From the NCBI GenBank assembly GCA_964187785.1, contig OZ076409.1, positions 34,660,001 through 34,724,000 of the forward strand: DNA of 64,000 bases, given 5' to 3'. This document shows positions 1 through 64,000 of this stretch, one piece after another (the first letter of the stretch is position 1; every line of letters starts with the position of its first letter). The position numbers and the translations under genes were made by a program. This DNA comes from Amphiscolops sp. MND2022. Its lineage: Eukaryota. Under the pieces are notes generated by a model. The model had not been told where the DNA came from and did not search any database. It worked only from the letters and a program-made list of their open reading frames with translations.

Positions 1-3000
1 TGTTTCATTTCTATCGTAGAAAAACTCCGCTGATTCTAGTCTGCGGTTATTCCATTCCTTTCATAGAAAAATTCCGCTGAGACTATTCTGCGGTTTTTTC
101 ATTTCTATCCTAAAAAATTTCTGCTGATTCTATTCTGCGTATTTCACTCATCTCAGAAAAATCCGCTGATTCTATTCTGCGGTTAACTCACTTCTAACTT
201 AGAAAAATTCCGCTGATTCTGTTCTGCGGTTATTTAATTTCTATTCTTTGAAAAAAATCCGCTGATTCTATTCTGCGGTTATTTCATTTCTATCTTAGAA
301 AAATTCCGCTGATTCTATTCTGCGGTTTTTTCAATTCTATCTTTGAAAAATTCCAATGATACTATTCTGCGGTTATTTCATTTCTATCTTAGAAAAATTC
401 CGCTGATTATATTCTGCGGTTATTTCATTTCTGCCATAGAAAAATTCCAATCATACTATTCTGCGGTTTTTTCATTTCTATCTTAGAAAAATTCCACTGA
501 TTCAATTCTGCGGTTATTTCTTTTCTATTTCAGAATAATTCCGTTGATTCTATTCTGCGGTTTTTTCAATTCTATCTTCGGAAAATTCCAATGATACTAT
601 TCTGCGGTTATTTAATTTCTATTCTTTGGAAAAAATCCGCTGATTCTATTCTGCGGTTTTTTCAATTCTGTCTTAGAAAAATTCCAATGATTCAGTTCTG
701 CGGTTATTTCTTTTCTATTTCAGAAAAATTCCGCTGATTCTATTTTGCGGTTAATTCACTTCTATTTTAGAAAAATTCCGCTGATTCTATTCTGCGGTTA
801 CTTAATTTCTATCTTAGAAAAATCTCGCTGATTCTATTCTGCGGTTATTTCATTTATGTCTTCGAAAAAATCCGCTGGTGCTATTCTGCAGTTATTTCAT
901 TTCTATCTGAGAAAAAATCAGCTGATTCTATACTGCGGTTATTTCATTTCTATCTTAGAAAAATTTCCCTGTTTCTATTCTCCAGTTATTTCATTTCTAT
1001 CTAAGAAAAATTCCGTTGAGTCTTTTCTGCGGTTGTTTCATTTCTATCGTAGAAAAACTCCGCTGATTCTAGTCTGCGGTTATTCCATTCCTTTCTTAGA
1101 AAAATTCCGCTGAGTCTATTCTGCGGTTTTTTCATTTCTATCCTAGAAAATTTATGCTGATTCTATTCTGCGTATTTCACTCATCTCAGAAGAATCCACT
1201 GATTCTATTCTGCGGTTAATTCACTTCTAACTTAGAAAAATTCCGCTGATTCTATTCTGCGGTTATTTGATTTCTATTCTTTGAAAAAATTCCGCTGATT
1301 CTATTCTGCGGGTATTTCATTTCTATCTTAGAAAAATTCCGCTGATTCTATTCTGCGGTTTTTTCAATTCTATCTTAGAAAAATTCCACTGATTCAATTC
1401 TTCAGTTATTTCCTTTCTATTTCAGAAAAATTCCGCTGATTCTATTCTGCGGTTTTTTCAATTCTATTTTCGGAAAATTCCAATGATACTATTCTGCGGT
1501 TATTTAATTTCTATTCTTTGGAAAAAATCCGCTGATTCTATTCTGCGGTTTTTTCAATTCTGTCTTAGAAAAATTCCAATGATTCAGTTCTGCGGTTATT
1601 TCCTTTCTATTTCAGAAAAATTCCGCTGATTCTATTTTGCGGTTAATTCACTTCTATTTTAGAAAAATTCCGCTGATTCTATTCTGCGGTTATTTAATTT
1701 CTATCTTAGAAAAATCTCGCTGTTTCTATTCTGCGGTTATTTCATTTATGTCTTCGAAAAAATCCGCTGGTGCTATTCTGCAGTTATTTCATTTCTATCT
1801 AAGAAAAAATCCGCTGATTCTATACTGCGGTTATTTCATTTCTATCTTAGAAAAATTTCCCTGTTTCTATTCTCCAGTTATTTCATTTCTATCTAAGAAA
1901 AATTCCGTTGAGTCTTTTCTGCGGTTGTTTCATTTCTATCGTAGAAAAACTCCGCTGATTCTAGTCTGCGGTTATTCCATTCCTTTCTTAGAAAAATTCC
2001 GCTGAGTCTATTCTGCGGTTTTTTCATTTCTATCCTAGAAAATTTATGCTGATTCTATTCTGCGTATTTCACTCATCTCAGAAGAATCCGCTGATTCTAT
2101 TCTGCGGTTAATTCACTTCTAACTTAGAAAAACTCCGCTGATTCTATTCTGCGGTTATTTGATTTCTATTCTTTGAAACAATTCCGCTGATTCTTTTCTG
2201 CGGGTATTTCATTTCTATCTTAGAAAAATTCCGCTGATTCTATTCTGCGGTTTTTTCAATTCTATCTTTGAAAAATTCCAATGATACTATTCTGCGGTTA
2301 TTTTATTTCTATCTTAGAAAAATTCCGCTGATTCTATTCTGCGGTTATTTCATTTATGTCTTCGAAAAATTCCGCTGGTGCTATTCTGCAGATATTTCAT
2401 TTCTATCTCAGAAAAAATCCGCTGATTCTATACTGCGGTTATTTCATTCCTTTCTTAGAAAAATTCCGCTGAGTCTATTCTGCGGTTTTTTCATTTCTAT
2501 CCTAGAAAATTTCTGCTGATTCTATTTTGCGTGTTTCACTCATCTAAGAAAAATCCGCTGATTCTATTCTGCGGTTAATTCACTTCTAACTTAGAAAAAT
2601 TCCGCTGATTCTATTCTGCGGTTATTTAGTTTCTATTCTTTGAAAAAATTCCGCTGATTCTGTTCTGCGGTTATTTCATTTCTATCTTAGAAAAATTCCG
2701 CTGATTCTATTCTGCGGTTTTTTCAATTCTATCTTTGAAAAATTCCAATGATACTATTCTGCGGTTATTTCATTTCTATCTTAGAAAAATTCCGCTGATT
2801 ATATTCTGCGGTTATTTCATTTCTGCCATAGAAAAATTCCAATCATAGTATTCTGCGGTTTTTTCATTTCTATCTTAGAAACATTCCACTGATTCAATTC
2901 TGCGGTTATTTCCTTTCTATTTCAGAAAAACTCCGCTGATTCTAGTCTGCGGTTATTCCTTTCCTTTCTTAGAAAAATTCCGTTGAGTCTATTCTGCGGT

Positions 3001-6000
3001 TTTTTCATTTCTATCCTAGAAAATTATTGCTGATTCTATTCTGCGTATTTCACTCATCTCAGAAAAATCCGCTGATTCTATTCTGCGGTTAATTCACTTC
3101 TAACTTAGAAAAATTCCGCTGATTCTATTCTGCTGTTATTTAATTTCTATTCTTTGAAAAAATTCCGCTGATTCTATTCTGCGGATATTTCATTTCTATC
3201 TTAGAAAAATTCCGCTGATTCTATTCTGCGGTTTTTTCAATTCTATCTTTGAAAAATTCCAATGATACTATTCTGCGGTTATTTCATTTCTATCTTAGAA
3301 AAATTCCGCTGATTGAATTCTGCGGTTATTTCATTTCTGCCATAGAAAAATTCCAATCATAGTATTCTGCGGTTTTTTCATTTCTATCTTAGAAAAATTC
3401 CACTGATTCAATTCTGCGGTTATTTCCTTTCTATTTCAGAAAAAATCCACTGATTCTATTCTGCAGTTTTTTCAATTCTGTCTTAAAAAATTTCCAATGA
3501 TACTATTCTGCGGGTATTTCATTTCTATCTTAGAAAAATTCCGCTGATTCTTTTCTGCGTATTTCACTCATCTCAGAAAAAATCCGCTGATTCTATTCTG
3601 CGGTTATATCACTTCTAACTTAGAAAATTTCCACTGATTCTTTTCTGCGGTTTTTTCATTTCTATCCTAGAAAATTTATGCTGATTCTATTCTGCGTATT
3701 TCACTCATCTCAGAAGAATCCGCTGATTCTATTCTGCGGTTAATTCACTTCTAACTTAGAAAAACTCCGCTGATTCTGTTCTGCGGTTATTTGATTTCTA
3801 TTCTTTGAAACAATTCCGCTGATTCTTTTCTGCGGGTATTTCATTTCTATCTTAGAAAAATTCCGCTGATTCTATTCTGCGGTTTTTTCAATTCGATCTT
3901 TGAAAAATTCCAATGATACTATTCTGCGGTTATTTTATTTCTATCTTAGAAAAATTCCGCTGATTCTATTCTGCGGTTATTTCATTTATGTCTTCGAAAA
4001 ATTCCGCTGGTGCTATTCTGCAGATATTTCATTTCTATCTCAGAAAAAATCCGCTGATTCTATACTGCGGTTATTTCATTCCTTTCTTAGAAAAATTCCG
4101 CTGAGTCTATTCTGCGGTTTTTTCATTTCTATCCTAGAAAATTTCTGCTGATTCTATTTTGCGTGTTTCACTCATCTAAGAAAAATCCGCTGATTCTATT
4201 CTGCGGTTAATTCACTTCTAACTTAGAAAAATTCCGCTGATTCTATTCTGCGGTTATTTAGTTTCTATTCTTTGAAAAAATTCCGCTGATTCTGTTCTGC
4301 GGTTATTTCATTTCTATCTTAGAAAAATTCCGCTGATTCTATTCTGCGGTTTTTTCAATTCTATCTTTGAAAAATTCCAATGATACTATTCTGCGGTTAT
4401 TTCATTTCTATCTTAGAAAAATTCCGCTGATTATATTCTGCGGTTATTTCATTTCTGCCATAGAAAAATTCCAATCATAGTATTCTGCGGTTTTTTCATT
4501 TCTATCTTAGAAACATTCCACTGATTCAATTCTGCGGTTATTTCCTTTCTATTTCAGAAAAACTCCGCTGATTCTAGTCTGCGGTTATTCCTTTCCTTTC
4601 TTAGAAAAATTCCGTTGAGTCTATTCTGCGGTTTTTTCATTTCTATCCTAGAAAATTTCTGCTGATTCTATTCTGCGTATTTCACTCATCTCAGAAAAAT
4701 CCGCTGATTCTATTCTGCGGTTAATTCACTTCTAACTTAGAAAAATTCCGCTGATTCTATTCTGCTGTTATTTAATTTCTATTCTTTGAAAAAATTCCGC
4801 TGATTCTATTCTGCGGATATTTCATTTCTATCTTAGAAAAATTCCGCTGATTCTATTCTGCGGTTTTTTCAATTCTATCTTTGAAAAATTCCAATGATAC
4901 TATTCTGCGGTTATTTCATTTCTATCTTAGAAAAATTCCGCTGATTGAATTCTGCGGTTATTTCATTTCTGCCATAGAAAAATTCCAATCATAGTATTCT
5001 GCGGTTTTTTCATTTCTATCTTAGAAAAATTCCACTGATTCAATTCTGCGGTTATTTCCTTTCTATTTCAGAAAAAATCCACTGATTCTATTCTGCAGTT
5101 TTTTCAATTCTGTCTTAAAAAATTTCCAATGATACTATTCTGCGGGTATTTCATTTCTATCTTAGAAAAATTCCGCTGATTCTTTTCTGCGTATTTCACT
5201 CATCTCAGAAAAAATCCGCTGATTCTATTCTGCGACTATTTCATTTCTATCTTAGCAAAATTTCCGCTTATTCTAATCTGCGGTTATTTCATTTCTGTCT
5301 GAGCAAAATTCCGTTGATTTTATTTTCTGATTGTTTCTTTTCTATCTTAGAAAAACTCCGCTGATTCTAATCTGCAGTTATTTCATTTCTATCTATGAAA
5401 AATTCCGCTGACGCTATCCTGCAGTTATTTCCTTTCTGTCTCAGAAAAATTCCGCTGATTGAATTCTGCGGTTATTTCATTTCTGCCATAGAAAAATTCC
5501 AATCATAGTATTCTGCGGTTTTTTCATTTCTATCTTAGAAAAATTCCACTGATTCAATTCTGCAGTTATTCCTTTCCTTTCTTAGAAAAATTCCGCTGAG
5601 TCTATTCTGCGGTTTTTTCATTTCTATCCTAGAAAAATTCTGCTGATTCTATTCTGCGTATTTCACTCATCTCAGAAAAATCCGCTGATTCTATTCTGCG
5701 GTTAATTCACTTCTAACTTAGAAAAATTCCGCTGATTCTTTTCTGCGGTTATTTAATTTCTATTCTTTGAAAAAATTCCGCTGATTCTATTCTGCGGATA
5801 TTTCAATTCTATCTTTGAAAAATTCCGCTGATTCTATTCTGCGGTTATTTCATTTCTATCTTAGAAAAATTCCGCTGATTGAATTCTGCGGTTATTTCAT
5901 TTCTGTCATAGAAAAATTCCAATCATAGTATTCTGCGGTTTTTTCATTTCTATCTTAGAAAAATTCCACTGATTCAATTCTGCGGTTATTTCCTTTCTAT

Positions 6001-7900
6001 TTCAGAAAAAATCCGCTGATTCTATTCTGCAGTTTTTTCAATTCGGTCTTAAAAAATTTCCAATGATACTATTCTGCGGGTATTTCATTTCTATCTTAGA
6101 AAAATTCCGCTGATTCTATTCTGCGTATTTCACTCATCTCAGAAAAAATCCGCTGATTCTATTCTGCGGTTATATCACTTCTAACCTAAAAAATTTCCAC
6201 TGATTCTATTCTGCGGTTATTTATTTTCTATTCTTTGAAAAAGTTCCGCTGATTCTATTCTGAGGTTATTTCATTTCTATCTTAGAAAAATTCCGCTGAT
6301 TCTATTCTGCGGTTATTACATTTCTATCTTAGAAATATTCCACTGATTCAAATCTGCGGTTCTTACATTTCTATCTTAGAACAATTCCACTGATTCATTT
6401 CTGAGGTTATTTCCTTTCTATTTCAGAAAATTCCGCTGATTCTATTCTGCGACTATTTCATTTCTATCTTAGAAAAATTTCCGCTTATTCTAATCTGCGG
6501 TTATTTCATTTCTATCTTTGAAAATCTTTCGCTGGTTCTATTCTGCGGTTATTTCATTTCTATTCTTTGAAAAAATTCCGCTGATTCTATTCTGCGGATA
6601 TTTCATTTCTATCTTAGAAAAATTCCACTGATTCTCTTCTGCGGTTTTTTCAATTCTATCTTAGAAAAATTCCAATGATACTATTCTGCGGTTATTTCAT
6701 TTCTGCCCTAGAAAGATTCCGCTGATTATATTCTGCGCTTGTTTTATTCCTATCTTAGAAAACTCCGTTGATTCTATTCTGCGGTTATTACATTTCTATA
6801 CTAGAAATATTCCACTGATTCAATTCTGCGGTTCTTACATTTCTATTTCAGAAAATTCCGCTGAATCTATTCTGCGACTATTTCATTTCTATCTTAGAAA
6901 ATTTTCCGCGTATTCTAATCTGCGGTTATTTCATTTCTATCTTCGAAAAATTTTCGCTGGTTCTATTCTGCGGTTATTTCATTTCTATTATTTGAAAAAA
7001 TTCCGCTGATTCTATTCTGCGCTTGTTTTATTCCTATCTTAGAAAAATTCCGTTGATTGTATTCTGCGGTTATTACATTTCTATCTTAGAAAAATTCCAA
7101 TGATACTATTCTGCGGTTATTTCATTTCTATCTTAGAAAAATTCCACTGATTCATTTCTCCGGTTATTTCCTTTCTATTTCAGAAAAATCCGCTGATTCT
7201 ATTCTGCGACTATTTCATTTCTATCTTAGAAAAATTTCCGCTTATTCTAATCTGCGGTTATTTCATTTCTATCTTCGAAAATCTTTCGCTGGTTCTATTC
7301 TGCGGTTATTTCATTTCTATTCTTTGAAAAAATTCCGCGGATTCTATTCTGCGGATATTTCATTTCTATCTTAGAAAAATTCCAATGATACTATTCTGCG
7401 GCTATTTCATTTCTATCTTAGAAAAATTCCGCTGATTCTATTTTGCGATTATTTCATTTCTGCCCTAGAAAGATTCCGCTGATTTTATTCTGCGCTTGTT
7501 TTATTCGTATCTTAGAAAACTCCGTTGATTCTATTCTGCGGTTATTACATTTCTATCTTAGAAAAATTCCAATGATACTATTCTGCGGTTATTTCATTTC
7601 TATCTTAGAAAAATTCCACTGATTTAATTCTGCGGTTCTTACACTTCTATCTTAGAAAAATTCCAGTCATACTATTCTGCGGTTAATTCATTCCTATCTT
7701 AGAAAAATTCCACTGATTCAATTCTGCGGATATTTCTTTTCTATTTCAGAAAATTCCGCTGATTCTATTCTGCGACTATTTCATTTCTATCTTAGAAAAA
7801 TTCCGCTTATTCTAATCTGCGGTTATTCCATTTCTATCTTCGAAAAAATTCGCTGGTTCTATTCTGCGGTTACTTCCTTTCTATCGTAGAAAAGTTTTGC
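1..7900. repeat. Tandem satellite array, ~47-bp monomer (consensus CTGCGGTTATTTCATTTCTATCTTAGAAAAATTCCGCTGATTCTATT), with higher-order repeats; runs off the left edge
   Basis: The monomer is directly visible. Variant blocks recur at offsets of 892 bp (ORFs ending 1113 and 2005) and 1632 bp (identical ORF translations at 2268 and 3900). The array stops near 7900. Confidence 0.97.
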
Positions 7901-8912
7901 TGAAGTAGAAAAAGCTAATAGAATGATGTTACATCTTATTTTCTAGATTCGATCAACTAAAAGTCTAAGAACTCTTCCTATCCGACTGAATAGTGACACT
8001 AAAACTACAGTGTGCTGTCTAAGTTGATACAGTTTGTAAACTAATGTCTTTAAAAATCATTTCCGAAAGTAAGTGGAAAGTTTTTTAAAATGCTATCTAT
8101 TCCAAATATCCCAAATTATTACTTGAAATTTAAGTCTATTGTGTATGTAGTTTCTGTTGAAAATTGTAAGTTATAACACGACTGAATTTGCGATGTGCGG
8201 AATAGACACTGCTATGACTATAACATTTTACTCTATACTAATCTGTGTCACATGATATAATTCAATATATTTACTTTCTATGCTTTTTCCCTTTTTCAGA
8301 TAGTTCATTTACATACACTGCCTTGCACTTACTCACGCAATTCCCTTTGTTCGCACGTACACGCAAGGCACTTCCTTTTGAGTAAAACACGGAGTAAGCT
8401 TTTGAGACTTTCTTACTCACTTCTAATCAATAATTGAATAGTCGCCTGAACTTACTTTACAGAATGCTAAAGCAGCTGAACTGACCAACACTGATAGTGA
8501 TTGAACAGTCCTTGAAAAAGACAAAACAGAAAATAGTAAATTAAAATTTATCCATGCCTGCGACAATATAGCAAAGTTTTATACCAATTGTTTTTGTTTG
8601 TAAGCACAACTAGTATGTGTATGACCGAAACTCAGTAGAGGTTAATTGTTGACTACGGTAATTGACGGGTGAACCGTTTAACAAATGGTATGTCAGACGG
8701 TGACCAAACTTCAAGACCTTCACAACAGATGTACTGGAGAAATTGCCAAGAGTATTCATTTGAGATCGAAACAAGACGAAAAAGGATTTGAGATCATAGA
8801 CCATGATATTTTCCACACTAAAGTATTGACATTTTCTAACCTAAAACATGTTTCGTCTAACCAATTCCAAAGGGGACATCCAATCCAAGTGATGACTTAA
8901 CACTGTGTTCAG

Positions 8913-9069
8913 GAGCGTGTATGCTGTGTTCCAAGCACTGCAACGGGTGTTTTGGACCTACTGCCTCCGAATGCTTCCGCTGTCACACTATGAAGTTTTT
9001 TGGCACGTGTATCGACCAGTGTCCTTTGGGCTTCGAACCAGAAGAAGGAAACAGCGGAGACTGCGTCAT
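8913..9069 (+). CDS. Internal exon of a host gene encoding a furin-like cysteine-rich repeat
   Basis: TTCAG acceptor ends at 8912. Translation ACMLCSKHCNGCFGPTASECFRCHTMKFFGTCIDQCPLGF fits a furin-like (FU) repeat. The GT donor at 9070 is phase 2 and compatible with the next exon. Confidence 0.8.
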
Positions 9070-9365
9070 GTTAATTCTCTCTTTCTTCCTTTCTATGCAC
9101 CTAAAAGCTATATTTTCAACAAGGCATTACTTGCATTCCGTTGATTAGTAAATTTTGCTGCTCTGATTTTTAACGGGGGAATGACTTCAATTTTTATGAA
9201 CAGCTTTGAGTTTTTAGATGTTTTTCAGTGAAAACATGTATCCGTTAATTCATTTATGACTCCATTGTTCACTACACAAAATCAAATTGACATGCATTCA
9301 ATTTTACTATGATTTATTCTGCGATCGAAGAATGACCCATTTTTGGGCATGACTTTCATTCGGAG

Positions 9366-9507
9366 GAGTTGGATGTTTTGGTATGGCCCAATTTTTGAGA
9401 AAGCAATAGTTCGGATGCAATTATTCAGAACAGATGCGTCTGTCCTGAATAATTGTATCCCGTCTATTGCTTTCTCAATAATTGGGCCATACTAAAACAT
9501 CCAACTC
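9366..9507. repeat. 142-bp near-perfect palindrome (foldback/MITE-like) in an intron
   Basis: GAGTTGGATGTTTTGGTATGGCCCAAT...ACAGA-TGCG-TCTGT...ATTGGGCCATACTAAAACATCCAACTC; arms of ~69 bp with a few mismatches. Confidence 0.9.
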
Positions 9508-9603
9508 AAAAGGGGCAACGGTCTTTCACCAGAATTACCTATTTATATTGAAATAGAAGACGTCAATTTACATGAAGCAATGATGAATTTGTTTCCTTTT
9601 CAG

Positions 9604-9774
9604 GTCGCAGTCAATCGCGGCCCTTTTCTGTATCCTGACCTTGTCGCTGTTCTGGTTCACAATTGTGGTGTGCTGTAAATGGAAGAGGTACAAAAGACAT
9701 GTCAAGCAGCAAAACCTCCCGCCCAGCAATGTCTCCGTCTCTGACTCAGACCCTCCTTACAGACCTTCCAGCAG
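9604..9774 (+). CDS. Host gene exon: transmembrane helix plus basic stop-transfer segment
   Basis: TTTCCTTTTCAG acceptor. Translation SQSIAALFCILTLSLFWFTIVVCCKWKRYKRHVKQQNLPPSN...; in frame with the previous exon (AT|G). Not present in the ORF track. Confidence 0.8.
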
Positions 9775-10458
9775 GCATGACTAAAAGATTAGAGCATTAA
9801 TGAAAGAGCATTAATTAATTCATTCAAGTTGAAAAAATTTGCCATGAAAAAGCATGGCAGCTAGCTTCCATATATGGAAACATTGTATATATGCACTTAT
9901 ACAGCTTGACCATGGTATAGCCGGGTAGTTTTTAATAGGCTTTTTAATCTCATGTATTTTTAAGTTCATTAGAAAAACGTTGTTCAAATGAACATTAATT
10001 TTTCTAGCAAGTTTATTTGTCTGAAAAAGTTGAGCTCCTATTGGGGTCATCTTTCCAATGGAGTGTTTTTTCGAAAAGGCCAACAGTTTTCGCCGTAAAA
10101 AAATGAGTTTGGAATTCGAATTCAGTTTTAGCTTTCAATTTGAAATGTACAATAACTAGTAAATTGACTTCAAGCAAGCAAAATTGGTTACGAAATAGAT
10201 GTACGGTTCCAAATACGTGACAGCATGTTGTTTTTGTCACTATCAAAATGATATTCAATATTTCAAGAGTTTCAAATTGTCGGTAATTTGTTGTTTATTT
10301 TGAAAATAATTGAAAGTTTGAAATTTTGGTACAAATCTTCACTTTCTGTTTCGAAAGTAAAAAAAGCATTTGAAACTCACTTGCATAGTGTAAAAAGCAG
10401 TTATCAAACGGAACCCCTTGATATATATGAGCTGTCTTTACTCATCTCTGTTGTGCAG

Positions 10459-10666
10459 CAAACCGGGATCCCCCACCCTCTCCCTGCAATCTCTCCCCAT
10501 CTCCTCCACCTCTCTGATCAGAAGCTCCTCCAATCGCATCAACCAGACTTCCCGCGTAGGCTCCTCTCCCAATCTACAGGGCAAACAAGAGAAGCGCACT
10601 CTGTATGGAATGGACTCCAATGCCTCAACCAGTCGGGGGCCCATTACACAAGCTACTTCCAGGTGA
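10459..10666 (+). CDS. Host gene exon: Ser/Pro-rich cytoplasmic tail (possibly the last coding exon)
   Basis: CTCTGTTGTGCAG acceptor; phase 2 matches a GC donor at 9775. Translation KPGSPTLSLQSLPISSTSLIRSSS...TSR*. An alternative donor CAG|GTGATG at 10663 cannot be excluded. Confidence 0.6.
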
Positions 10667-11299
10667 TGGATGGACAATTCGGAAATTTGAGCAGTCTGCT
10701 GGATCGAACAAAACACCCTAATTTCAATGTTAACACTTTTTGATGACCCTGTTAGCAGTCTTGTACAAATTTGGAATGTTCAATTTAGTATTTCACCATC
10801 ATATTGAACGTTCCACCTAAAAATAACATTGTCTTTGCAGACTGATTTGTCTATTGTGAAAAAAAACAGAAGTCGGCAGAGACTAATCAATGTGGAACTG
10901 AAAAAAAAACGTCGAGCGAAGATGCAACAGTTCTCACATTTTTGAAGTTGTGCTAAGAAGTTACCAACAAACGAACGTTCCAAGTTGCCTCCCCATTCCA
11001 GTTTCTAATTGAAAGCGCCAGAGCTTGTGAAAACAGTCGAGTCCTGAAAAAAGAGGGAAAAGGTCACGGTGCCAAGCAATGGTTTGATCGCTGCTCAAGT
11101 TGAATGCTAGCGCTTGCTACCGCTCTTTGAAGTTATCGCTACCGCTGTGGTCTTGGTTTGTTTTCCAGAAGTAAGTTCCAGAAATAGCTTCTTCGCTGTT
11201 TTTCCTCAGAAGATAAACAAAACGCCACCGCAGAAAATTTTTCAAGAACTCCAGAAACTACAATCGAAAAAGCTTCCCAAATTTTTGGACTTTCAAAAT

Positions 11300-11690
11300 T
11301 TTTGAACCCCTTCAATTTTTGTCATATTTTGCAACAAATTGGATGTTAAAAAAGTACAAAGGGCCCCCTTTTACATTTTCGGCCCTATGATGCAGTTTCA
11401 AAACGCTCATATATTGAATAAGGATTTTTCAATATATATCCACCAATATTTTTTGCGACCCTATGCGAATTTTTACGTTGAATCCGTACTATATTGTGTT
11501 TCACTGAAAAATCGGAAAAAAATAAGGCGGGGGTTCGAAATCAAGCCAACCCATTCATCCCAGCACGAAAACTTTGGGTGTTTTGACAATCAAATTGAAT
11601 TGTTTTTTTAAAAAGACCTGAGTACGTTTTAAAAACATTGCGCTTTTTGAGCCTTAAGTCGGGCACCGACTTGAGACGTTTCCGTCTTAA
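11300..11690 (+). mobile_element. 3' part of a non-autonomous Helentron-associated (HINE/DINE-like) repeat
   Basis: Contains AAAGGGCCCCCTTT and ends GGGCACCGACTTGAGACGTTTCCGTCTT, similar to the Helentron 3' end at 55767-55797. Left boundary approximate. Confidence 0.6.
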
Positions 11691-11987
11691 TGATATTAGC
11701 GGTAGTGATAGCTAAATTACTCTTAGCGGTTAAACAACTGGTGCCGAGAAATGCAAACAAGCGACAGCTCGTGGAAATTTTCTTACAGCATTTTGGGAAA
11801 GTTGTACAGTAAATGAGCCGATGTGCTAAGGAAAGCCTTCGTTTTTATAACGTAAACCTTGCCAAGGAGGCTACTAGGTGCAGGAAGAACTTTGGGAGGT
11901 AGTAAGTTGTCATGCCGTGAGCATGATTGAGCAACCGAAAGTTACTGATGCCGCCAAATATACAACGTCGAATAACAAAAATCAACC

Positions 11988-13476
11988 TGTCGCAGGCTGC
12001 CGCCTGCGATGGAAACTACTATCAAATCCCGGAAGACGGCAACAATACGAACCCGATGCCAGGAGTACTCCCTATTTAGCTGAGTGGACGCAACGTCTAC
12101 GTAGCCTTAAAGAATTACCCCACTAATTATACAAAACAGTCACTATTATGATTGATAGCATAAATTACATTTTGTGCTAATGTACTTGTGTTTAGAAGTA
12201 TTTATGCGGATTAATACAATGTAAATGATTAGTAAATTGATGCAAAGCTAAAGCAGTTAGATTAAAAGCAACTTGCAGTGATAAAGGAAACGCGTTCAAG
12301 TATGGCAGTGCTAAGGCCAACTAGACGCGCAGTCCGTACATGTATTGGCCAATAGTATTAGAGCGCACGTATATTTACTGTAGCTCGTTGGACGACCGGT
12401 CCACTGAAGTATTATATATTACTGACGTCACAGTGACCAATTGCATTGCTGTATTATTAATATAGCTTGCTTCATTAAAAATGCATGTAATATGTATGAT
12501 CATGTGCTAGTAGCCGCCTTTCCATTTCAACGAGTAATCACCGTCACAACCTACAGTCCTTGTCATGACGTCATGAAGTTTATTATTAGATAATGATGTA
12601 ACTTAGGGTGCTACTATTTATAGTAACATGACTAGCAAAATAAGGCGTGTCATGCATGTGAAACTATATAAAGAAGGAACTGTGGACTGGAGGGACCAGA
12701 ATTTCTGATACTTCCAAACGATATACTTTGCGAAATACCAGTACAACTGTGATTTGATATCTCTTACGCTTGTTCGGTTTTGTTCTGTTGATATTGATTT
12801 CTTCAATTCATTGTTAACTGCACTCAACTTTCAATGCCTTCGACTCGTAAGCAAAAGGCGAAAGAGAGACGCTCAAGACAATTAGAAATGTTGTCTGATG
12901 TAGAAAATGTTGATATAATGTTAGGTAGTTATTCAAGAGAAGATGAAGATAATAACGCTAGTGAGAATGAAGCCAACTTGGACTCAGGGTCTAGCCGGCC
13001 ACAGCAATGTTCAAATACTTTAGGAGAAGACTTCAGGTCTTTATTTAATGCGAACAGCCGGGAAAATAGTGAAGTTACTATTGAAACTACTAGATTGATT
13101 AACGAGGAAATTTCCAATCAAATGTCAAGAAAACTGAATGAGATCAAGGATAGTTTGAATAACCAGATTCAGGACGCAATTAGTAGTGCAATTACCGGAC
13201 AAATACTTCCTTCCATTCAAAACACGTTGCAAACTCAGGGAAAGGCGAAACGTAACACAATGGACCGGGGGTCCATTGAGCGACAGGAAAGAGTCAAGGT
13301 CACAGGTTCATTTATAAGGGACAAAAGGTCCGCTGAGCGACAACGGAACCCCGAAGTAGATAATAGCCAAAATATCTGGGAAAATCATCCAAGGAAGTGT
13401 TTCATGCAAGAAAATATTAGACAAATGTCCCGACAAGGTTCGATTGACTCAGGAGATATTGAACAAAACTACGACA
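11988..13476 (+). repeat. 5' LTR (1489 bp)
   Basis: Direct repeat of 26153-27641 with about 8 substitutions noticed by eye; TG...CA ends with a 7/8 terminal inverted repeat. Confidence 0.97.
12665..12672 (+). promoter_or_regulatory. Candidate LTR TATA box (TATATAAA)
   Basis: Lies ~170 bp upstream of the gag ATG and is present in both LTRs. Confidence 0.5.
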
Positions 13477-14600
13477 TGGTGACAGGAGCCAACCCTACCC
13501 CACATATGGTTCCTGAGTTTCTCACTGGACGTCCCATGCAATCCCGAGAACCTCTGCAACGCCAAGACTCCGACAATGTCGAACCCCAGAATACCACCCC
13601 TCAGGTCCCTGAGGCCACAACACCAAATACTTCCTCTGACCCTCTTCACCGACTGGCAGACGTACTAGTTGGCATGCATAACCGTCCATCAGCCCAAACA
13701 TTGATGGTACGCCCAGTCAGCACGGCTACACTGACGTTCGATGGAAAGTCAGAGAAATTCGAACTCTTTGAAGATCTCTTTCACACAATGATCAAAATGC
13801 AACCTGATATGACTGAAACAATGAAAATAAACCACTTTCACTCATTGTTGCGCAAAAACGCGCTACAAACCTTCCGTAATATCAATACAGCAAACAGGCA
13901 GACGTTGGAAGACATATTGGCAGTATTTCGTCGGAAATACGTCAAACCTGAGTCCCAGGCGACCGCCAAACACAAATGGCACAGATTGGTATTTGATCCA
14001 AATACCATGAAACTGCCGGATTTTCTTGAGGAACTCAATCAAGGAGCTGAAAAAGCGTTTGGCGAGAATGCTCAGGCCATGATTGATAGTCTTCTATATG
14101 CCAAATTGCCACCGAAATTGAAACGTTCAGTCAATATGGCTAGACTAGAAAACGCTACATATGAAGAAATAGTTACTCACCTGGAACGAGAACTAGAACT
14201 AAACGGACTTGAGGAAGGTGACGACATTCCCGTCCCAACAATGTCAACTGCCCCTACAGCAACACGACCGGGAACTGGCCTTCTTTCTTCGGGAATAGAC
14301 CCAAACATTACCTGCAACTATTGCAAAAAACCTGGCCATGTCAAAGATGACTGCCGAAAACTCAAGCGAAAGGAGGAACAACGCCGCAATGAAGGGCAGG
14401 ATACCAAAAAAGAATATCCTAAATGTCCAACTTGTGACAAAACAAATCACCCGGCGGAACGATGTTGGAAAGGCGCAGGAGCCCACCTCAAGCCCAAAAA
14501 CCTCAAACTAGACGATTCCAAAACTGACGAAACGCCTACCAGTACTAGTGACGTTCCAAATAAGCAAACAACTTCTATATTAAAAAATCCAAAAAACTAG
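12834..14600 (+). CDS. gag: Gag (588 aa); the first 214 codons lie inside the 5' LTR
   Basis: Capsid-like core (FDGKSEKFELFEDLF...) and two Zn knuckles (CNYCKKPGHVKDDC, CPTCDKTNHPAERC); open frame across the LTR end and PBS. Confidence 0.93.
   Translation: MPSTRKQKAKERRSRQLEMLSDVENVDIMLGSYSREDEDNNASENEANLDSGSSRPQQCSNTLGEDFRSLFNANSRENSEVTIETTRLINEEISNQMSRKLNEIKDSLNNQIQDAISSAITGQILPSIQNTLQTQGKAKRNTMDRGSIERQERVKVTGSFIRDKRSAERQRNPEVDNSQNIWENHPRKCFMQENIRQMSRQGSIDSGDIEQNYDMVTGANPTPHMVPEFLTGRPMQSREPLQRQDSDNVEPQNTTPQVPEATTPNTSSDPLHRLADVLVGMHNRPSAQTLMVRPVSTATLTFDGKSEKFELFEDLFHTMIKMQPDMTETMKINHFHSLLRKNALQTFRNINTANRQTLEDILAVFRRKYVKPESQATAKHKWHRLVFDPNTMKLPDFLEELNQGAEKAFGENAQAMIDSLLYAKLPPKLKRSVNMARLENATYEEIVTHLERELELNGLEEGDDIPVPTMSTAPTATRPGTGLLSSGIDPNITCNYCKKPGHVKDDCRKLKRKEEQRRNEGQDTKKEYPKCPTCDKTNHPAERCWKGAGAHLKPKNLKLDDSKTDETPTSTSDVPNKQTTSILKNPKN
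13477..13490 (+). promoter_or_regulatory. Primer-binding-site-like sequence (TGGTGACAGGAGCC)
   Basis: TGG immediately follows the LTR's terminal CA. The primer tRNA cannot be assigned by eye. Confidence 0.65.
14591..14597 (+). promoter_or_regulatory. -1 programmed ribosomal frameshift slippery heptamer A-AAA-AAC
   Basis: X-XXY-YYZ heptamer in the gag frame directly before the TAG at 14598; pol (codons at 14597, 14600, 14603) is in the -1 frame. Confidence 0.85.
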
Positions 14601-17600
14601 ATTTGCCAGGACTCCAATTCAATGAAAAACTCCGTGTCCGACAATACGTAATATCTGATCCTTCAAACATATATTATACTGAATACTTTACCTCTCTCAA
14701 AGAAAAATCATCAGCTGACTGGCAGCAGCAGATGAAGACTCCTCCTACCTCTCATACCACTTCGGACCCTATGTCCACTAGTCTACACAATAACACTAAT
14801 ACGATACGACTTCTACCGCTTATTGACGACTACAACCCATACTACTCTGATCCAACCTATGGTTTTGACCCCTATTGGGACGCTAATTGCTACAATCAAC
14901 ATCATCTATACTTTTACTGCAATTTCAACAAACCGAGTCACTATATAGAACTAGATTCTTATGAAACTGACCAAGCCTTAAATACGACCCTTATGAAAGC
15001 CAGAGTTGACCCATGGCAACATAACACACCACCAGGATGCCAAATAAATCATACTGAGCACGACCAAGAATTTCACCCGGTGGGACCTCAGGTCGCTCTG
15101 GTTACAGCAGTTGCTGCAAGATTTGTGAACACCTTAATCACCAGATCGGGTGAACCGGACTATGTACCGCTGACAACAAATCTCGGTCTCAAATATAAAA
15201 GACGAATGCTCTATTTTCCGATTGATTTCGGCGAACTAACATTAGACGGCCTTGTAGACACGGGAGCGCTCTCTAGTGCAATCCCAGAAGCTGATCTACG
15301 TAAAATCCGATTATTAGCCCCTCAGTCGATTGTGAAAGAGGGCCCGGCGCCCAACTTCCAAATCATGGTAGCTAACGGGCAGCTGGAAACTCCAAAGAGC
15401 ACCGTCGAATTAAAGTTTGAAGTCGGAGACATTGAATTCCACGAAATATTCATAGTCATGGAAAAACTCACCAGTCCGTTGATTGGTCTTTCTTTCCTTC
15501 AACGGAACAACACCATCTTGGACATGCGACGAGGCGTCCTAAATTTTCCTTTTTTTTCAATGCAAATAAAAACTGCAGACCACAAATATACCAATGTCAT
15601 GGAACCTATTTGCATTAGGGAAGATATAATCATCCCACCTAATGACCGACACTCGGTCCTTATAGCCTCACAACTGTACGCGAACACTACAGTTACAGGG
15701 ATCCTTCAACCGAGCAACAACCTTACAGATGACGGCGATATTGCCTTCTGTGCTGCTCTAGTCACCCTGACCAATGGTCAGGTATCAGTTCACCTGAACA
15801 ACTTTACTGATAGTCCGTATACCCTCAAAACTGGTACGCAAGTAGCCACTTTCACTGTCCTCACACCAGAACAGATGAAATATGTCAAACCTATAGACCC
15901 GGTGACCACATGGCACCTCGTACAAGACAACCCTGAACACGCCGCTTATTATGCAAGTAGCCTGATCAAATCTCCTAAAAACGAGGAATCTTTTACGAGG
16001 AGAAAATTACTGGTTCCCAACACCAGAGGACCCTGGGGACCCTCAGCATCATACGCCAATCCAGAAACGAATTTTATCCGAACTTGTCAATCTTCAGGAA
16101 CTAGAAAAACTTAATCCTCAGGACGACCCTGAGTCGAGACGTCAATTCTTATCCAACTTTGATTGGACTGACTCTATGCTTCAACCTGCTGAAATAGCTC
16201 GCATAGAGGACCTACTTGTTGAATTTCATGATATCTTTGCCAGACATCGCTTCGAAATCGGTATGAACGAGGACTTCAAGATCAAATTGACACCGAAAGA
16301 TGATTCCCCGGCCTATAGTCAGAGTTTGCCAACGCCAATAAATCTCAAGGAGGATATCCTTGTAGAATTGGCCCTATTGCATCGCTATGGGATAATTACA
16401 ACACTACCATTCTCCAAATACGCGAGTCCCATTTTTGCACAAAAGAAACCCAATGGCAAACTGAGACTTCTAGTCGATTTGCGCAAAATCAACAACCTGA
16501 TCTCGGATGACTATATTAATAATAACCACCCAGTGAGTACACTTACCGACGCAGCCCAACATATGGCTGGGAAGAAGCTATTTTGCAAGTTGGACTGCTC
16601 CCAAGCATACCACTGCCTACAAATGGTGGATCAAAGGTCCATGCTTGCCTTCAATTTTGCCAGCAGAACCTTCGCGTACAGAAGACTGGCACAAGGTCTT
16701 AGTAGAGCCTTATCGGCCTTTTCTAGTTTCATGCGCGAATATTTGGATAAAGTCATCAAAGCAGACCAATGTGCCCAATACGTCGATGATATTGACATCG
16801 CTGCCAACGATGCTGAACAACTCATCAACAACCTGAGGGCCACATTCCAATGCATACAACAAGCTGGCCTCAAGCTTACGATGCATAAATGCCATTTTGG
16901 CGCAACGGAAATTGATTTTCTGGGACGCACCATCACTCCTGCTGGAGTGAAGCCACAGAGACCAATGGTCCAAAATTTCCTAGAAAATACGAAATTCCCG
17001 AAATCCAAGAAAGCACTCCAACGTTACCTGGGATTCCTCAACTATTACAGGAACTACATCCCAAGGCTCTCAGAAAAACTGACACCGTTTTTCAAATTGC
17101 TCACAAAAGATGAAAAAGTCCTGGTTACTCCGGACCTCTTGGAAAAATTCACCGAAATAAACAAGGCTCTTGACCGATGTTGTGAACTTGCGCTAAAACA
17201 ACCCTTACCGAATAAGCAAATAGCTCTTATGACAGACGCCAGCTTTTCGGCCGCAGGGTACGCGGTTCTCATCGAAGATGATCCCCTCGAGAAATATACA
17301 TCTACGAGGAAAGCATTTGCACCAGTAGCTTATGGATCCAAGACCTTTAGTCCTACCCAATTGAAAATGTCCATCTATGCAAAAGAGTTCCTAGCAATTT
17401 TCTTTGCCTTCAAGGAATTCGGACATATATTTTGGGGAACCCCGAAACCGGTGATAATACTTACAGACAACAAATCCGTCACACGATTCTTCCAGACAAA
17501 AATCATACCCCCGACTCTATGGAACGCATGTGACTATGTCATTCAGTTCAACTTCACAATTGCCCATATACCAGGCAAAAACAACACAGCCGCAGACTAC

Positions 17601-19700
17601 TTGTCTCGGCTTGAAGTCTCTCCGAAAGAGAAGCTGATCCTCAGAATCCGAGAAAACATCCCTACTACACCAATTGAACTCCACGTCCAATCGGCAGGAG
17701 TCTCGGAGGAAGAACAAATTTTTTATACCGAGGACGACGACGAGACGGAAGAACAAATTTTACAGCGCAAAAAAGACGCTAGGAACCATCCATCAAATCA
17801 ATTACCTGATATTTCCTTCGAAAAATTTACTACACACAAAAGTGACTATCACAAACTTTCCACAATTCAAAAACTATCCTACACAAACTCCCTAGCAGTC
17901 GAGCAAAACAACGACGTCATTTTACAACAATTACACCTTAAAATATTGAAGGAAAACTATTCAGAAACCATCCTAGTCCAAGACACGCGTTACCAACATT
18001 ACTGTCGCCAAATGGACCGGCTGTCCGTTATTGACGGAATCATTACAAGACAGTATTTTGACGAAACAGGAGCTGTCAAATACAATCAAGTGTTATTACC
18101 AAAACATCTGGTCCAAGATCTACTTGAATCCCTCCATGGCAAAGCTAACAAACACCCTGGAATATCCAAGATGCTCATAGAAATTCGCCAAAAATATTAC
18201 TATCCTGGCATTGCAAAGATCGTTAAAAAATGGGTGCAAGGCTGTGAAACTTGCATCAAAGATAAACGAATTCCCACCTCATCAATAACGCCCGAATTGT
18301 TAAACTTGCCCGAGTGGGACTTAGGTCCAGAGGATGCAATGCAAATTGATTTGCTTCCGAACCTGCCCCCTAGTGGCGGTTACGAAAACATCATCACTGC
18401 TATCGACGTATTTTCAAGATATCTCTTTGCATACCCGGTTACTGACGCTTCGGCTACAAGTACGGCTAAGGTCATTATAGACATAATGACCAAACATACT
18501 TACTTGCCTACCACTCTCATCACAGACAAGGGAACGGCCTTTACGTCCAAATTAGTCGCCGAAGTAGCCCAAATTCTGGGAATTCAAATAAAATGTGCAA
18601 CTACAAAACATCCGCAAACAATTGGAAAATTAGAACGCACACATGCTAGCCTTAAAGCAAATCTCAAAATGGCATCAGGTGACTATCGGCGTCAGTGGCA
18701 TAAATATCTGCCACTAGCAGTATTAAACTACAATACGACTTATCACGCCACACTGGGCTGCGAACCATCTCGAATTTTTCATGGCCGAATTCCATATAAC
18801 ATATTGGACCACAAACTTGGGATCAATCCTAACCCCAAGGTCCTTCCGACTACAGACTTTGCCGATGAATTTAAGCGGCGAGCACAAATATTAATGGATA
18901 CCACAAAGAAAAACATAATGCAGTCTTATTTGAAATACAAAGAATACTATGACCGGAAGGCTAAAGCAGCGCCCCTACAACAAAATGATTACTGCTTCAT
19001 TTTACAACCTTTAGCTGACCACCAAGGATCGAAAATTCCATTCCGAGAATACCGATGGATCGGTCCGTATGTTGTTGAAAAAGTTTTGCCGAATGGAAAT
19101 TATATAGTAAGGAAACTTAATTCGAACAAAACACAAATTCTACACCGCATTCGACTACGCAAATATGAACCGAATACAGTCCTACAAGATATTCGACCGG
19201 AAGGCAATCTGCAACCGGATGATGAAATTGTTATTCCGCAAGACGACCTTTATGTCATCACGTGGGAAACAAATTTCGGAGAATTTCCAAATTCCGCTGA
19301 CGAAACTACACTTCCGACAAGCCAAGATGGGCCACGTCATTTTAACGATCCTGGCAATGACGTCTTGGTTCCGGACGAAATTTTCACCGATGTGGACCTT
19401 AGGTCCACCGGGCCTCAGGAAAATGGCGCCAGGGCCCCAGCGGAATTCCTCAACGACGAGGACCTAGGGTCCACCGGGCCTCACCAAACCAATGACTTAG
19501 AGTCGCTCGACAAAGCCCGCTCAGATCGCATAAACGATCGGCTTGGTGACCAACAATCGTCAGGAGGGAGCGATACTATCGTGCCCGAAGTATTAGATGA
19601 TGAAACTGACATGATTGTAGAAAATGAAAGTCCTAGGGGAGGGAAATATAACCTTCGTCCTAACCCCACCCCCAACTTCACTGATGAATACAGACACTAG
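14597..19700 (+). CDS. pol: Pol polyprotein (aspartic protease, degenerate dUTPase-like segment, RT, RNase H, integrase), broken by one frameshift near 16000
   Basis: LVDTGA protease; YVDD RT; TDAS RNase H; H-x5-HPG...CETC zinc motif and D,D,E integrase core (QIDLLP, ITDKG, KLER). ORFs 14603-16114 and 16176-19700 join through ENYWFPTPEDPG... if one frameshift is assumed at ~15990-16005. Confidence 0.92.
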
Positions 19701-19853
19701 TCAAACATGTAAATTACGGCCTCTAATATGTATTCTGTAGGAGACTCGACTGACTGAAAGACTATCTAGTATAGAATAAACAATAACTACAAACAGTAAA
19801 ACAAGTTCATATAAACAAATGTTTGTGAAAATACAATTGTACTTTATGTACAA

Positions 19854-22800
19854 TTAAGATTTACTTGCACTGGTACAGGCATGGAGCGTCTCGCCAGAGG
19901 ATGAGCGATCGCGACTTGAAACACTCTTACGAGTACGCTTTTTCCCGCGAGGAAAATAGATGGTCGTCGGCGGTTCGATGGATTCAACTCTTTGAGTCTT
20001 GCTGGAGGACTGAGCGGCGCGTGGGCACGACTTGGTAGGATCCAATCGCTCGAAGATTTTAGCTCTCCCAAAGAAGTCAACACTCAACCAGGGACAGTAA
20101 ACGTCACTTAGAGCGGTACTGCCGAAAGTAGGCTCCAATGCGAGAAACTTAGTCACAGACTCCTCTCTGGTCATAACTTCTTCCCCTCGGGCCACATTAG
20201 TGAAGTAGGACTGGACGGGTTGTATAAGATCAATCAATTGACAGGTTGGATCGTCGGAATAGAAACCCCAGAATTTGATCATGGGAAGTTCAGCAAAGGG
20301 CTCATCTATGCATAGGCAGCTCAAGCGAAAGAGCTTGTGGAGGAGGGGCCTGGACTGCAGGGTCTCCTGTCCTGACAGAAAGTCTATGGTATCAAAGATG
20401 AAGAAGGTAGGTTGACTCATACTAGTATAGCGCTGACGTAGGTCATCCACGAAAGTGATGTACTCATCGAGACATTGGGACTCCTCAGTGGGGGAATAGT
20501 AATCGCGTAGGCGGAAACTACTGAATAACTGCCCGATACAATACTTGCCCAGCACTAAAGGTTCAACAAGAAGGGTATTGAGGTCAAAAGTCCACGGATG
20601 ATGTTTGTTGTGAGGCCCTTGAGACCTTGGGTCTCACTGAGAAGATAAACTAAGTAACTGCGAGCTAATCGACCAAACTCCTCTTTGACGGCCTTGATGA
20701 CAGCTTCTATTGGCTCACCTTGATACTTCTTATCGTGCTTCTCTCGGTCTGCCTTCACCTTGCAAGCGTGATCGAATTTAGCTCCAAATTTCATCCGTGA
20801 CAGGAACTCGGTGATCTTGAGGGCGTTGGCTTCGGCTATAGGTAGATCAAGGATCTTCGTAAATTCAGCCTCAGGAGGAAGGTTCTTAGCATTGACGCAC
20901 CGCTTAGCGATTGCAAACAAGTACTTGCAGAGCTCTCTGTAGTAATAAAAAGACCTGTCCCGACGTCCACCAAGGCTGATAGTGAAGCTATTGACATCTA
21001 AACATGTGTAAGTGCAAAACCTTATAACAAGCCTAGATTGAATTACCTGGAAATATACTCACAATCATGAATCAACTTGTGGAAGAACTCCAGTCGGGTG
21101 GTGAACAAATCATCATGAATTATAGTCCATTCAAGACTTTGTGGCTGAAATGAAACTCAGTCAAGAGTATCACAACAAATGGACCGTAGGTCGCTTGAGC
21201 CACATGATTCTAACCTGATTGATCACAGAGTGCATCTCATGGGTAGTTGCATGGGCAGTAAGGAAAGAGTTGATTGAGGTCCAGTGCGTCTGAATTTCTT
21301 GGCACAGCTTGGGAAGGTTGACTACCTCCAGCTTACACGTCTTAATAGCCTATTAACAAATGTCAGATTATAGGTTGCAGCAACGACTTACGCTTGGTAA
21401 CTATTGTATGAAACTACCTTGGTCAACTCAGGTGCCAAAAGCGTCCACTCCAGGGCCAGGCTTCGTTCAAGAGTAATAACCAGGAACTGCAGAACGGAGA
21501 AGAAGTCGACTCTCCCGAACACACTGTAACTTCTCTTGTGCATGAGGTCCTTCACTGACAAGACGTCGAAGCGAAAAGGACTCTGGACCCCGTGGTGGAG
21601 GTATTTGCAGTTGTCTAAAAGGCAGATAAGTCCAGGAGAAGCGCCCAGACAAGCCACAATGTCAGGCCGTGTGGAAACAGCAGCCATCACATACGAGACA
21701 AGACTCAATTCAGATGATGTCTTCCCTTGACCTCTCCCAGTTCGTTTTAAGAAGACTCGGACCAGCTGTCCCGCGTGCCAGAAGCGGATGTAGAGGTTGA
21801 GGAACACCCCGTTGATCTGGAATTCGAGGGAATAGTACCCCTTCTCAACTACGTGCGTGCCAATGTCCTCAATCATTTGTAGGAAAAGGTGATGAAATAG
21901 CGCCTGAATGTAAACAGGACTGAATATTAGAAATACTACAAGAGTATGTAGCCACCGCTAAAACAGATTAGTATGGACTCTAGGTACAACGGGCTATATT
22001 GAAATACTTACGGTGATCCGTTCCTTCCCCCAGTTGAAATCAGCAAACAGTGCCTGATGGTTTACGACAACCCCGATGTCCTTCCAAAGTACTCTAAGTG
22101 CTCTGATGTCTCCAAAGGTGGGAATGTAGTGTGCAAGGACGGAAATCTGGACTCGTGCTCGGTTGGAAGACGAAGACGTCATGTGCTGGGCACCAGCCAT
22201 GAATTCATCATAAAAGGGGAATTTCTCCCATATATCCACGAGAGGGGCAGTCATGAACTTTGGAAGTTCCAGCTCCAGCTGGTATGGAGTGAGCACTTTC
22301 CCATCTTTGCCTCGGACTTGGTGGTGGATCGTCTTCGTGATGGGGTCTTCGATACCAAGATGTTCGTATCGCCACCGCTGATCTTTTCTTAAATGCCTTT
22401 CTGTGGCATAATGACGGAGAATTTCTCTAGCCCCTTTTCCGTAGATCGAGACGTTCCCCTTACAAATTTGGCAATAGAATTTGTAAGGGTTCCACCTGGG
22501 ATCGAGCGGTCCAGTAACGAAGGTCCTAGTCCAGGCCATACCTTCAAAATACTCCTCCTTCATTATCTTACAGGCCCTAGTTATTCGTCTGCGAGTGGTG
22601 GTGATCCTCTGTGGAGCCTTAGACTTGCGTTTTGTTGACTGCTGGTCTTGTAGTGCCTCAGCTTTTAAAGACGCCAACGTCTGCGCCCCAGGGCTCTCGG
22701 TTGCAGTTTGAGGCTCATTAGACTTCGGGTCCATCTCTATATTTTTCTCTCGGCAAGGAGGCTTCTTGATGGTGACAACACTCGGTGGAGTCCTCTCGAA

Positions 22801-24219
22801 ACTATAGCCGATGCTGTTAGAATTATTATCACTATGTAATGCTCCACTAGTGTAACTTCCCTCCCTGTCAGACGGATTTCCCGGCACTGTTTCCCCTTCG
22901 GAACTAGGGTAGACACTTCCTCCAGCAGAAGTGTTGGAAGGCAGATTCTTTTGTCCAACTGAAGTTCGTCCCAGGCTTAGCTTACTAGCCCGGATGACGA
23001 TATCCTCCATCATGGCATAGGATGCTCGGGCACTCTCATCAGCCACCACTCTGAGGATCGTTTGCATCTGTTCTGAATTGAGGGAAATAGTAGGATGATC
23101 CTTGGGCAGATTAAAAGCAGAAGCTTGTTGGAAATAGTGATTCACCAAGGTCCGACTAGAGCTGCTCATTTGGTGAACCCTCGATTCTTTTGCGTTTTCA
23201 ACAGCAGTAGACTCTAAACCATTAGAGTCTGAGGTTCCGATCAAGTCGAACTTTGTGGTTTTTGACGGCAAGAACAAGGCATCATCTAAAGTTGACCTCG
23301 CTTGATCCCCAGAAGTGACTCCTGATTGCACCGATAATTCAGCTTCACTGGTATAGTCCGAGTGACCACCAGTCCCAGTAGGCTCTTTCTCACCTTCTAA
23401 CAGGAAGACGTCATCATCCAGTATGGGAGGATCTTCAGTTTTTGAACTTCTGCTGTCAGAGCGTTCGCGCAGACCAGAGGTATCGACAATTACCTTGGTT
23501 TTCTTCGCTCGAATCGGATCGCGCGGCTTATGTGGGACTTCACTGAAGTTGTGGTCAGGATCCAGAAAATGAACAGGGGACTGAGAAGACGTCCCCGTTA
23601 TGCCGAATGAAGGTTGATTTGTACCTGGAGTGAGCACAAGGTCACCTCCAAAGCTCTCTTTCTCAGGCAGTATAGTCACTCCTGGAATAGGGATCGTAGA
23701 GTCACCAGCTCCCAACTCTTCCATCCGCCTAGTGAAATAAGTTAAGCAACTCTCTTGCGAACTGCTGGAATCTTGCAACAATATCTCATTGTTAGGCAGA
23801 AGTTTTGTCAGATCACGAGACTCTGCATCCTGTGGGTCTGTTATAGCCTCACTTGCCCCTTGTGCTGGAGCAGTTGCATCAGGCTCATTCGACTGTTGGT
23901 CCATGACAAGATTTTCGATGACAGTGCCAAAGGAGGTGTTGCTGTCTCCCGTGGAGGAATTAGCGGCTTGTTCATAGGCCTGTGTTTCCATTGGCTCCTC
24001 AACGGGGTCTACTGGGGATTTTAGATTCTGTCCTGTGCTGACAGTATCTTGTTCAAGAGGATTTAATTGGGTACTAGTTTTATCTGGGACCGTTGCGCTT
24101 GCGTCAGAGGCACTTTGTTCTGTGGCTTGATCAACTTCTTGGAGTGGTTGGCCAGTTTGCTCTTTATCTAAATGAAAAGAGATAAATTTACGCGGTTCAC
24201 TTCCTGCAAACAAATCCAT
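19854..24219 (-). CDS. Five-exon antisense gene inside the LTR element (~1350 aa): low-complexity N-terminus, BED/C2H2-like zinc finger, hAT-transposase-like body; one frameshift near 20590
   Basis: Exons 24219-22012, 21903-21418, 21349-21215, 21144-21063 and 20997-19854. Introns of 108, 68, 70 and 65 bp are all GT..AG and phase-compatible (0,0,0,1). Motifs: FYCQICK...HYATERH, YYSLEFQ...LYIRFW...RVFL, RPLLHKLFRLSCLCI. Confidence 0.8.
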
Positions 24220-25446
24220 CTTACCGCGGTTTGAAAATCTTCCGGAAGTAAGTTCAAAATCAAAGGTTCTTCATGAAATCTTTTCACGATGGAGGAAGTT
24301 AAAAAATCTATTCTGAGCCCTGATCAAGTTCAGTTTAGACGACATTTAAAGAACCAACCTGATGTATTGTCCATGAAGGAAGGACAGAATTTAGCTTCGT
24401 GAAGTGTTTCTGCTGAATCAGGACAATTGAATCGCAGTAGTATATTCTACTCAGTTGCTGACGCTCGCTAGACCACAGGTCCGTGAATGGTTTAAAACCA
24501 GTTTCACTCGTGAATCCTACCCGTAACTGTTATTGGGAGACTGCTGCCAATAAGGGAGTGGAGTGACGAATTCGCAATTAAGAGAATCGGAATATAACAG
24601 GCAATTACAGAATGTGGGAAGCTGGTAGCTATAGAAATTGGAAACACAAAGTCTGTTAAGCACAAAATGTGACGGAATACTTTATACCTGTATACTGACT
24701 AGAAACGGACCTGCAATACTAAAATGCTTACGTCTACTAAAACTCAATTAAAGGAAGTCGTGGCTTACCAATTAATCTTTTTCTACCTAACTATAATAAT
24801 TAGTGTACTTCGACACCGATCAACTTGTTTGATTATACCCCTTTACCACGGATGGAACCTGCCAGTGAAATCCTTTTACTCTTCTCATTAGTATATATAC
24901 CGAGCGTGATGGAACTGATTTGCTTCATAATTTCATGAGCTTATTCACCATCACCATTATTATCACTTGCATTCATTCATAAACAAGAGGAAGCCAGTAA
25001 GCTTTCATTGCGATTTTATTTATTTATTTAGCAGCGATGATTGGTCAATCACCGCCTGTCGCTCAACGGACCTTCGGTCCTTTGAAGTTGAGTAATGATA
25101 TTAGCGAAGTGTTAATAAACACCGTCACCAAAGCAAGATGACCCTCAAGAGGCTGTTAACGAGTGGCGGATAGTGACAAAGCAAACATTAGAGTAGCTGC
25201 TAAGAGCCCTCCAACCTCATAGATGAAACGAAAATGACTCGAGAAATCCTAACCTAACTTATAAGGAAACCTCTGAAAAGTTATGGAGTATTCAGGGATG
25301 CTTTCCCCTCCAAAAATTCCCGCGCAATTGCGAAGGGACCGGGAGTCTATAGAGCGAGAGGAAATCATTCTCAAATCTGAGTTTGGCTCGTCTAGTTGCA
25401 AATCAAAATTGCGAAGAAAATCTTCTTAAACAGGTATAGATCGACA

Positions 25447-26244
25447 ATGAGCCTACCATTCAATCTTGATGATTTACACACCCCATTAGTCAGTCCGAGC
25501 TATCTCTCGTCGGATGATCCTATGGAAATAGACTCAATTTCAGCTGCAGGATCTGACGACAGCGATATACAAGTAATCGCTTGTTACCGGGAACAGCCAG
25601 CTTTCTCAGAAACTTCAGCCGCAAGTAGACAAATGACGGTCGACACTACGAATTGCTTGGGGGGCGACACGTCGTCTTTGTGGCCGGAGGACGATTTTAT
25701 AGAGCAATTGTTACAAGCCGACTACGATTACTCAATTATGGGAGGGGGCCCTCCGGTTCGGAATGGTTCAGGCGGCTATGAGATCAGCCAATGTGCGGGA
25801 CTACCCCGTATTCCCGATTCGCCAATATCTCCCCCTTTACATGAAAGAGGACCTAACTACTCGGTAAATACACACCCGGGCCTAAATGTGACAAACGATT
25901 ACCGCGCCTATAATTCCCACATACAAGGCATTAGTATTAGAGTGTCAAACAAATGCGGGGAACCGAACCTTGCAAACTACGGGGACTGTGTGGTCTGCGG
26001 CAGGTCTTACGAACAAATCAAAGAAATGACCGCACTAACTTTCCTAGAATCGACGACTACCAGCTGTGAATCTTATACGGAGAGACAGAGAAGAAGAGAA
26101 GCATTCTTAGCTGGCATGGAAGCTGGGACAGTTCTTCTCGTTCCTAGGGGACTGTCGCAGGCTGCCGCCTGCGATGGAAACTACTATCAAATCCCGGAAG
26201 ACGGCAACAATACGAACCCGATGCCAGGAGTACTCCCTATTTAG
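25447..26244 (+). CDS. Accessory ORF3 (~265 aa), unknown function, CxxC motif; crosses the PPT position and ends inside the 3' LTR
   Basis: ATG at 25447 lies within track ORF 25396-26244 and is preceded by an acceptor-like TTCTTAAACAG. Contains DCVVCG. The last ~30 codons lie in the LTR (from 26153). Confidence 0.7.
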   Translation: MSLPFNLDDLHTPLVSPSYLSSDDPMEIDSISAAGSDDSDIQVIACYREQPAFSETSAASRQMTVDTTNCLGGDTSSLWPEDDFIEQLLQADYDYSIMGGGPPVRNGSGGYEISQCAGLPRIPDSPISPPLHERGPNYSVNTHPGLNVTNDYRAYNSHIQGISIRVSNKCGEPNLANYGDCVVCGRSYEQIKEMTALTFLESTTTSCESYTERQRRREAFLAGMEAGTVLLVPRGLSQAAACDGNYYQIPEDGNNTNPMPGVLPI

Positions 26245-27641
26245 CTGAGTGGACGCAACGTCTACGTAGCCTTAAAGAATTACCCCACTAATTATACAAA
26301 ACAGTCACTATTATGATTGATAGCATAAATTACATTTTGTGCTAATGTACTTGTGTTTAGAAGTATTTATGCGGATTAATACAATGTAAATGATTAGTAA
26401 ATTGATGCAAAGCTAAAGCAGTTAGATTAAAAGCAACTTGCAGTGATAAAGGAAACGCGTTCAAGTATGGCAGTGCTAAGGCCAACTAGACGCGCAGTCC
26501 GTACATGTATTGGCCAATAGTATTAGAGCGCACGTATATTTACTGTAGCTCGTTGGACGACCGGTCCACTGAAGTATTATATATTACTGACGTCACAGTG
26601 ACCAATTGCATTGCTGTATTATTAATATAGCTTGCTTCATTAAAAATGCATGTAATATGTATGATCATGTGCTAGTAGCCCCCTTTCCATTTCAACGAGT
26701 AATCACCGTCACAACCTACAGTCCTTGTCATGACGTCATGAAGTTTATAATTAGATAATGATGTAACTTAGGGTGCTACTATTTATAGTAACATGACTAG
26801 CAAAATAAGGCGTGTCATGCAGGTGAAACTATATAAAGAAGGAACTGTGGACTGGAGGGACCAGAATTTCTGATACTTCCAAACGATATACTTTGCGAAA
26901 TACCAGTACAACTGTGATTTGATATCTCTTACGCTTGTTCGGTTTTGTTCTGTTGATATTGATTTCTTCAATTCATTGTTAACTGCACTCAACTTTCAAT
27001 GCCTTCGACTCGTAAGCAAAAGGCGAAAGAGAGACGCTCAAGACAATTAGAAATGTTGTCTGATGTAGAAAATGTTGATATAATGTTAGGTAGTTATTCA
27101 AGAGAAGATGAAGATAATAACGCTAGTGAGAATGAAGCCAACTTGGACTCAGGGTCTAGCCGGCCACAGCAAAGTTCAAACACTTTAGGAGAAGACTTCA
27201 GGTCTTTATTTAATGCGAACAGCCGGGAAAATAGTGAAGTTACTATTGAAACTACTAGATTGATTAACGAGGAAATTTCCAATCAAATGTCAAGAAAACT
27301 GAATGAGATCAAGGATAGCTTGAATAACCAGATTCAGGACGCAATTAGTAGTGCAATTACCGAACAAATACTTCCTTCCATTCAAAACACGTTGCAAACT
27401 CAGGGGAAGGCGAAACGTAACACAATGGACCGGGGGTCCATTGAGCGACAGGAAAGAGTCAAGGTCACAGGTTCATTTATAAGGGACAAAAGGTCCGCTG
27501 AGCGACAACGGAACCCCGAAGTAGATAATAGCCAAAATATCTGGGAAAATCATCCAAGGAAGTGTTTCATGCAAGAAAATATTAGACAAATGTCCCGACA
27601 AGGTTCGATTGACTCAGGAGATATTGAACAAAACTACGACA
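26153..27641 (+). repeat. 3' LTR (1489 bp)
   Basis: Direct repeat of 11988-13476, followed by TSD CAACC. Confidence 0.97.
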
Positions 27642-27700
27642 CAACCAAAACGAAATTGAACAATCAACAACGTGGTAAACAAAACAGCATCACGGAATGA
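26999..27700 (+). other. LTR-encoded Gag N-terminus reading out into flanking DNA (chimeric 233-aa ORF)
   Basis: Nearly identical to Gag residues 1-214, then 19 flank-encoded residues before TGA. Confidence 0.85.
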
Positions 27701-28322
27701 TAACGTAACTAGAATAAGAACGGAAGACGACCGAAATACAAGGAATCAAAAGCAACGCTGTTGAACACACCACGTCACAAAATGTAAACTAAAATACAAA
27801 CTGAAACATTTTTTCACATGAATTGAATTACTGAATAAAACCCACTTGTAAAACAATTCATGTAAATCATTTCACTATCATCATCAAAACTAGATCAGTG
27901 CAATTAATTACCTCATTAAATGTTTTCATACCTATGAGCCAATTATGATTCATATAACGACAGTAGCATACATTACAGTGGCGCCGCTTATCAACGCAAT
28001 TGCACAATTAGCACTCAACATGCCCAATAACACCACAAAGTAGTGCAGTGTCATTGGATTAAGTTTACACGTGACGTGGGCGCGCGCACACACTCAAATT
28101 GCTTTGCCATAACGTAGAGTTGAACCCTACATTACTTTTTGTTTTTCACCTAACACTTCTAACTCACAAAAAATTCTCTCTTTAGTTCAACTTTCACAAT
28201 TCTACAATTCTCTTTTCGAAACCTTACTTATAGGAAGAATTCAGAACAGGAGTTCCCAGAGTGACAATGATAAATCGAGCCATCCACGTACCTTCCTTAA
28301 TTGAGTAAGCGAAAGAAGATAT

Positions 28323-28704
28323 TGTTACGACTATTCACCGGTGTAATTTTATGAGTAGTCGCAGTAGTTTTGGTTTTAATTGGAGTCGAGGTTGCATTTT
28401 TCGGAACGTTTTCGGACTCAGAGTCTGTTTCTTCGGTAGCTGTTATGACGGTTTGTTTTTAAGACGTAGGGGCTATTAGTTTTAACATTTCCTTTTGGTT
28501 TTCAGCCAAGATTTTAGCAAAATCAGACATTATCTCTTTCCTCAGCGAAGACTTGATTTCCTCTAGATTTTCAGTGAGTACTCTAGGAGATTTGCTCGTT
28601 CCCGCTACGGGGTTCAAGTTTTGGCTAGTCTCAGGTATCGGAGTCTCAATTTCAGTAGAAACTAATTCCTCAACAGCTTTTCTTTTCTGGCTTCTAGTAG
28701 TCAT
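28323..28704 (-). pseudogene. Gag N-terminus encoded inside the solo LTR (MTTRSQKRKAVEEL...TPVNSRN), one in-frame stop
   Basis: 127 codons from ATG at 28704 to the LTR end with a single TAA at 28461-28459. The basic N-terminus resembles MPSTRKQKAK of the large element. Confidence 0.7.
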
Positions 28705-29672
28705 TTTTAGAAGGAGAGAGAGGATGTTCTTTGGAAAACTCGAATTCTTCAAAGAAATATGGTTTTCAAAACGAAGTATTACCGTAGCAAATTAAGAAAA
28801 AGATTAACTTATTTTACAAATCCCTAAGTATATATTCCTTCACAGCATCATTTGTTCCTCACCAAAAATTCCTAGGAATCCCTAAAATCGGTTTTGTTCA
28901 TCAAAAATGCCTAATCAACCTTATTATTTCAACCCTTCTACTAATTGTTCACAATTTAAAATTCCTAGTCACGGCTCCCTTACGGAGTACTTGTTGAAAT
29001 CATTTTTGTTCAATAATATCATTTCCGGTTTGATCGTGGAAAAGGCGGCAAAATGAAAGTCTAGTTGAATTTTCATCGCGAAAAGCACGCAGGCGTGATC
29101 AATGATTCATCTCGAGGCTAGTGAAAATCGTCTGTTCGCGTTAAAAGAATGACAAGCAAAAATTGACTACGGAAATATCTCGGAGTGATTTTGGATTAAT
29201 GTGCTAAGGATATTTTGAAAAGAACAAATCATGCTAGAGAAATGATTAATACAGATCAAGAACTGAAATGGCAAATAATATATAGCACGGTATCATTCTG
29301 AGCTAATTTTACATGCATTGAAACAATTTTACATGTGTTGAAACATAATGGCTTGGCAAATACAGGTCAATAGATTATTTAGCCCAATAAACATAACATA
29401 GTAAATGTACAAAACACCTTTTTCCAAAATGAAGGAAAGCACCTTTCGTTCAATCATTTCCCTGGCCTTAACCTGTAGCACGATCATTTTGATTAGTTAT
29501 TAAAACGGGAATAATCCGGAAAGGTATTATTTTGGTGTTATGATATTTTAACCATTCCGTTTCGGTTCCGTATGGCATGAGGAATATCTTGATATGTTAA
29601 AACAATTTTGATCTTGCAACTTTTCCTTTAGTCGTTCTATACGTATTAACTTTAGCCATAACCTTGTCATTT

Positions 29673-29895
29673 TACAATTTGCTCCGTAAGCGCTCCGTAC
29701 GTATTAAGATTAGGTATAGTTTCATCGCTGTACAATTTGCTCCGTAAGCGCTCCGTACGTATTAAGATTAGGTATAATTTCGTCGCTTTACAATTTGCTC
29801 CGTAAGCGCTCCGTACGTATTAAGATTAGGTATAATTTCATCGCTTTACAATTTGCTCCGTAAGCTTTCTGTACGTATTAAGATTAGGTGTAATT
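29673..29895. repeat. 58-bp tandem repeat (~4 copies) within the solo LTR
   Basis: TACAATTTGCTCCGTAAGCGCTCCGTACGTATTAAGATTAGG... starts at 29673, 29731, 29789 and 29847. Confidence 0.95.
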
Positions 29896-30728
29896 GGCTA
29901 GCTGTCAGCGGAGCTAGAACGGAGTAAAAGGCCATTCTTAAATCATTCTTAGTGACGTCACTCGAATAATTCTCGTTCCCTTGAGCGCAACTATGCTAGC
30001 TTTATCTGTGACGCTATTGGTCCGTAAAATTAGAAATGCCAGTATTTTGCTTGTTTGAGCGACGCTGCCATTACGTTGCAAGAGCTTATTTAAATCACTT
30101 GATTGTAGTTCAAATAGGCTCTTGCAACCACTTCAGCCATCTGAAACAATTTTATTATAAAATCTTGCGTTCTTTTCATTTTAAATTGTATGAATTCCGT
30201 TGGGATTGCGGAATTTAAATACTGTTTTTGATGTTTTCATTTCAGTGTGGAAAAACAAAAATGATCCCAGAGTTAAGAATATTTTCATTTTGTTGTTTGG
30301 ATCCGTATGGACTTTTCAGCAGGCAAAACCGGAAGTAATAGAACGGTTACGCATGAAAACTTTATACCGGAAGTTCCGTTGTGTGTAAAAATCACTTTTG
30401 GATATTTTACGTATCGTTTCCGTTAGATTAAAATCGCTTTTGTTCTGATTAGTAGTTCGTACTACAGTTTAAGCAAAGGTAAGTATTCAGTCAAAGTTTT
30501 TACCTAATTTTGTGTGGTTCTGCCATGTCCTCGTCCTCTTGCAAATTTCGGTATTCCCCCGCAACAGGAAAAATCCCGACCGGGAGCGTGTCGTGACAGA
30601 TATCAATGCAGATTCCTTGCGTTTTCAGGAAACAGAACATAAAAGGCCGAGAACTGATCAGAGGTTTCTAGAAATTAAAAATCATATGAGGGAATTGATG
30701 GTGTTGTTCAAGACTCTTATCGAATAAG

Positions 30729-33107
30729 TGTTGTGTTTAACACATCTTTTTCTTCAGTTTAATATTATTAAAACATTTATATAAAATTATTTCATCGGAG
30801 CTAGAATAAAATTATTCATTTTCCGTAAATCATTTTTCGCATCCTTTCAATTTTAAAAGCACGCCTGAAAGAATTTTAGAAGTAAACAAATTCACAACTG
30901 CGCGTCACTTAAAAGAACAAATTCCCCTTTACAAAAGAGACGCTTGCCACTTGTGCATTTAATTCTCTTTTATTCTTTTGAAAAAGACAATATGCGACGC
31001 CACTTGTGCGAGCAATAATCTCTGAGAAGAGAACAATAGGCGCCACTTGTGCGGCCGGAGCTTCTCAATTTGAGAACAAAAGATTATTCAAGCGAGACCA
31101 AAAGTCCCCACTTAAGAGTCTAATTCCCCTGACATAAACAAAAAATTGCATCAGCCAACTCGGCTAGCCGAGTTAAATGACTAGCTGATGCAATCCTTGC
31201 CGACTTGTACTCGGCCGTGCCTGGTCCCGAAGTTAATCCCGAACAAGGACCGAGAATGTGACGTTATTTATTCGTATCCAATAAAATGCGCCGATCAATG
31301 CGATTGGTTGCACGTGCCTTTTGATTTGTATAAAAAGGCCAACATTTCTAAAGACGATTATACGCTTCTCACAGTTTTTCACCTCCCAAACAAAAGCAAA
31401 CCCGTCACTCTCTTCCTCTCAAAATAAACAAATCTTCAAAACTCCACTCACTTCACTTTTCAGGTAAGTTATTTTCTTTTGCTAAGAAAATAACAACAAA
31501 ATTCACAAATCAAAATTTCTTCCTTTTTGCTTTATTCTTGTCTTCGTGACAACAAATTCGCAGTCATTCGACTGAACAAAAAGTTAACCAACAAGGTTCT
31601 CCTATGCAATCATAGGGATTTCTATCTTGAGCTAAAGGCTCCAAATAAACCAGATTCTCGATTGAGACTTATTTTATCTCTAAAGTACGCGATCGCGTCA
31701 AGACCTAGCAAATGCTAGTTAAAGTTAATTTTTATCTTAACTTAAATTAAAATTAAAAACTAAAATGCATGTAATCTTTTAACTTACTTTAGCCGGACCT
31801 TAAGTTCGAGGTTTCTGACAATTCTGTACAAAAAGCAACTTAGCTATACGCTGGTTGAATAAGACCTTTACTTTACTTAGACTCGTAAGACTTCTTCAAA
31901 GTCTTGACGTTACACAATCTTGTCTCCTTTTGACTTAGCCACTGCTAGTCACAACATAAGTTAATCTCTTAAAGCACTGCACTGAACCTTATGTTCAAGC
32001 AGCCATTGGCAAGCCTGTCCAAATACAAAACCTAGCTAAACGCTGGTTAATAAGACCTTTACCTCACTTAGACTTGCAAGACTTCTTCAAAGTCTTGACG
32101 CTAGACAATCTTGTCTCCTTTTGACTTAGCCACTGCTAGTCACAACATAAGTTAAACTCTTAAAGCCTTGCACTGAACCTTATGTTCAAGCAGCCATTGG
32201 CAAGCCTGTCCAAACACAAAACCTAGCTAAACGCTGGTTAATAAGACCTTTACCTCACTTAGACTTGCAAGACTTCTTCAAAGTCTTGACGTTAGACAAT
32301 CGTGTCTCTTTTAGACTTAGCCACTGCTAGTCACAACATAAGTTAAACTCTTGAAGCACTGCACTGAATCTTATGTTCAAGCAGCCATTGGCAAGCCTGT
32401 CCAAACACAAAACCTAGCTAAACGCTGGTTAATAAGACCTTTACCTCACTTAGACTTGCAAGATTTCTTCAAAGTCTTGACGTTAGACAATCTTGTCTTC
32501 GACCTAGCTATTGCTGGTTATATAAGGTAAAACTTCACAATTTAAACTCTTCAGCTTTCTATAAGCTAGAACCTTTGACAAACCTGTCATACCGTTGTCA
32601 ACAGACTTAACTAATCTCACATTCTTGTTGAGAATACTAAGACATAAAAAAAGGTCTGAACAGACCAAAAATTCAATACTCCTCGTCCTAAAAAATTGTT
32701 GGACGTTATAGGACTCCGAAATTCCAGTTTTTACAGTACTCAAACAACTTACCTGAATATTGCTATATTAATACATTGACGTATTTATTTTTTGGTGAAT
32801 GTTAAACAATTCAGATATTATTGATTGGATATTTGTGACAATTTGGATGCTTATATTATTCTGTTTGTATTATATTCTTGCGTATTGTGTAAAAACGAAC
32901 ATTGTTGAATATAATACTCAAACTAATTCAAATTCTTTTCATAAAATTAAACTCTTCTCTCGAAACAAAGTCCTTCCTGCGAACTCGGAAGACCTAGAGA
33001 CAACTTTTGTAAAGGTTTAGGAAGGCATAGTCGCAAGCTAGCTCCTAAGCACAACTGAATAAGAATCGCAGAAAACTAATTTTCCTAAACCCACACGAAC
33101 CTTTACA
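30729..33107. mobile_element. Probable solo LTR (2379 bp) of another family
   Basis: TGT...ACA ends flanked by duplicated TAAG (30725-30728 and 33108-33111); internal TATA-like element (~31330), splice donor CAGGTAAGT (~31461) and tandem repeats. Confidence 0.6.
31841..32500. repeat. 191-bp tandem repeat (~3.5 copies)
   Basis: AAGACCTTTAC recurs at 31861, 32052, 32243 and 32434. Confidence 0.95.
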
Positions 33108-33839
33108 TAAGTTACTAACAGTAGATCAAACTCCGAACGTAATACCCCTGTACCAAGAGAAGGGAACGCACTCAGAGAGTTCTGACATCAAAAACGAAAA
33201 CACAGAGGCGAACACTTTTGGCTCAATTAGTTTTCAATATCTTGAGATCCTCTGAAGCATCAAGCCTTATGAATGGTTCGTTACAGGGATGGTAAAAATA
33301 ACAGCAAAACTGTTTCATGTTTTCAGTTAATAATTGCTATTCTCTAACTTCTACAAGAAAATCATTCTATTTTTGAGCTTCAAAAATAAATTATCAAAAT
33401 CATTTTATCTGAAAAAAAATATTTTCTGTTTCTCGTGAAGTACAATGTTAAAAATTACAACTTAAACTATGCTACACCATAACAGCTTTTTTGAAATGAT
33501 TTATCTACAAGGGCCATGTTCCACAACTGCCGATTGCCTTTCAAAAATAATCTGGTTTCCAATGCATTGGCGGAAGCCGACTTCTTGGCTTGACTAAACA
33601 GGCGTTCGACAATTATCTACTCCAACCTGTTATGAATGCTGCGAGCTTTTTCACTTCTTCAATTTGAATGCTGCGATTCGATTAGTTCAATAGGATTTGG
33701 ATAACCAGAATTCGCCTATTGGTTTCCATCTTTACCGCATTTGCACTTCCAAATATCTTGTTCAGTGCTTCTTGTGAAATAAAAATCAACAAATGCCCTG
33801 TTGATTGTATATATTGTGTGTATAATGAGTGGTTAACAA

Positions 33840-34622
33840 CTCATGTTGAGCTTTCCTTCAGAATCTGTAGAAATCTGTGAGCCTTTTTTCCTTGAGGATC
33901 TGTAAAGATCGTGCCACTGATACGTTAGGACAACTGCAGATCTGCCAGGATCTTTACAGATGTTCAAATATTTTCTGTACAGATTTTTCAGGAAATTTTT
34001 TCCGGAGTTCCTGGAAAACAATGTCTTGCATTTTTGGGCTTCTTCAAAAAGTATTTTAGCTGACCAAGGCTCAGTCAGTTAAAACTCTCCATCACTCAAA
34101 ATTCTTGAGCAGGAAAGTTTGTCCCCATCACGGTAATTTTGGTGTCTGGGGAATATTCGGTAATTAATTCCTTTCACTTGAACTTTCCCGAAGTGGTTGT
34201 TCAGCTTTAAGAGGCTCGTTTGCCATATTGACTTTGATTTGGCGGATGTAATGAGACATGTGACCACCGTCTGGGTTGGTAGAGGTGTTGATAAAATGAT
34301 GTGGTTGTAATATTTCGGGTACATGGTTTGCTGGATTAGTTTTTGTAATGGCTGAAAACTTGGAATACGTTATATTAATTTTTTGGTCATGGTTCATATT
34401 CGGAATTCATCCTGGAATATCTGTCAGGATCTGTACAGATTCACACTGAAACTTTTAAAAATTTTCCATCGAGAGACGTGTTTATCTCGTAGAGCACTTT
34501 TTAATCAACAAATATTTAAATTTCAAACTGTATTTACGACTGGTTAAATTTCTTCAAATCCTGGAATATCTGTCAGGATCTGTCAGGATCTGTACAGATT
34601 CGCCGGGAGTGCTCAACATGGG
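33840..34622. mobile_element. MITE / non-autonomous DNA transposon with short TIRs and subterminal GGATCTGT repeats
   Basis: CTCATGTTGAGC ... GCTCAACATGGG (11/12 inverted), with imperfect inverted similarity extending inward; possible 2-bp AA TSD. Confidence 0.65.
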
Positions 34623-34875
34623 AACTCAATACTCATCTGAAACAAGAAAACGTCAGCTAATCAGAGTCGAGTGACGTCACAGTTTTATTTCTGAGAAACG
34701 AGTATATTATTGAATTCATATAAAATGAATAATCCTTATTCCGATCATGTGGAATAAAATATTGATTTTTTTGAAAGCCAAAATAAGTTTATTGATGTTC
34801 TTCATTTTCAATAATTTTCCAACATCCTTGGTTGGTTATGTAACGAAAGATCAGTGAACGATCGATCTTTATAAA

Positions 34876-35060
34876 TTGGCGTTTTTGTCAAAACGCAGAC
34901 TATAATTTTGGCTTTTCTTCTTTCGAAGACTACCCGAACAGCGAGCGTTATTCTATATTTATTTCTTCACCTCCATTGAATTTATTTTGTTTCCACGTCG
35001 TTTGGCCTAGTGGATAGGGTGCGTGACCGAGGAGCAAGTTTTCGAATCCCGGGCTGAACT
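34876..35060 (+). mobile_element. Degenerate 5' fragment of the HINE-like repeat followed by a tRNA-like A/B-box segment
   Basis: AATTGGCGTTTTTGTCAAAACGCAGACTATA resembles 35140-35172; TGGCCTAGTGG...TTCGAATCC at ~35003-35050. Confidence 0.45.
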
Positions 35061-35134
35061 GATTTGTCTTGATTTCGCAAAGACCGAAAAAGACCGAAAG
35101 ATATACCTTGTTTATTTTCTTGGCACTATGCTGA

Positions 35135-35761
35135 TTTTCAGTCGGCGCTTTCCGTAGAAAACGCAGACTATAGCACTAGCTTTTCCAAAGCCCAACGACG
35201 TGACAGATTTTATAAGCTTCATATGCTCTTGCTTCCACTAACTGCCACACTAGACTTGTAACTTCTACTGCCACTTAGCATAGGGGTTAATCAGGATTTT
35301 TTGAGGTCTGCGAAACCGAAGGGCGTGGGTTCGAGACTCGCCCTTGACCAAAAGTTTTTGTGCATCTTATTTCGGCTTTGTAAGACTTTTTTGGCAAATT
35401 TTTTCAATGTCTCCAAAGGGTCTCCCTTCAATTTTTTGATATTTTGCAAGAAAATGGATGCTCAAAAAATCCCAAAGGGTCCTTTTTTACATTTTGCGGC
35501 ATTATGCGACTTACCGGAGACTTGAAAAAAATCGAAAAAAAAACCGGAAAACTTTTATCCTCAATTTTGTTTTTTGAGATGTTTAGTAGTCTCCAGTTGT
35601 GAAAAAAGGTTTTCGAGTCTTATGCGTACCCCTTGAGGTATAATTTCGCACTGTGAAATTGATGAAGTTTTTTTTAAAAAGTGTATTTTTGCATATGTAA
35701 AAACCGTTACTTTTGTGAATCTAGAGCGGGGTGCCAACTTGGGCCGTTCCTGGCTTGTTTT
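35135..35761 (+). mobile_element. Complete non-autonomous Helentron-associated (HINE/DINE-like) element
   Basis: 5' TTTTC-AGTCGGCGC...GCAGACT stem; 3' GGTGCCAACT-TGGGCCGTTCCTGGCTTG-TTTT; no TSD. Confidence 0.7.
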
Positions 35762-37057
35762 CATTTTGACAGCGGTGGTTTTCGGTTAAAAAACTGTCTT
35801 CATATGGGATTTTTGGCACTTTGTGTGTTTGAAAAAATTCAGAAATTAATTTTACCTTTCAAATCAAATTTTATTTTTCAATCAATTTACCTCGTAGCAC
35901 CAATATATGCTGAAACAATCGCATTCTAAAATAAATCTTTTGCGTAATTAACCATTTTGTATATTTCTCTGCTAATCAGGCGCTTTGGATGCCTCGGAAG
36001 CTGGACATGCCGTGTTTGGGCGGGTGAAGGAAACTGTATTTCAACCTAGTATTTCAACTGAGTTAAAAGTACCTGAGCAGACCTTTCTTATTTTTGATAG
36101 TAGAGTTGATTCAATTTGAGCAAACCTTGTTACTGTGAATGATTGACAAGATGCCAAGTGCGTTTTTGAACTATATAAGATATGCTGGTGATGAATGTTT
36201 CACAATTTGACACTTCGAGCAATTAAACGCATTCACTTTTAATTGAGGCACCAAGTACTAGAGAATCTACAAAAAATGTAGAACTAAAAATTTCGCAATT
36301 TTGACAACGTAAGCATTTGTTAATAGGATGTAAAAAGGTTTTCCAGGTTTCTATTATTCGCCCAATAGTCATTCAGAGCAACATCAGCGTCTAGGAGAAC
36401 ATCAGACAGATCTGGCAAGTGTTCACAACATAAATCAGAAAGCCATCCCCAAAACTTACTGTTTCATCATAGTTAATTTGAGAACGTGTTTCGCTTTTCG
36501 ATTGACAGCTCCCATCAGACTCACAATACGTTTCGAGACATATTTTGATGCTTTGCATACTCAGTTTTTTTTCATTCGAGTGACAAAAGTGAATTTACCG
36601 TTTTTGGCGGGTCACCTGGTACTAGTTGATCCGCAAAAAAAGTACCGATAAGAATTGCTGCAAATTTGGGAACGTAATAGTTTGTCAACAAGTAGTTACA
36701 TCAGCACATCGGTTTTGAAAAAAGTTTTGTATCAAGTTCCGACATCATATGGATTGAACCCCTTTGGGTCAGAAAAGTTGTTGAAACTGGAGCAAGCCCT
36801 GGGCTGAATTTTAGGCCCAGAGAACGCTTTCCCTGCAAGTTGCATGCACGAATTAGCCTTTCAACAAACTTAGCCGCCTTTCCTGAACAATTTGCTCGCT
36901 CCTGAAATTTAAATCTCCAGAGAGCTCAAAAACACAAAGAGATTCATTGGAGGGGAAAAGTATGAGACGTTGATAAAAGTTTAGATGCATTTCACGTTTT
37001 TACTTGTCAGAAAATGCTTCAATTAGAATCTTTTATATCATCATTACAGTCGTACGC

Positions 37058-37269
37058 TGTTATAGACTCGTAAAAAGAATGATAGTAAGAAACGTTCAAA
37101 CTAAGAGCTGTTCAGTATCACAATCACAACTAAGAGTATCAAGCTGTATCAACATAAAGTTTAACATCAATTGAATTGTATGTGGTATGGTTTTAATGTT
37201 CATTGGCAGGCACTATTCAGGCTTTAGACTAATGGTATATGTCTAGACTGTCTAATCGCCACCTCTACA
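37058..37269 (-). repeat. 3' LTR (212 bp)
   Basis: TGTTATAGACTCG...CCTCTACA on +; matches 42746-42950 with several substitutions and indels. Confidence 0.92.
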
Positions 37270-38169
37270 TTCCCCCTCTTCGGAATTATGGGAACCAGCT
37301 TTGATCTCCATTGGTTTCTTTCGGATTGTTGTTTCTTTTCTTTGTTGCATTCTCTGGGCTGCGGGGTGAAATGGATTACCGTTTTCTGGGTCTTCGGCTT
37401 TTGTTCTAAATGGTTCAATGATTATTTAAAAAAGTACTTATTCCACCCAGTTTTTCACCCTTTTGGCAGTCTTAAGTTTGCTTGATCTTCGTACCCCCTT
37501 TTCTCCCCCTATGGTTTCTGTAACTTCCACTCCCTCGATACTTAAATCTACTATACCTTTGTCTACCGATGTAGATGCTTTTGTGGAGATCCGGTTGGGG
37601 TTGTGTCGCTACTTTGACGTTACGTTGGTGCGTCCGTTCCGTGCGGCAGCCGACCGGCGATGAGACCATAGGCGTTTGGCAGTCGGGCGGTGATTCCCTA
37701 AGTTTTGTCTCTTCACCTTTGGGATATGTTGTTACATCAGTGACGGTAAGTTCTGAGTCGGCATTCACCGTCGTCGGTGCTTCCCCGGCCGTGGTGGACT
37801 GGCTGTCCGAGATTATGGTAATGTCGGGAATTTCTTCCGCTTCTCTTGCTGGCATGGTTGGGAAGGTTTTACTCGAACTTGCTTGAATATTTTGGTCATC
37901 ATGCTTCTTGTTTTCAGCCATTATCCGTTTGTGGGTTTTATATAGTTCGTCATTGCTAAAACGGCCGCATCTAGTACATCTCTTTCTTGGCTTTCTTTTT
38001 TTCTCTATTTTTTTTGACGGCTGAAATTTTAAGGGGTTAGACTCCAGTTTCTTATGAATTGTTTTTCCATCGGCCATAGTTACAGTGTGTTTAGTTCCTT
38101 TAACCGCGATTAGAATTCTATCAGTTTTAAATCTGCAATTCATTGCGTTCGGCTTGGTTTATTCGTCGA

Positions 38170-41100
38170 AAAATTGGCATTCTTTAAAATAATCGCTTAC
38201 CGATCTTCATCTCCTCCTTGATTCGTTGAACACCAACTTGTCTGCAAGTTCTCCGTCCAAATCAAGAATGGTCAGTCATGAATTCCAGTCAAACAATAGG
38301 CAAGTAGGTTGGCCATCATGTTGGTGATAGGCGTACGTGATTTTTGTCCAAAAATGCATTTGAAAAGGTATTATTTCAAATATATTTTTTCAATGTATTA
38401 AGTGGCGTTTGTCTAATAGTTTTGATTGCCACTTGGACGCTTTCTACAAAGAAATCCGTCTTCTAAACTGGCTCCAGTTAGTGATTTGATCGTGCGTATT
38501 GTTCTCTCGACCATTCCGGTTCCCGTATGCAAGTTAGGGGTACACCGTTTTCAGTTTATTATTTCGCCGTTACAGTAGTCTTTGATCTCATGGCTTTTAA
38601 AGCAGCCGCCGTTATCGGTGCGAATAGTCCGTGGTGTTCCATTATCTACACAGTATTTAGTTAAAAATTTCATTACGGTCCGTGAGTCCGTATTCTTGCA
38701 AATTTCGGTTGTTGGCCATTTACTAAAACGATCAATATCTACTAAAATATAAATGTCTCCGCGAGTTTTTAATTTGATTGGACCAGCAAAGTCCAATTGG
38801 ATTTCTTGGTTAGGTTCAGCTAAAATTTCGATTCTATTTATCTCCGTATGTGGTAATTGTGTTTTTATATTCTTACCTGCTGCTCTGCAGTCAGGACAGT
38901 TTTTTGATTTTCTCGAATCTCGCGGTGTCAGCCGGGCCACCAAAATGTTTCCACTGACTGGTCCAGTTTGTTTGTGGATACATGTACCTGATGTAAAAAC
39001 CCTATTATCGTCGACCTCATTGCCTCGGGGATAACAATTTTATCATTGTAAAATAAAACTCCGAAACGGGTTGTCAGGTGTTCCCGGTGTGGACGATACG
39101 GATACAATATATTGTCCGGTCGTCCTGCTTCAAGGGCAATTATTGCATCCAGCATTTTGGCATCTTGTGTCGTTTCTTCGACTAATAGTGGTAGATCCAT
39201 TGAGAAATCTTTCTCTGCTTTCTTTATCGTTTCTGCCGTCGTCTCATTACGGTGTTCTTGCAAAGTTTTTTGCTTAGCCGTCTGTTTCAGGCGGATGCGG
39301 TTTACGCTGTCGTGTTTCCGCAATTTTTTCAGTACTTTGGTCGGGCATTTTTCCTGCTAGATTTGACTTGTCTGGCTTTCACTGTCTGATGATGCATTGA
39401 TTCACGACTTGTGTATGTTTTCATTGTACTCTCGGAGTGGTCTTGTCCTGAAGGTTTCGCAGTATTGAAAAAAGCGATTGTATATCATGATGTTTATCTT
39501 ATCGATTTTTTTCTCCTTTGTTGGGAGGGGCGATACTCCTGTCCCAAGATTGGGGTCTAGTTCGGTTTGAGAATTTTGTTTCCTTCCTGGCGTCTTTTGT
39601 TTGTCTCGGGAGAGTGTCCTCTCTTTTAAAAGATGAACTCGATATCGATGTCGTTTACCTCGTCCATCTTCGATTTTGACGGTTAATTGTTTGCAAAATT
39701 TTCACTTTTAGCTGGTTTGATGTTGTTTTGCGGTAAGAGTGTTTGAATTGAGTGTATTAAAGAAAATACATACCACGACTTTCCGAACGACTCACAGTCA
39801 TCTTCAAAATACTGAAGGAAACCAATATATTCTACATTTCAAAAGGTCACACCACCACTTTTGAGCACCATTGTTTCTTAATTTGTTCACAAGCTCGTGC
39901 GCTGCGTCATAATTTGTCGGAATATTGTGTCGGCGTCGATCCACCGATATATTGCATAATGCTTTTCTTCGTACGATTATTTTCGAACAAACCGTATATT
40001 TATTGAACATGAATTCTTCTTCGGCCTCTTTTTCGTCGTGTACGCACCGTGTTTCTGTCTCATTGTCGTGTGTAAAAGGATGGCGGCTCAGATAATCCGT
40101 TAGTGGAATTTTCTTACGGGCGGTCTATTGTACGTTAACGTCAAAGTGGCGCAATCGGTCCAACCAGCGTGTGAGTCTTGCGCTGTACTGCTTGTGGGCC
40201 CAATTACGTTTTAGTAACAATTGTAACGCTTGATGGTCGGTTAGGAGGTTCACTTTCTCTCCGTAGACGTAATATCTAAAATATTCAAGTCCCGATGAAG
40301 CGCCCAACAGTTCTAAATTGTTTATGGCTTTTTTTTCAAAAGCGATTGGGAATCTACTAGAAAAAGCTACCGGTTTGAAAGTCTCACCCTCCATTTGCCA
40401 TAAAGTTGCCCCTACGCCTGTGTTACGTGCATCGGCTGTTATGTAGTTATCGTTTTTGCGGATCGAAATGCGCCAGGCTTTGTGCTTCAGTATTTTTTTT
40501 TGATTGTACAAAATCATCATTTACTTCTTTTGTCCACTCCAATTTTACAACTTTCTTTTATAATCTTCCTATCCTATCGGTCTTTTTGCAGAGGTTATTC
40601 AGAAGTTTTGACAAATGTAGGATTTATCCCAAGAATGATTTTTATTCTTTGGTGTTTATGGGTGCTTTCAGCTTCGTTATGGCTTCAGTTTTATCTTTGA
40701 TTGGCTTAACCTCATTCTTGGTAATTTGATACGCCAGCCAGGTTAGATCTTCTTTGAGTAGTTCCGCCTTTTTCTCCGTTCCTCGATAGCCAGCTTCTTG
40801 CAGCTTGGATAGGACATCGTACAGTTCTTGTCCATGTTCTTCTATCGTCCCGTTTGTGACGCAAATGATGTCGTCTAGCCAGACTGGTGTTTTGATTTCT
40901 GGGACCATGTCTATATGCTCTTGAAACAGGGGTATCCGATTGGCCGTAAACGCCTTTCTTGAATCGGTAATTTCTCGTAAAGTCACCGCCAAAATTTAAA
41001 AACACAATGTCTTGACGCCTTTATGGATATTTTTGCCTATCCGTAGGCGTAGTCTAAGTCAATTTTGGACATGCATTTTTCGCCGTTGCTTTTTGTAATC

Positions 41101-41810
41101 TTTTCAGGTTTTTTACTGGTTAGTTGTTTCATATTTGTCATTGTCGTTTTTCTCTTTATGCATGATTTGTTCACTTTTCGGGAATCCAATGCATATTTTA
41201 CCGACTCGTCTTTTTTGATTGTTATCACTGCCAGTGGTACGAAACAGTCTTCTGTCGTTTTGTCGGCTTTTTCTACATGTCCTTTTTCAATCAATTTTTC
41301 CAGTTCGTTATTCACTATTTTTTGAAAATGGATAGGTACTGGCCTCCCTTTATGTTGTATCGACTTGGCGTGTTTGTTCAATTGATTGTCTATAGTTAGG
41401 TCTTTTATTGTGTGGTTCTTTCTATAAAAGTTTTCAAATTCTTCGAAAAGTTTCTCACCTCTTCCGTTGGCGGTTATGATCCGGATGACATTCGTCTCGC
41501 GGTTACCTTGTAGATCAATCTTCAGTTTGTCTTGCAAGTCCTGTCCCAGCAGAGGTCGTGTGTTTTCCTTTTCTGTGATTAATATTGGCAGTGTCACTTT
41601 GTTTCTTTCCGTTTTGACTTCCACCAAGGCTTCACCTATGAATTATTTTGGACTTTTGTTTACGTCAACAAAGCACATTGAAGTCGCCTTGATGTCTTTT
41701 GGAATAATAATGGGCGGGATTATTGTTACTGGAGAACCAGTGTCAATAGTGAATTCTATTGGTTGTCCCCCCATCAATAGTATTGCTTTGAAGAAGTCTA
41801 CGCAATGAAT
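38170..41810 (-). pseudogene. pol: Fragmented pol (PR, RT, RNase H, integrase)
   Basis: FTIDTGSPV (PR), KIDLDYAY and WLDDII (RT), ITADARNTG...LLTDHQAL (RNase H), FWWPG/CPDC and IQLDFAGP...IRTDNG (IN), spread over many frames. Boundaries approximate. Confidence 0.88.
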
Positions 41811-41899
41811 GCCGTTGACGGACTGGATATGGTCTATCTCCGGCCAAGACTCCCTGTTGCCGCCGGTATGTTCTTCCTGTATCCGACTTACTGTTTTCG

Positions 41900-42710
41900 A
41901 ATCGGCATACGTTTGCAAAATGTCCAGATTTTTGCAGTTGTTGCATTTAGGCTCCCGTTCCGAGCAGATGTGTTCGGGTGTCCAATTTGACTTCCTGCAG
42001 AAATGACAATTTCGTTCCAAGTTTTTCTGTTTGTTGGTAAATGTAGCTTTCTTCTTCGGTGCTGGTTTAGTGTATCCGACTTGTTCGTCTTCGGATGTGC
42101 TTTCGAAGTAATTTTTCCGCTGTCTATTGGATTTGGTTTGTTCGTCTCCGTATTTGTGGTTCTAGTTATCTAGCTCTATTATTTCAAGTTTTAGCTGTAG
42201 TTTCCATGGACCTTTAATGAATTTGTTGCGGGCCTTCTTGTCATTTAGTGATGCCGCAACTTTGTAGGTGATGATATCTTCCGGTGTGATGGTGTTGAGT
42301 TCGCACTTCCTTTGGATGTCTACTAGTCTCTTCCAGTATTCATCTAGGGTCTCATTGTCTTCTTGTTTGATGTTGAAGAATTGGGCTCTACTATGGAATA
42401 CATTTCTTGTGGGTAAAAAAGGTTTCAACAGTTTCAACAGTTCTTGTATACTGATGTCCTTGAGCTCTTTTCCCCATTGGCCTCTCATGATCTCGTGTTT
42501 TGGCTCTGGGGCCAATTCCCATATAACATCGCCTTTGATGTGATATGTTGTATGTGGGTCCATGGAGTCAAATCCCTGTTCTATCAGTTTTTCTATTTTC
42601 TTCTGATATGTCAGGTCGATATATTCCGATATCTGCTCCCACCACATTTTGGGGTTGATTTTTGATACGTTGTTTTCCACATTTTCCGTTGTTGATGTTC
42701 GTATTGTCCA
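41900..42710 (-). pseudogene. gag: Decayed gag
   Basis: RAQFFNIKQEDNETLDEYWKRL capsid-like motif and Zn-knuckle remnants (CHFCRK..H.C, CNNCK). Boundaries approximate. Confidence 0.8.
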
Positions 42711-42745
42711 TTATTTTTCTGGTTTTTTCGTTAATGATTGCGCCA

Positions 42746-42950
42746 TTTTATAGACTCGTAAAAAGAATGATAGTAAGAAACTTTCAAATTAGGAGCTTTT
42801 CAGTATCACTATCACAACTAAGAGCTGCATCAACATAAAGTTTAACATCATTTGAATTGTATGTGGTATGGTTTTATTGTTCATTGGCAGGTACTATTCA
42901 GGATTCAGAATAATGGTAATTGTCTAGACTGTCTAGTCGTCACCTCTACA
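42746..42950 (-). repeat. 5' LTR (~205 bp)
   Basis: Matches 37058-37269; adjacent to the PBS. Confidence 0.9.
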
Positions 42951-44346
42951 TACGCTTTCGAAAAAAGAACATCTGAACCAAAGGAAACTGGGTGTCCAAC
43001 CTGTGTAACATGATTTTTGAGTACTCTGTTGGCATAGCCGGCTTTAGGGTTTTCATCCAAGTCATTGTTACCTCAATCTCTTCAATTAAACTCTTCAAAC
43101 TGTTTGGACTACAAGGGCTTTCAAGAAGTGGCTACTTGTGACTAATAAAAAACCAACTTCACATGAAGGAACTGAGGAAAAACTTCAATTTGTTTAGGTC
43201 CAAAACGCCCAGAAATTGAATTCCAGAGTAGATATGTTGTTTGTTACCGTCTGTTTGAATCAAACTGCTAAATTTTTTCACTTCATGCTAATCTGAAAAC
43301 ACTATATAAACAAACGTAATTTCCCATTTTGTAATCACTGCTTGAGTCTGTGGTTGACTCTCGCCTCGGTTTATAAAATGAAGCTACCAAATACCTAAAG
43401 TTGAATCCAAAGGCAGGTGTTTTTCTAAATGTAGGCTCGCTTGTCCGACCTATATAGCTTTTTGAGTACTAATTCATTTCCCACAGTCATTAGTGCTAGT
43501 ACAGAAGGAGGAGTCATAAAATCAAAGATATCTATGAGCCATAGGATACAATTTTCTGTTCCTAATGAAGCAATATCATCTTTCAGCAAACTTGGTAGTC
43601 ACTGCTGCCAGCAGACTTCTTTTCAAGCAAGGTTGAGCAAACAGAAGACCTAGGAAATGTTTTTTAACAATGAGGGCGAAAGTGCATGATAAAATTAAGC
43701 CAATCTTTTCGCCTAAGGCGACTTTATTTCCAAACGCCATTTGTTTTGAGTTGATTTCTGATATCTTTCTGAGGCTTGGATACATCTGAGAGTTATCTAT
43801 ACGTTATACGTTAGAGTGCAAACTGTTAGCTCCCAGGTCATCTCAAATATTACAGTTTTCAGACATTAAGTCATTATTGTCAATCGCAGATGGCATATTA
43901 TATTAGTGTCAAACGCTCAGATGCCGTTACAATGCTTTTTTTTGGAAATGAGAGAAAATCTGATGTAGGATTTCTTGGTTGTCGATGCTTTTGAACTCAG
44001 TCTCTAAAACGAGACAGTTATTCAAACAGAAACTAAACTTTTGTTTAAAAAGACTGAACCAAAATGCCTATTGAATTTGTTCAACATTAGCGGCATCGAT
44101 GCCATCTTGAGTTATCTTGTACTCTTTCTTTGGGATTGAGTCATACTCATCCAAATATTTCTGAAGCCTCTTTAACAATCTTCAATCTTTGCGTGGTTTC
44201 GGGAGTTGTCTTTGTTCGCAAGCTGTGTTGAAAAAAAATGAACTAATAAAAATAGAGCAAACCAGAATAATTGTGTGAGATGTGTAGCTTGGGGAAAACT
44301 GCTTCTCTTGGATTGGTATAGTAAAAATTCCACATTGTGAGGCCGA

Positions 44347-44790
44347 GCAAGACGCTAAATGTCTAAAGTCCGCGCTATATCAAAGACTCAAACAGCGCAG
44401 TTTTTAAAATATGCCCAGGAAGTTTTCATGAAAAACGCAGAACAAAGTTTCAAAACACATGCTCAGAAAACGGATCAGAAGTTCGGATATAGCGTGCTGA
44501 GACAAATGCGAGTGCTTTTTTTATCCTACCCCTGAGAATTTTGAAACAGTCTCATTGTGCCGAAAAATGTAAAAGAGGAGACCCTTTGGGCTTTTTGAAA
44601 CTCTAGTTTGTTTCAAAATATCAAACAATTGAAGGGGGACCCTTTGGAGACATTTAAAATTTCCAAAAAAGTCTCAGTGCTGAAAAAAATTGAAAGGGCA
44701 CTTTAGTCTCGTCCGGGTTTACAAATGCACGAGTTTCTTGCTGAAGCAAAGACTCGAACCCCTAATCCAATTAAAGTCTGTGGTACCCCT
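44347..44790 (-). mobile_element. 5'-truncated HINE-like copy adjoining the Helentron
   Basis: CAAGACG...TAAAGTCCGCGCTATATC is the reverse complement of the family 3' end; internal GGGGGACCCTTTGG and GTGCCGAAAA motifs. Confidence 0.55.
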
Positions 44791-46747
44791 GGTTGGAACT
44801 GCTTGAACTTTTTACATGTTTTTAGTCGGCGCCTTTTCCCTTAAGTTTTTTTTAGTCGGCGCCTTTTCCCTTAAGGAAAAAAGCCCGACTCTTACAGTGA
44901 GTAGTTTTTTTTTTTGTTTTTTTCAGTTGACAATCTCACTCTGAGTGGTCCACTTTTCTTACAATTTTCATATATTTTTGAAAATCTCTTCATAATGGCG
45001 CAAACGTTTGCAACGTCTTTTTACATCATCTAAAAAGCTCCACGGTACCTAAGGGTACTCCCTTTGAGTACTTTTCGGCACTGTGAGACTTTTTTTCGAA
45101 AATTTTCAAATGTTACCAAAGTGTCCTTTTTTTGATTTTTAAATATTTTCAGTAACCGTAAGCCGGTTTTCGTGTCCAAAGAGTCCCCCCTTTGAGTTTT
45201 TCGGCACTGTGCGACTTTTCACAATGTTATGAAAAACACTTCGAATTGTATCAACTGTAAAAAATATTGACTGTTACTGATTGTTTACTTAATATTGTTA
45301 TTGACTGTTAGCTGTTGTAGTTCGTTCAGGGGGCATTGGTCCCAAGCACGCCAGAACGAACGAATCCGGGTGTGGCAGACCCAACTGACCAACTGGTGGT
45401 TGCTCTATAAATTTTTGGAGGTGTAGCAGTCGTCACCCTAGGAAGCAACGTCCTTCCTAGACCAAGCACGGCTGGTCCCTTTGAGGATTTTTAGAGCTCG
45501 GGTGGCACCGTTTTGCGTCCCAACTTTATGCGCAGGGGGTCCGCATACTGTTTGGACGCAAAATGCTGTCACCTTATATGCCCGGCTTTTGTTCTTAAGC
45601 TTAGATACCATCCGTGACAACTGATCTCCAAAGAGATGTTGTCGGGAGCTCGGGTGACCCCTCTTCGAAGCTTTCTGCTTGGACGTTAGGATCTCGAAAA
45701 ATTTCTTTGAAAGGTAATTGAGATCAATGATTTTGAGCTTTTTTGGGAAGTATATAGAAAACCTGAAGCACCGGGAATTGATTCTAGCATCGAATATACT
45801 GTCCATTAGCAGATAGATTCGAAGGCCCAACTCAGTATGCTGTCGTCTGGGCCCTCTTCCCAGAACGGCATCGCTGCTGAAGGGCTCCAAGGATGGTCTC
45901 TCCGCACTCATTTGGTGCGGAGTAGGCGTTTCCGTGGTTCAAAAATGTAAAAAAAAGGCCACCTCCCCTTGAAGTTTTTTGCCAGAATCCAAAAATCTTA
46001 GCCACAGGAAGCCCCATATTGGAACCCTGATGATCGGCCTAAACATTTAACAGCTGAAATGATCCAAAGGAATAGCATTCGATCCTAAATTCCAATCTGC
46101 AATAATTCATTTAAAACAAATATATCCTCAATATTTGGAGCTTAAACATTTCAAATAATTTTCTATAGAGTTTCATCAACTTTCGATTTCACTCGCTTGT
46201 GTGTCTTTGTCAGCTTTACTTAGCACTCACTGTGCCCTAACCTGGGGTTTTTAAAATGGTTTATGGTTTTCCTTTGTATTCATGGTTTGATGAATTTGTA
46301 ATTTTACTGCTCAGTGAGTTACTAATTATGGATCAATTGAATATTTTGTCTCAGTGTTTTCAAAGACGATGTTTTAAATAAATGGAGCCATTGACGTTTT
46401 TTTACCTCGCGATGTTTTTCGAATAATTATTCGTATTTTCCAAGGTTTCTGTACTGCGAAAATTCGTTGATCGCTTGTCGAAGTTTTTTGACTATCAAAC
46501 CAGCAGTTCACAAATGTATACTTTAACAATATACTTTCGTCAATTCTCTATAACGTTGTTCGGATGGCTTCCTGCTGTTTTTTTGCGGTGCGCTCTTTTG
46601 ACAATCTATTAATCCAAGAACGATATGGATTTTTACTTGAAGCATTTATGTCATTTAATATGCTTTTGTGCTCGCTTGTCTTCTTGGTTTTTAACTGTTC
46701 GTTTCAAACAACAAGTTGTTGTATGTTGACTTTTTTCAGTGTCTGGA

Positions 46748-47860
46748 ATGTCAATCGATTCTAAACTACTGCCTCTGCTCGATAATTCTCTTGAAGAAAT
46801 TCAAACAATTCATGATATTCTTTTCTCCGTCAAATCTTCCTTTTCCAGTGCTATCATGGAAAGACCGTCATGCTCCAACACGAAGGATGTCCCTCGGCTG
46901 TTTGATGGAGAGAAAGTCCTTCTGACAGGTATAGATCGAGCCCTTCTCCATGCCAAAAATACAGCTGCAATCATAAATGCGCAACGCAAGGATGTGCTCG
47001 CTACAGTCAAATCAGCTGAGCGGTCCCATGCTAATTATGTCACTGCATTGCAGAGATTAGCGAAGGCGAGAAACTGCAATCGCCCCTCTGCGACACCCAA
47101 GTTTTCCGGATCTTCTAAACGCCTTCAGAAAAATACCAACATAGTCGGTTCCTGTTACAGAGACCTACTTCCTCGTAAACTCAGCTCAATGAAAACTCGA
47201 ACCTCATCAATACAAGTCTACCCCCCTGCAACCAAAACCTTTGCAGCGTCACCAAGTAGTGCTCCGAGATTTCCAATCACTTCGAGCAACCTTTCATCAG
47301 TGTTGCCTACTTCGAGTTTCCAGTGTACATCTGCACAACCCACTAGAGCCATTCGGCACGGTATCAATGCAAATCCGAAGACCACTGCAAACCCTGAAAA
47401 CTGTCAAAAGTCGGGAAAGAAATCGAAGAAAGAAAAACAGCGTGCAGCTCCGCGCGTTTCATCTTCCAAAACTGTTGATATGAGCTCCATACCCTCTATG
47501 ACTGGAAGTTCTCTAGACGAAATAATCGCAAACATTCCTATTGAAGACGGACAAACTGAGCAATTTATGATTGACTCAGACAAGTTTCCTCTTCCTTCCG
47601 CGAACATGAAGTCACCCAACGCAAAGATCTCGCTGAAGGAAGAAACAGTGGATAGTATCTTTGGAGATTCACTTCCTGAAGTTGACATCGACTCCGTGGC
47701 TCCTGGTAAGCAGCGCTCTGAATCTGGCTCTCAGAAGATGACAATGAACCGGGAAAACAAGCAAACGATGGCTATAGCCTCAACGAGGAAGTCAAAACGA
47801 GCTGTCGCACTTGCTGGTGCTGTATATAACGAGGAGTTTCCGAGTGATAATGAATTGTGA
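46748..47860 (+). CDS. Helentron ORF1 (~370 aa): coiled-coil-like N-terminus, Ser/Lys-rich disordered C-terminus, unknown function
   Basis: Long uninterrupted ORF preceded by a TTTTTTCAG acceptor at ~46739; inside the element, upstream of Rep-Hel and on the same strand. Confidence 0.65.
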   Translation: MSIDSKLLPLLDNSLEEIQTIHDILFSVKSSFSSAIMERPSCSNTKDVPRLFDGEKVLLTGIDRALLHAKNTAAIINAQRKDVLATVKSAERSHANYVTALQRLAKARNCNRPSATPKFSGSSKRLQKNTNIVGSCYRDLLPRKLSSMKTRTSSIQVYPPATKTFAASPSSAPRFPITSSNLSSVLPTSSFQCTSAQPTRAIRHGINANPKTTANPENCQKSGKKSKKEKQRAAPRVSSSKTVDMSSIPSMTGSSLDEIIANIPIEDGQTEQFMIDSDKFPLPSANMKSPNAKISLKEETVDSIFGDSLPEVDIDSVAPGKQRSESGSQKMTMNRENKQTMAIASTRKSKRAVALAGAVYNEEFPSDNEL

Positions 47861-48422
47861 TTGCACAGCTGCAACATGTTCAAACTCAGACCATACTTCC
47901 AGCATGTTTTTCGAGCATGTTTGATTCCTTTTCAGCAATACTCCTTTGTCTTAACTGCGTTCGTTATGCAGAGATTTTTAGCATCGTTTTCTCGAAATGT
48001 TACTCGTGATTTCAGTATGGCTATGAGCTTATAGTGTCAAAACGTTCTCATTTAATCATAGTTTTGTTTGTTTGTGCCTATACTATTGATTTGATTGCCC
48101 TAGTTTTCGTTCAGCTTATTTTTTGTTCTTATACCAATAATTTGTTCCTGAAGTTATCCCGACTTGAAGAACATCGAACGATTTGCGTCATCAGTATCTA
48201 TTGAATTAGCTTCCCCGTAATGTCATTTAGTTATCAAGGTTTATTTGATCAGTTGTGTGTTTATTCAATTTGATACGTCTCTTTGATAATTTTGTTCATT
48301 GAATACCTTTATATCGGCTTACGTTTTTTATAGACTCTTGGAGCGTTGAAGTCGAATGAAGTTTGAATACGAAGATACTCGTGAAGCTTTTATTTTGCAA
48401 CCTTTTCACTTTTTTCAGGTCG

Positions 48423-51400
48423 ATGATTAATTTACCCCAAGAAGCTCTCCGAATACTTATCGATATTGCCAGTTCAAATCTTAACGACCAAGGTAATCAT
48501 GTGGAAACACTTGCTTTTTTACTTGCCATCAAAGAGGATGTGGATATTTACACAATCACAGATGTCATCCTTCCTACTCAAACAAGTAGTGGAGTGTTTG
48601 TTGAAGATCATGGCGTCAATAATCAGGATTCTGCTGCTTTTTTGCACAATCTATGTAATCAAGTTCCAACTAAATTTGTAATCGGCTGGTTCCATACACA
48701 TGTCCGTGGTACACCATTGATGCTGAGTGCTGTTGATTGTCATACTCAGTTCTTGTACGAAACAGCAGTGTTCAATGGAGTCAAAGCTTTTGTGTTGCAT
48801 CTGCCGTCCCGGTCCCTTGAATGCTATCAATTGACTGAAACCGGTTTGAATGCTTTACGTTTGTGTACGCTTCAGTACCCCTGGAAGGCAACCATCCAGC
48901 ACCCCGAATGCTTTCAGTCTTCATTTTATTTCTCCTTGAAACATCTTCTGAAAATTGGAGACACTTCTGTTACATTTATTGATGCCACAGAAAGCAAGCC
49001 TTTTTCTCAACCACTTGGCACTTACGAAAAGTTTCTATGTGGCAGTAAACTTCCGACAACCAAAGTCTTGGAAAGCTGTCAACCTTCCTCCATTAATCAG
49101 ACACCTGATTGCGCCTTAAAATGCATTTCTTGCGGAAAATCATTCCGAGATCTTCGAAAAAAGCGCAAGCATCTCAGCAGAACCAAATGTATTGAATCCG
49201 TCGCATCTAACAATGCACTTTCCCAGCCTGTTCCACCTGTCGACCCCGTGAAATATCTCGAACAGCCTTGTGTGGGTTGTTCAACAATTTTCCAGAATCA
49301 AAAAGAGGCTTTTCAGCATTTCTCTCGAAGCGCTTGTAGGACTTTGTACAAGACAGTTCTAGCACAGAGAAAGCGATTGAAAAAGCAAATTTATGACAGA
49401 GCTAGAACTGAAAAAGACATTCGACAACCACGATCTGTCAAAATGATGACCAGTATTAGAAATAAAACTCAGTATGAAAAAAATCGGATGAGGTTGAAGA
49501 GAAAGTATGTTGTTTCGTTGAAAGATAAGTTGAAGAAGAAGTACCAAGATAAATTCAAGGAACAATTGAGATTGAAATACCTAATCCATTGCAAGGAAAT
49601 TCGGAGGATGAAATATCAAGAAACCTTGCAGAGCAAATTGAAAAAAAAGTATCAAATGGATCTGAAGGAAGCACTCAGCCATAAGTACCGTCACGGATTG
49701 AAGGAGAAACTTCGTGTCAAATACCAGACGAAGTTGGAGGAATCTCTAAAAGTGAAATATCATGCTCTATTGAAGGAACCTTTGAGAAGGAAATACCAGA
49801 CTTCTTTGAAGGAACCTCTGAAACTGAAATACCAGACTTCGTTGAAGGAACCTCTGAAACTGAAATACCAGACTTCGTTGAAGGAACCTCTGAAAATGAA
49901 ATACCAGACTTCTTTGAAGGAACCTCTGAAATTGAAATACCGCGCTTCATTGGAGGAGCCTTTGAAAATAAAATACCAGGCTTCATTGAAGGAGCCTCTC
50001 CGGATCAAGTATCAGGAATGTCTGAGAGAGCCCCTTCGCATTAAGTACCAGGAGTCAATCAAAGAACTTTCCCAACTGAAATATCGAGTCAAAAAGTCCA
50101 CGAAGACGTTTGGTGAACTTTTGAATGAATTCCGTCGAGGTATGTGTTTGGGCCTAACTTTTGAATGTATCTGCTGCGAACGAGTACTCTTCGAAAATGG
50201 TGTTGTTAAATTGTCCGAAAGCGCCTTTTCCCGACTTGACAAGCAATTAATTGCAAGAAGCATCAATTCTGAACTTCTTTCCGGTCCAAAGTTTTTGTGT
50301 CACTGCTGCCATCGAAATTTACAAAAGGGTGAATTACCGAGCATGTCTGCTCAAAATAGTCTGACAATCGAGTCAATTCCTGAAGAACTTAAACTATCAG
50401 ATTTTGAAATGCAACTGATTGCTAAAGACCTTTTGTTCATGAAAATTTTCAATTTGCCGAAGTCACGCATGCCAGCGGTTAAGGACAAAGTTATAAATGT
50501 GCCTTTAACGCATACTGATCTTGAAAATACAACAAAAATTCTTCCACGTAACTTAGACGATTCGCTGCTAGTCAACGTGCAATTCAAGCGATGCAAAGAT
50601 TTCAAAAATGTTCATTCAGAAGCGCTTGTGCGTCCGCACTTGTTGCTCAAGGCACTAGCGTGGCTGCAATCCAGCGGAAATCTTTTCTACAATGATGTTG
50701 TCCTGAATGAAAAGTTTTATCTGGACGAAACTGCCCTTTTTGCAACCGATGAGCAGCCGGAAGACGACCAGGAAGCAGCTCAAACGAAAAACGAAGATAA
50801 CTTGGACACATGTCTCATTCCTCAGAACTCGGCTGCTCACGTGATTTCGAATTATGGTGTTGTCCGCAGAGTTGTCTCGGAAACTATTGTTGTCGCTCCA
50901 GGAGAGAACAAACTTCCGACGAACTGGTTGGCTAATGTGGACTTCGAAGCCAAGTCCTTTCCTTGCTTTTTCCCGTCCGGAAAATTTACATTGAGTGATA
51001 CCCGGGAGGTGAGAATTAGTTCGCAGCAATATTTCAGTCAGAGAATTATGAACAAAAACCCTCGTTTCGCTGAAGACAGTAGCTATTTGTTTGCTGCTCA
51101 GCAGCGAGTAGAAAGAGAACAACTGGAACGACAATGCAATATTTTTTTTCGCAAAGGGAAAACAGAACGTTTGGATAATGACACCGTCAAAGTAAGCCAA
51201 GATGACATACAAACAGTCTTTCAGCGAATTCGTGGAACTAGTCAATACTGGAGGGTCGCTCGTAATGAATTAATTGCAAAAGTTAAGCAGCTCGGTCCTT
51301 TCCAGTACTTTTTCACGCTCTCATGTGCTGAAATGAGGTGGTCCGAGGTTTTCGCGACGATTCTGAAATCACAAGGACATACAATCAGCATTGAAACCAA

Positions 51401-54400
51401 GTTTGACCCAAATGGTAATAATTTTCGAGTACTTGTCGGTGACGTGCCATTGGAACTGTTTCTGGAATCCCAACCCATCGAAAGAGTTACTGTCCTACAA
51501 CAGTTTGTCGTACATGTTACGAGGATATTCAACAATAGAGTTCAAACTTTCATTCAAAAAATAGTAATGTCAAAGTACGAAGGCTGCTTGCCGGTTTTAT
51601 TTTATTCATACCGTGTTGAAATGCAATTACGAGGAATGGCCCATATTCATGGCTGCTTGTGGTTGGATGAAGCGTTTTTGCGTGATTGTAGCTTTTTGAG
51701 TGAACAACAGTTAATCACCAATCTCATTGACAATTTCATCACTTGTGCATTGCCACCTGAGGCGGATCCCTTGCGGCAAGTTGTTCAAGAAGTTCAAACC
51801 CATCATCATACGAAATCGTGTACGAAGAAATCTTCCTCGTGCAGGTTCGGCTTCCCTAAGTTCCCTTCAGAAGTGACTTTGATAGCTCAGCAACCGGATT
51901 CCGAAGATGAGAAGTCCATTGAACAGGGTCGTCAGGTACTACAAAAAGCGAAAAGTTTATTACATGGTCCTAATCCGCCACTCACTTTCGAAGATTTCTA
52001 CGAACAGCTGAACGTCTCTCGCGAAGTGTATCATTCCGCGCTCTCAATATCTTCAAGAGGAAAAATCGTCATCCTCAAACGGAACCTCAATGAATTGTAT
52101 ATCAACAATTATAATTCAAAGTGGCTAACGGCGTGGAACGGGAACATGGATCTCCAGTTTTGTTGCGACCCCTATGCCGTGGTTACGTATATTTGTGACT
52201 ACTACTCGAAGGATGAGACAGGCCTCACCGATGTTCTCAAGCAAACTGTCAAACAACTGGACGAGCGTCAATCACCATACGACATGCTCAAAATTCTGAA
52301 AAGTGTGTATCTTAATCATCGGCAGATTGGAGCTTGCGAGGCGACATATAGACTTCTGAAAAGTTTGCATTTAAAAGACTCAAACATAACTACAGTCTTC
52401 TTAACCACTGGTTTTCCGGAAAATAGGTATCGTTTCTTGAAATGGACAGAGGAACAGGATCCTCAGAATGAGGCTGTACAGATAGAAGGACGAGAACGAT
52501 CTTACTTGTGGACCATGACGATACATGAGAAGTACAGCAAACGGCCTTCTGCCCTCATTGACATGTGTTTAGCAGAATTTGTGATCAACTATAAGACTAT
52601 GCCCTCAGATAAAGTGCCAAACGAAAACGAATTGTCGCAAAGTAAACATGGTTTGCCACTTTTTGTTGTTTTGAACGATAACGCTGGAGTGATGCGTTTG
52701 CGGGAAATTCCATGTGTTTTGCGATTACATGAGTCCAAAAAGAAGACGGAAAACCACGAGTTTGTTTACTCTGAGTGCTTACTATACTTTCCATGGAAAA
52801 ATGAAGATGAGCTGCACCGATATTCATCCGAGGATTCCATCAAATTATACCATGACAATCGAGAAGTGATCGTCAAAAATAAGTGCAAAATTTTCCCCTT
52901 TTCGCAAGAAAATGAACTAATTGAAGAATGTCTCACTTCTGTTGACACAACTGCTCACCTACCTGTCCATATTGGTGACACTCTAGATCCTCAAGGTGAG
53001 CAAATGAACGATGACGAATTGGATGAGCTCCTGAACCCTGAATTCAGCAACAGACATCCCGGATCCTTCTCCGCTAATGAGACTTCTGTTTCACGTAGTA
53101 CACTGCCAACGATAAAGATTCTGCAACCGACGGAAATCAGACAATGTATTCGATCGTTACATGAAGAGCAGCGCAAAGTTTTTGATGTGATTGCACATTT
53201 CGTCCATCAGTTCTTGCGTGGTGGCAACCCAACGCCTCCACTGTTTATCGTCCAAGGAGAAGCAGGCACTGGAAAGACCAAACTCATCAATACAGTTATG
53301 AACTATGTCTCATCTATTTTAGCTGGTGGTGGTTCGCAACTTGACAAACCAAAAGCGCTGGTCGTCGCTCCGACCGGAATGGCTGCTTCGCTCGTGAACG
53401 GAAGTACATTACATTCAACGTTTCAACTTAATTTTGGCGATGAACTCACCAATCTTGCTGATAGTTCACTCGACAAATTGAGGTCCACATTGGAAGATCT
53501 AGTCATACTGATTGTCGATGAAATTAGTATGGTACGTTCGGACCTCTTCTACCAACTTCACGAGAGGCTTCAATCAGTGAAACAAAACGATCGCGTTTTC
53601 GGGGGTGTTTCCGTGCTGCTTTTTGGCGACCTCCTGCAGCTCAAGCCTGTTCGCGGTCATTTCATTTTTCAACAACCACGAGCTCAAAGATATGCCGAGT
53701 ACTATGACTTTTTCAATCTCTGGATGCAGTTTCAGTCTGTCGTCCTCCAAGCTAATCATCGGTTAGGTATTAACATTTCACTAGTATTTAAATGTGTACT
53801 GCCTTTTCTTTTACCTATACTGTGTTTTAGGCAGAAAGGTGATTGCAAATGGATAGAAACCCTGCAGCGTGTAAGGACTGCTTCGCTAACTGAAGATGAC
53901 CATACCCTTTTATCATCTCTACAAGTACCTGACAACAAGCTTTCCCTAGCACCAGACGCTACCCGGATATTTTACACGAATGCCGAAGTGGATTCTTACA
54001 ATAATGAGAAGCTGAATAGTTTACCTGGACAAATGTTTGTTTCTAAGTCTGTAGTTACCTCTCCAGTCGGATGTCGACCAAAAATAACGCGTGGGAAAAT
54101 TGATGACACGGCTTTTAATGACTTGGTCAGTTTGAAAGTGGGATCTCGCGTGATGTTGATCTATAATGTAGATGTCAAAGATGGCCTAACCAACGGCCAG
54201 TTGGGAACAATTGTGGACATCATTTCCTCTGACTCGTGTCGAATTGATTGTGTGCTAGTTAGTTTCGATGACAAGAACGTCGGTACCTCTCTTGCCCACC
54301 AGTACCCGCAATTTCAAAAGACTTACCCGGGGGCTGTTCCGATTTTCAAAACTTTCGTATCCTACCAGCTTGGTGGAAAAAGTCAACATGGTGCCCGCTC

Positions 54401-55274
54401 ACATTTGCTACAACTCCCCCTCCGCCTCGCTTGGGCTCTAACTTGCCATAAAGTACAGGGTCAAACTTTTCCTTCTGGACAAAAAATAATTATCAAATGG
54501 GATCGAAGTCTACAACCTGGAATGGCATACGTCATGCTTAGCCGGGCCAAAAGTATGTCGGACATTTCAATAACAGGCGACTTCTCTTCACGACAAATAA
54601 GATGTAATGCTGAGGCCAAGCTAATGTGCGAATTTCTGCAGCTTCCCGAAAGGTCAGCAACATCTACCGCAAACATTTTCATGAACAGTTCTAAGCTGAG
54701 ATTTTGTTGCCTAAATATCCAGTCTTTAAATGCCAATATTGAAGATCTTAAGGCAGATTATCTCATCAATTCTTGTGACTATCTTCTGCTGACTGAAACC
54801 TGGCTAGAGATGAGTCAACCAGTTCCTGACTTGCAGACTAGATTTTTGAAATCCAAACATTTGAAGGAAGGCAGAGGGCGAGGTTTAAGTGTTTATTCGA
54901 ATCATACAAACTGCGAAATACAACTTCATAACTCAATGATCAAAATTCTTCTAATGGCTGCGAATTTCTCAGTTATTGGAGTCTATAGAAACCATCAATG
55001 TCCTTTCTCATTTTTCCTGTATAACTTGCAAAACTGTATCACCGATGAAACTGCTATCATCATGGGAGATTTCAACTACCCGGACTCAACTCGCATTGGA
55101 GGCTTCCTTGAAAAGCTCGGCTTCAGGCAGCTTGTCGCTTCGCCCACGCATTGTGCAGGCAACAAACTCGATCTCTGTTTCGTGAGATTTATTGACGTCT
55201 CACTATTTCTTCATCCTTGCTACTATTCCCATCACGATTGTATTTGTTTAACTGTCAATAGCATCGAGTCCTAA
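48423..55274 (+). CDS. Helentron polyprotein: JAMM/MPN+ protease, C2H2-like Zn fingers, 12-aa repeats, HUH Rep, PIF1 helicase, AP-type (EEP) endonuclease; one 69-bp intron
   Basis: ETLAFL...GWFHTHVRGTPLMLSAVD (JAMM); RVEMQLRGMAHIHGCLW and YICDYYSK (HUH/Y2); GEAGTGKT, DEISMV, FGDLLQL, TCHKVQGQT, YVMLSR (PIF1); LNIQSL, LTETWL, MGDFN, LDLCF, YSHHD (EEP). The ATG follows an acceptor at 48418. Confidence 0.93.
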   Translation: MINLPQEALRILIDIASSNLNDQGNHVETLAFLLAIKEDVDIYTITDVILPTQTSSGVFVEDHGVNNQDSAAFLHNLCNQVPTKFVIGWFHTHVRGTPLMLSAVDCHTQFLYETAVFNGVKAFVLHLPSRSLECYQLTETGLNALRLCTLQYPWKATIQHPECFQSSFYFSLKHLLKIGDTSVTFIDATESKPFSQPLGTYEKFLCGSKLPTTKVLESCQPSSINQTPDCALKCISCGKSFRDLRKKRKHLSRTKCIESVASNNALSQPVPPVDPVKYLEQPCVGCSTIFQNQKEAFQHFSRSACRTLYKTVLAQRKRLKKQIYDRARTEKDIRQPRSVKMMTSIRNKTQYEKNRMRLKRKYVVSLKDKLKKKYQDKFKEQLRLKYLIHCKEIRRMKYQETLQSKLKKKYQMDLKEALSHKYRHGLKEKLRVKYQTKLEESLKVKYHALLKEPLRRKYQTSLKEPLKLKYQTSLKEPLKLKYQTSLKEPLKMKYQTSLKEPLKLKYRASLEEPLKIKYQASLKEPLRIKYQECLREPLRIKYQESIKELSQLKYRVKKSTKTFGELLNEFRRGMCLGLTFECICCERVLFENGVVKLSESAFSRLDKQLIARSINSELLSGPKFLCHCCHRNLQKGELPSMSAQNSLTIESIPEELKLSDFEMQLIAKDLLFMKIFNLPKSRMPAVKDKVINVPLTHTDLENTTKILPRNLDDSLLVNVQFKRCKDFKNVHSEALVRPHLLLKALAWLQSSGNLFYNDVVLNEKFYLDETALFATDEQPEDDQEAAQTKNEDNLDTCLIPQNSAAHVISNYGVVRRVVSETIVVAPGENKLPTNWLANVDFEAKSFPCFFPSGKFTLSDTREVRISSQQYFSQRIMNKNPRFAEDSSYLFAAQQRVEREQLERQCNIFFRKGKTERLDNDTVKVSQDDIQTVFQRIRGTSQYWRVARNELIAKVKQLGPFQYFFTLSCAEMRWSEVFATILKSQGHTISIETKFDPNGNNFRVLVGDVPLELFLESQPIERVTVLQQFVVHVTRIFNNRVQTFIQKIVMSKYEGCLPVLFYSYRVEMQLRGMAHIHGCLWLDEAFLRDCSFLSEQQLITNLIDNFITCALPPEADPLRQVVQEVQTHHHTKSCTKKSSSCRFGFPKFPSEVTLIAQQPDSEDEKSIEQGRQVLQKAKSLLHGPNPPLTFEDFYEQLNVSREVYHSALSISSRGKIVILKRNLNELYINNYNSKWLTAWNGNMDLQFCCDPYAVVTYICDYYSKDETGLTDVLKQTVKQLDERQSPYDMLKILKSVYLNHRQIGACEATYRLLKSLHLKDSNITTVFLTTGFPENRYRFLKWTEEQDPQNEAVQIEGRERSYLWTMTIHEKYSKRPSALIDMCLAEFVINYKTMPSDKVPNENELSQSKHGLPLFVVLNDNAGVMRLREIPCVLRLHESKKKTENHEFVYSECLLYFPWKNEDELHRYSSEDSIKLYHDNREVIVKNKCKIFPFSQENELIEECLTSVDTTAHLPVHIGDTLDPQGEQMNDDELDELLNPEFSNRHPGSFSANETSVSRSTLPTIKILQPTEIRQCIRSLHEEQRKVFDVIAHFVHQFLRGGNPTPPLFIVQGEAGTGKTKLINTVMNYVSSILAGGGSQLDKPKALVVAPTGMAASLVNGSTLHSTFQLNFGDELTNLADSSLDKLRSTLEDLVILIVDEISMVRSDLFYQLHERLQSVKQNDRVFGGVSVLLFGDLLQLKPVRGHFIFQQPRAQRYAEYYDFFNLWMQFQSVVLQANHRLGINISLVFKCVLPFLLPILCFRQKGDCKWIETLQRVRTASLTEDDHTLLSSLQVPDNKLSLAPDATRIFYTNAEVDSYNNEKLNSLPGQMFVSKSVVTSPVGCRPKITRGKIDDTAFNDLVSLKVGSRVMLIYNVDVKDGLTNGQLGTIVDIISSDSCRIDCVLVSFDDKNVGTSLAHQYPQFQKTYPGAVPIFKTFVSYQLGGKSQHGARSHLLQLPLRLAWALTCHKVQGQTFPSGQKIIIKWDRSLQPGMAYVMLSRAKSMSDISITGDFSSRQIRCNAEAKLMCEFLQLPERSATSTANIFMNSSKLRFCCLNIQSLNANIEDLKADYLINSCDYLLLTETWLEMSQPVPDLQTRFLKSKHLKEGRGRGLSVYSNHTNCEIQLHNSMIKILLMAANFSVIGVYRNHQCPFSFFLYNLQNCITDETAIIMGDFNYPDSTRIGGFLEKLGFRQLVASPTHCAGNKLDLCFVRFIDVSLFLHPCYYSHHDCICLTVNSIES
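49500..50090 (+). repeat. Coding 36-bp minisatellite (12-aa LKEPLKLKYQTS repeats)
   Basis: About 8 close copies at ~49770-50060, with more diverged KY-x10 units upstream. Confidence 0.9.
53762..53830 (+). other. 69-bp in-frame GT-AG intron in the helicase
   Basis: CG|GTTAGG...TGTTTTAG|G; removal restores the PIF1 motif NHRQ and deletes a hydrophobic 23-aa insert. Confidence 0.85.
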
Positions 55275-55482
55275 TCTTCATCTTTTCTTTGTTATGTTAA
55301 GGATGTTAAATGTTGATTTATTTGAAGTTTGTTTTAAATGTCCAGTTTTCGAATTCAATTTTGTTTACAGAATTTTTTGTGTAGAAACTCGGTGAAGCAT
55401 CTGTTACACGAATAGAATAACAGTCATATCAAGTGTTTCAAGTTCTTAGCCGAGAGTGTAACCCGCATTTTAGTTTGGATTT

Positions 55483-55580
55483 AACTTTTCAAAGTTGGGA
55501 TGTAACCTTTTCAAAGTTCGGTTGTAACAATATAACGTTTTCAAAGTTTGGATATAACGTTTTCAAAGTTCGAATATAAT
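55483..55580. repeat. Short ~20-bp tandem repeats (AAC.TTTTCAAAGTT.G.AT) in the Helentron 3' region
   Basis: Four TTTTCAAAGTT units are visible. Confidence 0.75.
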
Positions 55581-55799
55581 GTTTCCCTTGGATGTGCATT
55601 TTTTGAAGTTTTCGATTTGTAAAAAACGTTTAATGAGCCTAAATGACCTGTTTTGTGTTTTTCGGCATCATGCGACTTTTTTTATCAAATACTTTTTGAG
55701 GGTAAAAATTAATTTTTCCAAGTGTTTCCAATCGTTGTTCTTTGAATCATTTTGACCCTAATATATGGCGCCGACTTGGGACGTTCCCGTCTTGTTTCC

Positions 55800-56268
55800 T
55801 TTTCAGTTGACAATCTCACTCTGAGTGGTCCACTTTTCTTACATTCTTTGTTCATTTGTTCAACTAATTTTCTGAGAAGCAGGAGATCGTGGGTTCGATT
55901 CTCGCACTAAACCACAAATTTTTTTATGCTTCCAAAAGTAGATGGGAGACCGAATTTTTTTTTTCGTTTGGTGTTTTTCGTTTGGTTTTTTTGTTTGGTT
56001 TTTTTTCGGCACTATGCGACTTTTTTTCGAAAATTTTCGGATTCTGTCAAAGGGTACCCCCTTGCATTTTTTGAAGTTTTCGGTTTGTAAAAACGTTTAA
56101 TGAGCCTGAATGGCCTCTTTTTGAGTTTTTTGGCATTGTGCGACTTGAAAATTTTTTTCGAAAAATTTTCAAAAACATTTTTTTTGAAAAAAAAAACTAA
56201 TTTTTTGCAAATGTTTCCAATAGTTGTTCCTTGAACATTTTTGAGCCTTAGATATGGCGCCGACTTGA
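55800..56268 (+). mobile_element. HINE-like copy in tandem immediately after the autonomous Helentron
   Basis: Starts TTTTCAGTTGACAATCTCACTCTGAGTGGTCCACTTTTCTTACA (same as ~44920-44963); 56064-56145 resembles 55596-55680; ends GGCGCCGACTTG. Confidence 0.8.
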
Positions 56269-56587
56269 AGTTGTAGGTTACCAAGCTAGTTTTCCATGAT
56301 TTTATAAAATTCTCAAAGAAATGTCCATGCATTAAAGCTTCACAGATTCGATTTAATTTTATCGAGCTGCCTATAAAATGCATCTTAAATTTGGCGGCAA
56401 TTTCGGGCCGCAAAGTTTTGCAGGTTCCATCAAGACGCCGTTCTAATTTTGAAAGCAGCTGAGACCGTCATCAATTTTAACGCTACAAAATGTTTCCATG
56501 CATGGTCCCGGAATTTTCCATGTTTTATAAAAAAAATTAGCCTGCATGTTTCCATGCAGCATGTAAAAAGTTCAAGCAATCTCGGCT

Positions 56588-56685
56588 AGGGACATACATA
56601 CAGGGTGAGCTCTGAAGTCAGACGAAAAAAACTAGCCATTGTAATAGTCGGGCTTTTTTCTCTTAGAAAAAGCGCCGACTGAAAA
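56588..56685 (-). mobile_element. 5' end fragment of a HINE-like element
   Basis: The minus strand reads TTTTCAGTCGGCGCTTTTTCTAAGAGAAAAAAGCCCGACT, the same stem-loop layout as 44851-44890. Confidence 0.75.
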
Positions 56686-58639
56686 GAACAGAGAGTTTCA
56701 AAATCCAAGTGTTTTTTCTCACAATTTTCAGCAGTGATATTTTGATTAGATTGGTTGTTTTTGCTGCATTTTGGCTTTTCTTGGACTTCTATGGGCATCA
56801 ATGCGCTGAAAGGATACCAAAATTTTGATCTGAAAATCCACATTGTTTTTTTTAGAAATTGAAGTTTGTGAAAATTAGACGGGGTGTTTCCTGATTTGTG
56901 AGTCGAACAACAATAAATTCTTGATATCCATTGTCTAGAAAAAATCATGAAACAAAGGACGTTCTTGCAAACCTTCGGAAGAACATAGCTTCCCATCACA
57001 ATCATTTATGCTAAGATACAAGTTGATAGAAATGTCGAAAAAATTTTAAATGCTTTCATTTCAGTTTGAATTCTTGTTGAAAGTGTAAAAACGTTGAAAT
57101 GAGGAGAAATGTTTTATCGATATATGAGCAGCCAAATATGACAAATTGTTTTCTAAGAGTAAAACTTGGATGTTTTCTGATAAAATTGGCTATTAATTCG
57201 TATTCACCAATAATGTCGCTGTAACACAAAAGGCTTCAGGCAACGTGTATTCTGAAATGACTCAAAACTCAGAACAGCCAAGGTTCTCAGCATTTGTTAG
57301 GGTTGCAACTATGAAGAGATGTACTCTTTGTTCTATCTTGCGGAGGTTTTGACAATTTAGGCGTGTAATTTTTAACAAAAGTGACCCTATTGTCAAAATT
57401 TCATTTCAACACTTCGTAAGTTTTTCGCTTTTTCGGAATCTTCGTCTGATAGAATCGCTGAAACTAAAAAACTGCTCGGTTTCTTCAAGATTTTATGAAG
57501 CTTTCGCCACACATTGCCTTGCTTCCCAGATAAAGTTAAAGCAAGACAGTTGTTTTGTCTGATTGTTTGGTGGCTTTTTACCCACTCTCTCACAATCGTT
57601 TTGAGGTTCGAGCGTAGCGACATGCTCAAATGCAATAATTCCTCGATTTGATTTGAAAATTTTTTTTGTATATATTTCACAAAGTTCGAAGTTTTTTCGA
57701 AATTTTTGATTAAAAACGAGAAGAAAATAACTTGGGTTTGGTGCCAAAAGCATTTAATTGTCCTAAGTTATTTTTTAAACGTTTGGTACGTAGCAGCTGC
57801 TGTTACTCATCACTGGGATATTAGGAGGTATCAAAACAACATCGGCATGCTTTACAAGTTTTTTTAACATATAAGTTATTCAAATGTGCCAAGAACTGAA
57901 CGTAAAATGACACCGATTCTTAATCTGGGCAGAAGCTATGACATCAGCTCCACAAACAGTAATGCAAAAGTAAAACCCGAGGGTTGTAACTCTATTGATT
58001 TCAACAAGTCTTTCGAATAAATAGTCTTTCTTCAGCGCCACAGGAATCCCAGACACGTACAAAAACACAGCAGTTTTGGCAAACCTTATAATCATGAGCG
58101 ATGGGTTTGAACTTGAGATTACACTTGACTCCAATTTTTGTCGGTGAACCAAGTTTGAGATCAACTGAAGCGCTGATAGTTTGGAAGACTTAAATCGCTT
58201 AAGAAACAACTTAGTATTGTCGAATGCTGTCCTATTTATCGACAGAAACTACAATTAGTTCACCGAGAGAGCTGCTTTTGAAAGTTTCCTTGGTTGCGAG
58301 GTGGTCGTTTCTTCAGGACACCTGTCCAGCTACTCGTACGGTTTTTTCCTGCAACGAATTTGCTCTAAAACTTTCTACAGTAACTTCTGATTGCGCAACG
58401 CGAGTTATAGGAAGAATTTCCTCATAAACTAATTTTGATGAAAAAGACAACTCTTTTTTGTTCTTGACGACTTTAGGTGGCTCCGCAATTTTCAAATAAC
58501 CAAGGACGTTTTACTATAATGTTCACCTGATAAAAGCGCCCATGACGGTGTACAGATAATGTTGAAGATAAATCTAAGTACTTGTCTTATATATGTTCTT
58601 TGTAATTTACTACAACGTTAAACAAGTTCTGAAATGGAT

Positions 58640-59070
58640 TGATAAAAGAAACATGGAAATTCTGGGTTGAATTTAAAAACCTCCGAATATTCGACTACCT
58701 ATTATATCGTGTCAAGACACTTGACAACACAGGAAACTACAGACATCAACTCGATGTTGGTGAGGACCAAGTCCCAAAAATCCTAGCGTTGCTCCATGCG
58801 TCACGGGGCCTTTCGGTATTGAAAACAAAATATATCAAAGAGCTCAAAAACAATTTTTCAGGCCTGGAATGAAGCGAGATGTCAAAGAATGGGTCGGGTC
58901 GACAGCTGTGATAAATGTCTTAGAAGAAAAAGAACACCTCAGAAACATAGACATAGTTTAAAAACTTGGAAACCTACTCACCCTTTCTGGCAAGTGTCAC
59001 TGGATGTCATGGGCTCGCTGCCGGAGTACAACGGAAAGAAATACATCCTACTCATTGGAGTTTCAACACC
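58640..59070 (+). pseudogene. Decayed Gypsy-type integrase fragment
   Basis: PGMKRDVKEWV / CDKC...WKPTHPFWQVSLDVMGSLPEYNGKKYILLI across frameshifts. Confidence 0.75.
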
Positions 59071-60111
59071 TATAGTTTCGGGTCGCTATTCAGCAACTCA
59101 GCCGTTTTAATGAGTGCAAACCATTTCTGATGGATGTGAAACTATTTCGAAAAAATGGAAAAAGACTGCGTAGCTGAAGAATCGAGAAGAACAGCTCGAT
59201 TAGGAATATCTCCGAAATATTATCCAACACGAAATCGAAGAAAATGTATTTAGAAAAAGAAGACTGTGAACGAGTATGTTTACTACTTGCCTGAAATATA
59301 CCGAATTATATCAGAAGTGGCACCAGGACTAAATAGAATACAAGGCTGCACATCAGAAGGTCGAAACGTTGCTACAGAAGACACGCTGAGTTCGGTGGAA
59401 CTGATATAATAGTTGCTCAATTTGTCGAGCTTCGACTAGAGATTGCACTCATCAGAGCAGAAAACAGCGCCCTTGAAGAACAGTTATACACAGAAGGAAG
59501 CACAGCCAATCGAAGAGAAGATGCATCCCGACGAATAGTTCAACGAACTGAACTGAACGTGAAAACGCAACGGGACAAATTTAGACAATAAAATGATGAA
59601 TCGGAAAAACAACGCACCCTGGTTAGAAGTGAAAGAGCTAAAGCAAAAGTGACAGAGAAACTGATCAGAGATTTGAAACAAAAGAACATGCGCCAACGAC
59701 CGTTCTCGCTCTACGAACTTCTTTTGGTAAGCGGACGAAGAAACCATAATAAGAAAGTACACGAAACTGGCTACAATGACACATCCTGACGTCGGGGGAT
59801 ATGAAGAACACTTCAAAACATTTTCCAGGGCATTTTCTGTTTTGTAGGGTAACGCAGGCAGATATCTACATGACGTCTTCGGAGTTGAAGGAGCAGAAGA
59901 AGAACTATTGCGAAGAAACAATTGGAGCGAGTCAAAGCAGGCCGCAACGAATAACAAAAAGTCTCTCATATAATACTAAAGAAGGAAGGATCCACGTGTG
60001 TTCACTTGCAAGTGAAAAAAATCACGAACAGGTTTCGTTCAAAAAATGTGTCATCACGTCAAGAAGTATCTCTTACGAACGGGTGTTGTTCTGGGAAAAC
60101 ATGGGTTTCAC

Positions 60112-60567
60112 AAAAAACAAGTCAGGAACGTCTAAAGTCGGCGCTATATCTAAGGCTCAAAAAACGCAAAATACTTTTTTTAAAAAAAAAACATTTTTTT
60201 TCTTTCGAAAACGTCGCATAGTGCCAAAAAATGTAGACGGGGGGACCCTTTGGGCTTCATTAACATATATTCTGTTGCAAAATATAAAAAAGCTCGAAAG
60301 GGGGACTCTTTTGAGACATTTCAAAATTTTCGAAAAGTCGCACAGTGCCGAAAAAAATTGAAAGGGGGACCCTTTAGTTTCTTCTGGTTCTGTAGGTTAC
60401 GTAAAAAAGGTTAAAAATTAAAGAAGGGACCCTTTGCACTAAGTTTGCATTGGCCGGACTCGGCCTGAGTGGTTTTATCAGTTTCTGTAAAAAGTGGTAC
60501 ATACGCGATGAGGTCTGAGTTCTGACGAAAAAAGAAGAAAAAAAACTAGAAAAGCGCCGACTAAAAA
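60112..60567 (-). mobile_element. Near-complete HINE-like element
   Basis: AAACAAGTCAGGAACGTCTAAAGTCGGCGC (3' end, read on +) and GCGCCGACTAAAAA (5' subTIR, read on +). Confidence 0.75.
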
Positions 60568-62849
60568 CAAAGAGGGGCACAAAAAATTGGTTTAGGGTCA
60601 GCAGCGTCGAAATGGTAAATTGTTGCACCAGATCAACTGCTTACAAGATGACTATGCGCGTGCCATTGAGGAGCTTGAAGAGGAAAGGCAGCAGTACCAG
60701 CGACTTACAGCCAAAGGTGCCAGCTTCGATGCAGTGGCACACCACCTACCCTCTATCAAATTTTGTTGGTTCCCCCTGCAGAATCAGGGGAGCTGATAAC
60801 TGCCCATTTCCTGAAAATGAGTGTGCTAATTAAAGGCAGAGACGGGGAGATGGTTAAGCGTCTCCAACAAGCACACAGATTACTCCGAAGTCCAGAAGCT
60901 GGCGCAACTTACGATGGTGAAGGAAAAGAGGCACCAGACTGTTTTCAATGCCAACTAAAGAACTGACTTGAGCTTCAGTTCATTGGTCTGTTCAGCCAAC
61001 TTCTCTCAGGGAAGGAGAAAATATAGGAAACTTATATAAGGAGTGTTGTGAAAATTTAAAACTACTAAACGTTAAACGTGCAGACTGATTTACGTCGAGA
61101 AATAGAATATTGTTATCAGATGTATCAAGGCGGTGGACGTTTGATCAAATGAATTTGCGCGAATATGCAATCTGTCACTGAGATCGAAGCAAAATGGTCA
61201 AAGAAACCGAGATCGAATCAATTTTTTTCAAAACCTAGCGTTTCCAAATAACAATGTTATTGGCCGTCGGATGTGCCCCCATTTCCTCTGGGGCCCCGCG
61301 GCCCCTTGAGGCCTCTTATGTTCCCATCTTCCTAAGCGAGGTCGAACAGGAGCAAAGACCTAGAGGGAACGGAGATCGCGAAGCGATCGTAGTGGGAGCT
61401 GGTTTTGCGACGGTGAGGGTGAACGTGAATACATCGTATATGACCACATATTAGGTGCGGAAAAGTAAATTAATCATTTTAAACGCTTTTAAACGCCTTG
61501 AAATAGCAAAAATCTAGCAAAAAGGAACCAATTCGATCTCAAAATTTTCAATCCATTTTCGATCTCGCTTTTCGCTCACACAAAAGCTCGATCCAAAATT
61601 ACCCCACCACATATCAAAACATGGGTGGTATGGAGCCGTCGTTGAAAAACAATTTGTAGTATCCAGTTTGTAGAAAAGTGAAGTCCAGTTTGTAGAAGTT
61701 TTTAAAACAAACTGGACCTTGGTATTTTTTTTACGACCAGTTTGTAAAAAAAAACCAGTCAGTTTGTTGAAAAACAGTTTGTAAAATCGAGTTTATAAAT
61801 CATCAGTTCAAGAAGAATAACGATAAGACCATTATTGTAGGAATGATGCAAACCCTAAAACGTGCCTCGGATTTGGCCCCATTTCCTCTAGTTCCCCGCG
61901 GGAATAACGTATTCAAGGATGACGTCTGAAATTTAATGTATGAAATTACGAAAGGAGCATAATTTGATTTCAGATCAGGATCGCATATTTGATTTATAAC
62001 ACGCTTAATTTGTGACAGCAATCATCTGAAAGGCTTGCTATATAGAGATCGAATTTCCGAGGTCGTACGGAATGAGGTTGACTACTGTGGTCGAATTACA
62101 CAGGTCGAACGAGCTGAGATCGAACTTGGTAGAACACGTCGGGTCGAAATTTATCAAATTTCTCGAATCGAAACAGTTTTTGAAATTCGACACAATTCAA
62201 TCTCCAGAATTGTCACTGGTCGACCCGAGAAGGTACCCTTGTTTCCGACCTGAGGGATTCGATCCGTATCCGCACACCCAATTCTACAAACTGGACCTAA
62301 TTCACATGGGTTGTCCGGGTTCGACAACCTTAGTTTAACCGACTGTCAGGGTTCGATCATAAGATATCGGGAATAAACAGTAAGTTGTCGGGGCTCGATG
62401 GAAATGTGAATAAAACAAAAACGGCGGGACTTGCCAATAATGACACTGATAAAGGGTATAAAAAGAAGCTGAGAGAAGGTTGACATTTGATAGATACTTT
62501 GTTCTACCTAAATTGCTAAACGATAAACTCTGATTTATTCTCTAGAAAGATTTCCAAATTATTCTTCCCTCAACATCCTTCTAATCCTATCTTCCAAGCC
62601 AAAACCTATCTCTCTGTGCTAGGCAGAGATACTATACTGATGATAGAATTAAGGGTTCAGTCCTGCAAGCTATCACTTATTTTGAATACGGTACAAGTTT
62701 ATATCAAGAATATGAGGATATATATAATTTCTGTATGAAAAACCCTATTTGCGGGAGGATGTTAATAATAGCAGTTCATGAGTCTATATATTCAGTTTAT
62801 TTGAATTCAAAATGTAGTTTCTGAGTTGTTCACAATCAGCCAATACACA

Positions 62850-64000
62850 CTTTCCTGCCTCAGTCACTTGCTCATACACAAACAATTAACTTCCTATGAA
62901 ATGAAAATACCACCCAGAGAAGGCTTTGACTGCTGTATTGCAGCAGTCTCTATTGAAAAGAGGAAAATTTTGCTGGGATCAATATACGTACATTTAGGAA
63001 ACACTGAAAACATCGAAAGCGCCACAGATGTTCTGACTGAAGTGTATACGTTATGCAAAAATGAAAATATTACCGGACCAATAATCTTCGGGGATTAGAA
63101 TTCGAGGCATCCACTATGGGGCGATAATTTAGAAAAGAAATATGGTAAATTACTCGCCGACTACTGAGCCGACAATGGTCTTTCTATAATAAGCCCTCAC
63201 CAGCCCATTTTTGTCTCAGCAAGCAAGAACGGTAGCAGCATAATCGATTTTTGCATCACTGAACAAAAATGCTCTGATCTGGTATGCATTGCACGAGTGA
63301 TCGAAGATATCGAATCCTTCTCTGGTGCTCCAGAGCAAGGTCATTGGCATGTTCTATTTGATATAGATATTCCTGTGAATTATGATAATCCTAAACGGGG
63401 TGTGCTAAACTACAAAATGGCAAATTGGGAAGAAATAAGTATACAGCTGGAAAATATTATGGTGGAAAACATGGATAGCATGATAACGGAAGCACCTACG
63501 AAAGCTCTCCTAATATTTATAGGCCTAGTCAGAGGAGTTTGTGAAAATTCGATTCCACGCAAAACACTTTGCAAATATTCCAAACCATACTGGGGCAATA
63601 AATTGACTCACTTATCGCAAAAATTGAAAGATGCACGCAAAAAATATAGACTCCAATGTAACCCAAAAACAAGAACATTGTTGAAATGGCTAAAATCGAA
63701 TTCAAAAAGGAAATGCAAAAGAATAATACCCGTTGGACGCAAAATGGCATCATGGAAATTAATGAGAAAACTCTAAAACATTTTTCGATAATATCCGCAA
63801 ATTCAATGGTTCAATGGACTTAAATAACATAGGAGTACTTCGTCACAAGGGTAGGACACTGAAAAAGGATTGCCATAAAGCTGCGCTCTTTTAGCGTGTT
63901 TTCTTCGATGGTGCACACCTAACTGGTAAACTATTTGACGCCGCTTTTTATGAAAAAACAAAAGTAGAAGTGAAAGAGACGTTGGCTCACACCGTTGGGG
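62850..64000 (+). pseudogene. Decayed non-LTR retrotransposon (LINE) ORF2, AP-endonuclease region; runs off the right edge
   Basis: ILLGSIYV, IIFGD*NSRHPLWG, SSIIDFC, NYKMANWE, SKPYW; stops and frameshifts present. Confidence 0.8.

Follow-up and report, generated by a model that had tools for sequence, protein, structure and literature searches.

A Ty3/gypsy element of Amphiscolops whose gag reading frame opens inside the long terminal repeat and continues through the att site and the primer-binding site

Introduction

Where does the gag gene of an LTR retrotransposon begin? A stretch of 64 kb from Amphiscolops sp. MND2022 (contig OZ076409.1, positions 34,660,001–34,724,000; hereafter the window, with positions counted from its first base) raises this question, for a sequence-only reading of it had placed the gag start well inside the 5' long terminal repeat (LTR), against the established position downstream of the primer-binding site (PBS). 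That position is valid for typical elements only, as the GAG of Ty1 also starts in the LTR and has a coding PBS. It has to be asked whether the repeat limits are correct, whether the LTR-encoded frame is conserved as protein in other copies, and which expression strategy would account for it.

Results

Structure of the element and limits of the repeats

The element spans positions 11988–27641 (15.65 kb; Table 1). Self-comparison of the window reveals a sole long direct repeat (11987–13476 vs. 26152–27641, 99.5% identical), the limits of which were refined to 11988–13476 and 26153–27641, giving two LTRs of 1489 bp each with 8 differences between them. Both have TG...CA termini and terminal inverted repeats matching over 7 of 8 bp, and the 5-bp target duplication CAACC is present on both outer sides (11983–11987 and 27642–27646). 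The PBS starts with a TGG that directly follows the terminal CA of the 5' LTR, with no spacer; we take it to resemble tRNA-Leu-type sites, and no tRNA gene was found within the 64-kb window. The tract before the 3' LTR consists of only 6 purines followed by one C. A better polypurine tract, of 12 purines (19635–19646), is located near the end of pol and is possibly central or ancestral.

Pfam-type domain matches in pol follow the order protease, dUTPase-like, reverse transcriptase (RT), RNase H and integrase, which is the gypsy order; the integrase-before-RT order of Ty1/copia (Pseudoviridae) is not that of this element. The best solved relative of the RT is the Ty3-G Gag-Pol (E 7e-46, the next one 1e-27), a similarity that does not place the element in a clade. 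On its LTRs, its pol order and this RT relative the element is classed as Ty3/gypsy (Metaviridae). The pol of the window copy is broken by a frameshift near 16000. At the heptamer A AAA AAC at the end of gag, a shift to the −1 frame would lead without a stop into the protease ORF. Within Gag, DUF1759 was found above the cut-off (E 3.7e-6), zf-CCHC and Retrotrans_gag being weak and below it; a fold search with the low-confidence Gag model gave capsid matches only at E 0.3 or worse, and nothing at E 0.001.

Table 1. Positions of the element, its parts and the neighboring solo LTR within the window
Feature	Position	Strand	Remarks
5' target-site duplication CAACC	11983–11987	+	repeated at 27642–27646
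5' LTR	11988–13476	+	1489 bp, TG...CA, terminal inverted repeat 7/8
TATA-like box	12665–12672	+	putative transcription start ~25–30 nt downstream
gag ORF	12834–14600	+	588 aa; LTR-encoded N-terminus, capsid-like core ~290–460, putative zinc knuckles
LTR-encoded part of Gag	12834–13476	+	214 codons + 1 nt
Predicted 55-residue helix	13080–13244	+	Gag residues 83–137
Coding att site and PBS	13469–13488	+	Y-D|M-V-T-G-A
Slippery heptamer A AAA AAC	14591–14597	+	end of gag; putative frameshift site
pol	14591–19700	+	protease, dUTPase-like, RT, RNase H, integrase
Antisense ORFs within the element	19857–24270	−	BED-finger/hAT-like by lead-level score
3' ORF	25447–26244	+	265 aa without a Pfam family; last 92 nt within the 3' LTR
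Short polypurine tract	26146–26151	+	upstream of the 3' LTR, within the coding sequence of the 3' ORF
3' LTR	26153–27641	+	same open N-terminal frame (26999–27641)
3' target-site duplication CAACC	27642–27646	+	
Solo LTR of a distant family	28323–30598	−	2276 bp, target duplication ATATC
Gag N-terminal frame in this solo LTR	28323–28704	−	last 382 nt

The LTR-encoded part of Gag in the window copy

The gag ORF has 643 nt within the 5' LTR, that is 214 codons and the A of codon 215. The number of codons had been given correctly by the sequence-only reading, its figure of 642 nt being one short. Codons 214–216 are GAC ATG GTG, in which the A of ATG is the last LTR base and TGG are the first PBS bases. 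The LTR limits, the target-site duplication and the ORF confirm what that reading had proposed, namely that gag starts within the LTR and that the att site and the PBS are coding, and the same holds family-wide and in related families, as described below. In the 3' LTR the frame is likewise open and extends 19 codons into the flank (ORF 26999–27700). Shuffling of the 643 nt left a plus frame open in 0 of 20000 cases, with an analytical chance of ~2e-7, and the remaining two plus frames of this stretch contain many stops. The coding parts of the 5' and 3' LTRs differ by 3 synonymous and 2 non-synonymous changes, which is not significant (P ~0.06).

The rule for start contexts derives from vertebrates. 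Since by this rule the context of the ATG at 12834 is weak, with T at −3 and C at +4, and those of M29 and M215 are stronger, the true start of Gag could be M19 or M29 instead.

A structure model of the LTR-encoded part is poor overall (mean pLDDT 46). It contains a predicted basic helix (residues 4–21) and the 55-residue helix 83–137 (pLDDT ~80–87), the rest being predicted as disordered; helix 83–137 is conserved between subfamilies and is the most confident part of the model. A search of the ESM Atlas with residues 1–230 gave a best score of 0.76 and no lead. The sole Pfam match of residues 1–214, to LBP_BPI_CETP, was far below the cut-off and was dismissed.

Conservation of the frame across the family

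A search with Gag residues 1–260 yielded 218 proteins of 323–1029 aa, and the following counts are from the best 120 of these 218. Among the homologues listed, residues 1–214 are 36–98% identical where full length and the capsid core ~95%; the start and D-M-V-T-G are kept throughout this range of 36–98% identity over the LTR part. The frame is open from residue 3 to M215 in 109 of the 120 long homologues listed, and D214 is retained in 114, M215, V216 and T217 in 118 each and G218 in 116 of them. At position 213, 118/120 of those listed have R, Y, H or C, a set that appears to match the codons preserving the terminal inverted repeat and not a conservative protein set. Over 66 full-length proteins, the mean p-distance is 0.47 for the LTR-encoded part vs. 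0.06 for the capsid core; the LTR-encoded part evolves far faster than the core, so that most of its residues are only weakly constrained.

Shorter proteins are informative about the boundary itself. A search for them found 460, of which the best 120 (P0121–P0240) were analyzed: 86 match up to residue 214 and are unrelated thereafter, 19 show an internal-type junction, 8 end earlier and 7 without D/N at position 214 were set aside. Because the LTR ends one base, an A, into codon 215, a frame leaving an LTR elsewhere in the genome requires there a residue with an A-first codon (T, N, S, R, I, K or M). Such a residue is found in 86/86 read-through proteins, as compared to a background of 0.43 and to 38/82 at the next position; some of the 86 may be one insertion counted twice, which weakens the nominal P but leaves the conclusion standing. 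The tails have a mean length of 19 codons vs. 18 expected for random flank (range 1–108). We conclude from these sequences that the 86 short proteins are 3' or solo LTRs read into their flanks. The same break at residue 214 is seen in subfamilies of 40% identity (P0335, P0338, P0340, P0411 and P0436). No relatives were found among JGI metagenome or IMG/VR contigs. The first tail residues of the 86 read-throughs are T (30), N+K (26), S+R (23) and I (7); they imply that the first flank base is far more commonly C, A or G than T, which hints at a target-site preference.

Not every 3' or solo LTR carries an open frame, as had been supposed: two clusters of short proteins, with 30 members listed, comprise 18 intact, 10 broken and 2 internal-type ones, and in the second-family solo LTR described below codon 82 is a stop. 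The 10 broken among the 30 listed suggest that 3' and solo copies decay. The conservation of the LTR-encoded part across copies is borne out by the protein-level homologues and by a simulation of neutral change: at 70% identity all 214 codons stayed open in 18 of 3000 runs, at 60% in 4 and at 42% in 0, as compared to 11 open lineages observed at a 60% cut and 5 at a 50% cut. In each of two high-copy clusters, of 116 and 41 members at about 40% identity, the frame is open from M1 in 12 of the 15 members listed, so that the active parents of both must have been open. The protein collection consists of open frames only, which biases these intact fractions upward, and an insertion may be represented twice among the matches. 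The degree of conservation at each site is correlated between the two main clades (Spearman 0.53 over 214 sites, 21 and 14 sequences), with conserved blocks common to both at about residues 1–33 and 68–130. These patterns indicate that the frame is under selection and, because there is no stop codon at the LTR end, that it is selected as the front part of Gag and not as a stand-alone LTR gene.

The Gag P0309 is a mosaic, its LTR part being 94–95% identical to one group and its post-PBS part 94–96% to another. Recombination was not found to be enriched at the LTR end, the steps lying near residues 100, 180–190 and 210–220.

Related families and a second solo LTR

A profile search gave 2771 matches; 29 of the best 150 were inspected, hand-picked for spanning the junction. 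Among these are distant Gags, with a core that is 46–86% identical, in which 114–212 residues precede a [DNHY]M[VA]T motif. The boundary is fixed for three distant groups, by the read-throughs P0542 and P0553 and by a solo LTR present in the window, and is elsewhere given by the motif alone. In P0391, P0404, P0406, P0416, P0427 and P0475 the junction motif H/D/N-M-V-T-G occurs in tandem, as apparent in-frame duplications of the att site and PBS; a partial second copy of the motif is found at 13503 in the window.

The solo LTR (30598–28323, minus strand, flanked by ATATC) belongs to a second, distant family. Its last 382 nt form an ATG-started frame of 127 codons + 1 nt, with the same 3n+1 phase as in the first family and one in-frame stop, at codon 82. 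The frame is similar to the N-terminal part of Gag P0476 (E 3e-9) and, with X at the stop, aligns with it end to end as a whole (score 113, maximum of shuffles 39), the alignment finishing where P0476 continues with M-V-T-G. The part after the stop, used alone, gave no match to P0476, and P0440 scored 36 against the frame, below the shuffle maximum of 41. A profile comparison of the first-family N-terminus with the second-family frame detected no homology (probability 3%). The 5' end of the solo LTR, read in N|TG phase, is open for 30 codons up to a stop, resembling the U3 tail of the first family, and about four 47-nt tandem repeats are located near 29690–29890.

Coding at the U3 end

The sequence-only reading overlooked coding at the other end of the LTR. 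The 3' ORF (25447–26244) crosses the short polypurine tract, and 92 nt of it lie in the 3' LTR. It has 56 homologues with identity down to 32%, and its U3-encoded tail is conserved down to that level. The LTR start divides one codon; in every homologue that reaches the junction this codon specifies L or V, in keeping with N|TG. In total 735 of the 1489 bp of the LTR are coding, and each of the two parts finds its proper context in a single LTR. Because this second gene ends inside U3, both att sites appear to be coding, and each end would be under protein and integration constraint at once. Retroviral genes in U3 are known, namely nef of HIV and sag of MMTV. The layout is alike in that the 3' ORF runs over the polypurine tract to a stop within U3; it differs from nef and sag in being combined with a coding U5, in a retrotransposon without recognizable env, and no sequence likeness is claimed.

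Discussion

Proposed expression of the element and alternative readings

We consider it highly probable that the element belongs to a Ty3/gypsy lineage whose U5 became the first 114–217 codons of gag, with translation continuing across att site and PBS. Its start site, its poly(A) site, its translation and the function of the N-terminal helices are what we infer from sequence. A promoter in the middle of the LTR (TATA at 12665) would start transcription near 12695, and the first AUG reached by a scanning ribosome would be that at 12834. The stretch 12659–12833, which includes the TATA and the leader behind it, is free of ATG, with a chance of ~0.01 given the ATG density of the non-coding LTR (0.09 in the second family); a second TATA-like site is present at 12413, and the LTR has no AATAAA. 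The GU-rich tract at ~12770–12800 would place the poly(A) site just upstream, so that R would be short and U5, at ~700 nt, would consist mostly of gag sequence. A single Gag, plus a Gag-Pol by −1 frameshift at 14591, would be translated across both att site and PBS. Since the coding part would be situated between the start site and the PBS, minus-strand strong-stop DNA of ~780 nt, unusually long as predicted by this layout, would copy it into both LTRs, and the copies of the frame in 3' and solo LTRs would be by-products without a stop codon.

The junction ATG had also been put forward as the start of a shorter, conventional Gag. Two forms would then be made, the long one and one of 374 aa from the ATG at 13476, via an internal promoter, like p22 of Ty1, and the truncated Gag translated from a subgenomic mRNA in Ty1 is a precedent (PMC4551931). 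M215 is kept in 118/120 listed homologues, has G at both −3 and +4, and all that a capsid needs lies downstream of it. However, this ATG is found there because CA|TGG without a spacer yields one whatever its function, and as many as 14 ATGs precede it (7 in-frame and 7 out-of-frame), which makes leaky scanning unlikely and would call for a promoter of its own. The shorter form is thus unsupported, and we regard the two-form reading as improbable.

Far less probable is that Gag begins at or after the PBS and that the LTR frame is an untranslated vestige: the LTR part does diverge fast, is mostly predicted as disordered and has no family match, but its open frame, start motif and phase are kept at 36–45% identity, beyond neutral change, conserved blocks are common to the clades, and the phase is the same in the distant family. 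We give slightly less credit still to a U3 gene expressed from the 3' LTR in the manner of nef or sag, with an incidental join to gag. U3 usually makes up most of a long LTR, and the element does use LTR sequence for its 3' gene; against this, there is no stop at the LTR end and the tails are random (1–108 codons), all families keep the frame in phase with gag, and a TATA and an ATG-free leader are located upstream of the frame. A repeat longer than the true LTR, owing to local duplication or an assembly error, would leave the gag start outside the LTR. This has next to no probability, as TG...CA, inverted ends, PBS, polypurine tract and target duplication are all found at the limits and the 86 read-through proteins break at the same base; the LTR limits, the second-family solo LTR and the read-through break point refute it.

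On a further reading, which seems rather doubtful to us, each 3' and solo LTR would be a dispersed promoter-plus-ORF producing the N-terminal domain of Gag (its basic and its long helix) with a random tail. Such fragments would accumulate with copy number, bind or poison full-length Gag as a form of copy-number control, and supply start-plus-domain modules for new host genes; if the read-through fragments were expressed, they would allow a direct test of self-limiting copy number.

Comparison with known systems

A gag starting in the LTR is, as a principle, already known from Ty1, and it is the scale and the coding at both ends that are the new part. In Ty1 of Saccharomyces cerevisiae (Ty1/copia) translation of gag starts at an AUG within the LTR, and the PBS is part of the gag frame: the available text of PMC5454406 and PMC7969010 gives a 5' UTR of 53 nt, a PBS at RNA nt 95–104 and an LTR of 334 bp with R from nt 241, coordinates from which ~41 coding nt in the LTR are obtained by arithmetic, and changes in the PBS are described there as preserving the GAG amino-acid sequence (PMC5454406). 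Unlike Ty1, the window element has 643 coding nt, ~15 times more, with a whole conserved helical domain, and it has the gypsy domain order, an LTR of 1489 bp and a U3 end that is coding as well. The Ty1 exception is in this way extended from ~14 codons to a whole domain, and both att sites, the PBS and the polypurine tract can apparently be protein-coding at once.

By its layout, with PR-dUTPase-RT-RH-IN, a Gag with candidate CCHC knuckles and extra ORFs after pol, the element resembles Juno, Vesta and TelKA of rotifers (PMC5408684) and Burro of planarians (PMC6431247), and according to these papers rotifer, fungal and planarian gypsy elements have a dUTPase that follows the protease and precedes RT. 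The likeness is one of layout; the rotifer elements have LTRs of 159–551 bp, and those accounts, in their available text, report no gag in the LTR. A literal-phrase search of openly accessible articles, main text only, found no published report of a gypsy gag starting hundreds of bases within the LTR or of coding at both ends. The available text of PMC7175516, PMC2774666 and PMC9911081 has nothing on a gag-in-LTR layout, and Troyka, as described in that of PMC12440569, was set aside as irrelevant to it.

For genome annotation, a large class of orphan 'genes' of 215–260 aa would be explained as read-throughs of 3' or solo LTRs, which matters in genomes where this lineage is abundant. The exchange of LTRs between subfamilies would furthermore be a route to chimeric Gag, P0309 being the one clear mosaic.

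Other features of the window

The element carries an antisense unit of several ORFs (19857–24270, minus strand), probably spliced, in which an ORF of 741 aa ends in a BED-finger/hAT-like part with Atlas scores of 0.83–0.89, a lead only. A nested DNA transposon was considered as its source, and no terminal inverted repeat with an 8-bp duplication was found; for this reason the unit may be a captured transposase-derived gene. The region 37475–42710 (minus strand) is a decayed gypsy-type element of another kind, with gag and integrase matches, broken in many places. An intact-looking Helitron/Helentron Rep-helicase of 2283 aa is encoded at 48423–55274 (plus strand); it contains tandem repeats, starts with a JAB/MPN-like domain at the N-terminus and has an endonuclease domain at the C-terminus. 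A 370-aa ORF without a family (46748–47860, plus strand) is located ahead of it. Positions 1 to about 8000 are occupied by a satellite array with 47-nt units arranged in higher-order repeats.

Follow-up and report, generated by a model that had tools for sequence, protein, structure and literature searches.

An AMSH-related JAMM metalloprotease domain at the N-terminus of a Helentron transposase

What is a metalloprotease-like domain doing at the very start of a Helentron transposase, and is it a working part of the element that carries it? The question is raised by an intact HLE2 Helentron of about 10.95 kb at 44849-55797 (+) of the window, that is, of the whole 64,000-nucleotide stretch of Amphiscolops sp. 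MND2022 DNA analyzed here. The element is bounded by T-runs, and other copies share its ends: in all seven other close copies fetched, which are 91-99.7% identical over the 5' part, the start falls at the same base (44849) with unrelated flanks, and three of the seven end at 55796-55797, two go on through a related short element as far as about 56267, the similarity of one breaks off at 55775, and one extends past the fetched stretch. At the 5' end (44854-44890, +), a subterminal inverted repeat (subTIR; 44854-44863) is followed by a nested short inverted repeat (44881-44890) forming a hairpin (fold -11.1 kcal/mol), and the 3' end (55767-55797, +) consists of the partner subTIR (55767-55776), a short hairpin (55778-55788), and terminal Ts. 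The subTIR pair is perfect over 10 bp, and T-bounded ends recur among dispersed copies. These subTIRs, 3' hairpin, and T-bounded ends are those of an HLE2 element, and the layout fits the published description of Helentrons/DINE-1 (PMC4067079). A subTIR pattern search of diverged subfamilies found none at their 5' ends and nothing interpretable at their 3' ends. Immediately upstream, part of the element's 5' end is duplicated (44819-44845), and a short related non-autonomous element, a piece common to two other copies, lies immediately downstream (55798-56267). Elsewhere, the window holds LTR retrotransposon ORFs (gag, protease, RT, RNase H, and integrase; 12798-19700), with a weak dUTPase match in the same interval (E 3.7e-4, below cut-off), and a second, degraded LTR retrotransposon with several short frames, recognized by eye from its translations (37472-42710, -).

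The transposase occupies a 2304-codon frame (48360-55274, +), whose first ATG at 48423 gives a 2283-residue ORF (48423-55274) beginning MINLP...HVETLAFL...VIGWFHTHVRGTPLMLSAVDCHTQ. The copy on C10 likewise has the 2304-codon frame without interruption, which points to recent transposition. As had been claimed from the letters alone for the zinc fingers, Rep, PIF1, and endonuclease, this one frame joins a JAMM/MPN+ domain (residues 1-190, 48423-48992, +; Pfam, profile, and AF2 model) to everything that follows on the same strand: two CxxC...H...C zinc-finger-like motifs read from the sequence (residues 234-305, 49122-49337), basic LKxxL(K/R)xKYQ helical repeats read in the same way (49470-50100), DUF6570 (residues 635-763, 50325-50711; Pfam 8.5e-13), an HUH Rep with HIH at 51642 and YxxxYxxxY at 52173 (51039-52202; Pfam Helitron_like_N 4.3e-17), a PIF1 helicase with its Walker A at 53256 (53157-54554; Pfam 3.3e-25), and an AP-type endonuclease domain that runs to the stop codon (54711-55274). 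The zinc-finger region has a Pfam C2H2 match in the relative P0011 only, and the endonuclease match (Exo_endo_phos, E 0.001) falls below the Pfam cut-off with the N, E, GDFN, and SHH motifs all present; with that qualification, the Rep (HUH and Tyr), PIF1, and C-terminal AP endonuclease core is also that of an HLE2 element. From JAMM to the start of Rep, a single frame is kept in the diverged copies L046-L049. PIF1 contains a 69-nt GT-AG intron (53762-53830, +), which this copy reads through in frame; the intron's position is constant and its length and sequence vary among other subfamilies, splicing gives NHRQ, and the spliced transposase is predicted to have 2260 residues.

Is the JAMM domain the true N-terminus? 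A conserved acceptor-like site, a pyrimidine tract with CAG, lies 4 nt before its ATG (48402-48418, +), and a pyrimidine tract plus AG is found 0-4 nt upstream of the start codon in all 18 copies printed. Four copies (L054, L057, L066, and L070) carry an in-frame stop directly 5' of the ATG. These stops place the true N-terminus at JAMM and led us to reject a candidate coding exon joined to it from upstream. Upstream lies ORF1 (46748-47860, +), of 370 residues from its ATG and with no known domain, whose N-terminal block, SSLD..IA.LP motif, and basic-acidic tail are conserved across subfamilies; an ESM Atlas search with it returned nothing useful. Its ATG is likewise preceded by an acceptor-like TTTTCAG (46748-47860; L115-L124), and the two ORFs may be resolved via alternative acceptors or trans-splicing.

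The N-terminal domain is an AMSH-related, transposon-specific JAMM/MPN+ zinc-protease domain. The Pfam JAB model passes its cut-off on residues 1-200 (25.0 vs 22.5 bits, E 1.7e-5) and scores 21.2 bits, below that cut-off, on the full protein. The top PDB sequence matches are AMSH-LP/AMSH (3e-6), and a profile (A2) built from 70 transposon-family rows and zero AMSH-like rows has AMSH-LP as its top match (1.7e-25), ahead of Rpn11 (2e-9) and CSN5 (about 1e-5 to 7e-7). An AF2 model (pLDDT 95) has AMSH-LP/AMSH as its top Foldseek matches and aligns with Sst2 at Z 19.6 (rmsd 2.6, 170 residues), followed by Prp8 at 16.6, a fold match that is partly circular because the input alignment (A1) contained 12 AMSH-like rows. 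The MPN fold is thus recovered by Pfam, profile, AF2, and Foldseek, and the resemblance to AMSH/STAMBP noted in the original prediction is confirmed. Rpn11, CSN5, and BRCC36 share the MPN+ fold and catalytic motif, but their matches are much weaker (E 2e-9 to 5e-4 vs 1.7e-25; Z 13-15 vs 19.6), and they are complex-dependent, whereas the transposon element has no partner MPN- domain. A viral fold library gave only distant MPN/JAB matches (best E 4.9e-7), so a viral donor is not indicated, and an ESM Atlas search with the domain returned generic JAB clusters only.

The E, HxH, S, and D residues claimed for the domain are at E28 (codon at 48504), H91 (48693), H93 (48699), S102 (48726), and D105 (48735), and zinc-dependent isopeptidase activity would act through E28, H91, H93, and D105. 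Among 86 family rows, S102 is conserved in 84, D105 in 85, H107 in all 86, and E28 in 41 of 46 (five gaps); these rows were pre-selected by an H[ST]H motif, so that the invariance of H91 and H93 among them is built in. A second zinc site is predicted at H107, C148 (80/83), H160 (78/81), and C163 (77/80). By alignment and AMSH-LP ligand numbering, the family presumably retains three of the ligands and has Cys in place of the final His. With this zinc site in Ins-2, its fourth ligand predicted to be Cys, and a catalytic domain nearer to AMSH than to other JAMMs, the domain most resembles the AMSH subfamily, sharing with AMSH/STAMBP, AMSH-LP, and S. pombe Sst2 the E-HxH-S-D residues, Ins-1 and Ins-2, the second-zinc His/Cys/His, and the W and Y of the ubiquitin-tail pocket. 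It differs from them in being about 24% identical, fused to a transposase, and free of an SH3-binding region, in having V-x-G in place of Pro, and in ending Ins-2 with a predicted Cys ligand (HxxC) where AMSH has His (HxH). The MIT (USP8_dimer) and STAM-binding regions of AMSH are absent, and JAMM begins at the first Met.

The published motif, ExnHxHx7Sx2D, has seven residues between the HxH and the Ser (PMC9313428). That spacing is absent from the transposase and from 78 library relatives, all of which have eight, as the claim of one extra residue had it; the AF2 model accommodates the residue as a one-residue loop insertion at pLDDT 97-98. A HMMER search of 1.84 billion representatives gave 137 matches to the domain (a word-index search of the long proteins for residues 1-200 had none, though the full HMMER search matched), of which 79 have the x8 spacer (78 of the HxH-V/T type and one AMSH-like), 27 are x7 HxH-P, and 31 were unmatched by the pattern. 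By this measure, the transposon JAMMs are a family in their own right, set off from host AMSH by the additional residue (HxH-V-x-G with an x8 spacer; 78 library clusters). The phylogeny against host AMSH called for by the original prediction points the same way: in a quick tree of 112 rows, 81 family rows lie on one side of a branch (SH-aLRT 94), and on the other are the AMSH-like rows, host AMSH, and Rpn11, a partial, long-branch sequence and the sole outgroup. Origin of the family from AMSH is the best reading of this tree, which is not rooted well enough to prove ancestry. Host AMSH itself lies in pieces at C5:48863752, as a distinct gene whose motif is of the canonical x7 form. Only nine of the 137 matches, scattered across the tree, have DUF6570 or Rep similarity downstream, most of the others being short fragments with no context beyond the domain. 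Many family members score below Pfam cut-offs and may hence have been overlooked in surveys. Three library proteins (P0025, P0031, and P0037) pair a JAMM of this family with C2H2 zinc fingers where Rep would otherwise follow and are possibly derived or domesticated genes; P0008 and P0049 were discarded as ankyrin-repeat false positives.

What else occupies this position in related transposases? With the Rep core as query, 49 long proteins were retrieved, 22 of which were left aside as probably truncated (fewer than 250 residues before DUF6570, or DUF6570 missing). The 27 with a long N-terminus comprise 13 with OTU, seven with JAMM, four with VTD, one with USP, and two with no recognized domain, so that 25 of the 27 carry a deubiquitinase (DUB)-type domain; the OTU and VTD profiles were built from this same set, with Pfam checks added. 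One of the four VTD proteins also has a precomputed OTU match, and none of the 27 combines JAMM with OTU or with VTD: JAMM and the cysteine DUBs are mutually exclusive in this slot. One of the two proteins tallied as having none, P0167, has no Pfam or PDB match at its N-terminus. Its residues 1-140 hold His, Asp, Gln, and Cys in what we take to be the order of CE-clan proteases. The five closest Rep relatives all have JAMM, and the same family also heads Rep-Hel proteins merely 40-47% identical in Rep. The original prediction had this lineage acquiring an unrelated deubiquitinase at the N-terminus; the fusion and the convergence with OTU on one slot stand, and confinement to this lineage does not, given those distant Reps, which make the acquisition both older and more widespread. 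Among 20 other Helitron-like loci of the same genome, none has JAMM; upstream of DUF6570-Rep, a UCH/USP domain is found in L096, L100, and L102 and an OTU in L101, and 16 of the 20 had no Pfam DUB in the part of their ORFs that was scanned, so a DUB need not be obligatory. L106 (C1:73780234-73790233) and many similar loci at C1 73-76 Mb form a Helitron-like family, apparently young and densely clustered, whose frames are intact, run to about 2376 codons, and encode a GIY-YIG domain at the C-terminus.

The slot also appears to have changed hands. On the Rep tree, 14 JAMM rows fall together (SH-aLRT 94), P0145 lies in a neighboring group, and P0172 lies within an OTU-rich clade. Monophyly of all 16 JAMM rows is rejected (p-AU 1e-57) in a test that used a quick tree with no mixture model and a hypothesis set after the tree was seen. 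From just past the protease, P0172 (JAMM) and P0174 (OTU) are 65% identical over 1816 residues, and the Rep of P0172 is 70% identical to that of P0174 and 39% to that of the JAMM-bearing P0017. Six of the nine members of the P0172 cluster are full-length, which makes a one-off chimera unlikely. On these comparisons, the pair reads as a domain exchange on one Rep backbone, probably with JAMM replacing OTU.

We give a probability of about 0.66 to the reading that this transposon-specific, AMSH-related JAMM works as a deubiquitinase, clearing host ubiquitin off the transposase or off proteins where transposition takes place, in the slot otherwise held by OTU, VTD, or USP. The transposase would thus carry its own DUB, acting presumably in cis and removing ubiquitin from itself or nearby proteins, with a linkage preference that may have been relaxed by remodeling of Ins-2. 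In its favor, three zebrafish Helentron VTD domains are proven DUBs that cleave K48, K63, and partly K11 chains, and protection from proteasomal degradation has been suggested for them (PMC9741609). The benefit here may be similar, namely protection from ubiquitin-dependent degradation while Rep is DNA-bound, which is the least certain step. W89, which is invariant, and Y112 (Tyr in 47 of 86 family rows) correspond to W345 and Y367 of the AMSH-type ubiquitin-tail pocket, where residue 73 of ubiquitin sits (PMC8449267). A predicted complex with host ubiquitin scored 0.39 against 0.00 for the best control (contact agreement of at least 66%, partner pLDDT of at least 82), and the pass mark is one that 51 of 78 solved pairs reached, as did 2 of 108 mismatched ones; scores of 0.60 or less cover 5 of the 78 solved pairs and all four passing mismatches, and such passes are often wrong or remembered. 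This offers weak support for a JAMM-ubiquitin complex, and memory of AMSH-ubiquitin structures may explain the score. Taken with the pocket residues, we would predict an enzyme that binds the ubiquitin tail with an altered linkage preference, since Ins-2 is remodeled.

That remodeling bears on the alternative that the domain is an AMSH-like K63-specific DUB dampening DNA-damage or endosomal K63 signaling, which we consider unlikely. AMSH is the nearest relative, the Ins-2 zinc site is apparently kept (H107/C148/H160/C163), and W89 and Y112 match the W345/Y367 pocket, all as this alternative would have it. In AMSH, however, Ins-2 is held by the second zinc and sets K63 specificity together with its Phe (PMC4822132, PMC9313428), a residue required for that specificity (PMC4822132), and the corresponding column in the family is Gln in 56 of 81 rows and Phe in 13 (Phe in 20 of 26 AMSH-like rows), with Gln159 in the window protein. 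Ahead of the SSxD motif, where 28 of 29 AMSH-like rows have Phe, the transposon family mostly has Gly or Cys, the loop after the HxH is lengthened and has lost its Pro, and the Ins-1 helix is longer than that of AMSH and different. The K63 chains proposed as target by the original prediction have therefore lost ground.

NEDD8 and further ubiquitin-like proteins are also among the substrates of JAMM enzymes. Because of that, and because Ins-1 is unlike that of AMSH, ubiquitin as the substrate is an assignment made from context. An isopeptidase for NEDD8 or SUMO, for example one that deneddylates cullin ligases and so blocks degradation indirectly, ranks next and is likewise improbable. NEDD8 substrates are among those that two Helentron VTDs cut (PMC9741609), Helitron-like elements with C48/Ulp1 domains have been reported (PMC11417382), and the distal binding region here is unlike AMSH's, but CSN5 falls far below AMSH in the profile ranking, and OTU, with 13 of 27, is the most frequent other occupant of the slot.

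Self-processing, in which the domain would cut the transposase polyprotein, is very unlikely. It has been proposed for the Helentron OTU (PMC4067079), and the N-terminal placement of the domain and its poorly conserved linker would suit it, but there is no Gly-Gly site to cut: none occurs in the first 700 residues of the window protein (P0001), P0017, P0172, or P0020, and in the other five of nine proteins checked Gly-Gly occurs only before the JAMM motif. Pfam also finds no ubiquitin-like domain in the transposase, which leaves the earlier suggestion of polyprotein processing unsupported.

The same domain is widespread and constrained within the genome. At least 63 matches to the JAMM transposase were found, and among 32 JAMM loci taken from the best of these, 30 lead into Rep (the exceptions are L059 and L068). 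Across 23 genomic copies, H91 and H93 are kept in all 23, S102 in 22, and E28 and D105 in 21 each, the two copies lacking E28 having misaligned or frameshifted starts; one subfamily (L049, L061) has Gly at A103. In 21 pairs of seven subfamily representatives, pN is 0.17-0.37 and pS 0.67-0.85 for JAMM, and in the six pairs with unsaturated dS, dN/dS is 0.08-0.13, similar to the 0.10 of DUF6570 and the 0.12-0.19 of the endonuclease. The JAMM domain is under purifying selection and is not a recent passenger in the transposase. Helitrons do capture gene fragments (PMC11417382), but an inert fragment of host AMSH is scarcely credible with a dN/dS of about 0.1, a fusion that recurs in distant elements, and a host AMSH that is a separate x7 gene grouping with AMSH-like rows and not with the transposon family.

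HUH Rep enzymes form a covalent tyrosine-DNA bond. That bond, together with the activation of SPRTN by ubiquitylation of DNA-protein crosslinks (10.1101/2024.11.26.625192), motivates a crosslink-protection reading. In a broader proposal, which we hold only tentatively, the slot in DUF6570-type Helentrons would be a counter-defense module cycling through at least four unrelated DUB chemistries (OTU, VTD, USP, and JAMM) by swapping and would de-ubiquitinate the covalent Rep-DNA intermediate, keeping it from destruction by the proteolysis of DNA-protein crosslinks that ubiquitin triggers in the host, and the JAMM family would make up an extensive lineage of stand-alone, non-K63 metallo-DUBs from which JAMM-zinc-finger genes have also sprung.

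How much of this is new? The element resembles protease-bearing HLE2 Helentrons in its class, its termini, its DUF6570-Rep-PIF1-endonuclease core, and the N-terminal position of its protease. OTU, VTD (Herpes_teg_N), UCH, and C48 protease domains have been reported in Helentrons, and that different DUB classes can supply the activity is a published idea (PMC9741609; PMC11417382; PMC4067079). The convergence claimed by the original prediction thus holds for JAMM and OTU in one slot and is not itself a new idea, VTD and UCH/C48 proteases having already been found in Helentrons (PMC9741609, PMC11417382). The reported Helentron proteases are all cysteine proteases, unlike the zinc metalloprotease here, and the direct JAMM/OTU exchange on one backbone likewise sets our data apart. 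The architecture was claimed to be undescribed, and we found no description of JAMM, MPN, or JAB in Helitrons in the openly accessible full-text literature; PMC9741609 has "JAMM" once, in the introduction, and the HELIANO text and supplement list OTU, UCH, C48, and Herpes_teg_N with no JAB or MPN entry (PMC11417382). It is apparently the metalloprotease class that is new, DUB convergence in Helentrons being already known.

With this domain, a metalloprotease joins the list of transposon-borne DUB domains. That a backbone 65% identical in two elements bears JAMM in one and OTU in the other speaks strongly, on comparative grounds, for Helentrons needing the activity over any particular fold, and the swap points to a putative ubiquitin-based host restriction of rolling-circle transposition. 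The family itself is a set of small, apparently stand-alone JAMMs with a remodeled active-site loop and Ins-2, suited to studying the evolution of linkage specificity.
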